Below are positions 1 to 64,000 of a stretch of 64,000 nucleotides of DNA, piece after piece. Position 1 is the stretch's first letter. Every line of letters begins with the position of its first letter. The DNA comes from an uncultured Ignavibacteria bacterium (lineage in GTDB: Bacteria; Bacteroidota; Ignavibacteria; SZUA-365). Location: NCBI GenBank assembly GCA_913061095.1, contig CAJXVM010000022.1, positions 7,845 through 71,844 of the forward strand. The letters run 5' to 3'. Both the position numbers and the translations under genes were made by a program. The notes beneath the pieces are model-generated. The model had not been told where the DNA came from. It saw only the letters and a list, made by a program, of their open reading frames with translations, and did not search any database.

Positions 1-1100
1 CCTGCGGATCGAAGTACGCCATGCGAAACACCCGGTCGCCCTCGTAGGGAAGTGCGTCGCGCGGCAGTCCCTTGAAGTCCGGTTTGTCCATCATGAAACC
101 CATATCCTGGAAGGCCAGCTCATTCGAGGAGATCGTGTACTCCTCACCTTCGAAGCCCTTCTTGTCCACGGGCAGGTGATACTCCTTGCCCTCCGAATCA
201 TAGGCCCGCACGGTGAGCCAGAGCTGCCGTTCCTCGACGGATCCGCTGGGGATCTTGTGCCCCGCCTTGTGATTGAAGCACACGACGGTAATTTTGATCT
301 GCTCGCCGGGCACGACCTCACGCACATCGGGATGCACCGACAGCTCCACCGCTCCCGCCAGTCGCGCGGGTGAATGCGCACCCGTGAACAGGTGCTGTGC
401 GACGTCGTCGCGTTCCTTCGACATGATGGAGTTGCGTCCTTTCGCGGCGGGCATGTGGCAGTCCTGGCAGCGCTGTCCCTCCTTGCTGTACGGTCCTTCC
501 TCCCACTCCAGGTGCGTGCTTTTCACCCAGACATCGAACGGACTTTTTTCATTGTGGCAGCTCGCGCAGAGATCGGGCGACGTGGTGAACGCCGATTTTT
601 TCGTGATGTGATGCGGGGATTCCACGCCCTCGCGGTTGCCGTATTTCGTTCGGCCCGGTTCGATCATGAAACTGAAGTTGTAGGGTGTTTCTTCGCCGCT
701 GCCGGTGATCGTGTGACAGACGTCGCAGGACACGCTTTCATCGGCGCGCGATCCGGTGAACGGTTTCGGCGGCGGCACGTCGTCCGCGATGAAGGCCATC
801 GGCGTATGGCAGCCGTTGCAGCCCTCCTGCACCGGATCGAATTTCGGATCCTTTTTCCCGTGCGGGACGGCCAGTTTGAAATACTCGATTTCATCCCAGC
901 TGTGCGTATAGGCCTGCGACATCATGGCCTGCTCGAACTGCCGCGCAAAATCCTTGTGGCAGCTCGCGCAGCGGTCCGGTTTTTCAAAATCGTCGTAGGA
1001 TCCCGTTCCCTTCAGATGTTCCCCCCATGGAATATCCTGCGCCTGCACGGCGGCCGCGGTCAGCAGCAGTCCGACAAGCAGATGGATGGCGGTTTTCATG
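1..1100 (-). CDS. Multiheme (at least pentaheme) cytochrome c, 3' end truncated by the window edge
   Basis: Own translation of the reverse complement from the ATG at 1100 gives MKTAIHLLVGLLLTAAAVQAQ (signal peptide) followed by five CxxCH haem-binding motifs (CASCHK, CNGCHT, CDVCHT, CASCHN, CQDCHM). The frame runs off position 1 without a stop, so it is absent from the ORF track. Confidence 0.8.
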
Positions 1101-1349
1101 CATGCCCTCCTTAGGTGCGACAATGTGTATCAGCTTTGAAGGGTATTCCCGGGGCTGACTGTGCGGCGCATTCCGTCGGTTCCCCGCGGCCGGCCGTAAT
1201 TCAGAGCATCCGGTCTTATTACCTTCGTATGCACAAGGTACGGCTTTTCGGTGAGAGATGCATGGGGACGGGAGGAAGATGAGGGTCGACAGGAACGTGA
1301 GGATCGGATGCGGGATCTGCAATCAGCTATCTGCAATCTGCAATCCGGC

Positions 1350-2189
1350 TCACTCCACGCGATAGCGCCAGTCCGCCGTGGCAAATTTGTCCGCGATGCG
1401 CCGGCGGGCTTCATCGAGTTCGGCGGCAGTGACGGCGGAGGGACGCGTGCGGTACATGCCGGCGAATGCGGCGGCAAGACGCACACGCAGCGTGGGCTGC
1501 GGGAGATGGGTGAAATCGCTGAGCGGGGAGACCTTCTTCACCGCGCTGGCGACGGCCCTGTCGGTGAATTTCGGCTGCTCGAGACGGAGGAGTTTCCACA
1601 TCAGGTCGGTGTCGAGCGCGTAGGCCATGGTGACGTGATGCAGCACGGTGCGCCGGCGGCGGCACTGCGCAGCGCCGCCGATTTTGGCGACGGGAGAGAC
1701 GATGTCGTTGATGGGACGATAGGTTGCCGGAATGCCCAGGGCCTGCAGGGCGCGTATGACCCACATGTCCAGAAAGGCAAAGGATTGCCGGAAGGAGAGT
1801 CCCTCGACGACCCGCTCCGGTACGATCATCGAGTACGTGATGCTGCGCAGCGGTTCGACCACCATCGCGCCTCCCCCGCTGATGCGTCGTGCGAAGGTGA
1901 ATCCCTCCGCCGATGCGGTTTCTGCATCAACCTCACCGCGTACGCTCTGATAGGATCCGAGGATGACGGCGCGCTCGGACCAGTCCCACATCCACAGCAG
2001 CGGCGAACGCTTCCCCTCCGCGACGCGATAGAGCAGCGTCTCATCCAGCGCGCAGTTCATCTCCGCCTTCCGCGGAGATTCGAGGATGAGGTCAAAGGCG
2101 AGCTCGTCGAGACGGGGGTTGAGGGATTGATCCCACGTCGTTTCGCTGAGGGTCGGGTTCCAGGGGGGGATGTACATGCGGATTTCCAA
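1350..2189 (-). CDS. Lipoate--protein ligase family protein (BPL/LPL catalytic domain)
   Basis: 279-aa ORF with motifs typical of the LplA/LipB catalytic domain (RRISGGGAMVVEP, ITYSMIV), at typical LplA N-domain length. Confidence 0.65.
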   Translation of the reverse strand: MEIRMYIPPWNPTLSETTWDQSLNPRLDELAFDLILESPRKAEMNCALDETLLYRVAEGKRSPLLWMWDWSERAVILGSYQSVRGEVDAETASAEGFTFARRISGGGAMVVEPLRSITYSMIVPERVVEGLSFRQSFAFLDMWVIRALQALGIPATYRPINDIVSPVAKIGGAAQCRRRRTVLHHVTMAYALDTDLMWKLLRLEQPKFTDRAVASAVKKVSPLSDFTHLPQPTLRVRLAAAFAGMYRTRPSAVTAAELDEARRRIADKFATADWRYRVE

Positions 2190-2204
2190 GCGGTCAGATT
2201 ATGA

Positions 2205-2345
2205 TGGATTGCACAGAGAATAATATCACGGATTTTCACGGATTATACCACAGATTCCCACGGATTGGCATTTCGAGCATTCCAATCCGTGAAAATCAGT
2301 GTGTACTCAGTGCAAATCCGTGAAACACATTCTCCGTGTAATCCC
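2205..2345. promoter_or_regulatory. AT-rich divergent intergenic region carrying an array of CACGGATT / AATCCGTG motifs
   Basis: Direct copies of tCACGGATT at 2227 and 2237, cCACAGATT at 2248 and cCACGGATT at 2258, then inverted AATCCGTGAAA at 2284 and 2315 and CCGTGTAATCC at 2334. The region lies between the lplA-like start (minus) and the membrane-protein start (plus). Confidence 0.4.
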
Positions 2346-2408
2346 ATTAAAATCTCCCCCGCATTTCCTATCTTTATCTCCTGTATTTGAAACAGCCAAA
2401 CGGGACAC

Positions 2409-2960
2409 ATGGACTGGTACATTTCCTGGGTCACAGATCAGCCGCTCACATCCGCCGCGATTCAGTTCGGGATACTGGGCACACTCGGCGAGATCATCTC
2501 CCATACGATCAAAACGAAAAAAATCGGCATCCCGAACTCCCCGCTCGAGATGCTGGGCAAGGTGCTGGCGTGGGCGCTGCTGGGCATCGTCATCAAGTAC
2601 GGCTTCACGATGATGAAAGGCGCCGTTGCGGCGCTCATCGAGCACAGCCTCCTCCCCGGTTTCCTGGCGTCGGGACTCGGCTGGGCCTTCAGCGTCTCGG
2701 TGTTCACAAACGTGTTCTTTGGTCCCCAGATGATGTACTTCCACCGCGTCGAAGATAATATCATTCTTCGCCGCTGGAGCTTCGCCGGCATCGAAAACGC
2801 GCTCAAAACGCTCGTCTGGTTCTGGATACCCGCGCATACCGTCACCTTCGCCCTCCCGAAGGAATTCCAGATCGGCCTGGCGGCGGTCTGGAGTGTGGTT
2901 CTTGGAATCATCCTTGGGATGAGTATCAAGCCGCAGACCCCTGCCGGAAGCGAAAACTGA
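2409..2960 (+). CDS. Hypothetical integral membrane protein
   Basis: 183-aa ORF with several hydrophobic segments (LAWALLGIVI, GLAAVWSVVLGIILGM). The overlapping 414-aa minus-strand ORF is Arg-rich antisense noise. Confidence 0.5.
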   Translation: MDWYISWVTDQPLTSAAIQFGILGTLGEIISHTIKTKKIGIPNSPLEMLGKVLAWALLGIVIKYGFTMMKGAVAALIEHSLLPGFLASGLGWAFSVSVFTNVFFGPQMMYFHRVEDNIILRRWSFAGIENALKTLVWFWIPAHTVTFALPKEFQIGLAAVWSVVLGIILGMSIKPQTPAGSEN

Positions 2961-3366
2961 TCCAGCCACCCGGATCGCATTGTGATGAATCGGGACAGCG
3001 ATGCATCCGAATTTTTCACATGCTCGTCCGATTATCCTTGCGGGGAATCCGAATGATTCCCATCTTTGCAGAAGGCCCGGAAGAGGCTGAAAGTTCAAAG
3101 AATTGCAGGACTTATGTACCGCCAGTACAGCAGACATACCATCCCTCACGCGGCACATGGCGCGGACGCTGTGGCGACGGTGAATGACCGCTGCCGCACG
3201 CGCTCGCGGAAAATCCTGCAGTTCAAACACTACTGCACCGACGCCCCCATCTGACCCGCCCTCCTCCCCGCTTCGACTCGACATTCGTCGAATTTCATAC
3301 TTCAGATAAACAGCAAGTTTCATCAGAAAAGCGCGGCACCACGGTGCCCGACAGGAGTACGCAGAC

Positions 3367-4287
3367 GTGAAAGCACAAGATTTCCTTACCGTGCGCGACA
3401 TGAGCCAGGAGGAGATCCTCCAGACATTCGACATCGCCCTCGACATGAAGGCCGACCGCATGAAATACGGCGAAGCGCTGAAGGGCGAATCCCTCGCACT
3501 GATTTTCGAAAAACCCTCGCTGCGCACGCGCACCACGTTCGACATCGGCATCCAGCAGCTCGGCGGCTACTCGCTGTACCTCTCGCCGAATGAAATCAAT
3601 CTCGGCAAGCGCGAGTCGGTGTACGACGTCGCCAAGAATCTCGAGCGCATGGTGCAGGGCATCATGATCCGCACCTTCGCGCATCAGATCGTCATCGACA
3701 TGGCCGAATTCGCGTCGATTCCCATTATCAACGGACTGACGGACTACACGCATCCCTGCCAGGCGATGGCCGACTTCCTCACGATCAAGGAACACAAGGG
3801 CGACTTCAAGGGACGGAAGCTCTGCTACGTCGGCGACGGCAACAACGTGGCGCACAGCCTGATGTTCGCCGGCGCGCGACTCGGCATGGACGTCACCGTC
3901 GCCTGTCCGCAGGGCTACGAGCCGAATCTCATCGCCTTCCAGCAGGCCGTTGAGGATGCGAAGGCCACCGGCGCGACGATTTCCGTCGTGCATGACGCCG
4001 CCGAGGGTGTTAAGGATGCCGACGCGGTGTACACCGACGTGTGGGCGTCGATGGGACAGGAAGCCGAGGCCGCCGAACGCCGCCGCATCTTCCTGCCGTA
4101 CCAGGTCAACGAAGACCTGATGGCGAAGGCCAAGAACGACGCCATCTTCATGCACTGCCTGCCGGCGCATCGCGGCGACGAGGTCACCGACGGCGTGATC
4201 GACGCCCCGAACTCTGTGGTCTTCCCCGAGGCCGAAAACCGCCTGCACGTGCAGAAAGCCATCATGTATCAGCTGATGAAAAAGTAA
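3367..4287 (+). CDS. argF: Ornithine carbamoyltransferase
   Basis: STRTR carbamoyl-phosphate motif, HPCQ and HCLPAHRGDEVTD ornithine-binding motifs; 306 aa. Confidence 0.9.
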   Translation: MKAQDFLTVRDMSQEEILQTFDIALDMKADRMKYGEALKGESLALIFEKPSLRTRTTFDIGIQQLGGYSLYLSPNEINLGKRESVYDVAKNLERMVQGIMIRTFAHQIVIDMAEFASIPIINGLTDYTHPCQAMADFLTIKEHKGDFKGRKLCYVGDGNNVAHSLMFAGARLGMDVTVACPQGYEPNLIAFQQAVEDAKATGATISVVHDAAEGVKDADAVYTDVWASMGQEAEAAERRRIFLPYQVNEDLMAKAKNDAIFMHCLPAHRGDEVTDGVIDAPNSVVFPEAENRLHVQKAIMYQLMKK

Positions 4288-4297
4288 GAGGCGCCTG

Positions 4298-5242
4298 ATG
4301 TCCCGTACAGCACTGATTGCCATCGGCGGGAATTCCCTGGTCCGCGCGGGCGAGCGCGGCACCGTCGGCGAACAGCTCGCCAACGCGCACGCCACCGCCC
4401 GCAGCCTCGCGGCTATGGTCAAGCGCGGCTGGCGCATCGTCATTACGCACGGGAACGGTCCCCAGGTGGGGGCCGCCCTGCTGCGCTCCGAGCGCGCCGC
4501 AGGTGAGGTGTACACCCATCCCCTGGATGTGTGCGTGGCCACGACGCAGAGCGAAATCGGCTACCTGCTGCAGCGCGCCATGGAGTACGAACTGCGGCAG
4601 CTCGGCCTGACCACGCCGGTGCTTACCGTCCTCACCCAGGTGCGCGTGGACGCCGACGACCCGGCGTTCACCAATCCCACCAAGCCCATCGGTCCGTTTT
4701 ACTCGAAAGAGGAAGCCGAGCAGAAAAAACGCTCGCTGGGATGGGACGTCGTCGAAGACAGCGCCCGCGGCTGGCGGCGCGTGGTTCCCTCGCCGGAGCC
4801 GAAGGAGGTGTTCGAACAGCATATCATCCGGCATCTGCTGGATGAGGGCATGATCGTCATCGCATGCGGCGGCGGCGGGATTCCCGTGATCGAACATGAG
4901 GACCACCGCGTGGAGGGATCCGAGGCGGTGATCGACAAGGACCGCGCATCGGCCCTGCTTGCCGCCGAACTGGGAGTGGACCTGTTCGCCATCAGCACGG
5001 ACGCGCGGCAGGTGTATGTCGACTTCAAGAAGCCCACGCAGCGCGGACTCGACCGCGTGACCGTCGGTGAACTGCAGACGCTCGCCGACGAAGGACAGTT
5101 TCCGCCGGGCAGCATGGGGCCGAAAGTGGAATCCGCCATCCGCTACCTGCGGAACGGCGGGAAGGAAGTCATCATCACATCCTTCGAATATCTCAACGCC
5201 GCCCTCGACGGGAAGGACGGCACGCACATCACCGCCGAATGA
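4298..5242 (+). CDS. arcC: Carbamate kinase
   Basis: N-terminal IAIGGNSL ... ITHGNGPQVG motif and overall collinearity with the carbamate kinase / amino-acid kinase family; 314 aa, 10 nt after argF. Confidence 0.88.
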   Translation: MSRTALIAIGGNSLVRAGERGTVGEQLANAHATARSLAAMVKRGWRIVITHGNGPQVGAALLRSERAAGEVYTHPLDVCVATTQSEIGYLLQRAMEYELRQLGLTTPVLTVLTQVRVDADDPAFTNPTKPIGPFYSKEEAEQKKRSLGWDVVEDSARGWRRVVPSPEPKEVFEQHIIRHLLDEGMIVIACGGGGIPVIEHEDHRVEGSEAVIDKDRASALLAAELGVDLFAISTDARQVYVDFKKPTQRGLDRVTVGELQTLADEGQFPPGSMGPKVESAIRYLRNGGKEVIITSFEYLNAALDGKDGTHITAE

Positions 5243-5281
5243 CCGACTTACGCATGTAGCACAGGCAGCGCGAGAAGCACA

Positions 5282-6199
5282 ATGAAACTCAATCACGTCG
5301 TCGAATCCCAGCAGTTCACCGTTCCCCTGCTCATGGAGCTGTTCGAGCGGACGAAATCCATGGAGCGCACCGTGCGCCGCGGCGGCACGCGCGACTACGA
5401 ACACGCCATCATGGGCACGCTGTTCTACCGTCCCTCGACACGCACGCGCTTCTCCTTCGAGTCCGCCATGTACCGTCTCGGCGGCCGCGTGCTTTCCACC
5501 GAGCATGCGATGGAGTTCTCCTCGGAAGTTGCGGGTGAAAAGCTGGAAGACACGATCCGCATCATCGGGCATTACTGCGACGTCATCGTCCTCCGGCACC
5601 ACGAGGAAGGCGGCGCCAAGCGCGCCGCGGCCGTATCCCCCGTCCCCGTCATCAGTGCCGGCGACGGCACGGGCGGTCAGCATCCGACGCAGGCGCTGCT
5701 CGACCTCTACACGATTTACCGCGAATGCCACACGCTCGACGGCCTCTCGGTGGCACTGATCGGCGCGCTGGACCAGGGACGCACGGCGCGTTCGCTGGCG
5801 TACCTGCTCGGCAAGTTCGACCGCACGAAGCTGTACTTCATCGCGCCCGAGGAAATGCAGATCAAGCCCGACATCCTCGAATACCTCGAGAAGCACGGTG
5901 TGTCATACGAGCTGGCATCCGACACGCGGGACATCATCTCGCACGTCGACGTCGTTTACCAGACGCGCATCGACCGCGAGCGGCTGGCCAGCAAGGACAT
6001 CGACCTGACCCCGTACAACATCGACCGGGCGGTGCTCGAAAAGATGCGCTCCGACGCCATCATCATGCACCCGCTGCCGCGGTCGGTGGAGATCGATCAC
6101 GCCGTGGACGATGACACGCGCGCGGCGTATTTCCGGCAGACACAGAACGGACTCTACGTACGCATGGCATTGCTGACCATGCTGCTTGACAACGAATAA
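5282..6199 (+). CDS. pyrB: Aspartate carbamoyltransferase catalytic subunit
   Basis: PSTRTRFSFESAM, HPTQALLDLYTI, YQTRIDRERL (Asp-binding RxQxER) and MHPLPR motifs; 305 aa. Confidence 0.8.
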   Translation: MKLNHVVESQQFTVPLLMELFERTKSMERTVRRGGTRDYEHAIMGTLFYRPSTRTRFSFESAMYRLGGRVLSTEHAMEFSSEVAGEKLEDTIRIIGHYCDVIVLRHHEEGGAKRAAAVSPVPVISAGDGTGGQHPTQALLDLYTIYRECHTLDGLSVALIGALDQGRTARSLAYLLGKFDRTKLYFIAPEEMQIKPDILEYLEKHGVSYELASDTRDIISHVDVVYQTRIDRERLASKDIDLTPYNIDRAVLEKMRSDAIIMHPLPRSVEIDHAVDDDTRAAYFRQTQNGLYVRMALLTMLLDNE

Positions 6200-6235
6200 C
6201 AGATTTTCATTCACCCTTTCAATCGCAGGTGATGC

Positions 6236-7432
6236 ATGAACACACAGGAGTATATCGCCCTCGAAGAAGCGTACGGCGCTCATAATTATCATCCGCTTGA
6301 CGTCGTCGTCAGCCGCGCGGAAGGCGTCTGGGTATCCGACGTCGACGGCAACCGGTACCTCGACTGCCTCGCGGCCTATTCCGCGCTGAACCAGGGGCAC
6401 TGTCATCCTGCCATCCTCAAGACGTTCATCGAGCAGGCGGCATTCGTGACGCTGACCAGCCGCGCATTCCGCAACGACCGGCTGCCGCTGCTCTACAAGA
6501 AGCTGCACGACATGACCGGCTACGACATGTCACTGCCCATGAACTCGGGCGCCGAAGCCGTGGAGACTGCGATCAAGACGGCGCGCCGCTGGGGCTACGA
6601 CGTGAAGGGCATCCCGGAGAACAAGGCCGAGATCGTCGTGGCGTCGGGAAACTTCCACGGCCGCACGACCACCATCGTGGGCTTCTCCGACGATCCGTCC
6701 TCATACAGGGGCTTCGGTCCCTACTGCACCGAGGCATTCCCGATGCACGAGTACGGGAATCTCGAGGATTTGAAATCCAAGATCACCGAAAACACCTGCG
6801 CCGTGATGATCGAGCCGATCCAGGGCGAGGGCGGCGTGGTGATTCCGCCGGACGGCTATCTCAAGGGCGTGGAACAGCTCTGCCGCGAGAACAACATCCT
6901 GTTCCTGTGCGACGAGATTCAGTCCGGCCTCGGCCGCAGCGGCAAGATGTTCGCGCATTACTACGAGAACGTGCGTCCCGACATCGTCATCATCGGTAAG
7001 GCGCTGTCCGGCGGCTTTTATCCCGTCTCCGCGATTCTCGCTGACCGCTCCGTGCTCGGTGTGATCCATCCCGGCGAGCATGGGAGCACCTTCGGCGGCA
7101 ATCCGCTCGGTGCCGCGGTTGCGATCCGCGCGCTCGAGGTCATCGAGGAGGAGAACCTCATTGAGAATTCCGCGGAGCTCGGTGCATACATGACCGACCG
7201 CCTGCGCGCGATCGATTCGCCGCATATCACGGAAGTGCGTGGCCGTGGCCTTTGGATCGGTCTTGTACTGGATACGAAAGCGCGTCCGTACACCGAAGCC
7301 CTGAAGGAGGAAGGTATTCTCTGCAAGGAGACACATGAGAACATCATCCGTTTCGCGCCGCCGCTCATCATCACGAAAGACATCATCGACTGGGCGCTCG
7401 AGCGCATCGAAAAAGTTCTGACTTCGAAATAA
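6236..7432 (+). CDS. rocD: Ornithine--oxo-acid aminotransferase (class III PLP aminotransferase)
   Basis: YGAHNYHPL N-terminus and the PLP-lysine region IVIIGKALSGG; 398 aa. Confidence 0.82.
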   Translation: MNTQEYIALEEAYGAHNYHPLDVVVSRAEGVWVSDVDGNRYLDCLAAYSALNQGHCHPAILKTFIEQAAFVTLTSRAFRNDRLPLLYKKLHDMTGYDMSLPMNSGAEAVETAIKTARRWGYDVKGIPENKAEIVVASGNFHGRTTTIVGFSDDPSSYRGFGPYCTEAFPMHEYGNLEDLKSKITENTCAVMIEPIQGEGGVVIPPDGYLKGVEQLCRENNILFLCDEIQSGLGRSGKMFAHYYENVRPDIVIIGKALSGGFYPVSAILADRSVLGVIHPGEHGSTFGGNPLGAAVAIRALEVIEEENLIENSAELGAYMTDRLRAIDSPHITEVRGRGLWIGLVLDTKARPYTEALKEEGILCKETHENIIRFAPPLIITKDIIDWALERIEKVLTSK

Positions 7433-7471
7433 ACATTTTTCTGTCCCACCAACTGATCAATGGAGTGATCC

Positions 7472-8806
7472 ATGGCAGCCAAGAAAGAACGCATTACCAC
7501 GATCATCGTCGGCGCCGCCGGCCGTGATTTCCACAACTTCAACATGGTCTACCGCGACAACGACCTGTACAATGTTGTGGCCTTCACGGCGGCGCAGATT
7601 CCCGACATCGCCGGACGCAAGTATCCCGCCTCCCTCGCCGGCAAGCTCTACCCCAGAGGCATTCCCATCGTGGACGAAGCGGACCTCGAAAAACTGATCG
7701 TGAAGCATGACGTCCAGGAAGTCGTCTTTTCATACAGCGACGTTCCCTACGATCACGTGATGAGCATCGGCGCGCGCGCGACGGCAGCCGGTGCACATTT
7801 CAAAATCCTCAGTGCGAAAGACACCATGATTCCGAGCAAGAAGCCGGTCGTGTCGGTCACGGCAGTGCGCACGGGAAGCGGTAAAAGCCAGACCACGCGC
7901 AAGGTCGCGGATATTCTGCAGGAGATGGGCTTCAAGGTCGCGGCCATCCGCCACCCGATGCCCTACGGCGACCTCGCCAAGCAGAAAGTGCAGCGCTATG
8001 CATCCATCGCCGATCTGAAAAAGCACAAGTGCACGATCGAGGAGATGGAAGAGTACGAGCCGCACATCGTCAACGGCACGATCATCTACGCCGGCGTGGA
8101 CTACGAGGCCATTCTCGAGAAGGCCGAGAAGGAAGCCGACGTGATTCTGTGGGACGGCGGTAACAACGACATGCCGTTCTACAAACCTGACCTGAACATC
8201 GTCGTCGCGGATCCGCTGCGCGTCGGTGACGAACTCGAGTACTATCCCTCCGAAGCGAACCTGCGCATGGCCGACGTGGTTGTGATCAACAAGATCGACA
8301 GCGCCGATCCGATGATGGTGCTGCAGCTGCGTGAGAACATCCGCAACGTGAACCCGAAGGCGCGCATCGTGGATGCCGCGAGTCCGCTCATCGTCGAGCG
8401 CGGCGAGCAGATCACCGGCAAGCGCGTGCTGGTGGTCGAGGACGGTCCGACCCTCACCCACGGTGAGATGGACTTCGGCGCCGGTACCGTTGCGGCCGAA
8501 AAATACGGCGCCGCGGATCTGATCGACCCGCGTCCCTACGCCGTCGGCACGATCAAGAAGACCTTCGAGACCTATCCGGATATTGGCGTCCTGCTGCCGG
8601 CCATGGGCTACGGCGACCAGCAGATCAAGGATCTCACCGCGACGATCAACAAGGTGCCCTGCGACCTCGTGGTCATCGGCACCCCGATCGACCTGAAGCG
8701 CGTGGCCAAATTCAAGAAGAAAGCCGTGCGCGTGCAGTACGAGCTGCAGGAGATCGGCGAGCCCAGTCTGAAGACGCTGCTCGACGAGTTCACGCAGAAA
8801 CTCTGA
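7472..8806 (+). CDS. P-loop NTPase of the cyclic 2,3-diphosphoglycerate synthetase-like family (tentative)
   Basis: 444-aa ORF with a Walker-A-like TGSGKSQTTRKV motif. It is the last gene of the argF-arcC-pyrB-rocD operon (39-nt gap). The family assignment is from memory and is uncertain. Confidence 0.45.
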   Translation: MAAKKERITTIIVGAAGRDFHNFNMVYRDNDLYNVVAFTAAQIPDIAGRKYPASLAGKLYPRGIPIVDEADLEKLIVKHDVQEVVFSYSDVPYDHVMSIGARATAAGAHFKILSAKDTMIPSKKPVVSVTAVRTGSGKSQTTRKVADILQEMGFKVAAIRHPMPYGDLAKQKVQRYASIADLKKHKCTIEEMEEYEPHIVNGTIIYAGVDYEAILEKAEKEADVILWDGGNNDMPFYKPDLNIVVADPLRVGDELEYYPSEANLRMADVVVINKIDSADPMMVLQLRENIRNVNPKARIVDAASPLIVERGEQITGKRVLVVEDGPTLTHGEMDFGAGTVAAEKYGAADLIDPRPYAVGTIKKTFETYPDIGVLLPAMGYGDQQIKDLTATINKVPCDLVVIGTPIDLKRVAKFKKKAVRVQYELQEIGEPSLKTLLDEFTQKL

Positions 8807-8828
8807 TCACCGCAACCAGCGATTACGA

Positions 8829-8866
8829 AACGGGCACGCTCCTCCGGGCGTGCCCGTTCTCATTTC
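8829..8866 (+). terminator. Rho-independent terminator after the arginine/ornithine operon
   Basis: Perfect stem ACGGGCACGC / GCGTGCCCGT with loop TCCTCCG, followed by TTCTCATTTC. Confidence 0.6.
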
Positions 8867-8938
8867 AGGGGCTGAACCATCCGGCTCCACATCCCGTTGA
8901 ATAGATATGGGAGTTGTTCAACAGACGAGGTGCCGAGC

Positions 8939-11080
8939 ATGACAGACAAGCACGAGCAGGAGCACGAGCACGATGCTCACGACACGTCATCCCGACTAGG
9001 CCGAAGCGAGGACGCTGGCAAAGAGAGTGGATATGCAGAGGCCGTATCGAGGGACGGCGGCCACGATCACGACGGCGGCCACGATCACGACGGCGGCCAC
9101 GATCACGACGGCGGCCAAGACCACCAGTCGCATCACGCGCACATGGCACGGGATTTCCGGCTGCGCTTTTTCATTTCGCTGGGACTGACGCTTCCCATCC
9201 TCTTCCTCGCGCCGATGATACGCGAGTTTCTCGGTCTCGGCGCGCTGACCTTCACGGGCGACCGCTACGTGCTGTTCGGTCTCTCCACCATCGTGTATTT
9301 CTACGGCGGCTGGCCCTTCCTGAAGGGACTCTACGACGAAATGCGCGAACTGAATCCGGGCATGATGACGCTCATCGGACTCGCGGTGACCGTGGCCTGG
9401 GTGTACAGCAGCGCCGTGGCGTTCGGACTCGAGGGACGCACCTTTTTCTGGGAGCTGGCGACGCTGATCGATATCATGCTGCTCGGTCACTGGATCGAAA
9501 TGCGATCGGTCATGGGCGCCTCCCGCGCGCTGGAAGAACTGGTCAAGCTCATGCCCTCCGAGGCGCATCGCATCACCGACGGCGGCGACACCGAGGATGT
9601 GCGCATCGATGAGCTCGAAAAAGGCGACGTCGTGCTGGTCAAGCCCGGTGAGAAAATTCCCGGCGACGGCAGCGTGGTCGAAGGACACAGCGCGGTGGAT
9701 GAGTCGATGATCACCGGAGAGTCCGTTCCCGTCGAAAAACAGGAAGATGACGACGTCATCGGCGGATCGGTCAACGGCGACTCCTCGCTGAAAGTGCGCA
9801 TCAGCAAAACCGGGGAGGATTCCTACCTGTCGCAGGTGGTCGAACTCGTGCGCAGTGCGCAGGAGAGCAAGTCGCGCGCCCAGTCGCTCGCCGACCGCGC
9901 CGCGAAATGGCTGACCATCATCGCGATCAGCGCGGGACTCATCACGCTGGCCGCCTGGTGGCTGGCCGCCGGCAGCACTTTCGTGTTCTCGCTCGAACGC
10001 ATGGTCACCGTGATGGTCATCACCTGTCCCCACGCGCTCGGACTCGCCGTGCCGCTGGTCGTCGCCGTGAGCACGGCGCTCTCGGCGCGCAACGGACTGC
10101 TGCTGCGCGACCGCCGCGGCTTCGAACGCGCCCGGGAAGTCAGCGCCATTCTCTTCGACAAGACCGGCACGCTCACCGAAGGCAGCTTTGGCGTTTCGAA
10201 TGTCGTGCTGTTCGATGACGGCATGGACCGCGACGAACTCATCCGCATCGCCGCGGCCGTGGAGTCGGAGAGCGAGCATCCCATCGCGCGCGCGATTGCC
10301 GAGGAAGCGGAAGAGCATCCGTCCGTGAAGGATTTCTCCGCCATTCCGGGCAAGGGCGCAAAGGGTGTGGTGGATGGAAAGGACGTGCTCGTCGTCAGCC
10401 GCGGTTACATGAAGGAGAACGACATCGCGTATGACGCCGACGCGGTCAGTGAGGATGCCGATGCCGGCAAGACACTGGCGTTTGTCGTTATCGACAACGA
10501 GGCGAAGGGCATGATCGCACTTGCCGACCGCATCCGCGAGGAGAGCCGGGAGGCCATCGCGAAACTGAAAAACATGGGCATCGAATGCCGCATGCTCACG
10601 GGCGACAACGAGAAAGTCGCCGAGTGGGTCGCCGGTGAACTGGAGCTCGATGAATTTTACGCGGACGTCCTTCCCGACGAGAAGGCGGACATCGTCAAGA
10701 AAGTGCAGGATGAAGGTCACGTGGTGGCGATGACGGGCGACGGTGTCAATGACGCGCCCGCGCTGGCCACCGCGGATGTCGGCATCGCCATTGGTTCGGG
10801 AACCGACGTCGCCGCCGAGACCGCGGATGTGATCCTCGTCAACAGCAGTCCGATGGATGTCGAGCGCGTGATCGCCTTCTCGAAGGCCACGCACAAAAAG
10901 ATGATTCAGAATCTTTTCTGGGCGACGGGATACAACGTCTTCGCAATCCCGCTCGCGGCCGGCGTGCTCGCGTGGACGGGCATCCTGCTGAGTCCAGCCG
11001 TGGGTGCGGTCCTGATGTCCATGAGCACCGTCATCGTCGCCATCAATGCGCGCTTCCTTTCCGTGGATGAATCGGAGTGA
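8939..11080 (+). CDS. copB: Heavy-metal (copper) translocating P1B-type ATPase, CopB-like
   Basis: His-rich N-terminus (GGHDHD x3), CPH transmembrane motif ([12 protein letters not shown]), DKTGTLT phosphorylation site, [12 protein letters not shown] hinge. GAGGTG ribosome-binding site 8 nt upstream of the ATG at 8939; the ORF-track start at 8897 is probably too far upstream. Confidence 0.85.
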
Positions 11081-11149
11081 ACTGCAGCAGCCGCTGACAT
11101 CGCCGATTAAAGAGTTACATCAGCGTGACAACATCAGCACTCGTGTCGA

Positions 11150-11205
11150 TCAGCGTGAACCGCTGGCGTGAACCGTTGGCGTGAACCGCCGGCGTGAACC
11201 GCCAG
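11150..11205. repeat. Four copies of a 13-bp tandem repeat GGCGTGAACCGNN
   Basis: gcgtgaaccgctg gcgtgaaccgttg gcgtgaaccgccg gcgtgaaccgcca, lying between the convergent ends of copB and the DUF5686 gene. Confidence 0.7.
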
Positions 11206-11212
11206 GTTGGCC

Positions 11213-13789
11213 TTACTCGGAAATCGACAGACCGATGAAGAAATCCGAGCGGCTGCCGAGATGGGTAAGGCGGTGGCCGATGTCGATGCGCATGATGCCG
11301 AAAAGACGGTCGATGGAAAGCCCGGCTTCGATCAGCGGACGCCGGGCCTCGCCGATCCCGCGCGTGAGCAGCGCGGACGTGCCCGGACGCATGCGCGTCC
11401 ATCCCGCCATGGCGAACAGGTGCAGCTCCCACATCTCTGCCGCGTAGAATTTCCCATCCGGCAGTCCCAGCCACAGCAGCGGGAGTCTCCCCACATTGTG
11501 ATCGAGCGCGAGGACGGCGCGCTCGTCACCGGCGAATTCCCCGATGCGTGAGGTGCGGAAACGCCAGGACGTCGAGACTCCGAACTCACTGCCGGGGAGG
11601 GTGAGGAGTCCCTGCACGGGCAGGTGACCGGTCGAGCGCGCCCAGGAGAGCTGATAGCTGGCCGTTCCGAACATGCCGAGGCCGATCGCGCCGGAGAGCG
11701 AGGCCTCAGGGATCCACACATCCCAGCGGCCGACGTCGAGATCCATGCGGCGGAATTCCGCGCCGAGCGAAGGGACGAAATGCGAGGGCTTCCTCTTCGG
11801 TCGCTTCACGCGGCCGGCATCCAGCGTGCGCGAACGGAAATCCCCGCTGAGCGACAGCCGCGCCGAGAGCACGGCGCCATCCTGCACCGGGGCATTCTCG
11901 CGGTAGGCTCCGTCACCGAACAGCCGCCAGTCCGTGTGTTTTTCCGCCGATGCGAAATCCGTCCATCCCCCGCCCAGCTCCGTTTTCAGCCAGGGCAGGA
12001 CGTGGGTGCTGACATCCATCCCGCCGCCGCGGCGGTAGAAATAATCCCGTTCGTCATAACCGCCCATGATCGTCGCGGAGGTCGCCAGCGCCTCCCCGTA
12101 GAGCATGTCGTCGCGGTACAGCGGTGAGAGATCATGGTACGCATCGAGTGAGAGGAACAGCGCCTCGCGTCCCCCGAGCCGGAAGCGCGCCGAAGCGGAC
12201 GTCTTCAGGCGGCGGTCGAGGAAGCCGTAACCGAGTTCCGCGGCGTAACGCCGGACGATGCCGTCCTTGTTCTCGCTGGCATAGGGGATGGACGGCGCGA
12301 AGCCTTCCACGCGATTGAAGCGCAGTGCGTCGATGATGCCGGGGACATCCCAGAGCATGGATTCACGTTCGAATTGCTTTCCAGCGATAGCCGCTCTGGG
12401 TCCGTATTGCATTTTTTTCTGCGCCTCGATCGCGGCCATGCTGTCGGAGATGTGGTAGATTTCAGCATCCACCAATGAAGGCGGCTGCAGGCTGCGACGT
12501 TCCCAGTCCTCAGGCGAGATGTGATCCGCTTCGGGCAATACTTCAACGCGATAGTCGTCGAAGACGCTGTCTATGCCCGGGGGATTGATTTGATAGTCGG
12601 CGATGACCGAGGTGATTTCCATCGAGAGCCAGACCTCCATCCCCATCATATTGAGTTTCCCCTGCACATGCGCATGGCCAGTGCTCGGCAGCCAGTACCG
12701 TCGGTCGTACAGGCTGAATTGCTGGAGGAAACGGATATGGCTGGCAATGGGAAGCGCTCGTGCCCGCGCGGCCGGATTGAACTCCAGCTCCACCTGTGTG
12801 ACCGACCAGGTGGAATCCTCTATATAATAGTAGGCGGAAACGCCGGGCGTCATATCCGATTTCGGCAGCACACGGATGCGCCAGATGTCCTGCCGATCGC
12901 CTTCCGCAACCCCCGCGACACTGTACCAGTAGACATCCTCGAGTCCCTCTTCCGAAATCGGTCCGGGCAGCGCGTACTCGGCATTCCCCAGCCGGATTTC
13001 CTCCCGGGAAAAATCCGCACGCGCAAAAGCGCTGTGCATGCGGTTGCCAAGTTCGTTGAAGAGGTCGGACTGCTGCCGCGCATGAATGAGCACCTTGTGC
13101 CGATCGGGTCGCTGAAACCACGCCTCCGTCTGTGTTTCGGCGATGTCGAGAAAGGTCGCGCTGAGGCGGTTCACGAGCGCGGTATCCATGTTGCGCGTGC
13201 TGTCGATGCGCGAATACGCCTTGCTGTGCGCACGCATGTGATAGGATGTGAGTTCCCGCTCGCGCTCAATGCGCCGCTGTCGGGCGCGGCGGATGATGAG
13301 GCGCGCGAGGCTGTCGTCGGGCGTCACCGTTACTCCGGGCATGTCGAACGTCCGCGGCTGAAGGTTGAAATCGACACCGGTCATCTCGCCGTGCACGGTG
13401 AGGACGCGTGTGCCGGGACGGTAGCCGATGTAGCTGACGCGCAGGGTCCATGCGCCGGACGGCACGTGAAGGCGGAACGCGCCGTCGCGATTCGTCACCA
13501 CACCGGAGCCGTTTTCCTCAACGAGAATATGCGCGTGTGCCAGCGGTTCGCCGTCCTGCGCATCGCGCACCGTGCCGGTGATGGCCACTTCCTGTGTCTG
13601 TGCCGTGGGCGGGAAGATGAATCCCGCGGCAAAGAGGAGAAGAATCGCGGCGGGAAAAGGCTGACGCGGCAGGAGTCTCGGCAGCGGACGAAAAGGAAAC
13701 GTGGCGAAAAGACGTTGCAATGCGTGCAGGAGCAATGCCGCGAGAGGGAAACGGCCGGTGAAGCAGCGGCGAAGTGAGGATCGTGTCAT
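11213..13789 (-). CDS. DUF5686-family outer-membrane protein with an N-terminal carboxypeptidase-regulatory-like domain
   Basis: 858 aa. The N-terminus, ITGTVRDAQDGEPLAHAHILVEENGSGVVTNRDGAFRLHVPSGAWTLRVSYIGYRP, is a CarbopepD_reg-type β-sandwich. The protein is collinear with the paralog at 35625..38126. Confidence 0.7.
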   Translation of the reverse strand: MTRSSLRRCFTGRFPLAALLLHALQRLFATFPFRPLPRLLPRQPFPAAILLLFAAGFIFPPTAQTQEVAITGTVRDAQDGEPLAHAHILVEENGSGVVTNRDGAFRLHVPSGAWTLRVSYIGYRPGTRVLTVHGEMTGVDFNLQPRTFDMPGVTVTPDDSLARLIIRRARQRRIERERELTSYHMRAHSKAYSRIDSTRNMDTALVNRLSATFLDIAETQTEAWFQRPDRHKVLIHARQQSDLFNELGNRMHSAFARADFSREEIRLGNAEYALPGPISEEGLEDVYWYSVAGVAEGDRQDIWRIRVLPKSDMTPGVSAYYYIEDSTWSVTQVELEFNPAARARALPIASHIRFLQQFSLYDRRYWLPSTGHAHVQGKLNMMGMEVWLSMEITSVIADYQINPPGIDSVFDDYRVEVLPEADHISPEDWERRSLQPPSLVDAEIYHISDSMAAIEAQKKMQYGPRAAIAGKQFERESMLWDVPGIIDALRFNRVEGFAPSIPYASENKDGIVRRYAAELGYGFLDRRLKTSASARFRLGGREALFLSLDAYHDLSPLYRDDMLYGEALATSATIMGGYDERDYFYRRGGGMDVSTHVLPWLKTELGGGWTDFASAEKHTDWRLFGDGAYRENAPVQDGAVLSARLSLSGDFRSRTLDAGRVKRPKRKPSHFVPSLGAEFRRMDLDVGRWDVWIPEASLSGAIGLGMFGTASYQLSWARSTGHLPVQGLLTLPGSEFGVSTSWRFRTSRIGEFAGDERAVLALDHNVGRLPLLWLGLPDGKFYAAEMWELHLFAMAGWTRMRPGTSALLTRGIGEARRPLIEAGLSIDRLFGIMRIDIGHRLTHLGSRSDFFIGLSISE

Positions 13790-13947
13790 GTCGAGACTCG
13801 GGCAAGAGTGGACAGACGGACGTCTGAATATCTAGCAATATTCGTGCCAGCGGGGAAACTACGGTTTTTCTCTGATATTCGTAAGGCCGGCCGCGGGAGA
13901 TGTATGGATTTTGGGACAGGGGGTGGTTCCATGAGAGGACAGATGGT

Positions 13948-14000
13948 AGCGCCGAGCCGCTTCGATTCGCCGAGCCGTTTCGATTCGCCGAGCCGTTGGC
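13948..14000. repeat. Tandem 18-bp repeat with a terminal dyad in a divergent promoter region
   Basis: cgccgagccgcttcgatt cgccgagccgtttcgatt cgccgagccgttggctcggcg; the last copy forms the hairpin CGCCGAGCCG-TTGG-CTCGGCG. Confidence 0.6.
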
Positions 14001-14101
14001 TCGGCGCTACGGGATGCAATTGTATGTGTTTCTGAAATTCTCCGTGAATCTCGCTATCTTGGGAATCCATACGCCATGTATCCCAGACCCGCGGAGTTCG
14101 C

Positions 14102-17100
14102 ATGAGAACCGTGTTCCGATCGACTGCTTCCCTTCTCATCGGCCTGATCTGCTCTTCCGTCATGTTTGCCCAGTCCACCTGGGAACAGCAGCCCACCGCG
14201 CTGCCGTCGAATCCCACCACCTTTGTGCAGGTGGGCGGACTCTGGGGCATCGCGATGACGGATACGGGTACGGGCTTCGCCGCGGGCTATGCCTCTGTGT
14301 CGAACGGCTTCTCGGGTGTGCTGCGCAAGCTGCCGGGAAATCCGACGTGGTTCGTGCTGCCGGCGTCGAGCTTCAGCGGACTCGCGGCGAGCCACAGCCT
14401 GTGGTCCGGCGTGAGCGCGGTCGGCACGCATGCGTGGGTCTGCGGTTCGAACGGCCGCCTGTACAGAACCACGGACAACGGCACCACCTGGAACGCCGCC
14501 ACGACGGGTATGACCGGAACGAACTCGCTGTTCGATGTCTTTTTCAAAAGCCAGACCGAGGGCATGGCGGTCGGCGACGACGGCACGATGTATTACACGT
14601 CGAACGGCGGCGCGAACTGGACAGCACAGACGCTGCCCGGCACCGTGCCCGCCACCACGCGCCTCTATGCCGTACACAGCGCGGGCGCGAACTGGTATGT
14701 CTCCGGTGCCGCGGGAACGTTCATGCGGGGAACGCCTGCGACATCCTCGACGAGCTGGGTGGATCTGAGCGCGAACCTCCCGGCGCTCGGCGACATCGAG
14801 GGCGTGCAATTCCTCGACAACCTGACCGGCACGGTGAGCGGCGCTACGGTCGGCGGCTCGGCCATCTATCGCACGACGAACGGCGGCAGCAGTTTCACGG
14901 CGATCGGCAGCGGACTGCCGACGGGACAGGATTACAAGACGCTGCACTTCTTCACCAGCGCACACGGGTGGACGGGCAACTCCTCCGGTCCGCTCTACGA
15001 AACCACGAACACCGGGCAGAACTGGAATTCCCGCAACACCACGACGCTGCCGAGCCAGAACCTCAGCGGATGGCTGACGCGCGTCGACTTCCCTTCGGCG
15101 GGCATCGGCTATGCCAGCGGCGGCGCGCCGGGCACGTCTTCGCTCGGCTGGATCCTTCGCTACGACACCCCCCTCGTGCCCGATATTTCAAGCACACCGA
15201 CGAGCCTCGACTTCGGTACGGTGGAGTGCGACACGACCACTACCGAGCAGTTTACGATCGAGAACACGGGCACGGCGAACCTGACGATTGCGTCCATCAC
15301 CTTCAGTGCACCGGAGTTCACGCTGGCATCCTCACTGCCAACGCCCATCCCCCCCTCCGGCGGGGCCACGATCTCGGTGCGATGGACACCCGCGCAGGCG
15401 GGATCCATCCCCCCGAACACGACGATGACCATCGCGAGCAACGATCCCTCGAACCCCACCTGGACGGTGGACCTGAGCGGCACCTATAATTTCGGGACCT
15501 TCGGGATCGGCACATCCTACAGCTTCAGCGACGCCTGCGTGGGCGACTCCTCGGATGTCGTCGTGAACGTGACGGTCACAGGCAACCTCTCTCCCGAGCT
15601 GATCAGCTTTCAGCATGTGAGCGGTGACGACAACGTCGAGCTCTCTTCACCCGCGCTGGGGACGACGATCTCGGGATCCACGCAGCTCGTCTTCCGCTTC
15701 AAGCCGTCGAGCGGCGGCGCGATGAACGGCGTGTATCGCCTCGTGTACGGGAATCCGTCCTGTCCGCGTTCGGTGGATATCACCTTCACCGGCACCGCGT
15801 ACAACGCGGCGCTGTCGCTGAATCCCCCCATCGTGGATTTCGGGGATGTCTGCGCCGGGGAGATAAAAACGCTCGAGGTGACCGTGACGAACAACGGCAC
15901 GACCGATGGCGTGATCAGTCTGCGGCAGTTCGCGGGCGGGAAGGACGCCTTTCCGAATATGCACCCGACGCCGTTCGGACCGATTCCGCCCGGGCAGAGC
16001 CGGCAGTACACGGTGCGCTTCGCGCCGGGCACGAATGACACGGGAAACATCGAAGGCATCTACCGGCTGATCGTCGATCCGTGCAAGGACACACTGATGC
16101 TGACGCTGCGCGGACGCGGTGTCAGTCCCGCGGTGAGTTTCATCCCCACGACTGTTCTGGCCATCGGTCCGACCGGCACGGGACAGATCATCGACGAACC
16201 GGTGCAGATCAACAATGACGGGAACAGTGCCGTTACCATCACATCCATCACACTGAATCCACCGCACCCGCGGCTGACGCTGCGGAACCTGCCGGTGCTT
16301 CCGCTTGTGCTGCCGGCCGGGCAGAGCACGTCCGTGACCGTGCGTTTCGCTCCCGACCGGCCGGAGCAGATCACCACGAAGCTCTGCGTTCACTGGAGCG
16401 ACCCGTGTGCAGACAGTTCCTGCCTCGCCGTGGGTGCGACCAGCGGCGAGTCGCCCGCCATCGCAGTGGACACGGTACATGACGTGGGGATTCAGCGCTG
16501 TGCGACCCCGCTTCTGGACACCCTGATGGTGTACAACACGGGCAAGGGCACGCTGACACTGCGCGGCTTTTCGCTGGGCGGCGCGAATCCCGCGCATTTC
16601 AGTGTCGTGTCGCCGTCGGTGCCGCATGCCGTCAATCCCGGCGATTCCGTCGCCGTGGTACTGTCGTATGACGCACCGGCGAACGGCAGCAGTTCCGCCG
16701 TACTGACGATCGAACACAACGATGCGAATGCAGGGCTGCTGACCGACGTCGCGCTCACCGGCGAGCGGCGCACCGTGCGGTTTGCGGTCGAGGGAGATAC
16801 GACAACGGCCTACGTCTCCTGTGCGCATGTCGGGAAAACCCGCACGCTGAGTATCCGCAATCAGGATCCGGATCCGCTGGAGATTCGGGATATCAGCGTG
16901 ATCGACGGCTCTGATGTTTTCCATGTCGCCAGCACACCGCTGCCCGCCTCGGTGCCGGGGGGATCGGCGCTGAGTTTCGAGGTCAATTTCACGCCCACGG
17001 GGAAAGGGATATTCACGGGAGTGCTGCGCATCACGGCGGGACCATGTCCCGACACGTACCTCGTGGCACTGCGTGGCGAGGGAAATATCACCGAGCTGTC

Positions 17101-20100
17101 GTTCTCGCCGAGTCCCGTCGATTTCGGCGCGGTGATGATCGGGAGTCCGGCGACGCGCACGGTGCGCGTCGGCAATACCGGCAGTGCCCCGCTGCGGATC
17201 ACCGGCGCGTTTCTGCAGGCGGGCGCTATCGGTATGAGCATCCTTTCCCCGCCGGCCTATCCGGTCACGGTGGGCGGCGGACAGTTCCAGGAATTCACGC
17301 TTCGCTTCGATCCGGCGTCGGTGCAGACCGTGCTGTCGAGCTTCTGTGTGACCGTCGAGGCGCCCTGTCCGGATACCCTGTGTGTAAACGTGAGCGGACG
17401 CGGGGCCTCCACCGGCGTCGGACTCACGCGCACGAGCATCGAGTATCAGCTCGATCCCTGCTCAGCGGACGAGCGCTGTGATTCGGTGCGCATTGTCAAC
17501 AACGCCGGTCAGAATGTGGAAATCCGCGATGTACGCATCGAACCGCCGGGCGGGTTCCGTATCGAGATGGCGCGCACGCCGCCCTTCACACTGAACAGCG
17601 GTGTGTCGGCGGATGTGCGCATCTGTGCGATCGGGGATTTCACCGGCAGCCGCACCGCCGGCCTGGTCGTCGAGAGCGACGATCCCAACACGCCGCTGCT
17701 TCGCATGCCGCTCACCGCGCGGCGGGATTCATCGGGCTTTGTCCTTGCGGAGGACAGCCTCGATTTCGGCGCCATTGCGGACTGCCAGATCGGCGTCTCG
17801 CGGCTGGTGACGCTGACAAACACCGGCACGCTGGCGGAGTTCATCGATACGCTGCGCGGCTCGGATGCCTTCCTCGTGACGACGAATCTGCCCGTCGCGG
17901 TGCAGGCCAGCGGACTGACACAGGTGCGCATCACCTTTGATCCCCCCGGCTACGGGGTGTTTACCGACACGCTGTATTTCACCAGCGCCCGCTGCGGCAT
18001 GCGTATGCCGATGATCGTGCGCGGCGCGTACCATGAGACCAATTATTCTGTTTCACCCGATCCGCTTGCGTTTGGTGACCTCGCAGTTGGCAGCAGCGAT
18101 ACGCGGAACCTGACGCTGGAGAATCTGCATCTCCCGAGCGTGCGCATCGCTGATGTGCGCATCGAGCCCGTGGGAACGGCCTTCGCCTCGTGGGGGGCGT
18201 ATCCGAAGACAGTCTCCGCCGGTAACGCCACTGATCTGCCAATTCTCTTTAATCCGCAGGTACCCGGTACGCACAGCGCCACGGCGTGCATCATCATCGA
18301 TTTGCCCTGCCGTGATACTATCTGTGTGGATCTGACAGGCGGCACTTCCGAGGCGCTGATCACGGCCGATCCCGACACGCTGCGCTTCGGCGACGTGGCG
18401 CAGTGTGCGGAACTGCGCGACACGGTGCTGATCCGAAACAACGGCAATGACCCCGTGACCCTGACCGCGGCACAGCTCAGCGGCGCGGATGCGGCACTGT
18501 TCCTTCTGGTCAATCCACTCACATCCCCCGTGACTCTTGCCGCGCAGGAGGGGCACGCATTCGTCGTGCAGACCGTCACCGTCACCGCACCGGCCGACGG
18601 TGCGAAGCAGGCGGAACTGCTGGTGGAAACAGATAACAGCTCGCAATCGGAATTGCGCATTCCTGTCGTCATGCAGCGGGTGACGCTGCAGATGCCTGAT
18701 GACGTTGTGGTGGACTTCGGTCCGGTGCTCGTCGGCGGTCAGTATCCCCGCACGCTGCAGTTCCTCAATGCCGGTTCTCAGCGCATCGATTTCCGTACGG
18801 CAGACCTTCCCATCGATCTGCAGCTCGACACGCCGCTCCCGCTCGTGGTTGATCCGGGTATGCGGGGCAGTATCGATATCGTCTTCGCACCCACGGCCGC
18901 CGGCGCATACCTCGACACGCTTATTCTCAGACACATCGGTCAGTGCGAGGCAGAATTTCGCATCATCATTCGCGCGAACGTGCGCGAAAGCATCAGCGCG
19001 GACAATCTGGATTTCGGCGTCGTGCCGAATTGCCGCTCATCCCGCACCGTGACCAGTATTCTGAACAGTCTCGATGAGGATGTGACGATTGCTGCCGTGC
19101 GCATTGAGGGATCGGATGCGTCATTCTTCCGCATACTTCAGCCGGCGGATTTTCCCGTTTCGATTGCATCCGGCAATACGCTCACGGTGGAGGCGGAACT
19201 GACGCCGGCTGTGCCATCCGCCCGCATCTACACAGCCGAGGCGGTGTTCACGATACCGTTCGGACAGGAGACGCGGGAATTCCGTATCCCGATGACCGGC
19301 GAGAGCAGCGACATCGCGCTGACGCCGGCCACCGCGACGGATTTCGGCGACATCACGATCGAGAGCGTGTCCATGCCGCTGACGCTGACCCTGCGCAACG
19401 AGCATCCGTTCCCGGTCCGGGTCACCGACATCTCCGCCAGTCCGCAGGAATTCGCTGTCGGGTCCGTCACCCCTCCGCTGCCGGCGGATGTGGCGCCCGG
19501 GGCAGCGCTTCTTGTTGACGTCACATTTGCGCCGACACAGGTGGGCGATGTCACCGGCGCGCTCACGCTCGTGTACAGCGAGCCCTGTGAGCAGACGAGC
19601 GACATCTTGCTCAGAGGACGCGGCGTCGATGACCGCCTGCGAACGGGACTGCGCATCGAAGCGCATGAGGGCCGCGTTGACGACATCATTGACGTGCCGA
19701 TTCTGCTGACCGGGAGTCTCGGTGGGGCCGACGTGCGATCCTGGCAGGGTGGCATCCGCTTCAACCGAACGATGCTCTATCCGCTCGAGCTGATCGGTGA
19801 GGGGACACTGTCCTCTGACATGTCTCTCGAAATGACATGGGACGGCGCTGAGGGCGTCCTGTCAATCTCCGGTTCCGGTGGAGCCCTGCAGGCCGGGGCC
19901 GGCGCACTTTCCATCGTGCGCTTCCAGGTGCTCGTCGGCGATGCGCTGAACACCGCCCTTCAGATCGATCCCGGTTTCGCGTTCACCAGCGGGCGCGCCA
20001 TGGTTGAATCCCGCACTGACGGCAGCTTCACACTCATTGATTTCTGTGACGCCGACGGCGTGCGGCTCGTGCGCCCGCAGCCCGTTGCAAAGCTGACCGC

Positions 20101-20353
20101 ACAGCGCCCCAATCCATTCAGCACGCGCACGGTTATCGAATACGATCTCACCGCCGATGGGCGAGTGCGCCTGTCGTTGTTCGACCGGATGGGACGTGAA
20201 ATCGCGGTCCTCGTTGACGAACCGCAGACGGCCGGCGCGCATCGCAGCGTTCTCGAGGGCGCTCGCCTCGCACCGGGCATCTATTTTATCGTCCTGCGCA
20301 GTCACGGTCACACCGCCGTGGAGAAAATCATGCGCCTCGACGAACGACGCTGA
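14102..20353 (+). CDS. Giant T9SS-secreted surface protein: BNR-like β-propeller, about 12 Ig-like (ASH / choice-of-anchor-D-like) modules, cohesin-like domain, T9SS C-terminal sorting domain
   Basis: 2083 aa. Signal peptide, then BNR-like motifs (TTDNGTTWN, TSNGGANWT, TTNGGSSFT, TTNTGQNWN). About 12 modules of ~120 aa each begin with a DFGxV motif and end with PCxDT...L.G. A cohesin-like segment (FNRTMLYP) precedes a C-terminal T9SS sorting domain (NPFSTRTVIEYDL...GIYFIVLR). Confidence 0.85.
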   Translation: MRTVFRSTASLLIGLICSSVMFAQSTWEQQPTALPSNPTTFVQVGGLWGIAMTDTGTGFAAGYASVSNGFSGVLRKLPGNPTWFVLPASSFSGLAASHSLWSGVSAVGTHAWVCGSNGRLYRTTDNGTTWNAATTGMTGTNSLFDVFFKSQTEGMAVGDDGTMYYTSNGGANWTAQTLPGTVPATTRLYAVHSAGANWYVSGAAGTFMRGTPATSSTSWVDLSANLPALGDIEGVQFLDNLTGTVSGATVGGSAIYRTTNGGSSFTAIGSGLPTGQDYKTLHFFTSAHGWTGNSSGPLYETTNTGQNWNSRNTTTLPSQNLSGWLTRVDFPSAGIGYASGGAPGTSSLGWILRYDTPLVPDISSTPTSLDFGTVECDTTTTEQFTIENTGTANLTIASITFSAPEFTLASSLPTPIPPSGGATISVRWTPAQAGSIPPNTTMTIASNDPSNPTWTVDLSGTYNFGTFGIGTSYSFSDACVGDSSDVVVNVTVTGNLSPELISFQHVSGDDNVELSSPALGTTISGSTQLVFRFKPSSGGAMNGVYRLVYGNPSCPRSVDITFTGTAYNAALSLNPPIVDFGDVCAGEIKTLEVTVTNNGTTDGVISLRQFAGGKDAFPNMHPTPFGPIPPGQSRQYTVRFAPGTNDTGNIEGIYRLIVDPCKDTLMLTLRGRGVSPAVSFIPTTVLAIGPTGTGQIIDEPVQINNDGNSAVTITSITLNPPHPRLTLRNLPVLPLVLPAGQSTSVTVRFAPDRPEQITTKLCVHWSDPCADSSCLAVGATSGESPAIAVDTVHDVGIQRCATPLLDTLMVYNTGKGTLTLRGFSLGGANPAHFSVVSPSVPHAVNPGDSVAVVLSYDAPANGSSSAVLTIEHNDANAGLLTDVALTGERRTVRFAVEGDTTTAYVSCAHVGKTRTLSIRNQDPDPLEIRDISVIDGSDVFHVASTPLPASVPGGSALSFEVNFTPTGKGIFTGVLRITAGPCPDTYLVALRGEGNITELSFSPSPVDFGAVMIGSPATRTVRVGNTGSAPLRITGAFLQAGAIGMSILSPPAYPVTVGGGQFQEFTLRFDPASVQTVLSSFCVTVEAPCPDTLCVNVSGRGASTGVGLTRTSIEYQLDPCSADERCDSVRIVNNAGQNVEIRDVRIEPPGGFRIEMARTPPFTLNSGVSADVRICAIGDFTGSRTAGLVVESDDPNTPLLRMPLTARRDSSGFVLAEDSLDFGAIADCQIGVSRLVTLTNTGTLAEFIDTLRGSDAFLVTTNLPVAVQASGLTQVRITFDPPGYGVFTDTLYFTSARCGMRMPMIVRGAYHETNYSVSPDPLAFGDLAVGSSDTRNLTLENLHLPSVRIADVRIEPVGTAFASWGAYPKTVSAGNATDLPILFNPQVPGTHSATACIIIDLPCRDTICVDLTGGTSEALITADPDTLRFGDVAQCAELRDTVLIRNNGNDPVTLTAAQLSGADAALFLLVNPLTSPVTLAAQEGHAFVVQTVTVTAPADGAKQAELLVETDNSSQSELRIPVVMQRVTLQMPDDVVVDFGPVLVGGQYPRTLQFLNAGSQRIDFRTADLPIDLQLDTPLPLVVDPGMRGSIDIVFAPTAAGAYLDTLILRHIGQCEAEFRIIIRANVRESISADNLDFGVVPNCRSSRTVTSILNSLDEDVTIAAVRIEGSDASFFRILQPADFPVSIASGNTLTVEAELTPAVPSARIYTAEAVFTIPFGQETREFRIPMTGESSDIALTPATATDFGDITIESVSMPLTLTLRNEHPFPVRVTDISASPQEFAVGSVTPPLPADVAPGAALLVDVTFAPTQVGDVTGALTLVYSEPCEQTSDILLRGRGVDDRLRTGLRIEAHEGRVDDIIDVPILLTGSLGGADVRSWQGGIRFNRTMLYPLELIGEGTLSSDMSLEMTWDGAEGVLSISGSGGALQAGAGALSIVRFQVLVGDALNTALQIDPGFAFTSGRAMVESRTDGSFTLIDFCDADGVRLVRPQPVAKLTAQRPNPFSTRTVIEYDLTADGRVRLSLFDRMGREIAVLVDEPQTAGAHRSVLEGARLAPGIYFIVLRSHGHTAVEKIMRLDERR

Positions 20354-20460
20354 CAGAGCATGCGGCCATCGACGCTGCTGCGGCCATCGACGCTGCTGCG
20401 GCCATCGACGCTGCTGCAGACACCGACGCTGCTGCAGACACCGAGGCCCTCGGAGGCGGA
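20348..20460. repeat. Tandem 21-bp repeats (3 + 2 copies) directly downstream of the giant gene
   Basis: gcggccatcgacgctgctgcg x3, then gcagacaccgacgctgct x2. Confidence 0.7.
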
Positions 20461-20568
20461 TTCATCCCCTGCCGTCATGGTCCCGCATCGAAACGGAGAT
20501 CCTGAACGGCTTCCGTTCATATGTGAATTTTCTGTACATTTCGTTTTTCCAACCCGCACGGTTGAGTT

Positions 20569-22602
20569 ATGCAAGTATCAAAGCTGATCCTCCCTCTTCT
20601 CCTTCTGCTCCCGCTCTGGCACGCTGCGGCGCAGGATGAGGATCCGGATCCACGCGAGGTCATGCGTATCGGCATCTTCGCCGGACCACAGTTCAATTTC
20701 CACAGCGGCACGTATGACGCCCTCGATCAGGAGGCTGTCTGCGGAACCTGCACATTCGAAAACGGCGACGTCATGAAGTTCCGTTTCGAGGCGCTTGTGG
20801 AAATCCCCCTTTCACCGAAATTCATGCTCAGCGGCCGACTCGGCTACTACGACTTTTCCGGGCAGTTCGAGCGTGACAGTTATTATGTCGGGAAGGTGGC
20901 GCAGCAGAGTGGTCCGCCCGTGGACATGATAGTCGATCATACGTTCGACAACAGTCTCTCCTACCTTACGGTAACGCCCGGCGTGCTGTATTTCCCGATC
21001 GAGCAGCCCTTGCATCTGAATCTCGGCCTCGGACTGGCCTTCCCCCTGAGCAAGGAGTACACGCTTCGAGAGGTTCTTGTGCAGCCGGCGGATGTGCAAT
21101 TTGCCGACGGCACGCGCGATCACATCACGCGGGACGAGGAAATCCAGGAAATCAGCGGTTTCCGTCTTGCGCTCGATGCAGGGATCGGGTATGACATCCC
21201 GCTGACGCGCAATCTCCTGCTGACCCCCGCGCTGGCATACAGCCTGCCGCTGACAAATGTGACCGGCCGCGGGGACTGGACGGCGTCCGGACTCGCCGTC
21301 GGCGCGGGACTGCGATGGGCCATGCTTCCGCCGCTCAAGGAGGCTCCCCCGCCACCGCCGCCGCCGCCACCGCCGCCGCCACCGCCGCCGCCGGAGGAGA
21401 AGATTCTGCCGGTGACAGCATCGCTCAATGTCAGCGGTCTTGATACCGAGGGAGGCATCACACCGGCGGACGCCATTACCGTCGAGGAGATCCGCACGGT
21501 TGAGCGCTATCCTCTGCTGACGTATGTCTTCTTCTCTGAGGACGACGCGGATACTCCGCTGCGGCAGAACCTGCTCTCGGCACAGCAGGCCGCCGGCTTC
21601 ACGGTTGATGACGCAAAAGGACAGGAACTCGATATCTATCACAACATGCTCAACGTCATCGGACGCAGGCTGAAGGATACACCGAATGCCCGCATCACAC
21701 TGACCGGCACGAACGCCGACGTCGGTATGGAGGAGGGCGCCGTCGAGCTGTCCCGCACCCGTGCGCAGACAGTGAAGCAGTATTTCACCGATGTCTGGGG
21801 AATTGACGAAGGCCGCATTACCGTGCGTGCGCGCAATCTCCCCGTCGATCCTTCGGCCGTGGACGACGAACGCGGGCGCGAGGAAAACCGCCGTGTCGAA
21901 ATCACATCGACCAATGAAGATATCGTCGGACCGATTCGCCGTGATGAGCTGGAGTACAACGCCTCTCTCGCCGGCCTTGTCATCGAACCCGATGTCGATG
22001 CGCCGAACGGCATCGAACGCTGGTCGCTGGAGGTTGCGCAGAACGGACAGATGCTCTACGCGAAGGAGAACTCCCGCACCGCGCCGGCTGCGCGTTACAC
22101 CTGGGAATTCTCCGGTGACGTGTTCGCGCGGACCAATGCGCCGCTGAACATCAGCCTATCTGTCCGCGATGGCAAGGATCAGGAGGCCGCCGCGCAGGAG
22201 ACGATCCGCATGAACACGCTCACGCTCGAACGCAAGCGCGAGGAGCGCATCGGCGATGTACGCATCAACCGGAGCAAGCTGATCCTTTTCGACTTCGACA
22301 AGGCAACCGTATCCGACCGCAACCGCGCGATTATCGAGGAGGTCTCAGAGAGCATCACGCCGAATTCCAGCGTCTCCATCGTCGGCTACACCGATGCGCT
22401 AGGTGACCCCGAGTACAACGTGCGTCTTTCGCAGCAGCGCGCTGAATCCGTACGCCGCGCGTTCGGCCGCACGCTCAACGACGTGGAGGTCACGACACAG
22501 GGTGTCGGCAGCACGCAGCTCCTCTTCCCCAACGACACACCGGAAGGACGCTTCTACTGCCGCATGGTGCAGGTGATCATCGAAACACCCGTGACGGAAT
22601 AA
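20569..22602 (+). CDS. OmpA-family outer-membrane protein with an N-terminal β-barrel, poly-proline linker and two OmpA-like peptidoglycan-binding domains
   Basis: 677 aa. Signal peptide MQVSKLILPLLLLLPLWHAAAQ, a (P)16 linker, and two OmpA C-like blocks (TGTNADVG...RTRAQTVKQYF...NRRVEI and SIVGYTDALGDPEYNVRLSQQRAESV). Confidence 0.8.
   Translation: MQVSKLILPLLLLLPLWHAAAQDEDPDPREVMRIGIFAGPQFNFHSGTYDALDQEAVCGTCTFENGDVMKFRFEALVEIPLSPKFMLSGRLGYYDFSGQFERDSYYVGKVAQQSGPPVDMIVDHTFDNSLSYLTVTPGVLYFPIEQPLHLNLGLGLAFPLSKEYTLREVLVQPADVQFADGTRDHITRDEEIQEISGFRLALDAGIGYDIPLTRNLLLTPALAYSLPLTNVTGRGDWTASGLAVGAGLRWAMLPPLKEAPPPPPPPPPPPPPPPPEEKILPVTASLNVSGLDTEGGITPADAITVEEIRTVERYPLLTYVFFSEDDADTPLRQNLLSAQQAAGFTVDDAKGQELDIYHNMLNVIGRRLKDTPNARITLTGTNADVGMEEGAVELSRTRAQTVKQYFTDVWGIDEGRITVRARNLPVDPSAVDDERGREENRRVEITSTNEDIVGPIRRDELEYNASLAGLVIEPDVDAPNGIERWSLEVAQNGQMLYAKENSRTAPAARYTWEFSGDVFARTNAPLNISLSVRDGKDQEAAAQETIRMNTLTLERKREERIGDVRINRSKLILFDFDKATVSDRNRAIIEEVSESITPNSSVSIVGYTDALGDPEYNVRLSQQRAESVRRAFGRTLNDVEVTTQGVGSTQLLFPNDTPEGRFYCRMVQVIIETPVTE
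21345..21400 (+). repeat. CCG/CCA microsatellite encoding 16 consecutive prolines
   Basis: ccgccaccgccgccgccgccaccgccgccgccaccgccgccgccg, in frame within the OmpA-family gene. Confidence 0.8.
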
Positions 22603-22630
22603 TCCCGACGGCAGAAGCGCTGTCATCTTC

Positions 22631-22670
22631 GGGGCTGTTCTGAGATCCATTCAGGACAGCCCCATTGTTT
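22631..22670 (+). terminator. Rho-independent terminator after the OmpA-family gene
   Basis: GGGGCTGTTCTGA ... TCAGGACAGCCCC stem-loop followed by ATTGTTT. Confidence 0.55.
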
Positions 22671-22720
22671 ACCGTCCGAATTGGGTTGAATGAACTGCAC
22701 TTTTTCTCTATTATGCGTCG

Positions 22721-25700
22721 TTGCACAAATCTATTCCGAGGAAACGTTGTATGGCACGCCTCGTCCCTCCTGTATTATCCTTTCTATTCGTTCTGACCCT
22801 CATCGCTCCCTCGCATGCACAGACCGGCAAATGGCAGGAAATGAGCATGTCTGGCAAGGTCTCGCACATCCTCGACATGGATATGGCGGATGAAAACTTC
22901 GGCATCATGGTCACCGAGCCGGATATCGCAAATGATCTGTCCGGTATCATGTTCACCACGAACGCCTGGAACAGCTTCTCGGTTGTGACGGCAGATTCAC
23001 CGATTTTCGTACCGAGCCTGCCCGACTGGGCGCGTTTCCGGGCGGTCGACGTCCTGAACACCAACCGCGCCTACATCGTCGGCGACAGCGCGCTCGCATA
23101 TGAGACATGGGACGGCGGAAGGACGTGGCATCAGATGGTCGTGGAATGGGATACAACTCTGTACCAGACACCTCCGACGTTTCACGACGTGCATTTCATC
23201 CACGCGCTTGAGGGTATCATCGTTGGAGGCGACGGCTTCGAGGCAAATCAGACAGGAGGAGAATTCCATTTCGCCGACGTGTACGTCACAACGACAGCGG
23301 GATTCACATGGGACGAGATGAAGGTGCCCTCACAATACCTTCTCGCAGGGATCGGTGCCCTGCTTACCGTGGATTACGCTGGAGGGAAATATATCATGGG
23401 AGGGGAATACGGACTGCTGCTGGAATTTGACGGCGCGGGAAACTTCACACCGATATACCCGGTCAGCAAATCGCTCATCAGTAATTATTTCTTCACCGAT
23501 ATTTCCATGGCATCGGCGACGGATGTCTACATCGTCGGACAGAACGCGACATCGCAGGCACCGGTCGCGTACAAATCCATCCTCAACGGTTCGCGATATG
23601 TCAACATGGTACCCGGAAGTCTCCCGTTCGGCGTCGACGGCATGTGGCAGGTGGATTTCCTCACACCCGACCGAGGCATGATCGGTGCGGGGATGCATTA
23701 CATCGGTGTCACCGCCGACGGCGGCTACAATATCACGCCACACTCGGTCGGAATCAATCCTCCGCGGACACCTATGACCGCGCTGAAGATGGTCGGTCCG
23801 CAGAAAGGATTCGCCTGCGGCGGAGATACAGCCGCAAACGTCGGCTGGGTGATTGAATTTTTCGGCGTACCTCCCGAGGCCGATATCTCAACGACGGATA
23901 CGAAAATCACTTTCCCGACCATCAGCTGTGAGCGTTCCGTCGATGGAGGCATGTGGCTGCGCAGCAGCGGTTCCGGGGAGCTGCAGATAACCAAAAACGA
24001 CATCACGTTTTCACCGCCGGAATATGAGATCGTCAACGACCACATCTTCCCGCTCAACATGAGACCGGGTGTGGACATAGAGCTGATCGTGCGCTGGACA
24101 CCGTCACAGAGTTATTCCGGCACGCAGGTGGGAACGATGACCATCCGCAACAACGATCCGGACAACAACCCATGGACGGTGCAGCTTGAGGGGACGCGCA
24201 ACCATGGGTCGCTGGATTTCCTCAGTGAAATGTTCCTCTCCTACGGCACCTGCCTGAAGGATACAATGGAATACCAGATCCCGGTAATGGCCACGGGCAA
24301 TCAGGATCCGCAATTCATCGGGATGGAATTCGTTTCGGGTGATGATGACTTCGACCTCCTCGAGCCGGCGCCCGGAACGCTGGTGCAGGGAGCGGAGACA
24401 TTCACGTTCATCTTTGCGCCGCAGGATAGTGCGCTGCGCCGCGGTGTGTATCGCTTCATTCACGGAGATCCGTCATGTCCCGACACCACAAACGTGGCGC
24501 TCAGTGGGATCGGCCATCTCTCCGTCATCGCCGCATCATCCGATACCATCGATTTCGGGGAGATCTGCCACGGCGAGGTGAAGGACACAACCATTACACT
24601 GCAGAATTTCGGAAACACTTTCGCTTCCGTCTCGGGATTGGAGCGATCAAGCGGCGACCCGGGATTCTCGACGACGATATACGGCATGATCCTTCGACAG
24701 GACAGCAGTAAAACCTACACGCTTCGCTTCAACCCACTCAGTGCCGGAGACTTCGAGGGCACTTACGTCCTTCGTTACGGTCCGTGCCAGGACTCGCTCG
24801 TGTTCCACTTCACGGGCAAAGCACTCGAAACAACCGTTGAGTTCGATCCGAAGAGCCCGGTGCGCATCGGACCGATATTCGCAAACCGCACGGCCGGACA
24901 GACGATCACGATCACCAATTCCGGTGATACGCCGGCGCGTCTGACGTCGCTTGGCTTCAGCAAGCTGCTGCCGCCGCTGCAGATCGTCAATCGTCCCGCA
25001 CTGCCCATGACGCTTCTGCCGAGTCAGAGTACATCTGTGACGCTGCGCTTCGCGCCCGTCGACATCGGTGAGTACAATACATCGATCCTGTTGGAATGGG
25101 ATGCCCGCTGTCCCGACAGCGCCGAAGTGGAAATCAACGCCATCTGCATTCCCAATCCACAGATCGATCCCCCCGCTTCGGCGGATCTGGGAACACAGCG
25201 CTGTCCCACCCCGTTGCGAGATACGGTCATAATCCGCAACAGGGGAAACGGTCCGCTGGTCTTCTACAGCATATCCGTCAGCGGTCCCGACCGCGATCAT
25301 TTCCGCGTGATCTCACCGGTCATTGACGACACTGCCGCACCGGCGAGCGATTTTCCGATGATTGTCGAATTTGACCGTGACACGGAAGGACGCAGTCACG
25401 CCATCGTGCGACTGACGCACAATGACAAGGATGCCGGGCTCACCGACATCGACGTGACGGCCAACCGGACGATCGCGGAATACATTGTCGAGGGGGATTC
25501 CACGACGGCGTTCTTCACACGCCTGTTCGTAGCGGAGAACCGTTCATTCGTGATCCGGAACAACAGTAACGAGGATGTGACGATCACGGATCTTACCGTG
25601 GTGAACGACGCCTCCGTATTCAGCGTGCAGCCGCTGCAGCCGCTGCCTGTACTGCTGAAACCGAATCAAACACTTGGTTTTGATGTCACATTCACACCGA

Positions 25701-28700
25701 ACGCGCGCGGTCCCTTCCGCGGCATCGTGCAGATTATCAGTGATCCGTGCGATCTTCATTACGCGCTCGGGATCGACGGCACAGGCGACACTGACGGACT
25801 CAGTCCCGACCGGGGTGACATCACCTTCGCATTGGATCCATGCACATTCACGCCGGCCTGCGAACCCATCGTCCTGAAGAACCAGGGACTTGAACCCGTG
25901 GAAGTCACCGGCCTGAGCATCACGCCGGGAAGCAGCGTCTTCACGCTTGATCCCCCGGTGATAACGCCGTTTTCCATGAATCCGAACGAGGAGCGCACGA
26001 TCCGCGTTTGCGCATCGCCGTCACTGCTGGGCACTGAAAACGCATCCCTGGTGATTACGAGTGATGATCCCGCGTATCCGAGTCTTTCGGTCGCCCTGCA
26101 TGCGTCACGCGATTCCATCGGCTTTGCGCTGTCGACCCAGGATGTCGATTTCGGGCAGCTGGCGGACTGCGACGACGTTCAGCCGCAGAATGTCATCGTG
26201 ACCAACACCGGCACGGGCGCGGAAACGCTGGACATTTCTTTTGCAGACGGCACGGCGTTCTCCGCGACCGCCACGGGCAGCATTACAATTCCGCCCGGCA
26301 AGAACAGCGGCTTCTTTGTGGAGTTTACGCGACCGGGTTATGGCGTGTTTAACGATGTGCTGATCCTGACGTCACAGACCTGCGGCACGGAATACCGCAT
26401 CACGCTTCATGCCGAAGCCGTGGAGCAGATCTATACGGCCGCGCCTGATCCGCTTACCTTCCCGACGGTCAACGTCGGAGGGGCGAGCACACGTACATTC
26501 AGCCTTCAGAACGCAGGCGGCCTCGATGCCGTCATCGCATCAGTCGACATTGTTCCAACCGGAACGTTTTCACTGCAGTCCGGCTGGCCGTCGCAGATTG
26601 ACGCGGGCAGCGGCGGCAGCTTCGACATCCGCTTCAATCCGCAGTCAGAAGGCACGTTTACCGCAACGGCCTGTGTGATCATCACTGCACCCTGTCCGGA
26701 TACGGTGTGTATCGAGCTCAGCGGTGACGGTGTCCAGGGCACGCTCGAGGTGCAGCCTCCACTCCTCAGCTTCGGGACGCGAGCCCAGTGCCAGATGCTG
26801 ACACTGTACGACACCCTGTCGAATACAGGCACTGGACCGATCACTATTCTCTCGGCCGACATCACCGGAACGAACGCACCTGCGTTTACCAACCTGACGC
26901 CGGTCACGAATGATGAAACCATCGATGCCGGAAACAGCCGGATATTCGAAATCCGATTCGATCCCGCTATCGCTACCGGGGACGGTCCGGTCATCGCTGC
27001 ACTGACGATCAACACCGACGACATCGTACTCCCCACGTTCGACATCCCCCTGGAGGCGACACGTGTCACACTGCTGCCAGCCGCCGGCGGCACTATCGAT
27101 TTCGGCCCGGTGGAAGTCGGCAATCCCGAATCCCGCACGGTTACCTTCCGCAACGACGGCAGTGTACCGCTGTGCTATACGACAGCAAGCCTTCCCACTG
27201 GTATCACGATGACTCCCACACCCCCGTTCTGTATTGATCCCGGCACGACGGAAGACGTCACGCTCACCTATACAGCCACTGCAGCAGGGAGCTTCGGTGA
27301 TATGGCCGCGCTGTATGTCGAGTCTCCGTGCGCGGATTCGACGCGCTTCCTGCTGCGTGCAGACGCGCAGGAGGGCACACTGACACAGCCGGATACACTG
27401 GATCTTGGCACCCTCGCGTGGTGTGACGCGCAGACGGTGGATTTCAGCATCGTGAGCAGTTATCTGCAGGACATCATGATCGAGTCGATGCGCATGGAGG
27501 GTCCCGACGCGTCCTTCTTCAGCATCACATTCCCGGATCCCTCCTCGCTCCCGGCCGTTCTCGGCGCCGGCAGCTCACAGGATGTGAGCATTCAGTTTAC
27601 GCCGGACGAGCAGACACGGCGCTTTACCGCGACATTTATCTCTGCATTCACCGCGTTCGGCAGCTCGATCGAACGGCGCACCGTCATCATTGCCAACGTG
27701 ATCGTTCCCGCCCTGATTGTCGGGAACGCCACGTTCCCCACCACGGTCATCGGGCAGTCCGGCGGCACACAGACGATTCAGGTTGAAAACACGAGCGGGA
27801 TTCCCGTTTCCGTGAGCAGCATTACTGCGTCGCTTCCTGATTTCGTCATCAACACCATGACCCCCGCTCCACCCGCGACCCTGCAGCCGGGACAGACGAT
27901 CGACGTCGTGGTGGAATTCCTGCCGACGACAGCAGGGACACTGTCAGCAGACCTGCTGGTCAGCTCCGATGCTCCCTGCCCGTTCAGCATCACCGGCATC
28001 CTCGAGGGCGAGGCCATCCCGCAGCCGATCGTGGACGTGACTCTCAGCGTTGCGGATATCCAGGCCGAGGTCGACCAGACGGTCGATATCGCGGTGCTGG
28101 TGGACCAGGATCTCGGTCCGGCAGAAGTCACACAGTGGTCCGGCAGCCTGAGCTTCAACCGCACGATGCTCTATCCGACGGAAGTCATGACAGAAGCCAC
28201 GCTTTCATCCGCCATGACCGTTGATATGCAGTACGACAACGCTACCGGAACCGTTTCTCTCGAGGGCAGCGGTGCCCGTGTTTCCGGCAGCAGTGACGTC
28301 CTTGTGATCGTGCGCTGCCTGGTACTCGTTGGAAACGACCTTACAACACCGATTACGATTTCCGAAGATTTCTCATTCGATGATGGGTACGCGCGTGTGG
28401 TATCTCGGCAGAACGGCAGTTTCGACCTTGTCAACTACTGTCTGCCGGGCGACCGGCTCGTAAGCGAGCGTCCGGGCTTCGTGCTCGATCAGAATCGCCC
28501 GAATCCCGTCTCGCAGGGCAGGCGTCCACTGACGACGATTTCCTATGCACTTCCCGAGGAGACCGCCGTGACGCTCGACCTCTATGACATGATCGGCCGT
28601 CACGTTCGCCGTATCGATGAGGGCGTCCGTCCCGCGGGACTGCACACGGTAAACCTCTCGGTCAGCGGTATCGAGCCCGGCTCCTACGTGTACGTGCTGC

Positions 28701-28747
28701 GCAGCGCGGAGCAGGCAGCCGTGCGGCGGATGGTCATCGTGCGGTAA
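22721..28747 (+). CDS. Second giant T9SS-secreted surface protein, paralog of 14102..20353
   Basis: 2008 aa with the same architecture. BNR-like N-terminal propeller (WDGGRTWH, SDGGYNIT), modules ending in PCxDS/T, a cohesin-like segment with the conserved FNRTMLYP, and a T9SS sorting domain (NRPNPVSQG...GSYVYVLRS). About 35-40% identity to the first copy by eye. Confidence 0.85.
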   Translation: MHKSIPRKRCMARLVPPVLSFLFVLTLIAPSHAQTGKWQEMSMSGKVSHILDMDMADENFGIMVTEPDIANDLSGIMFTTNAWNSFSVVTADSPIFVPSLPDWARFRAVDVLNTNRAYIVGDSALAYETWDGGRTWHQMVVEWDTTLYQTPPTFHDVHFIHALEGIIVGGDGFEANQTGGEFHFADVYVTTTAGFTWDEMKVPSQYLLAGIGALLTVDYAGGKYIMGGEYGLLLEFDGAGNFTPIYPVSKSLISNYFFTDISMASATDVYIVGQNATSQAPVAYKSILNGSRYVNMVPGSLPFGVDGMWQVDFLTPDRGMIGAGMHYIGVTADGGYNITPHSVGINPPRTPMTALKMVGPQKGFACGGDTAANVGWVIEFFGVPPEADISTTDTKITFPTISCERSVDGGMWLRSSGSGELQITKNDITFSPPEYEIVNDHIFPLNMRPGVDIELIVRWTPSQSYSGTQVGTMTIRNNDPDNNPWTVQLEGTRNHGSLDFLSEMFLSYGTCLKDTMEYQIPVMATGNQDPQFIGMEFVSGDDDFDLLEPAPGTLVQGAETFTFIFAPQDSALRRGVYRFIHGDPSCPDTTNVALSGIGHLSVIAASSDTIDFGEICHGEVKDTTITLQNFGNTFASVSGLERSSGDPGFSTTIYGMILRQDSSKTYTLRFNPLSAGDFEGTYVLRYGPCQDSLVFHFTGKALETTVEFDPKSPVRIGPIFANRTAGQTITITNSGDTPARLTSLGFSKLLPPLQIVNRPALPMTLLPSQSTSVTLRFAPVDIGEYNTSILLEWDARCPDSAEVEINAICIPNPQIDPPASADLGTQRCPTPLRDTVIIRNRGNGPLVFYSISVSGPDRDHFRVISPVIDDTAAPASDFPMIVEFDRDTEGRSHAIVRLTHNDKDAGLTDIDVTANRTIAEYIVEGDSTTAFFTRLFVAENRSFVIRNNSNEDVTITDLTVVNDASVFSVQPLQPLPVLLKPNQTLGFDVTFTPNARGPFRGIVQIISDPCDLHYALGIDGTGDTDGLSPDRGDITFALDPCTFTPACEPIVLKNQGLEPVEVTGLSITPGSSVFTLDPPVITPFSMNPNEERTIRVCASPSLLGTENASLVITSDDPAYPSLSVALHASRDSIGFALSTQDVDFGQLADCDDVQPQNVIVTNTGTGAETLDISFADGTAFSATATGSITIPPGKNSGFFVEFTRPGYGVFNDVLILTSQTCGTEYRITLHAEAVEQIYTAAPDPLTFPTVNVGGASTRTFSLQNAGGLDAVIASVDIVPTGTFSLQSGWPSQIDAGSGGSFDIRFNPQSEGTFTATACVIITAPCPDTVCIELSGDGVQGTLEVQPPLLSFGTRAQCQMLTLYDTLSNTGTGPITILSADITGTNAPAFTNLTPVTNDETIDAGNSRIFEIRFDPAIATGDGPVIAALTINTDDIVLPTFDIPLEATRVTLLPAAGGTIDFGPVEVGNPESRTVTFRNDGSVPLCYTTASLPTGITMTPTPPFCIDPGTTEDVTLTYTATAAGSFGDMAALYVESPCADSTRFLLRADAQEGTLTQPDTLDLGTLAWCDAQTVDFSIVSSYLQDIMIESMRMEGPDASFFSITFPDPSSLPAVLGAGSSQDVSIQFTPDEQTRRFTATFISAFTAFGSSIERRTVIIANVIVPALIVGNATFPTTVIGQSGGTQTIQVENTSGIPVSVSSITASLPDFVINTMTPAPPATLQPGQTIDVVVEFLPTTAGTLSADLLVSSDAPCPFSITGILEGEAIPQPIVDVTLSVADIQAEVDQTVDIAVLVDQDLGPAEVTQWSGSLSFNRTMLYPTEVMTEATLSSAMTVDMQYDNATGTVSLEGSGARVSGSSDVLVIVRCLVLVGNDLTTPITISEDFSFDDGYARVVSRQNGSFDLVNYCLPGDRLVSERPGFVLDQNRPNPVSQGRRPLTTISYALPEETAVTLDLYDMIGRHVRRIDEGVRPAGLHTVNLSVSGIEPGSYVYVLRSAEQAAVRRMVIVR

Positions 28748-28812
28748 CATTCAGAAACAATCGCGCCTCATGGAATTCATCCATGCGGCCGTCCTGAAAA
28801 GCAGAACACATG

Positions 28813-28852
28813 AAAACGGTCATGCTTCACCAGTCGCAGCATGACCGTTTTA
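28813..28852. terminator. Bidirectional rho-independent terminator between the convergent giant gene and rsmI
   Basis: Perfect 13-bp stem AAAACGGTCATGC / GCATGACCGTTTT with T-runs on both strands. Confidence 0.6.
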
Positions 28853-28874
28853 CTTACAGTCACCCTTTATTTTC

Positions 28875-29582
28875 CTACTTTTTCCTGTTTCTGCGGGGTT
28901 TGCGGGCGTCGGGGGCGACGAAAATGACAAATTCACGCTTCCGGTTGTGCGCCGTGTAGTGGTCGAGCAGCTGGCGCAGCGTGCCGCGGCGTACATCCTC
29001 GCGTTTGAGTGTGAGATCCGCGGCCACGACGGCGGGACGCCCGCCGCCGAATGCGGAAACGAGATCATCGAGCACCTGCACAAGACGGTAGGGCGCGTCG
29101 AGAAAGACGAGAGGGACGGGAATATTCCGCAGGTGCTGCAGTTCACGCTTGCGCTCAGGGCGCTTGGGGGAGAGAAATCCGTAGAAGTAGAATCGATGGG
29201 CATCGAAACCGGACAGGGCGAGCGCCGTGGTGAGCGAGGTCGGGCCCGGAATGGCAGTGACATGAATCCCCGTATCCAGTGCTTCGTTGAGAAGATGCCG
29301 CCCGGGATCGGCGAACACCGGCATGCCGCAATCCGAAATCAGGGCGACATTTTTCCCCATCGCAAGATCGAGAATCACCTCATCGGTCGCCTCTGTTTCC
29401 GTATGCTCGTTGATCTCCACGAGTTCCCTGTCGATGTCATGCCGATGCATCAGCCGCAGCGCCGTCTTGCGCTCCTCGCAGGCGATGTAGTCGACTTCGC
29501 GCAGCGTACGCAGAGCCCGGATGGAAATATCATCCGGGTGTCCGATGGGCGTTCCGACGATGTACAACGTGCCTTTTTTCAC
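28875..29582 (-). CDS. rsmI: 16S rRNA (cytidine1402-2'-O)-methyltransferase
   Basis: LYIVGTPIGHPDDISIRALRTLREVDYIACE N-terminal signature of the RsmI / tetrapyrrole-methylase family; 235 aa. Confidence 0.85.
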   Translation of the reverse strand: MKKGTLYIVGTPIGHPDDISIRALRTLREVDYIACEERKTALRLMHRHDIDRELVEINEHTETEATDEVILDLAMGKNVALISDCGMPVFADPGRHLLNEALDTGIHVTAIPGPTSLTTALALSGFDAHRFYFYGFLSPKRPERKRELQHLRNIPVPLVFLDAPYRLVQVLDDLVSAFGGGRPAVVAADLTLKREDVRRGTLRQLLDHYTAHNRKREFVIFVAPDARKPRRNRKK

Positions 29583-29584
29583 CG

Positions 29585-30274
29585 CTACGCCCTCCCCATG
29601 CGGCGGAGAACGGCTGCGGCAATATCCAGATCCCCCGGCTGTGTGATCTTGATGTTGTCGTGCGATCCCTCAACCACTTGCACCGGATATCCGAGCGCCT
29701 CGATCAGTGCGACATCATCCGTCACCGTGATTCCGGCCTCGGTGGCATGACGGATCGCTGCGCGGAACATGCCGGCACGCGCAGCCTGCGGCGTCTGAGC
29801 CTGCCAGATCGTGTGGCGGTCGAGCGTGCGCGTGATCACGCCGTCACGGACCTCTTTCAAGGTATCGCGCGCGCGAACGGCCAGCAGAGCGGCGTCATAC
29901 CGTGCGGCGGCTTCGGCAACGTCTCGCACATGGTGCTCTTCGACACACGGACGCGCCGCGTCATGCACGAGGACGATCATATCGTCATCCGGCACGGCGG
30001 CAACCGCCTGCGCTACGGAATCCTGCCGCCGCGCGCCACCCGGGACGATCTCGACAGCGGTTTCCAATCCTCCCTCACGCAGCAATTCCCGAAGCCGCTC
30101 GTCGTCATCCGTTGCGACGATGACGTGCTCGCAGGCAGGCATGCACGCGAACAGTGTCAGCACGTGCAGCAGTATCGGTCGTCCGAGAACCGGGAGATAC
30201 TGTTTCGGGATGGCGCTCTTCATGCGTGTGCCGGATCCCGCAGCGGGGATACATACTGTAAAGGGAGTCATCAT
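29585..30274 (-). CDS. ispD: 2-C-methyl-D-erythritol 4-phosphate cytidylyltransferase
   Basis: IPAAGSGTRM ... KQYL N-terminal motif and IspD collinearity; 229 aa, 2 nt upstream of rsmI. Confidence 0.85.
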   Translation of the reverse strand: MMTPFTVCIPAAGSGTRMKSAIPKQYLPVLGRPILLHVLTLFACMPACEHVIVATDDDERLRELLREGGLETAVEIVPGGARRQDSVAQAVAAVPDDDMIVLVHDAARPCVEEHHVRDVAEAAARYDAALLAVRARDTLKEVRDGVITRTLDRHTIWQAQTPQAARAGMFRAAIRHATEAGITVTDDVALIEALGYPVQVVEGSHDNIKITQPGDLDIAAAVLRRMGRA

Positions 30275-30280
30275 ACCTCA

Positions 30281-30317
30281 CAAAACAAACGTCACCCTTC
30301 GACGAGCGGAGGGTGAC
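30281..30317 (-). terminator. Rho-independent terminator after queA (minus strand)
   Basis: Minus-strand hairpin GTCACCCT / AGGGTGAC followed by TTTGTTTTG. Confidence 0.5.
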
Positions 30318-30358
30318 GTTGAAACATCAATCACCGCGATGCGGCGTGGATCCGCCGA

Positions 30359-31393
30359 TCAGAGAATGATCATCGCATCGCCGTAGCTGAAGAGACGGTA
30401 CCTGTCCTTGATCGCCTTTTTGTATGCCTTCATCATGAGGTCGTAGTCGGTGAAGGCGGCCACCAGCATCAGCAGTGTCGATTTCGGCTGATGAAAATTC
30501 GTGATCAGCTTGTCGGTGATCTTGAAATCGTAGGGCGGATAGATGAATTTGTCCGTCCATCCGCGCGTTGGCGCCAGCTGGCGCATCGTGGTCACACTGG
30601 ATTCCAGCGCGCGAACGGTGCTCGTGCCGCAGACGAAGACATTTTTCTTCGCTTCCTTCGTCTTGTTCACGGCGACGCAGGCCTCGGGCGGGATTTCATA
30701 GTACTCGGAATCCATCTTGTGCTTGGTAAGATCCTCCACTTCCACCGGACGGAACGTGCCGTGACCGATATGCAGAAGGACGGAAGAAACCGACACACCT
30801 TTCTTTTTCAGGCGCCCGAGCAGCTTCCTGGTGAAGTGCAGGCCGGCAGTGGGAGCGGCGACGGCACCGATCTGCCGAGCGTATACGGTCTGATAGTTTT
30901 CCTTGTCCGACTCCTCGGCCTCGCGCTTGATGTACGGCGGCAGCGGTGTCTGTCCCACACTGTCGATCAGCTTGAAGAAATCGCCGTTGTAATTAAAGCG
31001 CACCGTGCGCCCGCGGGAGGTCGTGTTGTCGATGACCTCGCACATGAGCTTGTCGGAAAAGTAGATTTTATTGCCGATGCGCACCTTGCGTGCGGGATCG
31101 ACGATGACATCCCAGAGCCGCTCCTCCTTGCTCAGTTCGCGCAACAGGAACACCTCGATCTTTGCATTGGTCTTCTCTTTGCGTCCGATAAGCCGCGCGG
31201 GAAACACCTTCGTGTCATTCAGCACGAGGGAATCACCTTTCTTGAAGTACTCGTGGATATCAGAGAAGGCGCGGTGCTCAACATCCCCGGTGTCGCGATG
31301 CACGACCAGGAGACGGGCCTGATCACGCTGCTCGACGGGATATTTGGCAACGAGCGTCTTGGGAAAATTATAGTCGAAATCGGAAAGTTTCAT
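30359..31393 (-). CDS. queA: S-adenosylmethionine:tRNA ribosyltransferase-isomerase
   Basis: MKLSDFDYNFPKTLVAKYP ... ARLLVV N-terminus and FTDYDLMM C-terminal region typical of QueA. The start was chosen at the ATG at 31393 rather than the upstream ORF-track Met. Confidence 0.88.
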   Translation of the reverse strand: MKLSDFDYNFPKTLVAKYPVEQRDQARLLVVHRDTGDVEHRAFSDIHEYFKKGDSLVLNDTKVFPARLIGRKEKTNAKIEVFLLRELSKEERLWDVIVDPARKVRIGNKIYFSDKLMCEVIDNTTSRGRTVRFNYNGDFFKLIDSVGQTPLPPYIKREAEESDKENYQTVYARQIGAVAAPTAGLHFTRKLLGRLKKKGVSVSSVLLHIGHGTFRPVEVEDLTKHKMDSEYYEIPPEACVAVNKTKEAKKNVFVCGTSTVRALESSVTTMRQLAPTRGWTDKFIYPPYDFKITDKLITNFHQPKSTLLMLVAAFTDYDLMMKAYKKAIKDRYRLFSYGDAMIIL

Positions 31394-31763
31394 ATGGCCG
31401 GGCCTGAATAATGAGGAAATACACTCTCTCGAATCAGAAAAACGGCGAAACACCTCGAACGGGACAACGGGAGGCACCCTTTTTCGCCGCATTTACAAAA
31501 ATACAAAAAACGGGAGGCGCTGTCAACGTAATAGTTGACGATATGCCTGAAATCCCATATATTGCGGGACACCCCTCTTTTCTCTTTTCCGTTTCCGACG
31601 CTGTTTTTCGCTGATTATCAAGCATTTGAAGCGCCTGCAGCAGACCTCTGCTTCATCCATGTTTTTGATTTCAACGGGCATTTTGACAATTTCAGGATAC
31701 CGTTGTCGCATTTGAATGCGACACGACGCCATCCAACCGCCATCCAGACCAAGGAGTTCCCGT

Positions 31764-33818
31764 ATGATCGCCCCCCAGCTGCTGAATCCAAGGAGTATCG
31801 TCGTCGTCGGAGGTTCGAATGACATCCACAAGCCCGGCGGAAAAGTCCTCAAAAACATCATCGATGGAGGGTTTTCCGGCGCGCTGTACGCAAGCAATCC
31901 GAAAGAGGACGAAGTGCAGGGAATCCGCAGCTACCGCGATCCTGCGGATCTGCCGCAGGTGGACCTCGCGGTGATCGCCATCGCGGCGAAATACACGCTC
32001 CCGGTGATCGAATTACTGGCGAAGGAAAAGGGCACGCGGGGATTCATCATCCTCAGCGCGGGCTACAGCGAGGAAAGCGAAGAGGGCCGGAAGCTCGAAG
32101 AGCAGATCGTCGAGGTCGTCGACAGCGTCGGCGGCTCGCTGATCGGCCCGAACTGCATCGGGATCATGACGCCGCAGCATATCAGCGCGTTCACCGAACC
32201 CATACCGAAACTCGATCCGAAAGGCGCGGATTTCATTACCGGTTCGGGCGCCACGGCCTGTTTCATTCTCGAGGCGGGTATTCCGAAGGGTCTCAGTTTC
32301 GCGAGCGTCTTCTCCGTCGGCAACAGCGCACAGCTCGGCGTCGAGGAAGTTCTCGAACACCTCGACCTGACCTTCGATCCCGAGCGCAGCTCGCGCGTGA
32401 AACTCCTCTACATCGAAACCATCAGTAATCCACAGAAGCTGCTCAAACACGCCTCCTCCCTGATCCGCAAAGGCTGCCGCATTGCCGCCGTCAAGGCCGG
32501 ATCGTCCGAGGCGGGCAGCCGTGCCGCTTCCTCGCACACCGGCGCGCTGGCAAGCTCCGACACAGCGGTGGACGCGCTGTTCCGCAAGGCGGGCATCGTG
32601 CGCTGCTACGGCCGGGAGGACCTGATTACCGTGGCATCCATCTTTTCCTCACCGCCGTTGGAAGGAAAGAACATCGCGATCATCACGCATGCCGGCGGTC
32701 CGGCCGTGATGCTCACCGACGCGCTCTCCGAGGGCGGCCTCAGCGTCCCGCATCTCGAGGATCCCGCCGCGGACGAACTGCTGACGCATCTGTTCCCGGG
32801 TTCCTCGGTCGCGAATCCCATCGACTTCCTCGCAACCGGCACCGCCGAGCAGCTCGGGACGATCATCGATTTTGTCGATCAGCGTTTTGATGACATCGAT
32901 GCCATGGTCGTAATTTTTGGCACGCCCGGACTGGTGAAAATCTTCGACGTCTACGACGTGCTGCACGAAAAAATGAATACCGCCCGGAAACCGATCTATC
33001 CCGTCCTGCCTTCGACGCTGACGGCACGTGAAGAGGTCGACGCCTTTTTGTCGAAGGGACATATCAACTTCCCCGATGAGGTCACCTTCGGCAACGCCCT
33101 CGCGCGGGTCTGGAACACCCCCGCACCTGCGGCGGAAGACACGCTGCCGACGGTCGACGTGCAGGCGGTGCGGGATATCATCGAAGCCGAAAAAGACGGG
33201 TACATCCCTCCCTCCTCCATTCAGAAACTGCTCGATGCCTGCGGCATCCCGCGCGCGGGCGAGGCGGTCGTCACGACAGCCGATGACGCGGTCGCTGCCG
33301 CCGGCGAACTCGGCTACCCCGTTGTCATGAAAGTTGTGGGTCCCGTGCACAAATCCGATGTCGGCGGTGTCATGCTCAACATCGCGGACGCGGAGGAGGT
33401 ACGCCGCGAATTCACGCGCATGATTGACATTCCTGAAACCACCGCCGTACTGCTGCAGCCCATGCTTTCGGGCACGGAGCTGTTCGCCGGGGCAAAGAAA
33501 GAAGAGAAATTCGGTCACATGGTTCTGTGCGGACTCGGCGGCATTTTCATCGAGGTTCTGAAAGATGTGAACAGCGGCCTCGCTCCGCTCACGCGCGAGG
33601 AAGCGCTGTGGATGATCCGCCACCTGAAGGGACACGGCATCCTCGAGGGCGCCCGCGGGCAGGAGGGCGTTGACGAGAATGCCTTCGCGGATGTCATCGT
33701 ACGCCTCGGCGCACTGGTGCAGGCAGCGCCGGAGATCGCCGAGCTCGACCTGAATCCACTGCTCGGCAATGCGCGCGCGGTGACCGCCGTTGATGCGCGG
33801 ATCAGGATTGAGAAGTGA
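31764..33818 (+). CDS. Acetate--CoA ligase (ADP-forming) / NDP-forming acyl-CoA synthetase family protein
   Basis: CoA-binding N-terminus (IVVVGGSN...HKPGGKV), succinyl-CoA-synthetase-like middle region and a C-terminal ATP-grasp domain (VVMKVVGPVHKSDVGGV); AAGGAG ribosome-binding site before the ATG at 31764. Confidence 0.8.
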   Translation: MIAPQLLNPRSIVVVGGSNDIHKPGGKVLKNIIDGGFSGALYASNPKEDEVQGIRSYRDPADLPQVDLAVIAIAAKYTLPVIELLAKEKGTRGFIILSAGYSEESEEGRKLEEQIVEVVDSVGGSLIGPNCIGIMTPQHISAFTEPIPKLDPKGADFITGSGATACFILEAGIPKGLSFASVFSVGNSAQLGVEEVLEHLDLTFDPERSSRVKLLYIETISNPQKLLKHASSLIRKGCRIAAVKAGSSEAGSRAASSHTGALASSDTAVDALFRKAGIVRCYGREDLITVASIFSSPPLEGKNIAIITHAGGPAVMLTDALSEGGLSVPHLEDPAADELLTHLFPGSSVANPIDFLATGTAEQLGTIIDFVDQRFDDIDAMVVIFGTPGLVKIFDVYDVLHEKMNTARKPIYPVLPSTLTAREEVDAFLSKGHINFPDEVTFGNALARVWNTPAPAAEDTLPTVDVQAVRDIIEAEKDGYIPPSSIQKLLDACGIPRAGEAVVTTADDAVAAAGELGYPVVMKVVGPVHKSDVGGVMLNIADAEEVRREFTRMIDIPETTAVLLQPMLSGTELFAGAKKEEKFGHMVLCGLGGIFIEVLKDVNSGLAPLTREEALWMIRHLKGHGILEGARGQEGVDENAFADVIVRLGALVQAAPEIAELDLNPLLGNARAVTAVDARIRIEK

Positions 33819-34608
33819 TTCATGGGAATCTGATCAGCGAAGCGGCGAAGGAAGCGAAGGATTGTCGCCGGAGGAACATGAGAAGAAAAGCACGGCGTAT
33901 CAGGACGACGTGAGCAGGACGGAAGATATACGCGCGGAGCTGGAGGCGGTGTTTCCTTTGCGGGAGATGGTCGTGACCGCGGGTGGACGTGAATACCGGC
34001 TCACGACAGCGGAGGATATCGAGCAGCTGATTGACGGTATCACGCAGGAAGAATTCAGCAAGGATGAGCGGCTGCCGTACTGGGCCGAACTCTGGCACAG
34101 CGCCGCAGCCCTGGCGGAGTTTCTCGCCGGCCAGTCCGCCCGGCTTCGCGGTACGCGCGTTCTCGAGATCGGCTGCGGCCTCGCCCTGCCGGGCATCGTC
34201 GCAGCTGCAGCAGGTGCGCGTGTCACCTGCACCGATTTCGAGAAACACGCGCTGCTTGCCGCTGAACTGAACTTTCTTCAGAATCTCCCCGGCTATTCTC
34301 CCGATATTCAGTATATCGATTTTCGCGAACCGCCCGATAAACGCTGGCCGCTCATCATCGGCGCGGATGTCATCTACGAGAAGCGCTTCATCGAACCGCT
34401 CGCACAGTTTTTCGGAAGAGTGCTGGATGAGGATGGTACGATCCTGCTCGCCGAACCGAATCGTCTGATCGCCGTTCCGCTCTTTCAGGCGCTGGAACGC
34501 GACGGTTTCCGCTGGAATCGGCACGGGCGCCACGCGGAACTGCACGGCCGTGATGTGGAAATCAGCATCTACGAGATCAGCCGTTCTCGCGCAGCCATTT
34601 TTTCATAA
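33790..34608 (+). CDS. Class I SAM-dependent methyltransferase (METTL21 / Nnt1-like protein-lysine methyltransferase family)
   Basis: VLEIGCGLALPGIVAA motif I and the post-II acidic motif GADVIYE. The true start is probably internal (GTG near 33910 or Met near 33964), because the ORF overlaps the upstream gene's end. Confidence 0.6.
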   Translation: MMRGSGLRSDSWESDQRSGEGSEGLSPEEHEKKSTAYQDDVSRTEDIRAELEAVFPLREMVVTAGGREYRLTTAEDIEQLIDGITQEEFSKDERLPYWAELWHSAAALAEFLAGQSARLRGTRVLEIGCGLALPGIVAAAAGARVTCTDFEKHALLAAELNFLQNLPGYSPDIQYIDFREPPDKRWPLIIGADVIYEKRFIEPLAQFFGRVLDEDGTILLAEPNRLIAVPLFQALERDGFRWNRHGRHAELHGRDVEISIYEISRSRAAIFS

Positions 34609-35374
34609 TTGACCGGCGCAGATTGTCAGACTTCCAGCCATTCGGACATTTCTGCGCGATGCGAAATGCCGCAGCCGCTTCCTTCTCCCTGTCGTCCGCG
34701 ATGTATGTGAGGCCGAGTTCGAAATGGTGGCGCAGAACGTCGGGGCCCTGCCTGATGGCGGCCTGGAAATGTCTGATGGATGCTTCGATGCTGCCATCCG
34801 GCATGGATCCCAGAAACATGTTCGCCAGCTGCCGTTCTATCCAGCCGACCTCCGCCACCTCGCGGTGCCAGGTCCCGTATATGGTGTGTGCGACTTCGTT
34901 CCTCGGGTCCAGCTCCAGGGCGCGATCGAGTTCATCTCTGATCCTGTTTGCCAGCTTCACCTTTTCCTTCCCGCCCGCGAACATCGCGTAGCTGCCATGC
35001 GAAGCAGCGAGATAGGCCCACGCATTGGCGTTCCGCCCGTCCGCGCGCACCGCGGCTTCCGCATACCTCACGGCGTCGCGGAAATACCGCTCCTGCGCCT
35101 TGCTGTCAGTGGTTCCGTCTCCATCGTTGATGGCATGCTGCGCCAGGCGCCAGAGAATTTCCGCTTCGTTTGGATACTGTGGGAGCAGATCTTCGAGCAG
35201 CTTCCGCGCGGCATCATAGCGCTCCTGGAGAAACAGCTCCTCGCTGCGCGCGATGGTGGATGCGAGTGCCGCAGACGGATCGGCGATGCGATCAGGTTTC
35301 GCGGAGATGGCGGCGGTCAGCGGCAGTGCGACTGCAAGCAGGAAAACAGACAGCACGACCTTGCCCGGCCGCAT
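34577..35374 (-). CDS. TPR-like secreted protein (regulator-of-microtubule-dynamics-like fold)
   Basis: Signal-peptide-like MRPGKVVLSVFLLAVALPLTAA followed by helical TPR-like repeats. The ORF track extends to 35503, but the signal peptide suggests a start at 35374 or 35410. Confidence 0.55.
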   Translation of the reverse strand: MRPGKVVLSVFLLAVALPLTAAISAKPDRIADPSAALASTIARSEELFLQERYDAARKLLEDLLPQYPNEAEILWRLAQHAINDGDGTTDSKAQERYFRDAVRYAEAAVRADGRNANAWAYLAASHGSYAMFAGGKEKVKLANRIRDELDRALELDPRNEVAHTIYGTWHREVAEVGWIERQLANMFLGSMPDGSIEASIRHFQAAIRQGPDVLRHHFELGLTYIADDREKEAAAAFRIAQKCPNGWKSDNLRRSIMKKWLRENG

Positions 35375-35624
35375 ACTGCGGGCTGTCCGCGGTGCCTGCG
35401 CGCTGTTCATGCTTCTCGATCTGGATGCGAATTTCATATTCGGTCTCAACTGTGATACGGATCTCCCGCGGTCGGCGGTCGGCATTTCCATCGGCGTTGA
35501 CACAGGGAGATTTAAGATAGACTATATCCGAAACATCGGGTTCTGTTGTTGTGGTTCCTGGATATGACACAAAAAACTCCCCGCCCGTGTGGAATTGTTC
35601 AGGGAAATGTGAGATTTTTATGAG

Positions 35625-38126
35625 ATGAAAACTCCAGCAGCAATTCCCGTGCTCATCGCAGTCATTCTGCTCACAGTTGTCATACCTGCGGCGGCGCAGC
35701 AGCGCATCACCGGCGTCGTGCGTGATGCGGAAAGCGGCGAGCCCCTGCAGTTCGCGAATATCTGGATCAAGGACAGCCAGAAGGGTACGACCAGCGATCG
35801 TGACGGACGTTTCACGATACTGCTCGATCCGGGCACCTACGACGTCGTCGTCAGCTATATCGGCTACGACAGCGAATCCCGGCGCGTCCGCGTGCCGGGA
35901 GCAGGCAAGCTCGACTTCGCACTCCGGCAGAAGAGCATCGAGATGCCGGCGGTGGAGGTGACGCCGGACGACAATCCCGCCCTGCGCATTATCCGTCTTG
36001 CGATCGAAGCGAAGGAAAAGCGGCGCGAGCGCCTGCGGAATTACAGCCTGACATCCCACACCAAGCTGAGCGTGCGCGTGGAAGGAGCGCTCGAGGGAAT
36101 GTCCGCCGACGGCGAGAGCGCATCGATGCGCATCGGTATCGGTGGAGGGGGGGATGACGACAGCAATGAAGACACGGGCAGCGATGCGGATGCCGCAAAA
36201 CAGGACAGCGCGCGGCCCCTGCCAATACTGCTGGAGACGCAGACCGAGGCCTACTGGACGCGGCCCGACCGCTACAAAGAAATCGTCACCGCGCGCAAGC
36301 AAAGCGCGATGATTCCATCGCAGGCCAACTTCATGATCAGCGCATTCTTCATCATCGACTTTTCCGCGGACGAGCTTTCCTTCGGGCAGGGCGTGCCCGT
36401 GCCCGGACCGATTTCCGAACGCGGCCTCGACAGCTACTACTATCGTCTTGTCGGCGAAACCGTGCTCGACAGCACCACCATTCACCAGATCGAAATATCA
36501 CCGCTCGCCGACAGCGAGCCGCTGCTGGAAGGCACGATTTACATCGCCGACGGCACCTGGGCACTGTCGATGGTGGATGTGCGCCTCAACGACGCCGCCA
36601 TGCCGCAGTTCTTCAGCGATCTCGCATTCAGGCAGAACTTCCGTCTGTTCGATGATGAATTCTGGATGCCGGTCGATGTCGCGGTGGACGCCGACATCGA
36701 TGTTCCGGTGGTGAATATCGGGGTGGGGATTGAAGGATTGTCCGTTCTTCAGGATTACCGCATCAACCGGAAGATCAACGAGGATTTCTTCGACCGCACG
36801 CGCATCAAGATTCTGAAGGAAGCCGACGAGCGGGATTCCGCCTACTGGGAGACGCACAAAATGATTCCCACTACGGAGGAAGAAGAACGCGCATACCTGC
36901 GCGCCGACACCGTCAAGATGCAGCTCGACTCGCTGCAGTACGCGGTGGGATTCGGGGATTTCCTCTTCGGTGGCAGCACCGGTTCCGACGATGCGATCGT
37001 CAGTTTCCCCGGGATCATATCATTGTATCGATTCAATCGCGTCGAGGGACACGCGCTCGACGGGGATGTGCGTCTTTCGCTTCCCGCATCGCCTCTGCGA
37101 AGCGTCTTCGCCGGAGCGGGATACGGCTTCAGCGACGAGCGCCTGAAATACCGCTTTGGCGGCAGGATGCAGTTTTTCAATTCTCCCTCGCTGGTCATCG
37201 GAGCAGCGCGCTATTTCGAGCGCGGCTTTATCGACAGCAACCGCGATCCTGCGGGTGAATCGCTGGTCACGCTGTTCAACCTGCTCGCCAAGTACGATTA
37301 CCGCGATTACTTCTACCGCGACGGCTGGCGTCTGCGTGCGAGCTACGATCCCTTCCTGCTCTTCCCCATGACCGTGACGTATCGTGACGACCGCTTCTAC
37401 AACGCCGTGAAAAACACTGACTGGAGCGTGTTCCGGCAAAGCTGGAAATTCCGTGGAAATCCGGCGGTGAATGAGGGACGCATCCGCTCGGTCACGGTAG
37501 CGATCAGTTTCGACAATCGCAGCTTCATCGACAACGCCGGCGAAATCATGCGCTTCGGTTCGCGCAATCACACGCCGACCCTGCTCGCCGGGATGCACAA
37601 AGCCGATATCGCGGGCGACAGCTGGGACATCCTCACGCTCGGAGGGCGGCTTTCGGGGGATTTCAACTTCGGTCTTATCGGCGAGTTGTCGTATCGTTTC
37701 GCCGGTGACTGGACCGCCGACCCGCTGCCGACGCAGATGCTGTACAACCTGCAGGGCAGCATGGACTGGCTCACCTGGCCGCGCCGTTTCCGCACGCTGG
37801 ACTTCCGCGAATTCGGCGGCGACCGCCGCGCCACCGCCCGTTTCACCTGGAACTTCCGCGACTGGATTTTCCGCGCCACCAACATTCCCCTGCTGGAAGA
37901 CACCGGCTGGATGCTCGAACTCTTCGCCTCCGGCGGATGGACGCGCATATCCGACGACACCCGCGTCCTGCAGACCGTCGACGTCACCGAAACCGCCTCC
38001 GTCTTCTGGGAGACCGGGTTCAGCATAAAAAACATCCTCTCCGTGCTGCAGGTTGACCTCGCGTGGAGACTGAATCATTTCAGGGATGGGAGGAATTTTT
38101 ATTTCGGGATTGGGTTGGGGATGTGA
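35625..38126 (+). CDS. DUF5686-family outer-membrane protein with an N-terminal carboxypeptidase-regulatory-like domain (paralog of 11213..13789)
   Basis: 833 aa. ITGVVRDAESGEPLQFANIWIKDSQKGTTSDRDGRFTILLDPGTYDVVVSYIGY aligns with the other copy, including its shared internal blocks such as TQTEAYWTRPDRYKE vs TQTEAWFQRPDRHKV. Confidence 0.75.
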   Translation: MKTPAAIPVLIAVILLTVVIPAAAQQRITGVVRDAESGEPLQFANIWIKDSQKGTTSDRDGRFTILLDPGTYDVVVSYIGYDSESRRVRVPGAGKLDFALRQKSIEMPAVEVTPDDNPALRIIRLAIEAKEKRRERLRNYSLTSHTKLSVRVEGALEGMSADGESASMRIGIGGGGDDDSNEDTGSDADAAKQDSARPLPILLETQTEAYWTRPDRYKEIVTARKQSAMIPSQANFMISAFFIIDFSADELSFGQGVPVPGPISERGLDSYYYRLVGETVLDSTTIHQIEISPLADSEPLLEGTIYIADGTWALSMVDVRLNDAAMPQFFSDLAFRQNFRLFDDEFWMPVDVAVDADIDVPVVNIGVGIEGLSVLQDYRINRKINEDFFDRTRIKILKEADERDSAYWETHKMIPTTEEEERAYLRADTVKMQLDSLQYAVGFGDFLFGGSTGSDDAIVSFPGIISLYRFNRVEGHALDGDVRLSLPASPLRSVFAGAGYGFSDERLKYRFGGRMQFFNSPSLVIGAARYFERGFIDSNRDPAGESLVTLFNLLAKYDYRDYFYRDGWRLRASYDPFLLFPMTVTYRDDRFYNAVKNTDWSVFRQSWKFRGNPAVNEGRIRSVTVAISFDNRSFIDNAGEIMRFGSRNHTPTLLAGMHKADIAGDSWDILTLGGRLSGDFNFGLIGELSYRFAGDWTADPLPTQMLYNLQGSMDWLTWPRRFRTLDFREFGGDRRATARFTWNFRDWIFRATNIPLLEDTGWMLELFASGGWTRISDDTRVLQTVDVTETASVFWETGFSIKNILSVLQVDLAWRLNHFRDGRNFYFGIGLGM

Positions 38127-38154
38127 AATCCGTGGTCCCTCCCCGTGGATCACC

Positions 38155-38886
38155 TCATTTCTTCAGCGCCCGATACTCCCCCGCCCAGAACTTCTTCCTC
38201 ACTCTCAGCAGCCCCTTGATATCATCGATCGCCGTGCTGACGATCTTGACCCGCGTGTCGAGATCCTCGATCCACTTCACGGGGACGTCAAAGATACGGT
38301 ACCCGGATTTCTCCCCGATGATGAGCAGTTCGCTGTCGAAGAACCACACGTTGTCTTCAATGACAGGGATCAGCTTTTCGATCACTTCCCTCGTGACAGC
38401 CTTGAAACCGCACTGCGCGTCGGAAAAACGCGTGAAGAACATGGACTTGACCATGAGATTATACGTGCGGGAAATGAACTCACGCTTGACGCTGCGCTCG
38501 GTGTTGGCACCTTTCATCAGGCGGGAGCCCGTCCCGATGTCATATCCCTCATGCGCCAGCGCGTTGATCATCGGCGGGAAGGATTCCAGGTTGGTGGAAA
38601 GATCCACGTCCATGTAGCTCGCGATGTCGGCACCGGACTCCATCCACGACTTCTTCAGCGCACGGCCGCGCCCCTTCTGCTCGAGGCGAAGATAGCGCAC
38701 GCGCTCATATTCGTCAGACAGCTGCTTCGAAACCTCGGGAGTATTGTCGATCGACGCATTGTCCGCAATCTCGATCGTCCAGTCATAATCGCCCATGTGT
38801 TCGGAAAGGAACTGATGCAGCACCGGGATGCTGACGGGCAGGGCTTTTTCTTCGTTGTACACGGGAATGGTGACGAGCAGTTTCAT
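38155..38886 (-). CDS. Family 2 glycosyltransferase (polyprenyl-phosphate sugar transferase-like)
   Basis: MKLLVTIPVYNEE, the DNASIDNT (DxD region) and FFDSEL motifs. The start was taken at Met-44 of the track ORF. Confidence 0.75.
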   Translation of the reverse strand: MKLLVTIPVYNEEKALPVSIPVLHQFLSEHMGDYDWTIEIADNASIDNTPEVSKQLSDEYERVRYLRLEQKGRGRALKKSWMESGADIASYMDVDLSTNLESFPPMINALAHEGYDIGTGSRLMKGANTERSVKREFISRTYNLMVKSMFFTRFSDAQCGFKAVTREVIEKLIPVIEDNVWFFDSELLIIGEKSGYRIFDVPVKWIEDLDTRVKIVSTAIDDIKGLLRVRKKFWAGEYRALKK

Positions 38887-39063
38887 GGCGCTACGCGCAG
38901 GTGCGACAGGATGGTTATCAAAAGTAGGAACCCCCACAGGCATTTCCAAGAAAGAACGCCGTCCGGGTAATCCGTGAAATCTGTGGTGAGATTTTTTACA
39001 TCCCCATGACAACACATGCGTCCGAATTCCGTAGCATCCCTCCAGAACAAGGAGGAAACCGCC

Positions 39064-40122
39064 ATGCGCCGCATCCTGACTCTCGCGATCATCTTTCTGA
39101 CCCTCCCATCGGTCCGGCTTTCCGCACAGTCCGATTCAACCGCCTTCGATCATCTCCCCTTCGCCATGTACAGCACCGACGACGGCTTCGGTGCCGGATA
39201 CAAGGGTGTGCTGCGCAACTCATTCGGGATGCGGGAGTCGTTCGACCTCACCTTATTCCTCGCGACGCGTGGTGAACGCTGGGTCCGCCTCGGCTGGTCG
39301 CTCACCGACGCGGAGCTCCGGCAGGGGACGATATACGGACTCGCCGTCGATATCGTTGTCGATTACGACAAGATGATGAACAACCGGTTTTTCGGGATCG
39401 GACCGGATGCGAACTACGACGATCTCGAGGAGTACACCTATGAACCGCTGGAGATCACCACAGCCTTCAGCAGGGGATTCACCAGGAATTTCGTCAGCAC
39501 AGTGCAGCTGCGCTTCAAGCGTGTCTGGTCATATGGATTCGAGGATCAGAGCAGGCTTCGGAATCTCCCGGAGCACGCAGGCACCGCGGATCTGTGGTCC
39601 GCCATGCTGCAGCTGCGCCACGACACGCGCAACAGCGTCATCCATCCATCCTCCGGCATCGTGCTGCAGGCCGAAGTCGAACAGGCCATCGACCTCACAC
39701 CACATGCGTTTTCATGGACCCGATACGCAGCCCGCGTGCAGCATTACACCCGTGTACTGGGCATCATCCTGGCCCTGCGCGCGGATGCACAGTCCATGTC
39801 CGGCGACGTCCCCGTTCAGCACATGCTTTCCGTCGGCGGCAGCAGCACCGTGCGCGGCATCCCCAAAGACCGCTTCCTCGACCGCAGCAGCGCGATCGCC
39901 AACGCCGAGCTGCGCTTCCCGATCTGGCGGCGTCTCGGCGGCATCGTGGGGATGGACGCCGGTGCCGTCGCCCCCGACCTCGGTGCGCTTGCCGACTCCC
40001 GCTGGACCGTCGCCCCCGCGGCGGGACTGCGGCTGATTTTCGACACCTTCGTGACACGCGCTGATATCGGGGTGAGCGGGGAGACCGTGGGGTTTTATCT
40101 GAACTTCGGGCATATTTTTTAG
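39064..40122 (+). CDS. Omp85 / bacterial-surface-antigen (D15) family outer-membrane β-barrel
   Basis: Signal peptide MRRILTLAIIFLTLPSVRLSAQ, β-strand-rich body, and a C-terminus (GFYLNFGHIF) typical of Omp85/TamA barrels; AAGGAGG ribosome-binding site. Confidence 0.6.
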   Translation: MRRILTLAIIFLTLPSVRLSAQSDSTAFDHLPFAMYSTDDGFGAGYKGVLRNSFGMRESFDLTLFLATRGERWVRLGWSLTDAELRQGTIYGLAVDIVVDYDKMMNNRFFGIGPDANYDDLEEYTYEPLEITTAFSRGFTRNFVSTVQLRFKRVWSYGFEDQSRLRNLPEHAGTADLWSAMLQLRHDTRNSVIHPSSGIVLQAEVEQAIDLTPHAFSWTRYAARVQHYTRVLGIILALRADAQSMSGDVPVQHMLSVGGSSTVRGIPKDRFLDRSSAIANAELRFPIWRRLGGIVGMDAGAVAPDLGALADSRWTVAPAAGLRLIFDTFVTRADIGVSGETVGFYLNFGHIF

Positions 40123-40153
40123 GAACCACAGATTACGCTGATTACACAGAGGA

Positions 40154-40459
40154 TTATTTCGAGGAGAGTTTGTCCTCGACGCTGCGGACTTTGTCGTCCA
40201 TGGTCTGGTGGCGGTCGGTGCGCGTGCCGAATTTCATCACGGATGAAACGCGCGGCGCACCGGCTTCGTGAATCGCCTCGTGACAGCGGCGAACAGCAGT
40301 GAACACATCGTCCCACTCCCCTTCGATGTTTGTGCCGTACGCATGAAGATTGATCTTGAGTCCGGCTTCCTTCAGAATCGTTTCACACATCGCAACATAC
40401 TTTGAGACGGAAACACCGACTCCGAGTGGCACGACGGTCAAATCGGCAATGACATGCAT
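40154..40459 (-). CDS. MTH1187 / YkoF-family (thiamine-binding-like, UPF0045) small protein
   Basis: 101 aa; the N-terminus MHVIADLTVVPLGVGVSVSKYVA and overall layout are typical of this family. Confidence 0.65.
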   Translation of the reverse strand: MHVIADLTVVPLGVGVSVSKYVAMCETILKEAGLKINLHAYGTNIEGEWDDVFTAVRRCHEAIHEAGAPRVSSVMKFGTRTDRHQTMDDKVRSVEDKLSSK

Positions 40460-40594
40460 AAATGTATCCTCCTGGGGTTAAATGATGTGGCTGCGGCATG
40501 ACACAGGCAAAAATCACCAGCGTTGAGTTTCTGCATTGACCCTGCTGCGCAGCGCGGTTAGATTCTTCACACAGGTATTCAAAATAGGGAGAAC

Positions 40595-40780
40595 CACATG
40601 GATATCAATTCCATCACGTACGACAAGGACTCTCCGTCGTGAAGGAAAAGCCGCTGCCTGTCTAATCACTCCGCCCAGATCCTGACATACATGAAACTCA
40701 GCGGCATTCGCACCGGACTGCTGTTCAACTTCCATGAAGCAAACCTCCGAAACGGACTTGTCCGCTTCCGCCTGTAACCG
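40595..40780 (+). pseudogene. Decayed GxxExxY-family gene fragment
   Basis: Three short reading frames, MDINSITYDKDSPS*, VKEKPLPV* and HSAQILTYMKLSGIRTGLLFNFHEANLRNGLVRFRL*. They match, respectively, the N-terminus, the middle (QKPLPV) and the C-terminus (QLLTYLKLSGLKLGLLINFN) of GxxExxY proteins, but are interrupted by frameshifts and deletions. Confidence 0.6.
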
Positions 40781-40882
40781 AAAAGAGGGCTGCCGACAGG
40801 CAGCCCTCCGATCATCTCGTCTGTGTAATCAGCGTAATCTGTGGTTCAATTCATCGGAATCTCCTCACAGATCATCCTGAAA

Positions 40883-43800
40883 TCACTCCTGCATCACCTG
40901 CTCCAACCCCTCGAAGTACTTCCGGATCAGCACTTCGTAATCCCTCGCATACCCCTCGTTCACTGCCTTCTGCAGATCGTACCGCAGTCCCTCCTGCGGA
41001 TCGAGGGCGTTTTCGTCGAGGGCGGAAGGACTGCTGCGCGCGACATCCTCGCCGGTGCGGCTGCGGCGGCGCTTCTCCCAGTCGCGCTCGCGCATCGAAC
41101 GGGAGGCGTCGAGCAGACGCGAGAGAATGCGCTCCTGCTTCTGCATGGTGTTGGGATTCACATTCTCCTGCTGCATGTCGCGCACCACTTCCTGCATCTC
41201 TTCGGCGATGCGCTCGAGATCGCCCGTCAGACGGCGTCCCTCGTCACTGCGCTTCGCTTCCTCGTTGAGCTCCTGCAGCGACTTCTGCATCGCCGCCTGC
41301 TGCTGCATCAGGCGCTGCAGCTGCTGGCGCTCACGCATGGACATCTGTCCGTCCGTCGGCGTGGGCATGTTGGCGTTGATGTCCATCTGCTGCTGCGCCA
41401 TCTGGCGAAGCTGCTGCAACAGCGACCCGCCCTGTCCGCTGCCGCTCTGGGAGGATTTCTGCAGTCCCTTCGCCAGTTCTTTCGCGGCCTCGTTCAGCTC
41501 GGCCATCGCGCCGCCCTGCTGCTGTCCGCCCGAGCGCTGATCGCGGTTCTGCATGCTCTTGAGCGCTTCCTGCATTTTCTTCATCGCCTTGCCGAGATGC
41601 TGCGCCATCTGCGGATTCACCGCGAAGGTCTTTTTCGCCAGCTCCATCAGCTCGTTGCCCGTCTGATTGAGCTGCTCCATCAGGCGCATCTGCTCGCGCG
41701 TGGCCTCGCGATACTGCGGCGAATTCACCGGCAGCTTCTGCACCTGGTTCTTCAGTGCCTCCTGCTGCTTCGACATTTCCAGCACTTCCTTGAGCGCCTT
41801 CTGGAACGCGCGCTGTACCATCTTCTGCATCTGCTGCTGCATCTTCTTTTTCACGTTCTGCATGCTCTGCTGGAACTTCCGCATTTTCTGCGCCGTCTTC
41901 TTCATGCTCTGCGAAGCGCTCTGGCAGTTGCCGCCCTGGCACTGGCTGGCGGACTGGCTCATCGACTGATTCATATTCGCTTCGTTGAGCTCGTTCTGCG
42001 CCTGCTGCATTTCGTCGAGCGGCATCTCCTGCGGGAATTCCTCCATCTTCTTCTGCAGCTCCGACATCTCGCGCTGCATCGCCTCCATCTCCTTCTGCAG
42101 CTGCCGCTGCTCCTCGGCCAGCTTGTCAAGCTGCTCCTGGTTCTGCGAATCAGCGTTCTCGGTTCGCTGCGCCAGGTCCTCCTGCTTCTTCGCCAGCTCC
42201 TCGGCGCGCTTGGTGATCTCGTCCACCTTCTGCTCGATCTGGATGCGCTTGAGCAGGTCGATCGTGCGTTCGATGCTGCGGCGGAAATTCTCCTCGTTGA
42301 ATTCGAAGTTCTCCATCGCCTGCTTCATCTGCTCGGGACTCATCTCGCGCATCATTTCCTCCATGCGCTTGCGGGCCTCCTGCAGTTCCGGCGCGTCGAC
42401 CTCCTTCATGAGCTGATCCAGCTCTTCGTACTTGCGCAGCGTCTCCTCGGAGATCATGTTCTGCTTCTGCATGTCCTCCTTGAGGCGGTTCATCTGCTCA
42501 TTGACCTTCTCGACGTCTTTGAGCATCTCTTCCTGCCGCTTCATCAGCTCTTCCATCTTCTTCTGCTGCTGCCAGTCGAGCTTCTCGGCATTCTGCTGCT
42601 TCATCTCCTGCTGCAGCTTGTCGAGCTCGCGCTGCACGTCCTGCGCAGCCTTGAGCGTCTCCTCGAGATTCTCGATCGCCTTCTCCTGCTCATTGTCCGC
42701 CCGCGCGAACACCTCCTCCAGCGAGGGCAGGCGCAGCGAGAACACCTGGCTGCGGCCGACCTTGGGACCGTTGACCACGTCGTTGTCGAAGATCTCGATG
42801 TAATAATTCACCACATCCTCGGGCACGAGGCTCATCGAAGTCAGATTCCAGATGTACGGCACCTCCATCTCCAGCTCGCGCGCCGACGGCAGCGGGATGA
42901 TGATGGAGGAATACTCCTCGTGCGGCTTCTCGTAGCGCGAGGCGGCCAGACGGTACTTCAGCACCATCTTCGTGAATCCGTAGTCGTCGCTGATGCGTGA
43001 AATCAGCGGCAGGCGCATGCTCTCGTCGAGATCCGTGTTCATGCCGGGCTCGAGCACGTCGATCACTGGCACCATGTCGGGCACCACCTTCAGCGTGTAC
43101 TCGATGGGATTCGCGTTCGCGATCCCGCTTTCATCCACCAGCGCCACGTGCCAGGAGGCATCCTTCGTCAGAGGGAAGGATGTCTGCGCACGGGCGTCGC
43201 CGTGCTCGATGGACACGCGCTGGCTGTCGTTGAACACGATCGCCGCCTCGGACACTTCCTTGTTGAATGCGAGATCGAGGGAGATGCGCGTCCCAGCCAG
43301 GGCCGTCACGTCGCCCATGTTGTCGTCGAGGTAGCGCGGGGGGAGCTTCGTGTAGGAGGGATAGGTCAGCCGCACGCGCAGTGAACGCACGAACGGACGA
43401 TCCACCACATCGACGGCGAACTGCCGGCTGCGATACCCCGCCGCCTCGGCATAGTACACGATGGAGCCGCGGATCGAGGGGATGGAATGCACATACGCGC
43501 CGCTGCTGTCGAGCGTCGTAACCACGGCGTCGAATTCCTCCTGTCCCTCCTCGCGAAGATGAAACGTGATCTCGGGCTGCTTTTCCGCCGTGGTCGTGGC
43601 GGTCAGGCGCAGTTCCTCGCCCTTCACGGCCTCGCGGTCACCGGGCTCGACAATGAAATCGAAGGGTGCGGGGGGAGCGAAGTCGGTGCGGAAATTGACA
43701 ATGCGGTGCAGGGCCCCGCCCAGCGTGCCGGGCATCATCGCGAACAGCACCGCCCCGATGAGGATGCTCAGCAGGGCGCTTCGGCCTGCGCGCTTTGCAG

Positions 43801-44296
43801 GAGCCGTATCCACTACCGGCGCGAGGTCCAGCCGGTCGAAGGCGTCGGCCACGTCGCGGAAGCCGGCGTCCACCAGCTCGGGGGAATACGCCGCGTGCTT
43901 TTCCCGGCGCATTTCGCGGAATACCTGCATGGCGTTGAGCAGGCGGTCCTTGATGTACGGAAAATAGGATCCGACTTCGAGCGCCACAGTATCTTCGGAT
44001 TTCCGCCGGTGCTCGGAGAAGCGCAGCATCAGGGGCGGGACAACAAACGCGGCTGCCGCAGCGAGAATGCCGATACCCGCGATGGAAAACAGCAGCGTGC
44101 GTCCCTCGATGCCGAAGCGGAACACCGCCTCCAGCAGCGCGGCGCCGATGACGATGCCGATCACCGATACCAGCGTGAAAGACAGTCCCCGCCGCAGGTG
44201 CACGCCCTCTTCGCGTCCACGCACACCCCGCAGGGCATCCATGATTTTGTCGTAATTCCTGAGCTTCGTCTCGTCCGTCATGTCATTTCCTTTCAC
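40883..44296 (-). CDS. DUF4175-like membrane protein with a very long Q/E/K-rich coiled coil
   Basis: 1137 aa. N-terminal transmembrane segments, an extended low-complexity coiled coil (QQQ/EEM/KKM), and a conserved C-terminus (ERILSRLLDASRSMRERDWE...VLIRKYFEGL). The start ATG overlaps the stop of the upstream DUF4159 gene (ATGA). Confidence 0.7.
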   Translation of the reverse strand: MKGNDMTDETKLRNYDKIMDALRGVRGREEGVHLRRGLSFTLVSVIGIVIGAALLEAVFRFGIEGRTLLFSIAGIGILAAAAAFVVPPLMLRFSEHRRKSEDTVALEVGSYFPYIKDRLLNAMQVFREMRREKHAAYSPELVDAGFRDVADAFDRLDLAPVVDTAPAKRAGRSALLSILIGAVLFAMMPGTLGGALHRIVNFRTDFAPPAPFDFIVEPGDREAVKGEELRLTATTTAEKQPEITFHLREEGQEEFDAVVTTLDSSGAYVHSIPSIRGSIVYYAEAAGYRSRQFAVDVVDRPFVRSLRVRLTYPSYTKLPPRYLDDNMGDVTALAGTRISLDLAFNKEVSEAAIVFNDSQRVSIEHGDARAQTSFPLTKDASWHVALVDESGIANANPIEYTLKVVPDMVPVIDVLEPGMNTDLDESMRLPLISRISDDYGFTKMVLKYRLAASRYEKPHEEYSSIIIPLPSARELEMEVPYIWNLTSMSLVPEDVVNYYIEIFDNDVVNGPKVGRSQVFSLRLPSLEEVFARADNEQEKAIENLEETLKAAQDVQRELDKLQQEMKQQNAEKLDWQQQKKMEELMKRQEEMLKDVEKVNEQMNRLKEDMQKQNMISEETLRKYEELDQLMKEVDAPELQEARKRMEEMMREMSPEQMKQAMENFEFNEENFRRSIERTIDLLKRIQIEQKVDEITKRAEELAKKQEDLAQRTENADSQNQEQLDKLAEEQRQLQKEMEAMQREMSELQKKMEEFPQEMPLDEMQQAQNELNEANMNQSMSQSASQCQGGNCQSASQSMKKTAQKMRKFQQSMQNVKKKMQQQMQKMVQRAFQKALKEVLEMSKQQEALKNQVQKLPVNSPQYREATREQMRLMEQLNQTGNELMELAKKTFAVNPQMAQHLGKAMKKMQEALKSMQNRDQRSGGQQQGGAMAELNEAAKELAKGLQKSSQSGSGQGGSLLQQLRQMAQQQMDINANMPTPTDGQMSMRERQQLQRLMQQQAAMQKSLQELNEEAKRSDEGRRLTGDLERIAEEMQEVVRDMQQENVNPNTMQKQERILSRLLDASRSMRERDWEKRRRSRTGEDVARSSPSALDENALDPQEGLRYDLQKAVNEGYARDYEVLIRKYFEGLEQVMQE

Positions 44297-45063
44297 TGCG
44301 TCAGCGCCCAGACAATGATATTCAGTCCCATTCGTAGCGCCTTCTGGCGCACCTCTTCCGGATCCTTGTGGATGTCGGGATCCGCCCAGCCGTCGGCGAG
44401 ATTGCTTTCATAGGTATAGAAAACAACGAGCCGTCCCTCGTGAAAGATCCCGAATCCCTGCGGCGGTTTCTTGTCATGCTCGTGAATCTTGGGGAGGCCG
44501 TTGGGGAAGTCGTAATGCACGTGGTAAATCCCGTGGCTGAACGGCAGCTCCACCAGCTCCTTTTCCGGGAACACCTTTTTCATCTCCCGGCGGAAGGCCT
44601 TGTCGAAGCCGTAGTCGTCATCCACGTAGAGGAATCCCCCGTTTTCGAGATAGGTGCGCAGGTTCTGCGCCTCGCGGTCGGTCAGCGAGATACTGCCGTG
44701 TCCGGTCATGAACACGAAAGGATAGGAGAATAGCTTCTCGCTGCCCACTTCCACGTACTGCTCGGTGCGCACGTCCACGTCGATGTCCGTCTGCTGCCTG
44801 AGGAAGCGCAGCATGTTCAGTTCGCTGGACGGATCGTTGTACCAGTCGCCGCCGCCCTCGTACTTCACGCGCGCGATGACAAACTTGCTGCCGGACTGCA
44901 CCACCGACGTGCCACCGGTGGACGCGCCATCGGCTGACACATCTCCGTTCTGCCCCGCCGCATTCCCGCCGGAGAGCAGGAACAGGAGCGCAACGGAGAG
45001 GAAGCCGCATATCGTCTGTATCGAAAGTCTCTGACGTTCAATCATAGTGTGGAAAAGTAGCAT
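44293..45063 (-). CDS. DUF4159 domain protein
   Basis: KFVIARVKYEGGGDWYNDPSSELNML signature of DUF4159; 256 aa, translationally coupled to the DUF4175-like gene. Confidence 0.7.
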   Translation of the reverse strand: MLLFHTMIERQRLSIQTICGFLSVALLFLLSGGNAAGQNGDVSADGASTGGTSVVQSGSKFVIARVKYEGGGDWYNDPSSELNMLRFLRQQTDIDVDVRTEQYVEVGSEKLFSYPFVFMTGHGSISLTDREAQNLRTYLENGGFLYVDDDYGFDKAFRREMKKVFPEKELVELPFSHGIYHVHYDFPNGLPKIHEHDKKPPQGFGIFHEGRLVVFYTYESNLADGWADPDIHKDPEEVRQKALRMGLNIIVWALTQ

Positions 45064-45301
45064 GGGCGGGGGTACAGTGCAAGGTGAATATCGTTCTCTG
45101 CGTTCCTCAGCGTTCCTCTGTGGTGAAAAACCCTCTGCGTCCTCTCCACGTGAAGTGACGCATGATGCGCGGGCGGATAATGCATGCAGGGAAAACGGCT
45201 GGGCGGGAGCAGTTCACACGCCTCTGTACGGCAGTCCGTATTGCATGTTCATTTTCGGATAGTTACATTCCGTTGTTGCGTCACAAGCCCCCGGTGCCCG
45301 C

Positions 45302-45697
45302 ATGAAGGATTTTTCCATCAAGAAGCTCTACTACTCGATCAGCGAGGTGAGCAAGATCACGAACCTGGAGCAGTACGTTCTGCGCTACTGGGAGTCCGAG
45401 TTCGACGAACTGAAGCCCGCGAAAAACCGCGCCGGGAACCGCATTTACACCAACAAGGACATTCAGCTCATCCTCTTCATCAAGAAGCTCCTGCGGGATG
45501 AACGCTACACCATCGAAGGAGCCAAGCAGGTGCTGAAGACGTACACTCCCGGACAGGAGCACGATTTCGCGGGTGAGGACGAAGAATCGGATACCGCCCA
45601 GACGGCACTCGTCTTCGAGCCGGAAGGCAAACTGCGCGAAGATCTGCTGAAAATACGGCAGTTCCTCGAGGATCTCCGCGAGCGCGTCCGCGGCTGA
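45302..45697 (+). CDS. MerR-family transcriptional regulator
   Basis: YSISEVSKITNLEQYVLRYWESEF helix-turn-helix typical of MerR; 131 aa. Confidence 0.75.
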   Translation: MKDFSIKKLYYSISEVSKITNLEQYVLRYWESEFDELKPAKNRAGNRIYTNKDIQLILFIKKLLRDERYTIEGAKQVLKTYTPGQEHDFAGEDEESDTAQTALVFEPEGKLREDLLKIRQFLEDLRERVRG

Positions 45698-45706
45698 GCG
45701 CCGCGC

Positions 45707-45737
45707 ATCGGCAGGATCACACCTGCCGGCGTTTTGC
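45707..45737 (+). terminator. Rho-independent terminator after the MerR gene
   Basis: ATCGGCAGG-ATCACAC-CTGCCGG followed by CGTTTTGCCC. Confidence 0.45.
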
Positions 45738-45819
45738 CCGCGTATCCTTCCCCTCAATTAGGTTTTTCTTCCTGATTTGTTGTATATTTGATGTCTCGCA
45801 TCCCCGTGATGCGACGGTT

Positions 45820-45893
<74 letters not shown>

Positions 45894-45906
45894 CGAAGAT
45901 TGTGAC

Positions 45907-45939
45907 GACGGGCATTCCATTGAGGATGCCCGTTTTTTC
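45907..45939 (+). terminator. Rho-independent terminator after tRNA-Pro, also placed for the convergent rnhC
   Basis: GACGGGCAT-TCCATTGAG-GATGCCCGT followed by TTTTTT. Confidence 0.65.
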
Positions 45940-45975
45940 GTTTAGGATTGGGGAGTGATCAACAAGGCTGAACCC

Positions 45976-46926
45976 TCAAAACAAATCCCCCATCCCCAGC
46001 TTCCCCGCCATCTTCTCCGTTGTCTTGAAATGCAGCTTCGCGTACTTCTTCATCCCCTCCGCTCCCTCATTCTTCACGATGTGATCGGCGGCGCGGAGGA
46101 TGGCACTTTCGTTTGAGGCGCCAAGAGGCAGAGCACAGCCGCCCTGCTCCTCGAGCTGCTTCATGCGGCGCGTGAATTCATCGCGGGCGATGATGGACGC
46201 CGCCGCAACGGCGGGGTCGGCCTCGGCGCGGACGTGCTGATGGACGGTGATGCCGCGTCCCCTTTTCATCAGCGCCCGCTCGATGACGGACTCCTGTGCG
46301 AATTTGTCGCAGATCGCATGCTCCACTCCCTCGTGCTTCTCGAGAATGTTCTCGATCACGCGCGCGTGCATCCAGGCGAGCATGCGCTGGGAGTTCCGCC
46401 CGAAAGCGGACTGCGCCATCAGCTCGTTGTAGCGTTCGGGCATGATGGTGACCACGGTCACGCCATCCCCGCAGATCGAGCGGATCTCGCGCGCGGCCTG
46501 GGTAATGCGTCCGCCGGTCAGCTCCTTGCTGTCGCGCAGCAGGAGGGGACGCAGACGCAGCAGCGCGTCGGCATCCACCAGTACGCCCGCCGCGGTGAGC
46601 GGACCGAAATAATCACCCTTCCCCGATTCATCCACCCCGATCCACGACGTCACCGTTTCGGGAAGGAACGGACTCGCGACCGGTTCGTCGCCGTACAGCT
46701 GCAGCTCCACCAGCTCGCGCACGGGCGTCTTTTTCCCCTGCACCTTCGGCGTGAGCTTGCCCTTGCTGTTGAAATACACCAGCACCTTCACCTTCTGCGC
46801 TCCATTGCCAACGTCGGCCTCGACGTTCCAGTCCTTGTGCATGATGGGGTCGACCAGCAGTCCGGCGGCCGTGCAGCGGTCCAATATGGTATTGAGGGCT
46901 TCTTCAGCGAGCTGGGAGGCTGTCAT
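45976..46926 (-). CDS. rnhC: Ribonuclease HIII
   Basis: Catalytic IGVDESGKGDYFGPL motif (RNase HII/HIII) plus a ~90-aa N-terminal extension, at HIII length (~317 aa). The start was set at the ATG at 46926; the 760-aa track ORF continues upstream as antisense to the M23 peptidase gene. Confidence 0.75.
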   Translation of the reverse strand: MTASQLAEEALNTILDRCTAAGLLVDPIMHKDWNVEADVGNGAQKVKVLVYFNSKGKLTPKVQGKKTPVRELVELQLYGDEPVASPFLPETVTSWIGVDESGKGDYFGPLTAAGVLVDADALLRLRPLLLRDSKELTGGRITQAAREIRSICGDGVTVVTIMPERYNELMAQSAFGRNSQRMLAWMHARVIENILEKHEGVEHAICDKFAQESVIERALMKRGRGITVHQHVRAEADPAVAAASIIARDEFTRRMKQLEEQGGCALPLGASNESAILRAADHIVKNEGAEGMKKYAKLHFKTTEKMAGKLGMGDLF

Positions 46927-46989
46927 GGGGGGAAATATAACACCACCGCGCATTTGACACACATTTCCGCTTCGCCGTATTTTTTGGAG

Positions 46990-48324
46990 ATGAAACTCGA
47001 GCTGTTCCCCTCGCAGAAACACAGGTATGCCGCAGTGGTCGCCGCGGTGCTGCTTGCCGTCACCACCGTGACGATATGGACGCTTTCGGAAAGCGCCGCC
47101 GTGTCCACGAAACATGCCGGTGCCACGCCGGTACCCGCTCCCCCGGCACTCGCGGAAAACCCGGAGGCGCTGGGACTCCAGCATTACGAGGGCAGCATCA
47201 AACCCCGCATGCCCTTCATCGCGGCCATGCTCGATGCCGGCATCGAGCGTCCGGTGGCCGACACGATTCAGAAACACCTGGGCACGGTGGAGTTCGATTT
47301 CCGCAAATGCCGTCCCGGACAGACTTTCATCGCGCAGGTGGATTCCACCGGCAGGCTGTACGCCTTCAATTACGTCACCAACCGCCTGCACAGCTACTGG
47401 ATCAGCCGCGACAGCAGCGACATGCTGCGCGCCAGCACCTGGGAAACTCCCGTCGAAACCGAACTGCTTTCCATCGAGGGCAGCGTGGAGACATCGGTGT
47501 ACCAGACCATCCTCGGCATGGGCGAACGGCCGCAGCTGGTGGCCGACTATGTGGACGTCCTCGGCTACGACATCGACTTCATTTTCGATCCGCGCGTGGG
47601 CGACCGCTTCCGCATCCTGGTCGAGCGCCGCATGCTCGATGATGAAATAGTGGGATACGGAAACATCCTTGCCGCGGAATACGAAGGAGAACTGACCGGA
47701 CGCGTGGTGGGCTACCGCTTCGACGCCGGGGAGGAGGACGGTCCGGGCTACTTCGCGCCCGACGGCGAGAACCTTCAGAAAGCCTTCATGCGCTCGCCGC
47801 TGAGCATCCTGCGCGTGACCAGCGGCTACGGCATGCGCACCCATCCCATCTCTGGCAAGCGTAAAATGCACACCGGCATCGATTACGCCGCTCCCACCGG
47901 CACGCCCGTCTGGGCGGTCGGCTCCGGCACAGTGGCCTTCACCGGCTGGAAGGGCGGCTACGGAAAGACCATCGAGATCAAGCACTCCGGCGCGGTGAAG
48001 ACGCGTTACGGACATCTCTCGAAGATTTTCGTTCGGAAGGGACAGGCGGTGCGGCAGCATCAGACCATCGGCGCGGTGGGCAGCACGGGCTACTCGACCG
48101 GACCCCACCTGCACTTCGAATACCTCGTCAACGGCAAGTTCACACAGCCGCGCAAGGTGAAGAATCCCTCGCTCAAGCGTCTGGAGGAAGGACAGATGCC
48201 CGCATTCACCAGCGAAATGGGACGCATCGACAGCCTGTGGATGAACACGCCGAAGCATATCGGCGAACTGCGCCGCAACGCCATCGCCGGCGCACGGAGT
48301 CCGGCCGCCAGCAAGGACGCCTGA
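46990..48324 (+). CDS. M23-family peptidoglycan metalloendopeptidase
   Basis: Signal/transmembrane N-terminus, HTGIDYAAPTGTPV (HxxxD) and GSTGYSTGPHLHFE (HxH) LytM/M23 motifs. The start was taken at MKLELFPSQ (46990). Confidence 0.8.
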   Translation: MKLELFPSQKHRYAAVVAAVLLAVTTVTIWTLSESAAVSTKHAGATPVPAPPALAENPEALGLQHYEGSIKPRMPFIAAMLDAGIERPVADTIQKHLGTVEFDFRKCRPGQTFIAQVDSTGRLYAFNYVTNRLHSYWISRDSSDMLRASTWETPVETELLSIEGSVETSVYQTILGMGERPQLVADYVDVLGYDIDFIFDPRVGDRFRILVERRMLDDEIVGYGNILAAEYEGELTGRVVGYRFDAGEEDGPGYFAPDGENLQKAFMRSPLSILRVTSGYGMRTHPISGKRKMHTGIDYAAPTGTPVWAVGSGTVAFTGWKGGYGKTIEIKHSGAVKTRYGHLSKIFVRKGQAVRQHQTIGAVGSTGYSTGPHLHFEYLVNGKFTQPRKVKNPSLKRLEEGQMPAFTSEMGRIDSLWMNTPKHIGELRRNAIAGARSPAASKDA

Positions 48325-48487
48325 TCACCGCGGGCAGATCCGGTGCATTCGCACCGCACCCCCGAACAGCACGGCTGTGCGGCATCCCCGCATCACACCT
48401 CGAGTGCTACGCTCGATTTCGAAGGCAACTCTCACCCGTTTGCTCCGTACAGAAAAGAGCAATCTGTCATACAGCAAGAGAACGACG

Positions 48488-50428
48488 ATGAAACACGTTC
48501 TGACCGCCTTCCTTCTTACTCTTCTCATCCTTCCCGCACATGCCCAGGTCCCGCCCACCGACAACCTCGAGGTGAGCGGCATCCCGCCCATCCCCGAATC
48601 CGTCGTGGAGCGCACGAACCAGTACTTCAACGTCCGCGGCGCCGGCTTCACCGGCTGGCTGCCCGACGGCGACGGCATGTACATTTCCACGCGCTTCGGC
48701 AACACGAATCAGATCCATCACGTCTCCGGCCCCGGCATGGCGCGCCGGCAGCTCACGTTTTTCGAAGAGCCTGTCTACGGCGCCTCCCCGGATCCACGCG
48801 AGGGGAAAAACGGCTTCTGCTTCTCGCGCGACGTGGGTGGTGGGGAGTTCTACCAGATCTTCTATTTCGACCGCGACCGCGGCGAGTCGTGGATGCTCAC
48901 CGACGGCAAGAGCCGCAACTCCGGTGCCTACTGGTCCAACAGCAGCGGCGTGTTCACCTTTTCCTCCAACCGCCGCGACGGGAAAAACACCGACGTCTGG
49001 ATCATGGATCCGGATCAGGCGGACGGCGCACGAATCCTCACCGAAAAGGAAGGATCGTGGTACGGCGCGGCCTGGTCTCCCGACGACAGCCGCCTGCTCG
49101 TCATACAGTACGTGTCCGCGAACGAAACCCACCCCTGGATCATCGACGTCAGCAGCCGGGACATGGCAGCAATGTTCCCGGAAAGCGATCGGCAAGTATC
49201 CTACAGCAGCTTTGAGTGGGCGCCCGACGGCAACACGATTTACTACACCTCCGACGAGGATGACGAATTCCAGCAGCTGCACGCCTACGACGTCTCCGCC
49301 GGCACGACGCGCAATCTCACGCCCGAACTCAATTGGGATATCGTGAATCTCGAAGTCTCCGACGACGGCCGCTGGCTCGCCTACACGACGAACGAGGACG
49401 GCATCTCCCGGCTGCACCTGTTCAGCATGCCGGGCATGAAGCCCGCGCGCCACGAACCGATTCGGGTCGGACTCATCGGCGGCATGAAATTCAACGAAGC
49501 GGGCACGAAGCTCGCGCTGAATATCAACGCGGCCGACAGTCCGACCGACGCCTGGGTGATCGACCTGCCCGGCGGCACGGTGACGAGGTGGACCTACAGC
49601 GAGGTGGGCGGACTCAACACCGCCTCCTTCGTCACGCCCGAACTGATTCACTATCCCACCTTCGACACCGACGAAAGCGGCGCCGTGCGTAACATCCCGG
49701 CATTCATGTACCTGCCCGAAAACGCGCGCGGCAGCGTACCGGTGATCATCGACATCCATGGCGGACCCGAGGGACAGTCCCGGCCGTGGTTCTCCTCGAT
49801 CACGCAGTACTGGGTCAACGAACTCGGCTGCGCCGTCATCCTGCCCAACGTGCGCGGATCTACCGGCTACGGCAAGAGCTACCTCGCGCTGGACAATGGC
49901 TTCAACCGCGAGGAATCCGTCAAAGACATCGGCGCGCTGCTCGACTGGATCGAAACGCAGCCCGGGCTCGACGCGGATCGCGTGGCCGTGTATGGCGGTT
50001 CCTACGGCGGTTACATGGTGCTCGCCGCGATGACGAATTATCCCGAGCGCATCCGCTGCGGAGTGGACATCGTGGGGATATCGAACTTCGTGACCTTCCT
50101 CGAAAACACGAAGGAATACCGGCAGGATCTTCGTCGGGTGGAATACGGTGACGAGCGGGATCCCGACATGCGCGCGTTTCTGCAGAACATCTCACCGACA
50201 AACAACGCCGACAAAATCCGCAGCCCGCTCTTCGTGGCGCAGGGGGAGAACGATCCCCGCGTGCCCGCGAGCGAAGCGCGGCAGATCGTCACAGCGGTGG
50301 AAGACAACGGCATCCCGGTGTGGACGCTGTTCGCAAAAGACGAGGGCCACGGGTTCCGGAAGAAGAACAACCGGGATTACTTCAACTGGTCCACCATACT
50401 GTTTTTCCAGGAATTTCTTCTGAAGTGA
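48488..50428 (+). CDS. S9-family serine peptidase (prolyl oligopeptidase / acylaminoacyl-peptidase-like) with an N-terminal β-propeller
   Basis: Signal peptide MKHVLTAFLLTLLILPAHAQ, propeller region, catalytic GGSYGGY (Ser nucleophile) and the C-terminal D/H region. Confidence 0.8.
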   Translation: MKHVLTAFLLTLLILPAHAQVPPTDNLEVSGIPPIPESVVERTNQYFNVRGAGFTGWLPDGDGMYISTRFGNTNQIHHVSGPGMARRQLTFFEEPVYGASPDPREGKNGFCFSRDVGGGEFYQIFYFDRDRGESWMLTDGKSRNSGAYWSNSSGVFTFSSNRRDGKNTDVWIMDPDQADGARILTEKEGSWYGAAWSPDDSRLLVIQYVSANETHPWIIDVSSRDMAAMFPESDRQVSYSSFEWAPDGNTIYYTSDEDDEFQQLHAYDVSAGTTRNLTPELNWDIVNLEVSDDGRWLAYTTNEDGISRLHLFSMPGMKPARHEPIRVGLIGGMKFNEAGTKLALNINAADSPTDAWVIDLPGGTVTRWTYSEVGGLNTASFVTPELIHYPTFDTDESGAVRNIPAFMYLPENARGSVPVIIDIHGGPEGQSRPWFSSITQYWVNELGCAVILPNVRGSTGYGKSYLALDNGFNREESVKDIGALLDWIETQPGLDADRVAVYGGSYGGYMVLAAMTNYPERIRCGVDIVGISNFVTFLENTKEYRQDLRRVEYGDERDPDMRAFLQNISPTNNADKIRSPLFVAQGENDPRVPASEARQIVTAVEDNGIPVWTLFAKDEGHGFRKKNNRDYFNWSTILFFQEFLLK

Positions 50429-50433
50429 GCGCC

Positions 50434-50763
50434 ATGAGCCGGGACACATCCATACAGCAGGACAGCCGCCGCGTCATCGCGACGCAGTTCGGCCTCGAAT
50501 TCGACGAGGAGGGACCACAGAGTATCGAGGACCGCGAACACGCCTTCCGGGCGCTGCTGATCGAACGCATCGTCGCCCTGCTCACGCATGACATGGAGCG
50601 GCTGATGAACATCCTCTACCGTGTGGATGTTTCCGAGGAGCTCGCCGCGCAGGCCTTCCGCGACAACGCGCCGGAGCACATCGCTCCGGCGCTCGCGGAT
50701 CTCATCATCGCGCGCCAGCTCGCCAAGGCCGAAACCCGCGCGCGGTACAGGGACGGTATATAA
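50434..50763 (+). CDS. Small hypothetical protein
   Basis: 109-aa frame starting 5 nt after the S9 peptidase stop; no recognisable motif. Confidence 0.35.
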   Translation: MSRDTSIQQDSRRVIATQFGLEFDEEGPQSIEDREHAFRALLIERIVALLTHDMERLMNILYRVDVSEELAAQAFRDNAPEHIAPALADLIIARQLAKAETRARYRDGI

Positions 50764-50766
50764 AAA

Positions 50767-51912
50767 TCAGATCTGCTTCGAGCGGATCCGCACTCTCCCC
50801 TCTTCGACCTCCACCTCGATCTTCTCGCGCATTTCTTCCATCTTTTCGCGCAGCTCTTCCTGCAGTTCCTTCATTTCGATCTCCTTGCCGTTGAGCATGA
50901 TGCGCATTTCGCGGAGTCCTTCGCGCATGTCGTCGGCGTCAATGTCGATGTCGATGTCCACTTCGGGGACATTCCCCAGCGCCTCCTCGACGATCTCCTC
51001 GATTTCTTCCGCGTCGGGGATGCTCTCGAAATCGATACCCTCGTCATCGGAACGGAAACGGAACACATGCGGGCCGCCCTGGCCGTACCAGTGGAAGCGG
51101 TGCTCCTCGATTTCCTTCGCGGTCAGCTCGAGCGTCATTTCCTTCCCATTCCGGAGGATCTGCACGGGAATCTTCTCGCCGGGATCGTAGGCGCCGAGCA
51201 CGTGCTTGAAATCCTTCACGTCCTCGACGGTCTTTTTGCCCGCACGCAGGATCACGTCGCCGGCCCTGAATCCCGCCTTCGCGGCGTCGCTGTCCTCTTC
51301 CACTTCCTTCACCAGCACGCCCTCGCCCTCCGGCGCGCCGAAATAGGCGGCAAGCTGCTCACCGAGCGTCTCGATGACCAGTCCGTACGATGAAGAGTGA
51401 TCCCACGTCATGCCGTGTCCGCCGATGTCCATGCGGGGTGCGCGGGGCGCACGCGGAGCGCGCGGCATGCGGATGTTCCTCATGATCTTGACAATGCGCT
51501 GCTTCGCCGTGCCGAGACGGACGTCCAGCGTCATTTGCTTTCCGTTACGCATGAGCGTCACGGTCGCCATGCTGCCGGGATCGCTCTTGCCCACGGCTTT
51601 GACCAGCGCGTCGGCGTCCTCGATTTCGACGTTGTTGAAGGCGATGATGATGTCATCCACTTCGATGCCGGCGGAGTCGGCCGGACTGTCTTCCACCACC
51701 TCGTACACCCAGGCGCCCGTTGCATCGTTGAGTCCTGCCTCTTCAGCGGCCTCATCGGTGACATCTTTGATTTTCACGCCCAGCCAGCCGCCGTTGAGTT
51801 TCATCACAACCTCGTCTTCGTCGTCACCGCCGGTTGCGGCCGTCGTCGTCGAGACATCGCCGAGAAAGCCCAGCAGAAGCAGGACGGGCAGAATGATATA
51901 CAGTGGTTTCAT
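50767..51912 (-). CDS. Secreted protein with two PDZ domains
   Basis: Signal peptide MKPLYIILPVLLLLGFLG and two PDZ-like blocks (GAWVYEVVEDSPADSAGIEVDDIIIAFNN and GVLVKEVEEDSDAAKAGFRAGDVILRAGKK), a PRAPRAPRAPR repeat, and an acidic C-terminal tail. Confidence 0.65.
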   Translation of the reverse strand: MKPLYIILPVLLLLGFLGDVSTTTAATGGDDEDEVVMKLNGGWLGVKIKDVTDEAAEEAGLNDATGAWVYEVVEDSPADSAGIEVDDIIIAFNNVEIEDADALVKAVGKSDPGSMATVTLMRNGKQMTLDVRLGTAKQRIVKIMRNIRMPRAPRAPRAPRMDIGGHGMTWDHSSSYGLVIETLGEQLAAYFGAPEGEGVLVKEVEEDSDAAKAGFRAGDVILRAGKKTVEDVKDFKHVLGAYDPGEKIPVQILRNGKEMTLELTAKEIEEHRFHWYGQGGPHVFRFRSDDEGIDFESIPDAEEIEEIVEEALGNVPEVDIDIDIDADDMREGLREMRIMLNGKEIEMKELQEELREKMEEMREKIEVEVEEGRVRIRSKQI

Positions 51913-52077
51913 GATTCACTCCATCAGTATCGTTCAGCGGAATTGTGTGCCTTGTCTTCGTTTAGACGGAGGGATCGCTCTTTTGTTCCATGTGAAATCC
52001 GTAATTTCCCGTGACGCCATTCCGTCGTCCTGCAACCCTTTTCGCCTTCGCCGCGTCATAGTCGTCGGAGGCAATGC

Positions 52078-52696
52078 CATGATTGCAGGACAGTACACCA
52101 TCGACATTCCCATCATTCGCGAGCGCATGCAGCACGCCATTGCCGACATCGACCACACTCTGCTCGACCGCGCCGCCGCGGGCGACATCATGGCATTCCG
52201 CACGATTTACGACGAGTGGAAGGCGCCGATGTACACGCTGGCCTTCCGCTTTCACGGCAATCGCGAGGATGCAGAGGACAGCCTGCAGGAGGCCTTTGTG
52301 CACATGTACCGCGGCATCGGCGGCTTTCGGCGCGAGGCGCGCTTTTCCTCCTGGATGTACCGCATCGTCATGAACGCCTGCATTTCGAGCACGCGTCCGA
52401 AACGCAGCGGCGAACGCCCCGTGGATCTGCGCGGCGAAGCGGAGCAGCCCGCCGCTGCGGATCCCGACCGCGACGCGGTGATGCGCGATATCCTCGAAGA
52501 GGAAATCGCCCGCCTTCCCGAACTGCAGCGCGCCGTGTTCCTGCTGCATGCGGACCAGGGACAGACGCACGGCGACATCGCGGACATCCTTCGCATCGGC
52601 GTGGGAACGTCGAAATCCTATTACCATCGCGCGCGCACGGCGCTGAAGGAGGCGCTCGCGCGGCGTGGCATTCATCACCTGGAGGTGCAATCATGA
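52078..52696 (+). CDS. ECF-subfamily RNA polymerase sigma-70 factor
   Basis: Region 2 (FRTIYDEWKAPMYTLAFRFHGNREDAEDSLQEAFVHMYR) and region 4 HTH (LPELQRAVFLLHADQGQTHGDIADILRIGVGTSKSYYHRAR). Start at the ATG at 52078, preceded by GGAGG. Confidence 0.8.
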
Positions 52697-53277
52697 CTCC
52701 CGAACAGGACCGTCCCGACGACCTCGAGCGCTACGTCGAGCGCCTGCCGCGGCATGAGCCCGGCGACGCCCTGTGGACGCGCATCGAACACTCGCTGCGC
52801 GAAGAGCAGCGCGCCGTGCGGGACGCGCAGACCGATCCCGGCATCATCGAGCGGCTCGCGCGCCTGTTCCGCGTGCGTGGACGCACGGTCGTCGTCAGCG
52901 CCGTCATGCTGCTCGTGGGCGTCGCCATGAGCTGGCTGCTGCTCAGCGATTACACGCTGCGGCAGGAAGAGCGCCTCGCGGCGGAGGAAAGCGACGAAAT
53001 GCTGCTCGACGCCGAGAGCGACATCCGGCAGGCGATCTTCTATTACGAGCGCGCGATCGACAAGCTCACCGTCCTCGCCGAGCGCAGCGAGGATCAGCTC
53101 GATCCGAAATTCGTCGCGCTGCAGAAAGACAAGATCGAACTCCTGCGCGCATCCATCGCGGAGTGCAAGGCGGCCATGCGCATCAACGGCGCGAATCCCG
53201 ATGTGCAGCATTACCTCTTCGCCGCCTACACCGACCTCCAGCAGACGCTGCAGCACATGGTCTCCCGGGCACAGTAG
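52693..53277 (+). CDS. Anti-sigma factor (single-pass membrane protein)
   Basis: The ATG overlaps the sigma-factor stop (ATGA). The N-terminal cytoplasmic region has HEPGDALWTRIEHSL, followed by one transmembrane helix (VVVSAVMLLVGVAMSWLLL) and a periplasmic helical domain. Confidence 0.65.
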   Translation: MTPEQDRPDDLERYVERLPRHEPGDALWTRIEHSLREEQRAVRDAQTDPGIIERLARLFRVRGRTVVVSAVMLLVGVAMSWLLLSDYTLRQEERLAAEESDEMLLDAESDIRQAIFYYERAIDKLTVLAERSEDQLDPKFVALQKDKIELLRASIAECKAAMRINGANPDVQHYLFAAYTDLQQTLQHMVSRAQ

Positions 53278-53385
53278 GGTCCCGCCATGCGGGAATCACC
53301 CGGCAGGTGGGCAGATCCCGGTGCGCCGGCAGCACCCGGCAGACGGAACGATCCAGAAACACTGCAATCTTTTACGGACACAATG

Positions 53386-54327
53386 ACATGGAATGGCATC
53401 ATGAAAACGATCATCATCACACTCGCAGTCGCCCTCTTCGCCGGCAGCACCGCCACGGCGCAGGAGTATGAGCGCACGATCAGGGAATCCTACAAAACGA
53501 CCGGCAGTCCGGAAGTCGTCGTCGACAGCCGCTTCGGCTCGGTCGACGTGCACACCGGCAGCGGCAGCACCGTCGACGCGGTCGTCACCGTCAACGTCGC
53601 GGCGGAATCGAAAGAAGAAGCACGGAAAATCGCCGAGAAGGTGCGGGTGGAAGTGAAAGGAAATTCGAAATTAGTCACCGTCCGCACCGCCCTCCCAGGC
53701 GGTATGGACGAAGAAGACGGCGCCGAGCGCAACATCACCATCGACGTCAACCTGAGCGTCCCGGCGAAAAGCCGCGTCGCCGTCGACAGCAAGTTCGGCG
53801 ACGTGGATGTCAGCGGCGTCGCGGGCAGCGTCGCGGTGGAGTGCGACTTCGGTTCGGCGGAAATCAAGAAATGTTCGAACGTGCGCGCCCAGTTCTCCTT
53901 CGGCGACCTCTCGCTGGGCGCCATCGAGGGCAGCCTTGCGGCGGAAGGGAAAATGGGACAGATCATCGCCTACGACATCCCGGGCGGCGAAATCAGCAGT
54001 TCCTACGGCGACGTGGAAATCAACGGCGTGAAAGGATCGCTCGACCTGACTTCCTCCATGGGCTCGCTGACCGTGAAGGGCATGAAAAACGGCACGATCA
54101 CGAACAGCTACGGCAGCGTGGACATCACCCTTCCTTCCTCCTTCAGCGGACGCATCGAGGCGTCCTCCTCCTTCGGCTCCGTCGATTCCGAGGTCGAACT
54201 GAAATCCGAAAAGAAGAAGCGCTCCCCCGGCGATATGGGCGATAAAAAATTCGGCAGCGTCGGCTCCGGCAGCGACCGCCTGGTGATCAAGACCAGTTTC
54301 GGGGATGTGAATATCGAAAAGGAGTGA
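53386..54327 (+). CDS. DUF4097-family β-helical putative adhesin (YvlB-like)
   Basis: Signal peptide, then repetitive β-solenoid repeats of the form GSVDV..GSGS / FGDVDVSGVAGSVAVE... typical of DUF4097. Confidence 0.6.
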   Translation, partial: TWNGIMKTIIITLAVALFAGSTATAQEYERTIRESYKTTGSPEVVVDSRFGSVDVHTGSGSTVDAVVTVNVAAESKEEARKIAEKVRVEVKGNSKLVTVRTALPGGMDEEDGAERNITIDVNLSVPAKSRVAVDSKFGDVDVSGVAGSVAVECDFGSAEIKKCSNVRAQFSFGDLSLGAIEGSLAAEGKMGQIIAYDIPGGEISSSYGDVEINGVKGSLDLTSSMGSLTVKGMKNGTITNSYGSVDITLPSSFSGRIEASSSFGSVDSEVELKSEKKKRSPGDMGDKKFGSVGSGSDRLVIKTSFGDVNIEKE

Positions 54328-54438
54328 CGGACTCGACGGGAGAACTGAATCTTTTATTCCCATCCTCCGTATATGACAAATTGGAAGGCCGGCATTCCGG
54401 CCTTCCGGTACGTCTCATCTTCAGCCTGGAGTATACAC

Positions 54439-55353
54439 ATGAAACGATTCACCGCATTCCTTGCGCTGCTCGTCTTTGCCCTGATGCAGACGGCGAGCGC
54501 GCAGAACGTCTACGGAGAAATGAAACTGGAATACACCGACGGATTCCTGCTCGCGAAAACGGCCATGCCGAACGGTGAGCAGGGCTGGTTCGCCGTGGAT
54601 CTCGCCACGGGCACCACGGCGGTCACAAAGGCCTATGCCGGCACCTCGCAGATCGAGGACATGCGCGATGACCGCGATCCGCTCGCGCGTCCGGCCGCTC
54701 ACTTCGCGCTCGGCGGGTTCGGCGTCAGCAGCGAAATCGTCGGGACAACCACAATGCCCAGGCTGACCGTCGGAGGGTTGCAGTTCGAAAACGCGAAAGT
54801 CATGGTCATGGACCGCATGCCCGAAGTCGGCGGACGCCATCTCGCCGGTATCCTGGGCCTCGACATGCTGCGCCGCGCCGAGATCGCCGTGTTCATGTAC
54901 GGCGACTCCCCGCGCCTGCTGCTCAAGAGCCGCGAGCGTCCGGCTGCCGAAGGCGCCCTGGTCGTGCCCATGCGCGTGGAGAACGACTACGTGCTCATCG
55001 ACGGCAAGCTGAACGGCGAGCCCGTGCATTTTCTCATCGACACCGGTTCACCGGAATCCTACATCCCGGTGAAAACCGTGCGCGCCACCGGCGCCGCGGC
55101 CGTGCCGAATTCCACCCGCACCATCACGCTGCTCGACGGCTCGAAGACGAAAATACGCGATGCGCAGGTGAAATCGCTCGACATCGCGGGACGCAGTTTC
55201 AGCACGGCGGATTTCCGCATCGGTGAGCTGCCGGTGTTCGGCATGCTTCCGGGGGATGTCACGCCCGTGCTTCTGGGAAATTCCTTCCTCGGGGCGATGC
55301 AGTCCGTGCAGTTCAATTTTTCGGAAAAGACGGTCCGGCTGATCGTGCAATGA
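54439..55353 (+). CDS. Retropepsin-like aspartic protease domain protein
   Basis: Signal peptide MKRFTAFLALLVFALMQTASAQ and an HFLIDTGSPESYI (DTG) active-site motif with flanking hydrophobic blocks. Confidence 0.6.
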   Translation: MKRFTAFLALLVFALMQTASAQNVYGEMKLEYTDGFLLAKTAMPNGEQGWFAVDLATGTTAVTKAYAGTSQIEDMRDDRDPLARPAAHFALGGFGVSSEIVGTTTMPRLTVGGLQFENAKVMVMDRMPEVGGRHLAGILGLDMLRRAEIAVFMYGDSPRLLLKSRERPAAEGALVVPMRVENDYVLIDGKLNGEPVHFLIDTGSPESYIPVKTVRATGAAAVPNSTRTITLLDGSKTKIRDAQVKSLDIAGRSFSTADFRIGELPVFGMLPGDVTPVLLGNSFLGAMQSVQFNFSEKTVRLIVQ

Positions 55354-55383
55354 CATCACCTCACCCATGACAGTCTGGACAAC

Positions 55384-55409
55384 GGGGCGGCAGCGATGCC
55401 GCCCTTTTT
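55384..55409 (+). terminator. Rho-independent terminator
   Basis: GGGCGGCA-GCGA-TGCCGCCC followed by TTTTT. Confidence 0.65.
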
Positions 55410-55591
55410 CATGCTCACAATTCCCCAACACAACGCTAATACCTTCATTACAGGCGGATCGTAGTTTTACACCGATGTATCCGGAACATGAAGCTTCATG
55501 CTTCCAGTCCTTTTCGCTGGTCGATTCCGGAGACAGGAACGGCAATGATGCACAACTCCATCCATATACCATTCCAACATGAGGTGTCTAT

Positions 55592-58343
55592 GCGACTCGC
55601 TACGATCGCGCTGCTGATCGTTCTTTCCACGGCCACGGTCCTGGCTCAGGGAACCGGAACGATCAGCGGCAAGGTGACCGACGAGGATGATTTCTCCCTT
55701 GCCGGAGCCAACGTGTTCATCAAGGAAATCCGCAAGGGAACGGCGACGGACAAGAACGGCGAATTCACGCTGATCAATGTTCCCGCCGGTACACACACGA
55801 TGACCTTCTCCTACCTCGGCTTCCGCACCGAAACGCGGCAGGTGGAGGTGTCCGCGGGCGGCGTGGCGGAAGTGGACGTCACGATGCAGTCCGGCGTCAT
55901 CCGCGGCGAGGAAGTCGTCATTCTCGGCGAGCGGCTGAAAGGACAGGCCAGGAGCCTGAACCAACAGCGCAACAATCCCAACATTACCAACATCGTTTCA
56001 TCCGATCAGATCGGCCGTTTCCCCGACGCCAACATCGGCGACGCGCTCAAGCGCATCCCTGCCATCACGGTGAACTACGATCAGGGCGAAGCGCGCTTCG
56101 CCAACATTCGCGGCACCGAACCGCGCCTGAATTCCATCATGATCAACGGCGAGCGCATCCCCTCCGCGGAAGCGGAAATTCGTTCGGTGCAGGTGGACCT
56201 CATTCCCTCCGACGCCATCGCTTCGATCGAAGTGAACAAGGCCGTCACGCCCGACATGGACGCTGACGCCATCGGCGGTTCGGTGAATCTCATCACGCGC
56301 GGCGCACCGAGCGACCTGCGCCTGTCGGCCACGCTCGGCAGCGGCTACAATATGCTGTCGGAGGAACCGCTCCTGATCGGATCCGCCGTCGTCGGTTCGC
56401 GCTTTCTCGATGACCGCGTCGGCATCATGCTCAGCGGTGCGTATCATAACCACCAGCTCGGTTCCCACAACTCTGAAGGCGAGTGGGATCAGGAGGATGG
56501 AAACATCTTTGTCGACGAGTGGGAAGTGCGCCGCTACGTGATCCAGCGCGTGCGCCAGAGCGTATCTGGTACCGTCGACTACAAGCTCGACCCGACCAAC
56601 ACGCTCTTCCTGCGCGGCATCTACAACCACCGCAATGACTGGGAAAATCGCTACGCGCTGGCGTACGGACTCGGCCAGCCCAGCGGTGGTGTGTTCGACG
56701 AGGGAGAAATAGTGCGAGAGACCAAGGGCGGCATCGGCGACGATCTCAACGACGGCGCGCGGCTCGAGGATCAGCGCATGTATTCCTTCAGCCTTGCCGG
56801 TGATCACCTGTTCGGCGGCTCCGTGAAGGTGGACTGGTCCGCCGCATATTCCAAGGCGTCGGAAGAGCGTCCCAACGAGCGCTACATTGCGTGGGTCGCT
56901 GAGGATATCCCGGTCGGCGTGGACGTCTCCGATCCCGAGACCCCGTATTTCAATCCCCTCAATCCGGATGACGTCGCCCTGACCCGCTTCGAACTCGACG
57001 AACTGACTGAAGAGTACCAGTACACCGACGAGATCGACTTCAACGCCCGGCTCGACCTGGAGATTCCGATTGTCGGACAGGGAGAGTATAAAAGCAGCCT
57101 GAAGTTCGGCGGACGCATGCGCATGAAGGAAAAGCAGCGCGACAACGATTTCTACGAGTACGAACCGCTCGGTGACTTCCTCATGACGGACACGCAGATT
57201 GAGGATTATACCGTGGAGGATTTCCTCGCCGGCGATTACCGCTCGGGATACTTCACTTCAAGTGACGGACTCGGCGCGCTCGACCTGAACAATCCCGCCC
57301 TGTTCGAGAAAACACGTCTCAGCGAGGAGTTCGCCGCGGATAACTATACGGCAACCGAAGACATCTACGCCGGTTACCTGCAGCTGAACCAGCATCTCGG
57401 CCGCAAGCTCTACATGATCGCGGGCGTGCGCTTCGAGCAGACCAGCGTCGACTACCAGGGCAACCAGTTCAACGACGAGACCGAGGAAGTCACGCCCACC
57501 GAGGGATCCGACGATTACATGAACGTGCTGCCCGGACTGCATTTCAAGTACAATGTCGACAACAACACCATCCTCCGCTTCGCCTGGACGAACACGCTGG
57601 CGCGGCCGAACTACTTCGACCTCGTTCCGTACCGCTCCATCGCCGTCGAGGATGAAGAACTCGAGGAAGGAAATCCCATGCTCGAGCCGACCCGGTCGAT
57701 GAACTTCGACATCATGGCGGAGCAGTATTTCGAGAGCGTCGGCATCATCTCGGGCGGACTGTTCTACAAGGACATCACCGACTTCATCTACATTTACAGC
57801 CAGGACGACTACCTCGATCCCGTCAGCGGCAACACCTACGAGTTCTTCCAGCCGCGCAACGGCGCCGCGGCGACGCTGCTCGGTTTCGAGTTCGCCTTCC
57901 AGCGCCAGCTGACCTTCCTGCCGGGCGTTCTCAAGAACCTCGGCCTCTACACGAACTACACCTTCACCTCGTCGACCACCGACAACCCGGATTTCCCCGA
58001 GGACCAGGACGTGGAGCTGCCGGGTGCCGCGCCGCATACGATCAACGCTTCACTGACCTACCAGGATCAGCGATTCGTCGTCGGACTCTCCTTCAATTAC
58101 ACCAGTCCCTACCTCGATCCCGACGACCTCGACCTCACGCCCGGGCTTGAGCGCTATTACGACGCGGTCACCTATCTCGACATGAACGCGTCCTATGCCA
58201 TCACACCGCAGCTGCGCGTATTCGTCGAGGCCAACAACCTGCTCAACCAGCCGCTGCGCTACTACGCCGGCGAAAGCATCCGCACCTACCAGGCGGAGTA
58301 CTACAACCGCCGCTTCTCGGCCGGCATCAAGTTCGATCTCTGA
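55592..58343 (+). CDS. TonB-dependent outer-membrane receptor with an N-terminal carboxypeptidase-regulatory-like domain
   Basis: Signal peptide MRLATIALLIVLSTATVLAQ; the CarbopepD_reg-like block GKVTDEDDFSLAGANVFIKEIRKGTATDKNGEFTLINVPAGTHTMTFSYLGF; plug-domain and barrel motifs; C-terminal ...RRFSAGIKFDL (terminal aromatic-X-hydrophobic). Confidence 0.8.
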
Positions 58344-58360
58344 TCATCACATGCACAGGG

Positions 58361-58390
58361 AACGGCGGACTCCGGTCCGCCGTTTTCCGT
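58361..58390 (+). terminator. Rho-independent terminator after the TonB-dependent receptor gene
   Basis: AACGGCGGAC-TCCG-GTCCGCCGTT followed by TTCCGTATT. Confidence 0.6.
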
Positions 58391-58404
58391 ATTGAAATCA
58401 CAAC

Positions 58405-59526
58405 ATGCATCACATTCATCAACCAACCGGCACACCGCGCATGATTCGCATCAACGTCACACTGCTCCTCCTGTCCGCCCTGCTCATCCTCGCCGCCTGC
58501 GGCAGAACGGAAAACACCGACACCGCCGCGGATGCCTCCGCCGCAGACTCTTCCGCCGCAGGCATCCCGGTGATCATCGAGGAATTCCTCACCGACTGGG
58601 ATGAGACCGACAACGTCGACTCGCCCGCCGTCTGGCACGGTCCGGACGGAGAGCACTGGGTCATCTCCACCTGCAAATCCACCGACCGGCTCATCGTGCA
58701 TGACGCCGCGACCGGCGAACTCGTGCGCTACGTGGGCTCGACCGGCGAGGGTGCGGGACAATTCCGGCGTCCCAACGGCATCGCCGTCGTTGACGACCTC
58801 GCCATTGTCGTCGAGCGCGACAACCACCGCGTGCAGGTGCTGCGCCTGCCGTCGTGGGAATCCATCGGCATCTTCGGCGCGGATGATCTCGTGCTGCCCT
58901 ACGGCATCGCCCTGCGCCGCGACGCCGGCGGCTACGTGCTGTACGTCACCGACAACTACGAAACCGCCGACGAGCAGGTGCCGCCGGATTCCCTGCTCGG
59001 CGAACGGGTGAAGATGTTTTCCATGGATGTGTCGGATGGACGGGCGCGCGGCGCGCTGCTGAAACGCTTCGGCGCTGTCGACGGCGCGGGACGCCTGCGC
59101 GTGGTGGAATCCATCGCCGTCGACACCGTGCACAACCGCCTGCTCCTCGCCGAGGAGGATGCGCGCTTCAACGACATCAAGGTGTACGATCTCGACGGCC
59201 GCTTCACGGGACGCATCATGGGGGATGGCATATTCCGCTATCAGCCCGAGGGCATCGTGCTCTACACGCTGCCGGACGGCGAGGGCTGGTGGATTACCAC
59301 CGACCAGGACGAAGGAGACAACACCTTCGTGATTTTCGACCGCCGCACACTCCAGCACGTGGCCTCGTTCAAGCCCGCGGTGATCGCGAACACCGACGGC
59401 ATCGCCCTCACACAGCGCTCGTTCGGTCCGTTTTCCGCCGGCGCCCTCTTCGCCGTGCACAACGACGGCGGCGTCGGCGCGCTCGACTGGCAGACTATCG
59501 CGGATTCATTGGGCCTCGGGAGGTGA
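58405..59526 (+). CDS. β-propeller phytase-like lipoprotein
   Basis: Lipobox LLILAAC, then NVDSPAVWHGPDGEHWVISTCKSTDRLIVHD and repeated blade motifs (YGIALRR..., VDTVHNRLLLAEE...), consistent with the 3-phytase β-propeller fold. Confidence 0.55.
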   Translation: MHHIHQPTGTPRMIRINVTLLLLSALLILAACGRTENTDTAADASAADSSAAGIPVIIEEFLTDWDETDNVDSPAVWHGPDGEHWVISTCKSTDRLIVHDAATGELVRYVGSTGEGAGQFRRPNGIAVVDDLAIVVERDNHRVQVLRLPSWESIGIFGADDLVLPYGIALRRDAGGYVLYVTDNYETADEQVPPDSLLGERVKMFSMDVSDGRARGALLKRFGAVDGAGRLRVVESIAVDTVHNRLLLAEEDARFNDIKVYDLDGRFTGRIMGDGIFRYQPEGIVLYTLPDGEGWWITTDQDEGDNTFVIFDRRTLQHVASFKPAVIANTDGIALTQRSFGPFSAGALFAVHNDGGVGALDWQTIADSLGLGR

Positions 59527-59815
59527 TTCGCCGACCCCACCCTCACGGGTGGGGCTAGCGCGCCGGTATCGCGCGCCGTCGAGCGGCGCGCTGGGGGATG
59601 GGGATAGCGTCTGCGCGTGCGACCACACGCTCACGCGTGTGGCTAGCGCCTTCAATTCATGGCATGCGGTAACCCCACGCATAAGCGTGAGGTTAGCGCA
59701 ACCCATTCATGGCATGCGGTAACCCCACGCGTAAGCGTGAGGTTAGCGCAACCCATACATGGCATGCGGTAACCCCACGCGTAAGCGTGGGGAGACAACG
59801 GCTAACGGCCAACGG
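59527..59815. repeat. Array of five stem-loop units, each followed by YTAGCGC, including three ~50-bp tandem copies
   Basis: Hairpins CCCCACCC-TCAC-GGGTGGGG, CCACACGC-TCAC-GCGTGTGG, then CCCCACGC-RTAA-GCGTGAGG x2 and CCCCACGC-GTAA-GCGTGGGG. Units 3-5 repeat ...TTAGCGCAACCCATWCATGGCATGCGGTAA.... No unique spacers between the units. Confidence 0.75.
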
Positions 59816-59899
59816 CTAATGGCCCTTATCAAACATGCATATCCGTCCGGTTTACGCTATATTGGTTGAAAACCACCTCCACTGAATGACCACCGCTTC

Positions 59900-60859
59900 A
59901 TGATCACCGCCTTCAGCGCACTTGATACCGTCGTCACCTGGCTCGAAGAAAGCATCGGCATCCCGCCGCAGGTGCAGGAGAACCTGCTCAAGTCGCTGAT
60001 CGTCATCTTCATTCTCTGGATGGCACGCTACGTCGTGCTGAAGGTCGTGCGCAGGCGCACATCCGACGTGCGCACGCGCTACCAGTGGCAGAAGACCTCC
60101 ACCTATGTCAGTGTTGCGCTCGGCATACTCGTCATCGGACGCATCTGGTTCGAGGGCATCCAGTCGCTGGCGACGTTTCTCGGACTGGTGTCCGCCGGAC
60201 TCGCCATCGCCTTGAAAGACGTGCTCACCGACATCGCCGGCTGGGCGTTCATCCTCTGGCGTCGTCCCCTCGAAGTCGGCGACCGCGTGCAGATCGGCGC
60301 GCACGCGGGCGACATCATCGACATCCGCCTCTTCCAGTTCAGCATCCTCGAGATCGGCAACTGGGTGGACGCCGACCAGAGCACCGGCCGCGTCATCCAC
60401 ATCCCGAACGGGAAAGTCTTTACCGAACCGCAGATCAATTATACAAAGGGATTCCAGTTCATCTGGGATGAACTCGCCGTGCTCATCACCTTCGAAAGCG
60501 ACTGGGAACGCGCGAAGGAGATACTCACGGAGATCGTCGAGAAGCACACTGAAATCATGAGCGAGCATGCACAGGAGGGCATACGCGAGGCGAGCAAGAA
60601 GTTCATGATATACTACACCACCCTCTCCCCGAAAGTGTACACCTCGGTGAAAGACAGCGGCGTCATGCTCACCCTGCGGTATCTCGTCATGCCCCGCCGC
60701 CGCCGGGGACGCCAGGAAGTGCTCTGGGAAGAAATCCTCCGCGCCTTCGCGAAAGAGCCGAACATCGATCTCGCATACCCCACTACGCGCTTTTACAAGC
60801 TCGGTGAGGGCGGGGATGAAAAAAACGCGGGCGAAGACAATTCTCGTAAAGGCAACTGA
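59900..60859 (+). CDS. Mechanosensitive ion channel (MscS) family protein
   Basis: N-terminal transmembrane helices, then the MscS β-domain signature VGDRVQIGAHAGDIIDIRLFQFSILEIGNWV...HIPNGKV. Confidence 0.8.
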   Translation: MITAFSALDTVVTWLEESIGIPPQVQENLLKSLIVIFILWMARYVVLKVVRRRTSDVRTRYQWQKTSTYVSVALGILVIGRIWFEGIQSLATFLGLVSAGLAIALKDVLTDIAGWAFILWRRPLEVGDRVQIGAHAGDIIDIRLFQFSILEIGNWVDADQSTGRVIHIPNGKVFTEPQINYTKGFQFIWDELAVLITFESDWERAKEILTEIVEKHTEIMSEHAQEGIREASKKFMIYYTTLSPKVYTSVKDSGVMLTLRYLVMPRRRRGRQEVLWEEILRAFAKEPNIDLAYPTTRFYKLGEGGDEKNAGEDNSRKGN

Positions 60860-61002
60860 CCCTGCTCAATTCGCAGAGCCGCTCTGTGCGCAGAAAAATG
60901 GAATAGAACATCATTTTCAATACTCACATCCGTACGAACTGACGCACGAAGAGGCGCTTCCCGTTCGTGGCCTTTGTTACAGCAGTGAGTTCCATAAAGG
61001 CA

Positions 61003-61941
61003 TCAGGTTCTCATCTGATCCATTCGCTCAGCGATCAGGACCTCGTACCGGGCGACGAACTCGCCGCTCACAATACTCGAACGCAGCGTCTCGATGGCTG
61101 CGGGCATAGCATCCAGAACTGAGTCGATCGCCTTCTCCGCCGCAGCGGAAGGGATATCGAGCGTCTCCGCTGCGCGCAGGTATGCAGCACGCGTGAGATT
61201 TTTCTTCCTTCCGTCGACGGTGAGAGCACTTTCTTCCTCATCTTCGGGCAGCAGCAGCTTCGTCGGCAGGAGGTCGTACGCGGGCGCAAGGCGGGGACCC
61301 TCTTCCGTGTGAAGCAGGGAGAAATTCTTCAGATGCATGTCGGCGTTGCCGGTGAGAAAGCAGAAGATCAGCAGTTCAAAGAAGTTGATGCGATCGAGTC
61401 CGGGCGCGGCACTGTATCGCCAGATCATTTTTCCGGCCTGCTCAACTGAGCCCCGGTATTTGTGCTCGGTCAGTCGTCCCCCAACCTGGCAGAGATCCTC
61501 CATGTGCACTTTCGCACCGGTGCGTGTGCGGTCCACTCGCCGTGTGATGTACGCGCGCTCGCCGGATTGGAAACGGATCAGTCCGTGCGGCACAACATGA
61601 ATCCCACAAGCTTCCGCCATGTGCATGGTTGCATCCTCAAGTTCCGGGAGTTCGGGATAAACATCCGACGGAGGTTTGAGGATATACGCCGCGCGGTAAC
61701 CGACAACGGTCAGCCGGCGTGCGCGTCCGCGCTCCTTCTGGAGATGGAGTGAGAGCTTTTTCTGCACTCCCGGGACAGTGATGTGAGCGAGGACATGTTC
61801 CTTCGCCATCGCATCGATGTCAGAAAGAGAGAATGGCAGACGGGCATCCATATCCGTGAGGAAGAAGTCGCGAATGCAGCGCTGGTGCATATCGCCGTTC
61901 TCCTCGCCAAGCGACCGGTAACAGAGAAGGCATTTATCCAT
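61003..61941 (-). CDS. HipA C-terminal kinase-domain protein (HipT-like toxin)
   Basis: 313 aa from MDKCLLCYRSLGEE, with the HipA_C catalytic region (LLIFCFLTGNADMHLKNFSLL, with D and H in the catalytic loop). The start overlaps the stop of the upstream HipA_N gene. Confidence 0.75.
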   Translation of the reverse strand: MDKCLLCYRSLGEENGDMHQRCIRDFFLTDMDARLPFSLSDIDAMAKEHVLAHITVPGVQKKLSLHLQKERGRARRLTVVGYRAAYILKPPSDVYPELPELEDATMHMAEACGIHVVPHGLIRFQSGERAYITRRVDRTRTGAKVHMEDLCQVGGRLTEHKYRGSVEQAGKMIWRYSAAPGLDRINFFELLIFCFLTGNADMHLKNFSLLHTEEGPRLAPAYDLLPTKLLLPEDEEESALTVDGRKKNLTRAAYLRAAETLDIPSAAAEKAIDSVLDAMPAAIETLRSSIVSGEFVARYEVLIAERMDQMRT

Positions 61942-62281
61942 TGCCTGCCTCCTCATCTTCCGCCGGTGGCGCGGGAAGGATACTGACCGCCCCGATGCAA
62001 TCCTCGCAACAGGCGAGCAGGAGCCCCATGCGATCACGCGGATCGAGCTTCCAGTGTTCACGGGCGATGTCGAGCATCCATCCTTCCGGGATGAGTCCGT
62101 CGAAGAACGGGAACATCGTGGGCGATGTGAACTCCTCCTCCTGCAGCGGCAGGGTGAGACTGACCGGCTGCGAGTCCTGACCCCCGAGATATGCATCATC
62201 GTAGCGGAAATGAAATCCCGTCTCATCTTCGACGATCCTGCCCGCGAGTCTGTCATGCATGTATACCAGGCCGCTGCGCAT
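61934..62281 (-). CDS. HipA N-terminal-domain protein (HipS-like)
   Basis: 115 aa from MRSGLVYMHDRLAGRIVEDETGFHFRYDDAYL, matching the HipA N-terminal domain. GGAGG ribosome-binding site; 4 nt after the hipB-like stop. Confidence 0.7.
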   Translation of the reverse strand: MRSGLVYMHDRLAGRIVEDETGFHFRYDDAYLGGQDSQPVSLTLPLQEEEFTSPTMFPFFDGLIPEGWMLDIAREHWKLDPRDRMGLLLACCEDCIGAVSILPAPPAEDEEAGNG

Positions 62282-62285
62282 GACC

Positions 62286-62489
62286 TCACTTCCTCCTGAG
62301 GGGCATCGGACCGAGTTCCGACCCGAACAGTTCAAGCAGCTGATTGACCTTGTCCATTCGCAGCGTCGTCTTCCCCTGCTCGAGGTCGCGGATGAAACGG
62401 AGTCCAACACCCGCCTTCCGGGCAGCCTCCATCTGCGTCAGTCCCAGTTTCTTCCGCTCACGTTTCACAAATTCACTTAGCGTCATCAT
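62286..62489 (-). CDS. XRE-family helix-turn-helix antitoxin (HipB-like)
   Basis: MMTLSEFVKRERKKLGLTQMEAARKAGVGLRFIRDLEQGK. The track ORF extends to 62549, but the σ70 promoter mapped upstream places the start at the Met near 62489. Confidence 0.7.
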   Translation of the reverse strand: MMTLSEFVKRERKKLGLTQMEAARKAGVGLRFIRDLEQGKTTLRMDKVNQLLELFGSELGPMPLRRK

Positions 62490-62506
62490 TCCATCCAGGG
62501 ATATTC

Positions 62507-62620
62507 TCCCGCAATTATATATCCTTTCGGGTATAATGTCAATAGCCATACCCGAAATTATACCCGATAGAATGCAACATCGAATCCGACAGATGCATTA
62601 TACCCGTCCGGGTATTGCAT
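62507..62620 (-). promoter_or_regulatory. Consensus σ70 promoter (TTGACA-N17-TATAAT) with palindromic ATACCCG / CGGGTAT operator sites upstream of the hipB-like gene
   Basis: On the minus strand, TTGACA (plus coordinates 62537..62542) and TATAAT (62514..62519) are separated by exactly 17 nt. Inverted repeats CGGGTATAATGTCAATAGCCATACCCG (62528..62554) and ATACCCGTCCGGGTAT (62600..62615) overlap and flank the promoter. Confidence 0.6.
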
Positions 62621-62646
62621 GCAGTCTCATGCTGATTGTATGCAAT

Positions 62647-62695
62647 GCACGCTCTTCTTCACCCCTTCACCCCTTCACCTCTTCACCTCTTCACC
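62647..62695. repeat. Six copies of the heptamer/octamer tandem repeat CCTTCAC(C)
   Basis: cttcaccccttcaccccttcacctcttcacctcttcaccccttcacg. Confidence 0.7.
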
Positions 62696-62705
62696 CCTTC
62701 ACGCC

Positions 62706-64000
62706 TCACTCCACCACCACCTTTCTCCTGCACACGCCCGCACTCGACTTCAGCTGGAGCACATACATCCCGGGAGCGAGCGCGCCGGTGGACCATGTCA
62801 CATGTCGTCCTTCCGGACCGAGTTCGCCCTCGAACAGACGCCCAACCACGCGTCCGGAGAGATCGTGCACGGTCACGCTGACCTGCGCCGTGTGGTCGCT
62901 CTGAAGATGCAGCGTTGTGGATTCTACCGTGCGCAATACCGGATGAGGATAGGGCGTGCCAACACTCAGTGGTAGAGGTGGACTCGTGAGCGGTATCACA
63001 TCGGTCACTTCTGGAAAATCTATGCGGTGGATAGATAGTGCTTTCTTGTAATAAACGCTTATGGCGTTGTCCGGATACAGGGCATTGTTCAAGTCAACTC
63101 CGGGCACTGAACTCGTCTCAAGTACCAATGTATCTGTTCGTCCATAATTTGTACTTGCATACAGTGATACTGACACAATTTTTGAACGGTATACATAGTA
63201 TTCGGTGACTATTCCTCCGTTCGCCAGTATCGTTGCTCCGGCATCATTCTTTGTTTCCCGGTCGTCGGAAGATCGTATCATCTCGTAGGACTCCCACGAG
63301 TCTCCATTATCATCGCTGTACATTGTCAGTATGTTTTTCTCTCTCGCGTTGTTCGTATACTTCAGGACTGCCACCGCCAGGACTTCTCCTGTTTCAAGTG
63401 GTCGTACCGTGGATATATGGTACACGCGCCGCCTTTCCTCCTGCGACAGTTCGAGTACAACTTTCCACTCCCGGAAATCCGGACTACTGCGCACCACCTT
63501 ATACGTTCCCGTAGAATCCTTTAATGTGTACCAAACAGCCCCATCAAACGGAGATATTTGAATAATGACAGGCCCGCGATTCGCACTCCACTCCGCGTTC
63601 TGTATCCATGACCATGTCGATCCACCGTCAGAAGTATAGAGCAATCCTTTCGTCATCGGAATCACAGTGCAGGCAGAATCATATGTATGAATCCGTGAGC
63701 TTAACAGACGTGAGTCTGTATCGACATATGCCGCATGCCAGCTCTCACCTGCGTCCTCGCTCCTGAATATCAGCGTGTCGTCATCTCCTCCTATACGAGC
63801 AAGACTATACCAGAGCCGTGTAGAAGCTGGTCTGATTGAATAACCCGGGATATCATCAACAAGATCGATAGACGCGAAACCGTCTGTGGTTTTGTATATT
63901 GATATTTCTCGTGTCTTCCAATCCATGACGGATATGACTGCATCATCATTTTCCGCCCAGAGAAAACTGGAAACCATGAAAGGAGTCTTCCTCGGAATAT
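62706..64000 (-). CDS. T9SS C-terminal-sorted BNR/sialidase-like repeat protein, 5' end beyond the window
   Basis: BNR motifs SEDAGESWH, SDGGSTWS and SDDNGDSWE, and a C-terminal T9SS sorting domain (...RHVTWSTGALAPGMYVLQLKSSAGVCRRKVVVE). No signal peptide at the first in-window Met, so the N-terminus lies upstream of 64000. GC content is lower than in the rest of the window. Confidence 0.7.
   Translation of the reverse strand, partial: IPRKTPFMVSSFLWAENDDAVISVMDWKTREISIYKTTDGFASIDLVDDIPGYSIRPASTRLWYSLARIGGDDDTLIFRSEDAGESWHAAYVDTDSRLLSSRIHTYDSACTVIPMTKGLLYTSDGGSTWSWIQNAEWSANRGPVIIQISPFDGAVWYTLKDSTGTYKVVRSSPDFREWKVVLELSQEERRRVYHISTVRPLETGEVLAVAVLKYTNNAREKNILTMYSDDNGDSWESYEMIRSSDDRETKNDAGATILANGGIVTEYYVYRSKIVSVSLYASTNYGRTDTLVLETSSVPGVDLNNALYPDNAISVYYKKALSIHRIDFPEVTDVIPLTSPPLPLSVGTPYPHPVLRTVESTTLHLQSDHTAQVSVTVHDLSGRVVGRLFEGELGPEGRHVTWSTGALAPGMYVLQLKSSAGVCRRKVVVE

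Follow-up and report, generated by a model that had tools for sequence, protein, structure and literature searches.

The closest described counterpart of this locus is the arginine synthetase pathway of Thermococcus kodakarensis, for which ArcE activity and the pathway as a whole were established by biochemistry and genetics (Michimori et al., PNAS 2024, PMC11032458). ArcE catalyzes the reaction Arg + ADP + Pi <-> Cit + NH3 + ATP, which is reversible, with a Keq of about 10 and a Ks for NH3 in the millimolar range; the enzyme makes arginine in vitro, and also in vivo when citrulline is supplied, and a biosynthetic role has been raised for organisms lacking ASS/ASL (PMC11032458). The T. kodakarensis protein, TK2200p, has a predicted fold like that of LpxK (4EHY) with distant similarity to cDPG synthetase, and its homologs are proteins of ~440 aa annotated as hypothetical or as putative GTPases (PMC11032458). 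Carriers of arcE include Hyperthermus, Pyrodictium and Desulfurococcus among the Desulfurococcales, and homologs also occur in Bacteroidota and Acidobacteria, in some genomes near arcB/arcC; across organisms, the occurrences of arcA and ArcE complement each other (PMC11032458). In T. kodakarensis, the carbamoyl phosphate used for pyrimidines derives from arginine and not from carbamate kinase: knocking out arcE or arcB makes the cells auxotrophic for pyrimidines, whereas loss of arcC has little effect (PMC13260591).

Within the 64-kb stretch of DNA analyzed here (the window), positions 3367–8806 of the + strand carry five co-directional genes, encoding an ornithine carbamoyltransferase (OTC), a carbamate kinase (CK), an aspartate carbamoyltransferase (ATCase)-family protein, an ornithine aminotransferase (OAT) and a 444-aa P-loop protein. 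All gaps in this run fall within 10–39 nt, and no + strand terminator was found between the five genes. An earlier note on this DNA had described argF, arcC, pyrB and rocD as co-directional with gaps of 10–39 nt; these open reading frames, their spacing (10, 39 and 36 nt) and the four gene identities hold up, each product scoring above the curated cut-off of its family, but the fifth gene, which starts 39 nt past the rocD stop, was overlooked. The first gene, arcB/argF (3367–4287, 306 aa), has a GTG start, backed by alignment to relatives and preceded by AGGAG. Its product reaches 404 bits against TIGR00658 (cut-off 281), contains both OTCace_N and OTCace domains and all of the motifs SLRTR, HPCQ, DxxxSMG (as DVWASMG) and HCLP, and is of the short ArgF type, passing PRK00779/TIGR00658 and not the long-form OTC models. 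The arcC product (4298–5242, 314 aa) scores 383.5 bits against TIGR00746 (cut-off 358.25) and has the AA_kinase domain (PF00696) of the amino-acid-kinase fold. The rocD product (6236–7432, 398 aa) scores 545 bits against TIGR01885 (cut-off 378) and 346 against the argD model TIGR00707, under the cut-off of 410, in keeping with the ornithine exit that had been assigned to it.

The product of the fifth gene (7472–8806) passes the threshold of no NCBIfam or Pfam family and gives only weak cobW/HypB hits. Over 433 aa it shares 50% identity with a Hyperthermus butylicus homolog, and a Thermoproteota protein shows 45% identity; its family has named members in Pyrodictium, Ignisphaera and Desulfurococcaceae, and 25 homologs all have the Walker A motif GSGKS unchanged. 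Searching Foldseek with an AF2 model (pLDDT 79, pTM 0.80) placed cDPG synthetase (8oru/8ork) at ranks 1–2 and LpxK (4ehx/4itn/4ehy) at ranks 3–5, so that the P-loop core and fold neighbors are those described for TK2200p. The gene shares its operon with arcB and arcC, and the family adjoins CK in 33 of 81 genome loci from many phyla. The link to TK2200 runs through these homologs, strong but transitive, and argues that the protein is a member of the family of ArcE, the arginine synthetase or ATP-forming arginine deiminase, and the predicted catalyst of the ArcE reaction. The earlier statement that the window has no arginine deiminase thus stands for the arcA-type enzyme (arcA-type ADI and arcD were not found among the annotated window genes or in ~10 kb beyond the window end) and gives way for deimination itself, since ArcE is a non-homologous ATP-forming deiminase and a gene of its family would supply the equivalent.

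The five-gene set is clustered in more than 40 independent loci from several phyla, which is more than chance, and comes in two gene orders. FCB-group genomes have the order OTC-CK-ATC'-OAT-ArcE (ATC' being the ATCase-family paralog), with a conserved leader preceding the operon, and 27 soil and peat loci have the order ArcE-OTC-CK-ATC'-OAT. A three-gene core, leader-OTC-CK-ATC', is also found without OAT or ArcE nearby. Identity of the module between phyla is 60–90%, and the whole module looks to have been shared laterally between them. In Bacteroidales, arcE adjoins canonical pyrB-pyrI; the ArcE–ATCase link therefore recurs independently. Elsewhere, the window also encodes peptidases and an ADP-forming acetyl-CoA synthetase, a hint as to lifestyle. 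For MAGs of a Kapabacteria relative, an inability to synthesize arginine and proline was predicted (PMC6338057).

The reading that we favor, with moderate confidence, is that the locus is a bacterial 'arginine synthetase pathway' operon (arcB-arcC-ATC'-rocD-arcE) with a regulatory leader peptide, working in the direction of arginine breakdown. What the sequences show is which genes are present, how the operon is built and conserved, and that the leader is conserved as coding sequence; we infer from the genes what the enzymes do, which way the net flux runs, what the ATCase paralog acts on and how, and with what ligand, the leader works. Because the fifth gene falls in the ArcE family, the operon most likely degrades arginine to ATP, ornithine and carbamoyl phosphate. 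ArcE (7472–8806) would convert arginine, ADP and Pi to citrulline, NH3 and ATP; OTC (3367–4287) would then phosphorolyze citrulline to ornithine and carbamoyl phosphate, from which CK (4298–5242) would form ATP and carbamate with ADP. The ATCase paralog (5282–6199) may take a share of the carbamoyl phosphate, the simplest product being carbamoyl-aspartate for pyrimidine synthesis, and the supposition in the earlier note that ornithine and aspartate-type transcarbamylases share carbamoyl phosphate is probably right. The aminotransferase (6236–7432) would take ornithine to glutamate semialdehyde/P5C, toward proline or glutamate, a removal that could also pull a near-equilibrium pathway forward. 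The counterpoint to this catabolic model is that ArcE is reversible and that OTC thermodynamics favor citrulline synthesis. Nor did the annotated part of the window yield an arginine/ornithine antiporter, and no carAB was seen in its 64 kb or in ~10 kb beyond its end.

The ATCase-family gene (5282–6199, 305 aa) is the least conventional member of the set. Its product scores 288 bits against TIGR00670 (cut-off 237) and 260.6 against a second model, NF002032, slightly below the cut-off of 263, and its closest PDB match is Arabidopsis PYRB (6ypo; 320 bits, 55% identity, full length). No pyrI partner is encoded within the cluster. In a neighbor-joining tree, the protein groups with plant-type ATCases, far from OTC, within a monophyletic clade whose members occur solely inside these operons; the possibility raised earlier that phylogeny would reclassify the gene is thus borne out only in part: the gene stays inside the ATCase family but belongs to a derived subclade whose aspartate-site residues have changed. 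Of the motifs named for this protein, HPTQ and HPLPR are present, as HPCQ and HCLP are in OTC, but the supposed RxQxER reads R-I-D-R-E-R, with Asp at the position of E. coli Q231. Across 121 clade members, the carbamoyl phosphate-binding residues S52, T53, R54, T55, R105, H134, Q137, P266 and L267 (E. coli numbering) are invariant or nearly so, and R167, R229 and R234 are invariant, R167 and R229 being both carboxylate-binding arginines. From the aspartate-site and domain-closure set (K84, Q231 and E50 with R167 and R229), the window protein keeps the arginines alone. It carries E50→R, K84→A, D162→A, K164→D and Q231→D; in the clade (n = 121), position 50 is K or R, position 84 is E in 64 members, K in 28, Q in 12 and A in 10, and position 231 is D in 109. 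FCB-type operons have E, K, Q or A at position 84 and D at 231, soil-type operons have E at 84 and R or L at 231, and one locus (L034) has R and E, respectively. Non-operon relatives (L144, Arabidopsis and pyrB genes adjoining pyrI) retain the canonical E50, K84 and Q231. This subclade, confined to these operons and without the canonical K84 and Q231, appears to be undescribed.

K84 and Q231, which we take to be important residues in E. coli ATCase, are missing here, and the substrate or direction of the paralog may therefore differ. The strongest alternative, which we hold possible but distinctly less probable than the reading above, is that the gene does not encode an aspartate carbamoyltransferase and that its product uses another acceptor, or phosphorolyzes another N-carbamoyl compound to feed CK, the rest of the operon working as in the catabolic model. 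The monophyly of the operon-embedded clade, the replacement of K84, Q231, E50, D162 and K164 against their retention in non-operon relatives, and the occurrence of the leader-OTC-CK-ATC' core away from OAT and ArcE would all suit such a change. Against it, the protein lies above the ATCase equivalog cut-off, is 55% identical to a proven plant ATCase and keeps the carbamoyl phosphate-binding residues and both carboxylate-binding arginines; the Bacteroidales arrangement of arcE beside canonical pyrB-pyrI supports a genuine functional link between ArcE and ATCase, and gene context yields no alternative substrate candidate.

Upstream of the operon, a small + strand open reading frame (3114–3254) encodes a 46-aa leader peptide from an ATG, MYRQYSRHTIPHAAHGADAVATVNDRCRTRSRKILQFKHYCTDAPI-stop, with an in-frame TTG at 3066 as an alternative start giving 62 aa. 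A small open reading frame lies at the same position in relatives, 47–171 nt upstream of arcB, and 18 loci hold 13 distinct versions of 44–56 aa with a variable N-terminus and a shared C-terminus. Peptide-level conservation covers about 18 C-terminal residues, with the consensus [KST][TS]R[AS]xKIxxF[KRQ]HYx[TN]DAP[IV]-stop and a Pro near the stop; among the loci, each of the three stop codons is used. Conservation is of the coding type: entropy at codon positions 1/2/3 is 0.65/0.42/1.34, with variation mostly at the third position, and pairwise codon differences comprise 557 synonymous and 330 non-synonymous changes, the third-position variation and synonymous excess indicating that the leader is translated. 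Neither a Pfam family nor an Rfam match was found for the leader, nor any literature on the peptide, which appears to be undescribed. The 112-nt spacer between the leader stop and the arcB start (3255–3366, + strand) opens with a C-rich, G-poor tract: on a 99–100% identical contig (L088), its first 45 nt comprise C 20 and G 6, and the totals for 13 loci are C 127 and G 57. The spacer region contains no + strand intrinsic terminator and no conserved hairpin, and the tract might, going by its composition, have a rut-like role. The translated leader probably controls the operon by a nascent-peptide (arrest-type) mechanism.

A more ambitious reading, which we advance tentatively and consider doubtful as a whole, would combine three proposals: that the leader is a new metabolite-sensing arrest peptide, responding to arginine, citrulline or ornithine and switching the operon on, perhaps because a C-rich site of Rho entry becomes masked; that the ATCase subclade is a neofunctionalized transcarbamylase and not a housekeeping PyrB; and that the module is the sole source of carbamoyl phosphate in genomes without carAB.

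It is also conceivable, but unlikely, that the five enzymes work in the opposite direction and lead to arginine and pyrimidines independently of carAB and argGH. CK would then make carbamoyl phosphate from carbamate and ATP, OAT would make ornithine from glutamate semialdehyde, OTC would join the two into citrulline, ArcE would form arginine from citrulline, NH3 and ATP, and the ATCase paralog would lead to pyrimidines. In its favor, ArcE, OTC, CK and OAT are all reversible; moreover, ArcE has been seen to synthesize arginine and its biosynthetic use was raised by its discoverers, the OTC has the short ArgF form, all five genes would fit together as one set for making arginine and pyrimidines, and no arcA or arcD was found in the annotated part of the window. 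The earlier note had leaned the same way, taking CK as anabolic for lack of a deiminase and citing thermophilic archaea as precedent, but an ArcE-family gene is present and completes an ADI-like pathway, and the precedent is weakened by the T. kodakarensis knock-outs described above. In that organism, the single one tested genetically, CK was not the supplier of carbamoyl phosphate, and its anabolic activity needed extremely high ammonium and bicarbonate (PMC13260591); the millimolar Ks of ArcE for NH3 likewise speaks against the reverse route. So do the leader, which has a single invariant Arg and lacks the Arg-codon run of a classical biosynthetic attenuator, the rocD-type OAT, an enzyme that is typically catabolic, and the apparent lateral sharing, which suits an accessory module better than a sole housekeeping route.

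It is highly improbable that the locus is a classical arcABC cluster with arcA elsewhere and a fifth gene that encodes an unrelated GTPase or a cDPG synthase: members of the family are publicly annotated as 'predicted GTPase' or 'cyclic 2,3-diphosphoglycerate synthase', and weak cobW/HypB and cDPGS matches (E = 0.008 for the latter) lean that way, but similarity to true cDPGS is marginal, with 14% identity in the fold alignment, the family is tightly linked to arcC and arcB across phyla, the description of TK2200 homologs fits ArcE, and ArcA and ArcE occurrences are complementary (PMC11032458).

Set against known systems, the catabolic operon that we favor resembles the classical ADI operon arcABC(D) of Pseudomonas aeruginosa and Halobacterium salinarum in its operon organization, in the ATP yield from citrulline through OTC and CK, and in the same overall conversion of arginine to ornithine, NH3 and CO2. 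It differs in that the annotated genes of the window include neither an arcA-type hydrolytic deiminase nor an arcD antiporter, in a deimination step predicted to form ATP, giving 2 ATP per arginine, and in the additional ATCase paralog and OAT. The CK-like carbamoyl phosphate synthetase proposed for Pyrococcus furiosus and P. abyssi offers a parallel in that CK is encoded here beside transcarbamylases that consume carbamoyl phosphate; that proposal is based on activity seen when ammonium and bicarbonate are very high, and T. kodakarensis genetics did not bear it out (PMC13260591), whereas the ArcE gene of the window could offer carbamoyl phosphate derived from arginine. The PyrI-independent Arabidopsis PYRB (6ypo) is the closest solved relative of the ATCase paralog, with identical carbamoyl phosphate-binding motifs and no regulatory chain in either, but the operon clade differs by E50→K/R, a variable K84, D162→A and Q231→D/R, has a one-residue insertion before HPTQ (DGxGGQHPTQ) and is encoded inside an arginine-catabolic-type operon. 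The leader has no recognizable sequence similarity to TnaC (tryptophan), SpeFL (ornithine) or the fungal arginine attenuator peptide; like them, it is encoded by a short uORF that immediately precedes genes of amino-acid metabolism, and its conserved C-terminus, variable N-terminus, Pro near the stop and C-rich spacer are traits in their manner. With the T. kodakarensis pathway (ArcE TK2200, ArcB TK0871, ArcC TK2158), the locus shares the enzyme set of ArcE-family P-loop enzyme, OTC and CK and a matching logic, in which arginine yields ornithine, a proline precursor, and carbamoyl phosphate for ATP and pyrimidines (Michimori et al., PNAS 2024; Front Microbiol 2026). In T. kodakarensis these genes are dispersed and pyrBI is canonical; the window locus brings all the predicted steps together in one bacterial operon, adds an ATCase-family paralog and an ornithine aminotransferase, and places the FCB leader peptide in front.

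Five co-directional genes occupy positions 3367-8806 on the + strand of the window. They encode an ornithine carbamoyltransferase (OTC, arcB/argF; 3367-4287; TIGR00658, 404 bits against an NCBI curated cut-off of 281), a carbamate kinase (arcC; 4298-5242; TIGR00746, 383 bits against 358), a member of the aspartate carbamoyltransferase (ATCase) family that we call ATC' (5282-6199; TIGR00670, 288 bits against 237), an ornithine-oxo-acid aminotransferase (OAT, rocD; 6236-7432; TIGR01885, 545 bits against 378) and a 444-aa protein that scores above no curated family cut-off (7472-8806). The intergenic gaps are 10, 39, 36 and 39 nt, and no terminator-like sites were found on the + strand between the genes. 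The earlier note, which described a four-gene operon here, was partly confirmed, its observation being real but incomplete: the four genes that it named are real, and the final 1.3 kb is a separate fifth gene. The motifs that it quoted can be found in the translations, except that the 'RxQxER' of the ATCase-like protein reads RIDRER.

The fifth gene probably changes how the locus should be read. Family HMM searches with its product gave weak cobW/HypB matches only and none to curated families, its sole sequence match in the PDB was marginal (cyclic 2,3-diphosphoglycerate (cDPG) synthetase, E = 0.008), and its homologs carry the public labels 'predicted GTPase' or 'cDPG synthase'. These homologs are 63-91% identical across Bacteroidota, Acidobacteria, Chloroflexota, Spirochaetes, Marinimicrobia, Zixibacteria, Firmicutes and others; the gene adjoins a carbamate kinase gene in 33 of 81 genome loci, often with OTC adjacent too, and all 25 sequences of an alignment have the Walker A motif GSGKS. 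A structure search with the AF2 model (pLDDT 79) returned cDPG synthetase first and LpxK (4ehx/4ehy) next. The protein is 50% identical to a Hyperthermus butylicus homolog and 45% identical to a Thermoproteota homolog whose family includes Pyrodictium, Ignisphaera and Desulfurococcaceae, and Hyperthermus, Pyrodictium and Desulfurococcus are among the Desulfurococcales named as arcE carriers (PMC11032458). In Thermococcus kodakarensis, the ArcE protein TK2200, formerly a 'hypothetical protein / putative GTPase' and found through co-occurrence with arcC in arcA-less genomes, is an arginine synthetase (Arg + ADP + Pi <-> Cit + NH3 + ATP, Keq about 10 towards citrulline), with a predicted fold like LpxK 4EHY and weak similarity to cDPG synthase (Michimori, Yokooji and Atomi, PNAS 2024, PMC11032458). 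Membership of the 7472-8806 protein in the ArcE family is strongly supported by these sequence and model comparisons, with a link to TK2200 that is transitive via the archaeal homologs, and the 'GTPase' and 'cDPG synthase' labels on this family should become ArcE family. Cluster look-ups for distant representatives of the family yielded 'GTPase' names alone, and literature searches on COG2403, and on carbamate kinase together with Ignavibacteria, found nothing.

The family is also unusually uniform. Amino acid identity is 63-75% between distant bacterial phyla (window 7472-8806 and L008-L087, L-numbers denoting the loci of relatives compared with the window) and 45-50% to Thermoproteota, and about 150 columns are invariant among the 25 aligned sequences, a uniformity that points to very strong constraint, to frequent lateral transfer or to both.

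The third gene of the operon departs from its family in a different way. Among solved structures, Arabidopsis PYRB is its best match (55% identity), and in a neighbor-joining tree the ATC' sequences embedded in the operons group as a single clade within the ATCase family, beside plant-type and L144-type enzymes and well apart from pyrI-adjacent pyrB genes and from OTC. Among 121 members of this clade, the residues that bind carbamoyl phosphate (CP) are invariant or nearly so, and R167, R229 and R234 are invariant. At the canonical positions E50, K84, D162, K164 and Q231, the window protein has R, A, A, D and D; in the 121 clade members, E, K, Q or A stands at position 84, and D at position 231 in 109 of them. 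Operons of the soil type (ArcE first) have E at 84 and R or L at 231, and the 57% relative at L034 has R at 84 and E at 231. Relatives outside the operons retain the canonical residues. Because K84 and Q231, which mutagenesis of the E. coli enzyme links to aspartate binding and catalysis, are replaced, the protein would be an ATCase whose aspartate site has been rewired or else a neofunctionalised transcarbamylase; we regard the latter as possible but less likely.

The gene order of the window is shared by a 5.46-Mb Bacteroidota genome (L004), by MAGs of Ignavibacteriaceae and Acidobacteria, by one carrying the label Hyphomicrobiales and by several metagenome contigs, and an ENA MAG (ORCT01, contig NODE_15, 352 kb) is among the carriers of the operon; in the complete Kapaibacterium genome CP058732.1 (L005), the five genes keep this order with a GH3 gene (12131-13180) between rocD and arcE. 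A second order, ArcE-OTC-CK-ATC'-OAT (CK, carbamate kinase), occurs on 27 soil and peat contigs, and a three-gene core of leader peptide, OTC, CK and ATC' on five contigs with unrelated flanks. In the Bacteroidales MAGs L049 (2527-5400), L067, L072 and L078, canonical pyrB-pyrI lies directly after arcE on the same strand, and therefore the link between ArcE and ATCase arose at least twice. In Bacteroidales L035 and L045, pyrB lies about 5 kb downstream of arcE, and L035, L045, L049 and L078 have a divergent argS upstream of arcE.

Other neighbours differ among lineages. After OAT, 12-13 soil-type loci have, on the same strand, an NfnAB/SudAB-like pair consisting of a PyrK-like FAD/NAD protein and a GltD-like NADPH oxidoreductase (for example, L116 9180-10079 and L127 10088-11536). 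Marinimicrobia, Zixibacteria, KSB1, Calditrichaeota and Nitrospina share a recurrent co-directional stretch, (aldehyde dehydrogenase)-ArcE-CK-(CCA-adding enzyme)-SucC-SucD-2-oxoglutarate:ferredoxin oxidoreductase-(NDK, PlsX, FabG), seen in L015, L018, L022-L025, L027-L030, L050, L074, L082 and L086. We rejected a dedicated fermentation operon and take this stretch as probably a housekeeping neighbourhood because it includes CCA-adding enzyme, PlsX, FabG and DusB, and we did not use it as evidence on direction. In the window itself, a Cu-type P1B ATPase with a His/Asp-rich N-terminal repeat (DGGHDH, three to four times) follows arcE by 90 nt on the same strand (8897-11080), an adjacency not conserved in relatives, and a 183-aa upstream membrane protein (2409-2960), present in the closest relatives only, was rejected as a part of the module. 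Two giant ORFs on the + strand (14102-20353, 2083 aa, and 22721-28747, 2008 aa) are likely to encode surface proteins, and a HipA/HipB-type toxin-antitoxin module (HipA_C, Couple_hipA, HTH_31) sits beside an MscS gene a little beyond the end of the window (L150 11104-12590).

Just upstream of arcB, gene calls in relatives flagged an ORF of 44-46 aa, the window copy of which lies at 3114-3254. Thirteen distinct versions, 44-56 aa long with unrelated N-termini, share [KST][TS]R[AS]xKIxxF[KRQ]HYx[TN]DAP[IV]-stop; beyond the window they occur at L003 (7680-7817), L005 (7918-8052), L073, L089, L090, L093-L097, L099 and L100, and none was found upstream of L009 or L012. Entropy by codon position is 0.65/0.42/1.34, pairwise codon differences comprise 557 synonymous and 330 non-synonymous changes, and all three stop codons occur; because variation falls mostly at third positions, it is the peptide that is under conservation and not an RNA motif. 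The peptide matches no Pfam or Rfam family, no Rfam leader or riboswitch was detected upstream of arcB or in nine soil-type loci, and literature on arginine-related bacterial arrest peptides held nothing matching it. The spacer to arcB is 47-171 nt long and, just past the stop codon, C-rich and G-poor (C 127 versus G 57 across 13 loci). A classical terminator/antiterminator attenuator was dropped because the spacers have no intrinsic terminator on the + strand and no common hairpin (MFE folds of 11 spacers). On the model of TnaC and SpeFL, we infer that the leader could be a nascent-peptide sensor that induces the operon, which, if correct, would favour an inducible, catabolic role. Soil-type operons do not have this peptide and carry in its stead a conserved element, TCACA-N6-TGTGA-N6-GCACNGC, about 60 nt upstream of arcE (L116, L121, L125, L126, L128, L138 and other soil-type loci). 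The element matches nothing in Rfam and is a candidate Crp/Fnr-like operator or small hairpin. Its fuller form continues to GAANATA (for example, L116 at about 3490-3530), and L123 has one compensatory change (TCACG...CGTGA).

With the ArcE-family gene counted, the locus would encode every enzyme of the 'arginine synthetase pathway' (ArcE, ArcB, ArcC) and, in addition, two enzymes for branches from it. ArcE would convert arginine to citrulline, forming ATP; OTC would yield ornithine and CP; carbamate kinase would use CP to form ATP; ATC' would route CP towards pyrimidines; and OAT would take ornithine to glutamate semialdehyde/P5C. The earlier note favoured an anabolic carbamate kinase and saw no arginine deiminase gene in the window; with an ArcE-family gene in the same operon, that argument falls and the reading that the note preferred is not supported. 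What stands is its broader idea of a CP hub for two transcarbamylases with an outlet for ornithine. In T. kodakarensis, pyrimidine synthesis draws on CP derived from arginine, knocking out arcE or arcB makes the cells auxotrophic for pyrimidines and knocking out the carbamate kinase gene has little effect (2026 follow-up, PMC13260591); ornithine from the ArcE pathway is also its proline precursor. On balance, we lean towards a catabolic, CP-distributing operon. A fully anabolic one seems unlikely. The catabolic direction is favoured by the T. kodakarensis precedent, the rocD type of the OAT, a sensor-like leader without a run of Arg codons, the window's peptide-degrading content (peptidases, TonB receptors and ADP-forming acetyl-CoA synthetase) and the report of Kapabacteria-relative MAGs without canonical arginine and proline biosynthesis (PMC6338057). 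On the other side, all steps are reversible, arginine synthesis by ArcE is possible in vivo and no arginine antiporter was found in the annotated part of the window. No arg, pyr or car genes were seen in about 10 kb past the window end, and the literature on arginine auxotrophy among Ignavibacteria, or about I. album, yielded nothing useful. A 700-aa acyl-CoA ligase of the ADP-forming acetyl-CoA synthetase type (31716-33818) and, at the edge of the window, a fragment of a multiheme c-type cytochrome (2-1123, - strand) hint at an amino-acid- or peptide-fermenting, possibly metal- or nitrite-respiring lifestyle.

Overall, the locus points to a form of the ArcE pathway that is organised as an operon and is widely conserved among bacteria, in the FCB group and Acidobacteria-like soil bacteria, one that would couple ATP-forming arginine deimination with carbamate kinase, an ATCase paralog and ornithine aminotransferase. 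It weakens the inference that a carbamate kinase without arcA is an anabolic one, and it bears on CP supply in bacteria without carAB. Two features are apparently undescribed, namely the leader peptide and the subclade of ATCases that occurs in these operons alone, and the locus offers three testable objects: a bacterial ArcE, ATCases whose aspartate site is rewired and a candidate amino-acid-sensing leader outside Proteobacteria. ArcE was first described in 2024 and has been studied in one archaeon only. The system represents an operon-borne bacterial version of a pathway that came to light only in that year, and the window operon would amount to the arginine hub of T. kodakarensis brought within one transcription unit.

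Follow-up and report, generated by a model that had tools for sequence, protein, structure and literature searches.

Inverted repeats beside a YkoF-like gene in an Ignavibacteria genome are probably arms of a cross-phylum palindromic repeat family that sometimes encloses GxxExxY genes

Introduction

What does a perfect 26-bp inverted repeat signify when it encloses one intact gene and one broken gene of unrelated families? Such a repeat lies between an Omp85-family gene and a DUF4175 gene in a 64,000-nucleotide stretch of DNA from an uncultured Ignavibacteria bacterium (contig CAJXVM010000022.1, positions 7,845 to 71,844). This whole stretch is called the window below, and coordinates refer to it unless another locus is named; loci compared with it carry L numbers. 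The segment of about 720 bp that is bounded by the repeats contains a YkoF-like gene and the remains of a GxxExxY gene. A first-pass annotation, made from the sequence alone, took the segment for a non-autonomous mobile cassette or an insertion sequence (IS) remnant carrying both genes as passengers. Here, we ask where the repeats come from, which of the enclosed genes belongs to them and whether the unit is mobile as a whole.

Results

Anatomy of the inverted repeat

The 26-mer AACCACAGATTACGCTGATTACACAG occupies positions 40124–40149 on the forward strand and, without a single mismatch, positions 40821–40846 on the reverse strand, exactly as first annotated. Its chance origin was ruled out by dinucleotide shuffling, in which 0 of 100 shuffled sequences matched the 26-nt inverted repeat. 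No other copy of AACCACAGATTACGCTGATTACACAG was found within the 64-kb window, even with three mismatches allowed. If one mismatch is allowed, complementarity reaches 31 nt, giving a left, L-type arm at 40123–40153 (forward strand) and a right, R-type arm at 40817–40847 (its reverse complement, on the reverse strand) that are separated by 663 nt. The core of the left arm (40124–40150) is built of three 9-nt units, AACCACAG ATTACGCTG ATTACACAG A. It begins one base past the stop codon of the Omp85-family gene (forward strand, ending at 40122) and runs as far as the YkoF-like stop codon. The core of the right arm spans 40820–40846, and the DUF4175 gene on that side ends at 40883 on the reverse strand. 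The flanks of the repeat pair, TTTTTAGG and CAATTCAT, contain no target-site duplication, and we concur with the first-pass annotation that no transposase is encoded between the arms.

The intact YkoF-like gene (101 aa; 40154–40459, reverse strand) and the GxxExxY pseudogene (40598–40776, forward strand; PF13366/TIGR04256) are divergent, and their start codons are separated by a 138-nt spacer (40460–40597) with promoter-like sites on both strands (40536–40564, forward; 40608–40581, reverse). The arm profile of the repeat family described below has no match in this spacer. A vestigial left arm seen by eye just 5′ of the GxxExxY start (approximately 40564–40584) was rejected, since lowering the stringency to E = 100 brought no profile match at that place. 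Past the GxxExxY stop codon and ahead of the right arm, a G+C-rich hairpin is followed by a T run on the reverse strand (40784–40809). This hairpin is terminator-like for the DUF4175 transcript, which it would end after read-through of the right arm. Compared by eye with the loops of palindromic elements in the relative L004, it appears to correspond to the central hairpin of the long-arm elements found in relatives. Just outside the right arm, a candidate remnant of a long arm's outer part was recognized by eye at 40848–40870 (reverse strand, CAATTCATCGGAATCTCC...) from its resemblance to the outer arms of relatives (L004c and L030/L162); this assignment is probable at best and weak. The left arm has no counterpart of this outer part.

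The family profile returned only two strong matches in the window, namely the two arms (E about 1e-8; 7.9e-9 for the left and 1e-8 for the right), and the arms found elsewhere in the window are all diverged. The spacer between a glycosyltransferase (GT2) gene and the Omp85 gene harbors a solo, decayed R-type arm at 38962–38987 (reverse strand; 81% complementary to the left arm; profile E = 0.14 at 38986–38967), and the same spacer holds full hairpin elements in L004, L003, L006 and L192. A complete, imperfect hairpin of 140 nt with no gene inside (−65.1 kcal/mol, z = −9.5) is located between two genes at 2206–2345; its CACGGATT/CACAGATT units represent a sister variety of the window arms. The arm core CCACAGATT recurs at both places, at 2248–2256 (forward) and 38978–38986 (reverse), which makes four matches against 0.39 expected; the first-pass annotation had the former copy right and put the latter at 38975. 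Another solo arm, R-type and of the CTCTGYG variety (CTCTGCGTTCCTCAGCGTTCCTCTGTGGTG, then AAAAA), lies at 45097–45128 in a seemingly non-coding stretch and shares its outer end with arms adjoining GxxExxY genes in Bacteroides (L193). Rfam searches of the window returned one tRNA only, with no rRNA and no RNA family fitting the arms.

A GxxExxY gene in apparent recent decay

The GxxExxY gene had been described as decayed, frameshifted and internally deleted, with its pieces in three different frames. The decay is as described, and the frames number two: one is common to the N- and C-terminal pieces, and SVVKEKPLPV, the middle piece, is read in the other. The C-terminal piece matches TIGR04256 at 1.2e-7 with 32.1 bits, which is under the 35-bit cut-off. 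A second strain, L150, provides an intact allele for comparison. Its 352-kb contig and the window share 99.5% identity across 8.7 kb. Both arms are present there, with 861 nt between them, as is the YkoF-like gene, and the GxxExxY gene is intact at 123 aa (P0119; PF13366, 6.8e-41; 139.7 bits, above the GxxExxY family cut-off). Relative to this allele, the window copy has lost 94 bp with the GxxExxY motif and 98 bp with the catalytic D...ExK core, and the 37-bp middle piece that it retains is frameshifted and strongly diverged, with about nine differences. As so similar a strain keeps the same arms together with an intact gene, the window gene must have decayed recently. The decay is not an assembly artefact, since three assemblies (the window, L001 and L002) are identical at this locus. 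The remaining differences between the window and L150 are strongly clustered (39201–39255 and 44219–45051, with, for example, four within 15 bp at 44716–44731), which suggests recombination tracts between strains.

Further exact copies of the repeat were looked for with its 24-mer core, which was found in 45 metagenome stretches, L150 among them; within the 352-kb contig of L150, one locus only was returned. The closest homologue of the intact L150 GxxExxY protein is just 63% identical to it, which gives no hint of a recent transfer or of near-identical paralogues. The GxxExxY gene that occupies the same slot in L004 encodes a protein 59% identical to that of L150, which is no nearer than the genes of other phyla, and on this comparison the two genes may be independent arrivals.

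The YkoF-like gene is an apparent resident of its slot

The 101-aa ORF matches PF01910 (2.7e-34; 117.4 bits against a cut-off of 24.9) and TIGR00106 (4e-38; 130 bits against a cut-off of 54.7 bits) over its full length and is, by these matches, an intact thiamine-binding-type protein of the MTH1187/YkoF family, in line with its original annotation. With the Omp85 protein as the synteny anchor, we read the genomic context of six homologues at 60–68% identity. The gene order Omp85, thiamine-binding-type gene, DUF4175 was present in all six relatives, and the YkoF-like orthologues of the four relatives that were aligned are 78–84% identical. One of the six, L003, has no repeats in either spacer beside the YkoF-like gene, its elements being confined to the GT2|Omp85 spacer. 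Because the gene is found in the same slot in six relatives, and in L003 without repeats there, we read it as an old, vertically inherited resident of this slot, neither a passenger nor mobile cargo.

The strand of the gene varies between genomes: it is the forward strand in L003 and L004, and the reverse strand in the window, L005, L006, L191 and L192. In a tree of Omp85 proteins, the window clusters with the two forward-strand genomes, L003 and L004, so at least one inversion must have taken place in this group. In L004, the neighboring GT2 gene is inverted compared to all other relatives and has palindromic elements on both sides (4825–4941 and 5772–5920 of that locus); an extra VWA-domain gene is inserted beside it.

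L004 contains three elements of about 165 bp, one in each of the Omp85|YkoF, YkoF|GxxExxY and GxxExxY|DUF4175 spacers, whose arms include ...AGATTACGCTGATTACGCAGA..., as well as an intact 127-aa GxxExxY gene. Flipping of the loop inside these elements was considered and dropped for want of evidence, element a being merely opposite to b and c in its whole orientation. In L004, L005, L191 and L192, a hairpin element begins right past the Omp85 stop codon, which is the place of the left arm in the window. Furthermore, a solo long arm lies beside the YkoF-like start codon in L005, L006 and L191.

The arms belong to a sharply defined family

We scanned one genome per species with the arm 20-mer GATTACRCNGATTACRCAGA. 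At least 120 genome stretches were matched, compared to a chance expectation estimated at about 17, and the phyla among the matches listed include Acidobacteriota, Planctomycetota, Verrucomicrobiota, Chloroflexota, Bacteroidota, Gemmatimonadota and others. The logo of 144 instances is a block of exactly 29 nt, ATCCRCAG ATTACRCAG ATTACRCAG ATT, that comprises three 9-nt units. Bases outside the search pattern are conserved as well (C at −4 and −2, 97%), and beyond the 29 nt conservation falls sharply to background. The repeat family is widespread, sharply defined and, apparently, undescribed. The outer end of the arm (ATCCACA) bears a likeness to the DnaA box, which we discarded because two required upstream bases are not conserved; a search for periodic CRCNG units by a loose regular expression was abandoned, being swamped by G+C-rich coding sequence.

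The 165 loci that we compiled contain 344 arms and 119 adjacent L→R pairs. The inner distance of these pairs is mostly 1–130 nt, occupied by a non-coding loop, and in a few cases 220–460 nt. Adjacent arms have a marked polarity, with 93 L→R arrangements against 10 R→L. Direct target-site duplications of 3 nt were found in none of 64 pairs, and those of 2 nt in 5 of 64, where 4 were expected; the flanks of arm pairs tend instead to lengthen the palindrome by 2–4 nt. The median number of differences over the 29 positions is about 2 within a pair and about 4 between loci, and near-identity is common among arms from separate elements of one locus (at most one mismatch in 5 of 20 comparisons). Covariation between arms is confined to the outermost variable positions, which lends weak support to a hairpin requirement, and the inner variable positions do not covary. 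As orthologous hairpins persist at 82% flank identity, the elements are mostly old and static. Rfam searches of eight hairpin-bearing loci found no family and returned spurious miRNA-precursor matches only, and loci L001–L172 contain no rRNA signature motifs. A departure from the usual arm-pair anatomy is seen in a Flavobacterium metagenome-assembled genome, where positions 1–1600 of L072 form a tandem array of approximately 280-bp units, each with a single R-type arm (TCTGCGTAATCAGCGTAATCTGCGGGAT) that points the same way throughout the array.

GxxExxY genes between arms elsewhere

When the ORFs adjoining arms were clustered, no recurrent family emerged except GxxExxY. Likewise, the precomputed domain hits around the loci (mostly Pfam labels) include no transposase, and PF13366 is the sole recurrent cargo. 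The search from the arm side found a GxxExxY gene between arms in L067, L047 and L150, so that about 3 of the 119 motif-found arm pairs carry the gene. In L004, the GxxExxY gene is flanked by whole elements. The search from the gene side led to two Acidobacteriota loci (L183 and L174, 1467–1914) and eight plasmid-borne genes. In the former, a GxxExxY gene located between sufD and sufS is bracketed by ACCACAGAGGACACAGAGAGCACAGAGGG and its complement, a repeat with the same build of three 9-nt units and other spacer triplets. Half of the eight plasmid-borne GxxExxY genes have an inverted pair (L193, L194, L195, L198); the others have a partial arm with an adjacent hairpin (L196), direct repeats (L197, L199) or nothing (L200). 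At the loci where a GxxExxY gene lies between arms, the arms are of the type described above or variants of it. In all seven annotated loci (five plasmid and two suf-operon), the GxxExxY gene is co-directional with its neighbors in a very short, operon-like spacer.

A comparison of two Sphingomonas species gives a presence–absence pair: the element is present in the fabD|fabG spacer of S. parapaucimobilis and absent from that of S. paeninsulae (loci L195 and L201), and the two spacers are about equal in length once the element is discounted. The arms have also left their mark on protein databases, where N-terminal extensions of GxxExxY homologues (PQITQI, MTQI, SPRITQI) are translated arm. A tblastn search with one GxxExxY protein found the gene in only 2 of the 120 listed genome loci, a search too insensitive to estimate the association. 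Viral contigs searched for GxxExxY loci yielded no confirmed relatives, and in the searchable literature we found no description of the repeats that flank GxxExxY genes or of a link between the two.

The GxxExxY protein is a predicted nuclease

GxxExxY proteins are small and bacterial, and their family is very large: a single query retrieved 4216 homologues at E ≤ 1e-25. No solved structure related to the protein by sequence was found. Its fold, predicted with high confidence (pLDDT 94.8), is best matched, in all cases weakly (E ≥ 4e-3), by Cas4 SSO0001, lambda-type exonucleases and other PD-(D/E)XK enzymes. The model thus portrays GxxExxY as a putative minimal PD-(D/E)XK nuclease with a Cas4/lambda-exonuclease fold. 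Steczkiewicz et al. 2012 list the function of the PF13366 family as unknown (PMC3424549).

Discussion

Origin of the arrangement in the window

We hold it probable, at roughly 60%, that the 26-nt repeats are arms of a cross-phylum palindromic family, that the YkoF-like gene is a resident now situated between two surviving arms and that the GxxExxY gene is a decaying part of one element. An element of this family consists of arms of about 29 nt, each with three 9-nt units and a CRCAG core, with L and R arms facing each other around what is usually a short non-coding loop and sometimes a small GxxExxY gene. Most relatives examined carry such elements in the spacers around the Omp85, YkoF-like, DUF4175 and neighboring glycosyltransferase genes. 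The left arm would most likely derive from the hairpin seen in the Omp85|YkoF spacer of relatives, and the right arm from a GxxExxY element of the YkoF|DUF4175 spacer, each element having lost its partner arm; alternatively, the arms may have recombined with each other, with a subsequent loss of the inner arms.

The canonical order of a gene-bearing element is arm, short leader, GxxExxY, hairpin, arm, whereas in the window the YkoF-like gene stands between the left arm and the leader. A single-inversion origin from the canonical order was dismissed after enumerating the options by hand, none of which works. It counts against our preferred explanation that no single inversion or deletion suffices and at least two events are needed, and the arm profile detects no trace of the lost partner arms in the window. 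The path given above, inferred from the elements of relatives, is the simplest account. As a whole, the 720-bp unit is neither a mobile cassette nor an IS remnant. It most likely arose from neighboring elements by rearrangement, and its GxxExxY part resembles a decaying element of a sort that is, or once was, mobile.

Other readings of the locus

The original reading, in which a single non-autonomous cassette or IS remnant brought in the YkoF-like and GxxExxY genes as passengers between its 26-bp repeats, is the least probable in our estimate. In its favor are perfect arms of the correct polarity, with their outer ends outward and no transposase inside, and the same arrangement in L150. However, the YkoF-like gene sits between Omp85 and DUF4175 in six relatives too, at 78–84% identity, including L003, which lacks arms there; the exact repeat was returned from one place only in the 352-kb sister contig; target-site duplications, which were looked for, are missing from the window copy and from the 64 family pairs; and no other of the 119 arm pairs encloses a YkoF-like gene. 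What survives of this reading is that the arms belong to a dispersed family and that the GxxExxY part may have been mobile; the passenger role of the YkoF-like gene and the mobility of the 720 bp are lost. A programmed invertible segment (inverton), with the arms as invertase sites and flipping as a switch for the expression of the YkoF-like gene or its neighbors, is also very unlikely. It draws on the occurrence of the YkoF-like gene in either orientation among relatives and on the inverted, element-flanked GT2 gene of L004. Yet all four independent assemblies of the species (the window, L001, L002 and L150) have a single orientation, no recombinase domain is among the precomputed hits (mostly Pfam labels) for genes up to about 10 kb away, inversion of the whole segment reproduces the arrangement of no relative, and the differences in orientation follow deep clades, suggesting rare evolutionary events.

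A serious rival to a DNA-level element, even if we deem it rather unlikely, is a role in RNA or an ordinary structural repeat of the REP or 23S intervening sequence (IVS) type. Here, hairpins or long stems would terminate or stabilize transcripts or be cut by RNase III, the GxxExxY genes would be guests that are merely tolerated inside, and the long-range pairing in the window would be accidental. The majority of arm pairs are indeed short spacer hairpins, loops hold G+C hairpins with T runs, and GxxExxY genes run with their neighbors in operon-like spacers at seven of seven annotated loci. In addition, GxxExxY and four-helix-bundle genes occur in inverted-repeat-bounded 23S rRNA intervening sequences. 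Against this, (i) the sequence itself is conserved across phyla beyond what pairing demands, without covariation at the inner variable positions, (ii) no Rfam family matches, (iii) there is no rRNA in the window according to Rfam and there are no rRNA signature motifs in L001–L172, and (iv) a window transcript that spans both arms would run antisense through the YkoF-like gene.

A selfish element with a nuclease gene

We favor a DNA-level selfish element whose nuclease would recognize the arms. By acting on the arms or on the hairpin or cruciform that they form, the GxxExxY protein would spread or maintain the gene-bearing element, which would enter short spacers without target duplication. 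Internal deletions of the GxxExxY gene, such as those in the window, would be the route from a gene-bearing element to an empty hairpin, and empty hairpins would be its non-autonomous or decayed derivatives. With the gene in about 3 of 119 pairs, the nuclease may be cargo and not the engine. A broader and distinctly more tentative proposal is that GxxExxY genes and arms of three 9-nt units together constitute an undescribed, cross-phylum class of selfish elements. In such a class, a nuclease cassette would insert into short spacers, those inside operons included, leaving no target duplication, would be recognized via its CRCAG arms or their hairpin and would decay by internal deletion to empty hairpins that promote local inversions of neighboring genes; the window would capture both processes at one moment.

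Taken alone, the window is of modest interest: a resident gene happens to lie between two arms, with a nuclease gene in decay next to it. The point of interest is the family-level link of a conserved repeat with GxxExxY genes, the mode of movement being one that we infer. PF13366 genes appear typically to be bracketed by a conserved, periodic inverted repeat that also forms gene-less hairpins in many phyla; this association offers a concrete, testable idea of the target of the protein, and a nuclease-based counterpart would be added to the REPIN–RAYT and MITE–transposase pairs. For annotation, translation of the arms explains odd N-terminal extensions (ITQITQI etc.) on many predicted proteins, and the elements could explain local gene inversions beside hairpins.

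Comparison with known systems

The closest parallels are with REP/REPIN elements, which are reportedly accompanied by RAYT genes. The two systems share short palindromic spacer repeats, hairpin doublets, the lack of target-site duplication and a small gene flanked by repeats of which most copies are gene-less. In contrast to REPIN–RAYT, the flanked gene here encodes a PF13366 PD-(D/E)XK nuclease and not a Y1 HUH (IS200/IS605-like) RAYT protein, and the arm sequence, with its three 9-nt units, is not species-specific but conserved across phyla. Miniature inverted-repeat transposable elements (MITEs), such as the Correia elements of Neisseria, resemble the family in their terminal inverted repeats of about 26–30 nt, length of 60–200 bp, spacer location and origin by internal deletion of a longer gene-bearing form, a step that the window displays. 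Unlike MITEs, the elements lack target-site duplications (64 copies) and a transposase of a known IS family, and their copies within a genome are diverged, the window having no near-identical second copy at up to three mismatches.

The 23S rRNA intervening sequences of Leptospira and Coxiella are said to contain small ORFs. They, too, are inverted-repeat-bounded inserts with a small ORF, of families later named 'IVS protein', and have short, ORF-less hairpin versions; the elements described here are instead found between protein-coding genes, with no rRNA in the window by Rfam and no rRNA signature motifs in L001–L172. Invertons are reportedly phase-variable segments flanked by inverted repeats, and the locus shares with them inverted repeats of about 20–30 nt around a segment whose orientation varies between genomes. 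It differs in that the domain hits for genes within about 10 kb show no invertase, that four assemblies share one orientation and that its repeats come from a dispersed family. Finally, the presence or absence of a small nuclease gene at a precise site, as in the fabD|fabG spacer, is reminiscent of PD-(D/E)XK homing endonucleases, which are free-standing or intron-borne (for example I-Ssp6803I and I-Bth0305I). Unlike these enzymes, the GxxExxY genes have no conserved target gene, and what stays constant is the arms and not the site of insertion.

Follow-up and report, generated by a model that had tools for sequence, protein, structure and literature searches.

A predicted Legionella-type hipBST toxin-antitoxin operon with phased operators in an uncultured member of the Bacteroidota

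A HipA-type kinase encoded by two adjacent genes behind a small helix-turn-helix (HTH) gene raises the question of whether the locus is a three-component hipBST system, the decaying remnant of one, or a two-gene hipBA locus with a broken hipA. Such a locus is contained in the stretch of DNA analysed here (64 kb, hereafter the window), which belongs to an uncultured member of the Bacteroidota/FCB group with a GC content of about 60%. As judged from the sequence, the locus is very probably an intact hipBST operon on the chromosome, a type II toxin-antitoxin system that belongs to the Legionella-type (HipBST-Lp) subclade. This reading is based on the genes with their motifs, on the assignment to families, on the fold predicted for HipT, on a gene order that is conserved, and on operators that are both conserved and phased. 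That HipT is toxic, that HipS neutralises it, that HipB binds DNA, that the genes are co-transcribed and what the kinase targets we infer from homology with the systems of E. coli O127 and L. pneumophila.

Gene layout and identity of the three proteins

The genes hipB, hipS and hipT are all located on the minus strand in the order B-S-T (Table 1). The stop codon of hipB is separated from the ATG of hipS by a gap of four nucleotides (GGTC), and an 8-nt overlap (ATGGATAA) joins hipS to hipT. An earlier sequence-only reading had described a three-part HipB/HipS/HipT locus in which HipA is split, an XRE-family HTH gene stands 4 nt 5' of the hipS/hipT pair and the start of the kinase-domain gene overlaps the stop of the N-terminal-domain gene. 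All of this was borne out, the best or near-best solved relative of each protein being the corresponding HipBST component; of the two gene sizes given, 115 aa for the N-terminal-domain gene was right, but the kinase gene encodes 312 aa and not 313. The order hipB-hipS-hipT is kept in all of the 78 related loci that extend far enough upstream, which represent many phyla, and the gene junctions in related loci are mostly overlaps of 4, 8 or 14 nt. A scan of GTDB species representatives gave a best match of 49% identity. A terminator scan revealed no convincing intrinsic terminator 3' of hipT; it returned weak candidates only, one of them within hipS and probably due to chance. The Rfam search of positions 59000-64000 gave nothing credible, the sole match being a sub-threshold miRNA.

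Table 1. Features of the hipBST locus, with positions counted from the first letter of the window
Feature	Position	Strand	Description
hipT	61003..61941	-	312 aa, core HipA-type Ser/Thr kinase; predicted toxin
Mg2+-binding Asp D223 codon, PAYDL motif	61273..61275	-	counterparts: D219 in Legionella, D233 in E. coli
Catalytic motif G198-N-A-D201-M-H203-L-K205-N206	61324..61350	-	from alignment
Gly-rich (P-) loop I54-T-V-P-G-V-Q-K-K62	61756..61782	-	from alignment to solved HipT
HipT mini-domain, residues 1-41	61819..61941	-	C4-x2-C7-x11-H19-x2-C22, putative zinc knuckle
hipS	61934..62281	-	115 aa, HipA N-subdomain 1 homologue; predicted antitoxin
hipB	62286..62489	-	67 aa, XRE/HTH, Y4mF/couple_hipB family; predicted operator-binding autorepressor
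-10 hexamer TATAAT	62514..62519	-	consensus match
O1, proximal operator	62518..62535	-	TATACCCGAAAGGATATA; 1 arm mismatch
-35 hexamer TTGACA	62537..62542	-	TTGAnn box 1 nt 5' of O1 recurs in relatives L087, L091, L010 and L014
O2, middle operator	62559..62576	-	TGCATTCTATCGGGTATA; right arm perfect, left arm degenerate (4 mismatches)
O3, distal operator	62599..62616	-	AATACCCGGACGGGTATA; 1 arm mismatch against the family consensus TATACC-N6-GGTATA

HipB matches Pfam HTH_3 (2.4e-9) and NCBIfam TIGR03070 couple_hipB (80.8 bits, cutoff 71.65). Its best solved relative is HipB(Lp) of Legionella (8ezt, E 1.2e-6), and E. coli O127 HipB is absent from the matches at E<=0.01. The gene callers predicted 67 aa for hipB on five near-identical assemblies. 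A longer ORF of 87 aa (start 62549) was rejected: it would begin 5' of the -35 box, the homologues measure 66-72 aa, and the gene callers choose the shorter frame.

HipS was assigned to Pfam Couple_hipA (PF13657, 1.9e-26) and to NCBIfam TIGR03071 couple_hipA (107.5 bits, above the cutoff), and it aligns to HipA residues 6-106. The earlier reading had expected this protein in the HipA_N family; it falls in the HipA N-subdomain-1 family, for which the correct name is Couple_hipA/TIGR03071 and not Pfam 'HipA_N'. The matches of HipS include H. influenzae HI_0666 (6.7e-18), HipS(Lp) (4e-13) and E. coli O127 HipS (5e-13). Residues E66 and W68 of its PEGW motif, which is found in 79/80 related HipS proteins, align with E63/W65 of E. 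coli HipS, the active-site plug needed for neutralisation (PMC10627512).

HipT is recognised by Pfam HipA_C (9.9e-47) and contains no Couple_hipA domain. It matches Legionella HipT with 8e-44 in the single-sequence search and 5.5e-74 in the profile search (full length, 252 bits), E. coli HipT with 1e-17 and 8e-30 (107 bits), and HipA with only about 1e-6 and 1e-16, respectively. Foldseek superposed the AlphaFold2 model of HipT (pLDDT 82.8) on Legionella HipT (7vkc/7wcf) with TM scores of 0.82-0.83, vs 0.78 for E. coli HipT and about 0.63 for HipA, so the predicted fold is nearer to solved HipT than to HipA. The length of 312 aa falls inside the range of 291-346 aa reported for HipT (PMC8262856).

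Both features that the earlier reading had singled out for checking, catalytic Asp and Gly-rich (P-) loop, are intact. In the alignment, G58, K62, K89, D201, H203, N206 and D223 are invariant in the clade; the counterparts of D201/H203/N206 are D197, H199 and N202 in Legionella and D210, H212 and N215 in E. coli, and D137, R138, E148, K161 and K205, which correspond to Legionella residues that contact HipS, are invariant as well (roles from PMC9325769). T55 stands opposite the serines that are autophosphorylated in the solved proteins, S54 in Legionella HipT and S57 in E. coli HipT, and P57 stands opposite E. coli S59. The TVP motif of the loop belongs to the T[IV][TP] group (PMC10627512).

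The gene order, the HipS protein, the short HipT, the Thr of the loop, the predicted fold and the plug all agree with membership in the HipBST family (HipT clade III of Gerdes et al. 2021). Among solved proteins, all three match the Legionella ones best or nearly best. HipT and HipB appear closer to Legionella than to E. coli O127, and HipS about equally close to both, which is consistent in sequence with the HipBST-Lp subclade (Lin et al. 2023).

HipT's mini-domain at the N-terminus contains a CxxC...HxxC motif. Its residues C4, C7, H19 and C22 are invariant in 25/25 aligned homologues, and the motif is present in about 200/200 members of the clade. In the model of HipT, the mini-domain has a pLDDT of 80-90 and a helix at residues 20-27. 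A PDB search with the first 70 residues of HipT alone found nothing, and the mini-domain could be aligned only by means of a profile; the profile alignment indicated that the Legionella and E. coli HipT proteins keep only the first Cys of the motif. A literature search for zinc fingers in HipT or HipA returned nothing relevant, and there is no relevant mention of zinc or cysteine in three papers on the structure and function of HipBST or in the phylogeny of Gerdes 2021. It may be proposed, though the proposal seems rather improbable, that the four CCHC residues would form a zinc-binding knuckle in a very large FCB-centred clade, lost in both experimentally studied HipTs. Should the metal site exist and be labile to redox changes or to metals, oxidative or metal stress could act through it on toxin stability, on HipS/HipB binding or on the choice of substrate, a mode of regulation that is not described for any Hip kinase. 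Since the motif is invariant in the clade and absent from the two model systems, these models may not represent most HipBST systems.

Promoter and operators

Upstream of hipB, at 62542-62514 of the minus strand, there is a promoter sequence TTGACA-N17-TATAAT with a consensus score of 12/12, which agrees with the perfect promoter described before. It is the sole match with <=1 mismatch on both strands of the window, 0.08 being expected, and we infer a transcription start near 62507. The hexamers represent a sigma-70-type consensus, which may not be that of the host; the class Bacteroidia uses a different one.

The sequence-only reading had also noted ATACCCG/CGGGTAT palindromes overlapping the promoter, in an arrangement suited to autorepression. 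Five copies of these 7-mers are situated within 62528-62615, of 12 in the entire window. The overlap stands and the operators are conserved, but the operator unit is not the isolated 7-mer: it is an 18-bp TATACC-N6-GGTATA sequence, present in three phased copies upstream of hipB. O1 fills the promoter spacer and has 2 nt in common with the -10 box, a position that fits autorepression, and together with the conservation of the operators it bears out, at the sequence level, that part of the earlier claim. O1 and O3 are the only operator sites with <=1 mismatch in the window. O3 starts 40 nt 5' of O2 and 81 nt 5' of O1, in agreement with the family, whose period is 40-42 nt; O2 stands in exact register between the other two. 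A GGATAT-N14-ATATCC repeat that surrounds the -10 box was weighed as a candidate hipB operator of the E. coli kind and dropped, being a 6-nt chance match without conservation in relatives.

The same unit recurs in the related loci. Within 220 nt 5' of hipB, at least two operator sites were found in 64/75 loci and at least three in 49/75, at a density of 11.8 per kb, vs 0.061 per kb elsewhere in the loci. Adjacent operators are 40-42 nt apart in 119 of the 127 pairs. Asymmetric distal operators were found in related loci too, and the O2 and O3 operators of Legionella HipB are likewise asymmetric (PMC10653801). By EMSA, Legionella HipB binds three 18-bp sites with 6-nt arms, which overlap the promoter (PMC10653801); the arrangement seen here corresponds in sequence to this HipBST-Lp architecture of three operators with the proximal copy overlapping the promoter.

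Taken jointly with the zinc-knuckle proposal, and with equally low confidence, the clade may share one operator code, TATACC-N6-GGTATA in three copies with a 41-bp period, which different phyla and even an archaeon have kept. Its proximal copy would be remodelled to the promoter type of the host, lying inside the TTGACA/TATAAT spacer in the present locus and being merged with the TAnnTTTG box in Bacteroidia. The operator consensus of the related loci, which crosses phyla and is strictly phased at 41 bp, supplies substrates for EMSA and footprinting, and a way to locate hipBST promoters.

Mechanism, genomic setting and alternative roles

By analogy with the characterised systems, free HipT, a HipA-type Ser/Thr kinase, would phosphorylate an essential cellular protein and thereby cause growth arrest. 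The target is probably an aminoacyl-tRNA synthetase; that of Legionella HipT, the closest characterised kinase, is not TrpS or GltX (PMC10653801). HipS, the separately encoded equivalent of HipA N-subdomain 1, would bind the N-lobe of the kinase, and its Glu66/Trp68 'plug' would hold the Gly-rich loop in a conformation unable to bind ATP. Thr55 of this loop is the likely autophosphorylation site. HipB is predicted to act as a small HTH dimer that joins the complex and binds the three phased operators. As the proximal operator lies in the promoter spacer, HipB bound there would block RNA polymerase, and the operon would repress itself.

The genomic setting bears on the role of such a module. 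The locus had been thought to lie in a lower-GC stretch suggestive of horizontal acquisition. Its GC content is 0.579, vs a window mean of 0.605 (SD 0.024 for segments of equal size), which is the 14th percentile and about 1 SD below the mean, and the bulk of the dip is due to the AT-rich promoter region of 216 nt (GC 0.47). GC3 is 0.67-0.71 in the hip genes and 0.69-0.84 in all but one of the other sampled genes of the window. The lower GC content was therefore confirmed only weakly, and the argument for horizontal acquisition of the locus is weak, because the locus deviates by about 1 SD only and the anomalous DNA adjoins the operon and is not within it: low-GC, apparently strain-variable DNA begins at 62876, beside the operon and outside it.

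The breakpoint 62875|62876 is 326 nt from the operon, relatives at 72% identity have entirely different gene neighbourhoods, and the family is patchily spread over many phyla, reaching a methanogenic archaeon (L032). Many type II toxin-antitoxin modules serve in phage defence. These observations are compatible with a main role in anti-phage abortive infection or in stabilisation of the variable region, and not in persistence or growth control, the kinase being released upon infection or loss of the locus. We consider this role possible, though on the whole unlikely: the PADLOC search yielded no significant match (the best was a weak local one to the candidate family PDC-M03A, E 1.3e-6 over 38 residues), and the immediate flanks carry no phage or mobile-element genes. 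Moreover, the proposal concerns physiology and is compatible with the same molecular mechanism.

Selection on the genes is relevant to another possibility, namely that the locus is a domesticated or decaying remnant in which HipT is catalytically or toxically inert in its host and HipB is merely a local repressor. The dN/dS of hipS is about 0.8 vs the nearest divergent relative (small counts), with substitutions clustered at residues 30-38 and 47-54, which could reflect relaxed constraint, and the O2 operator is degenerate. However, the HipS changes fall in a loop of variable length across the family, dN/dS of hipT is 0.30 in the comparison with a 94.6%-identical relative, where hipB is nearly invariant, all catalytic and ATP-binding residues and the HipS plug are intact, and the reading frames are undamaged and 99-100% identical in five independent assemblies. 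Decay thus seems very improbable.

A two-gene hipBA locus with hipA broken by a frameshift or nonsense mutation would explain the collinearity of HipS (HipA residues 6-106) and HipT (HipA core) with HipA, but this is effectively refuted, as there is no single fused HipA polypeptide of about 440 aa but two separate ORFs, the split is kept in 78/78 loci across phyla, and HipT is far nearer to solved HipT than to HipA and has its own start codon and a mini-domain with the conserved CCHC residues, which is missing in HipA.

Comparison with known systems

The reading as a hipBST operon of the Legionella type is best seen against the known systems. The classical two-gene HipBA shares with the present locus the kinase superfamily, the Ser/Thr within the Gly-rich loop, the catalytic Asp and the Mg-binding Asp, as well as an HTH protein HipB that represses via multiple palindromic operators overlapping the promoter; the classical operators are TATCC-N8-GGATA. 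It differs in consisting of two genes, with N-subdomain 1 fused to the kinase and with HipB, not the N-subdomain, as the antitoxin. Classical HipA targets GltX, and its similarity to HipT of this locus is weak (E about 1e-6, TM about 0.63).

The HipS protein of Haemophilus influenzae (HI_0666, PDB 7czo) is the best solved match of HipS, with E 6.7e-18 over the full length. This gammaproteobacterial HipS/HipT system was compared by HipS alone; its HipS has neither the 4-residue insertion in a loop nor the acidic tail at the C-terminus that are present in HipS described here.

HipBST of enteropathogenic E. coli O127:H6 (PDB 7ab3, 7ab4, 7ab5) is the founding tripartite system. Its gene order is the same, and so, by homology, would be the division of labour, with HipS as the antitoxin and HipB as repressor and enhancer. 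The Glu/Trp plug of HipS (E66/W68 vs E63/W65) is conserved and the four kinase motifs appear to be, and E. coli HipT also has an N-terminal mini-domain missing in HipA, although without the CCHC motif. E. coli HipT is a far more remote relative (E 1e-17; when the structures are aligned, about 23% of the residues are identical) and longer, with larger loops; the native protein has 335 aa and the solved chains 340-341 residues. It carries two phosphoserines (S57-I-S59), in contrast to T55-V-P57 here, and of the HipT kinases compared only that of E. coli has a known target, TrpS. Operator motifs of the Legionella type are reported to be absent 5' of the E. coli operon (PMC10653801).

HipBST of Legionella pneumophila (Lpg2368-Lpg2369-Lpg2370; PDB 7vkb, 7vkc, 7wcf, 8ezr, 8ezs, 8ezt) provides the best solved relative of HipT and HipB and a near-best one of HipS. 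It has the same three-gene order with tight junctions (overlapping in Legionella, and at hipS-hipT here) and proteins of comparable size: 67 vs 72 aa for HipB (this locus vs Legionella), 115 vs 102 aa for HipS, and 312 aa for HipT in both. In both systems the Gly-rich loop has only one position for a phospho-acceptor (T55 here, S54 in Legionella), and there are three operators of 18 bp, each with 6-nt arms around a centre of 6 nt, of which the proximal one abuts the -10 box. The half-sites differ, being TATACC here and TTACTG in Legionella (the latter from the oligonucleotide table of the paper), which fits the different recognition-helix residues of HipB, and the operator period is about 41 bp here vs about 71 bp (53-bp gaps). 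The Gly-rich loop reads TVP in the present HipT and SVQ in that of Legionella, the residue after PEG in HipS is Trp here and in E. coli but Ile in Legionella, and the mini-domain contains CxxC...HxxC here and only the first Cys in Legionella. Legionella HipT is also an effector translocated by Dot/Icm, and nothing suggests the same for the present protein. In the annotation, the names hipB, hipS and hipT can now replace the labels 'HTH', 'HipA N-terminal domain' and 'HipA domain-containing protein', and the promoter and operators of the genes are defined as well. HipBST-Lp homologues are reported to be widespread in the FCB superphylum (PMC10653801), and the locus is an ordinary representative of a known family, already common in Bacteroidota and related phyla.

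Genes and protein identity

The three minus-strand genes of the locus very probably constitute a hipBST module. Their coordinates agree with the three-gene layout described in the sequence-only reading, including the 4-nt gap (GGTC) between the hipB TGA stop and the hipS ATG and the overlap of the hipS stop and hipT start inside ATGGATAA. The observation was borne out except for the length of HipT, which is 312 aa and not 313 aa. An 87-aa version of hipB from the ORF list, beginning at 62549, was rejected, as its start lies 5' of the -35 box and gene callers choose the 67-aa version, called in 5/5 near-identical assemblies.

Genes and predicted regulatory sites of the locus (window coordinates)
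Feature	Position	Strand	Size or sequence
hipB, XRE-type	62489-62286	minus	67 aa
hipS	62281-61934	minus	115 aa
hipT	61941-61003	minus	312 aa
Predicted promoter	62542-62514		TTGACA-17 nt-TATAAT
O1, predicted proximal operator	62535-62518	minus	TATACCCGAAAGGATATA, <=1 mismatch
O2, predicted middle operator	62576-62559	minus	TGCATTCTATCGGGTATA, right arm perfect, left arm degenerate
O3, predicted distal operator	62616-62599	minus	AATACCCGGACGGGTATA, <=1 mismatch

The hipB, hipS and hipT products matched the Pfam families HTH_3 (2.4e-9), Couple_hipA (1.9e-26) and HipA_C (9.9e-47), respectively. In NCBIfam, HipB was assigned to TIGR03070 'couple_hipB / Y4mF antitoxin' (80.8 bits, cutoff 71.65) and HipS to TIGR03071 'HipA N-terminal domain' (107.5 bits), which agrees with the HipA N-terminal assignment made earlier. 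A single-sequence search of solved structures with HipT found Legionella pneumophila HipT (8e-44), E. coli O127 HipT (1e-17) and HipA (~1e-6), and a profile built from 25 homologues matched Legionella HipT over the full length (5.5e-74, 2-311 against 2-308), E. coli O127 HipT (8e-30) and HipA (1e-16). The solved relatives of HipS were H. influenzae HI_0666 (7e-18), HipS(Lp) and E. coli HipS (both ~5e-13), as well as HipA residues 6-106 (1e-9), and the best solved relative of the HTH protein was HipB(Lp) (1.2e-6). Thus, the suggested alignment to E. coli O127 and Legionella HipS and HipT gave matches to both systems, with HipT nearest to that of Legionella. The AlphaFold2 model of HipT (mean pLDDT 82.8, pTM 0.86), where low confidence was confined to residues 53-76, the mobile Gly-rich loop, was superposed with TM values of 0.82-0.83 for Legionella HipT, 0.78 for E. 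coli HipT and ~0.63 for HipA.

Promoter and predicted operators

The promoter scan found one site in the region, on the minus strand and with a score of 12/12, in accordance with the perfect promoter noticed by eye; no other site in the window, on either strand, matches with <=1 mismatch, against 0.08 such matches expected. Copies of the 7-mer ATACCCG or its complement number 5 in 62528-62615 and 12 in 64 kb. The aligned 130 nt 5' of hipB in 79 loci revealed a recurring 18-bp palindrome, TATACC-N6-GGTATA (extended consensus TATACCCGAAAGGGTATA). In 75 loci, where sites with at most two arm mismatches were counted in 220 nt 5' of hipB, at least two operator sites were present in 64/75 and at least three in 49/75. 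The density was 11.8 per kb 5' of hipB vs 0.061 per kb elsewhere in the loci, and the start-to-start spacing was 40-42 nt in 119 of the 127 adjacent pairs.

O1 and O3 are the only sites in the window with at most one mismatch, and O2 is positioned exactly in register between them. O1 starts 1 nt past the -35 hexamer, and at its other end 2 nt belong to the -10 hexamer as well, so a bound HipB dimer would fill the promoter spacer. The palindromes described as suited to autorepression are supported and sharpened in this way to phased 18-bp operators, to which HipB is predicted to bind and of which O1 overlaps the promoter. The layout TTGAnn-1 nt-operator-TATAxx is also found in relatives of 54-72% identity and in loci of KSB1 and Cloacimonadota; in Chlorobium loci too, the operator lies between TTGAnn and TATAxx. 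In Bacteroidia loci, the left arm of the proximal operator is usually TGCACC, not TATACC, and is fused to a TAnnTTTG box, which we take to be the Bacteroidia -7 promoter element; examples (related loci L004, L007, L017, L024, L029, L035 and others) lie 30-60 nt 5' of hipB, e.g. TATATTTGCACCCAAAAGGGTATAAA. It seems that the operator has been remodelled to suit the promoter type of the host.

Directly 3' of the stop of the neighbouring T9SS-domain gene, the minus strand has about six copies of an 8-nt tandem repeat (GTGAAGGG/GTGAAGAG; 62656-62710). Next comes an imperfect inverted repeat of 18 nt (62609-62626 / 62634-62651), which overlaps O3. The stretch just 5' of O3, with this inverted repeat, is kept in near-identical assemblies.

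Functional residues, the CCHC motif and the proposed mechanism

The roles of residues were taken from Zhen et al. 2022 (PMC9325769) and Baerentsen et al. 2023 (PMC10627512). Legionella K61, K85, D197, H199, N202 and D219 correspond to K62, K89, D201, H203, N206 and D223 of the window HipT, all invariant in the 25-sequence alignment, and both the catalytic Asp and the P-loop residues are present in the kinase-domain protein. None of the outcomes that the sequence-only reading listed as refuting it was observed. Likewise invariant are D137, R138, E148, K161 and K205, the counterparts of Legionella HipT residues touching HipS (D133, R134, E144, K157 and K201; PMC9325769). In the Gly-rich loop, I-T55-V-P57-G-V-Q-K-K, T55 is aligned with serines that are autophosphorylated, Legionella S54 and E. 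coli S57, and P57 stands at the position of E. coli S59. By its T55-V-P57 sequence, the window HipT belongs to the T[IV][TP] group described earlier (PMC10627512), and TVP is the second commonest loop motif in the FCB-centred clade of HipT relatives (31 instances among 200 members). HipS E66 and W68 are aligned with E63 and W65 of E. coli HipS, where W65 is the plug residue essential for neutralisation (PMC10627512), and the PEGW motif is found in 79/80 related HipS.

The N-terminus of the window HipT, M-D-K-C4-L-L-C7-…-H19-Q-R-C22, contains a CCHC motif. C4, C7, H19 and C22 do not vary among 25 homologues (46-96% identity); the strict pattern CxxC-x(9-13)-HxxC was found in 193/200 clade members, and the remaining 7/200 have CxxC...HxxC with a shifted offset or spacing. 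In the model, pLDDT is 80-90 around the motif and H19 and C22 are placed at the start of a predicted helix, 20-27, which is the usual zinc-knuckle layout. Judging from this pattern, the motif may bind zinc. In the profile alignment, the first Cys alone is kept in Legionella HipT (KHCPITYEK…YSQRG) and E. coli HipT (NCRILLTPL…YSTQG); the full motif is missing from both model HipBST systems. The E. coli structure paper described the mini-domain (residues 1-41) as 'of unknown significance', and the HipBST structure/function papers cited here and the phylogeny paper of Gerdes et al. 2021 make no mention of zinc or cysteine in the context of the HipT mini-domain.

Comparison of the window with the 94.6%-identical locus L001 gave a dN/dS of 0.30 for hipT, one change in hipB and a dN/dS of ~0.8, from small counts, for hipS. 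All of the HipS differences (11/11) fall within residues 21-54, and 10 of them in 30-38 and 47-54, a length-variable loop (codons at about 62120-62194) that could be a fast-evolving antitoxin surface loop.

An active hipBST module is the most likely reading, each functional step being less certain than the identity of the locus. HipT would be a kinase toxin, HipS would keep HipT's Gly-rich loop ATP-incompetent, and HipB would bridge the complex and repress the promoter via O1-O3. TrpS and GltX are not targets of Legionella HipT, the closest characterised kinase (PMC10653801). Rival explanations would see the physiological role in phage defence or region stabilisation, or would regard the locus as being in decay.

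Distribution, neighbourhood and known systems

The protein collection contains at least 8000 HipT relatives, nearly all of 311-321 aa among the matches listed. The scan of species-representative genomes yielded 80 loci, found in Chlorobium, Chitinophagaceae, Bacteroidales, Flavobacteriales, Ignavibacteria, Fibrobacteria, KSB1, Cloacimonadota, Verrucomicrobiota and Synergistaceae, as well as in the archaeon Methanimicrococcus. HipS and then HipB homologues are encoded directly 5' on the same strand in 78/78 loci for which 700 nt or more of upstream sequence was available, and the gene junctions are mostly 4-, 8- or 14-nt overlaps; this supports an operon and excludes a pseudogene derived from a broken hipA. 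The HipBST-Lp homologues form a subclade apart from HipBST-Ec, 'widely distributed… particularly [in] the FCB superphylum' (Lin et al. 2023, PMC10653801), and HipT (clade III) is by definition encoded only in hipBST operons (Gerdes et al. 2021). Therefore, the window locus belongs to an already known family.

A complete hipB-hipS-hipT locus of the clade is present in a methanogenic archaeon (L032, Methanimicrococcus stummii chromosome 818778-825752), with 44% identity to the window for HipT and 71% for HipB and with the clade operator motif about three times 5' of hipB, e.g. AACCCCGAAAAGGTATA. This locus with its operators indicates between-domain transfer with regulatory sites intact. In L091 (3956-4477) and L092 (1573-2094), with HipT 54% identical to the window, a 173-aa ORF on the same strand overlaps the hipT end by 8 nt; it had no match in a Pfam search and is missing from the window. 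Possibly, the operon of that lineage has this ORF as a coupled fourth gene.

The 'FCB-type' host is supported by the nearest named relatives of a window housekeeping-type protein, 'Bacteroidetes/Bacteroidota bacterium' MAGs (81-86% identity), and by the T9SS sorting domain (TIGR04183) at the end of the upstream neighbour of the operon. The GC content of the locus is 0.579 vs 0.605 for the window (~1 SD low, 14th percentile), and the GC3 of the hip genes, 0.67-0.71, is at the low end vs 0.69-0.84 for other sampled window genes, excluding the anomalous T9SS gene. The lower-GC stretch was confirmed as mildly low, but not as a diagnosis of horizontal acquisition: the signal is compatible with an old, largely ameliorated event.

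Related assemblies match the window at 99-100% identity from 62875 downwards and part from it sharply at 62875|62876. This breakpoint is within the T9SS-domain gene (62706-63977, minus strand) and 326 nt from the operon, which therefore lies within the segment common to all related assemblies. On the 62876 side, the near-identical assemblies L082 and L084-L086 contain an alpha-amylase-family gene and a 56-aa T9SS sorting-domain remnant, and the window contains the full 423-aa gene, its window-specific part having a GC of 0.485 and GC3 of 0.48. The junction may mark the true edge of a variable island, or else a repeated sorting domain may have led to a chimeric assembly. L001 keeps the operon, but ~5.1 kb of inserted DNA separates its hipT from the mscS-like gene; this insert (7089-12253 vs window 60854-60874) encodes Beta_helix and BNR/Sortilin-like proteins and makes a second variable junction flanking the operon. 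The neighbourhoods of 72%-identity relatives are unrelated to that of the window, which points to mobility of the family as a whole. Between the NHL/phytase-like and mscS-like genes, ~4-5 tandem units of mostly 50-nt period (59532-59792) each hold a GC-rich hairpin, e.g. CCCCACGCGTAAGCGTGGGG; an Rfam search of the array gave no match, and it is not CRISPR-like, since the units are near-identical throughout.

The window locus is a well-formed, ordinary member of a published, widespread family; the modest gain lies in an operator code shared across phyla and in the conserved CCHC motif. In EMSA, Legionella HipB bound three sites of 18 bp, each with 6-nt arms, of which the proximal site overlaps the promoter; the O1 oligonucleotide is TTACTGCTATAACAGTAA, then TATATAAT (PMC10653801). 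As three such sites, with the proximal one at the promoter, occur in both, the operator architecture is common to the window and Legionella, whereas the half-site (TATACC in the window, TTACTG in Legionella), the operator period (~41 bp and ~71 bp) and the recognition-helix region of HipB (GVGLRFIRDLE and GVGKTVIYDIE) differ.
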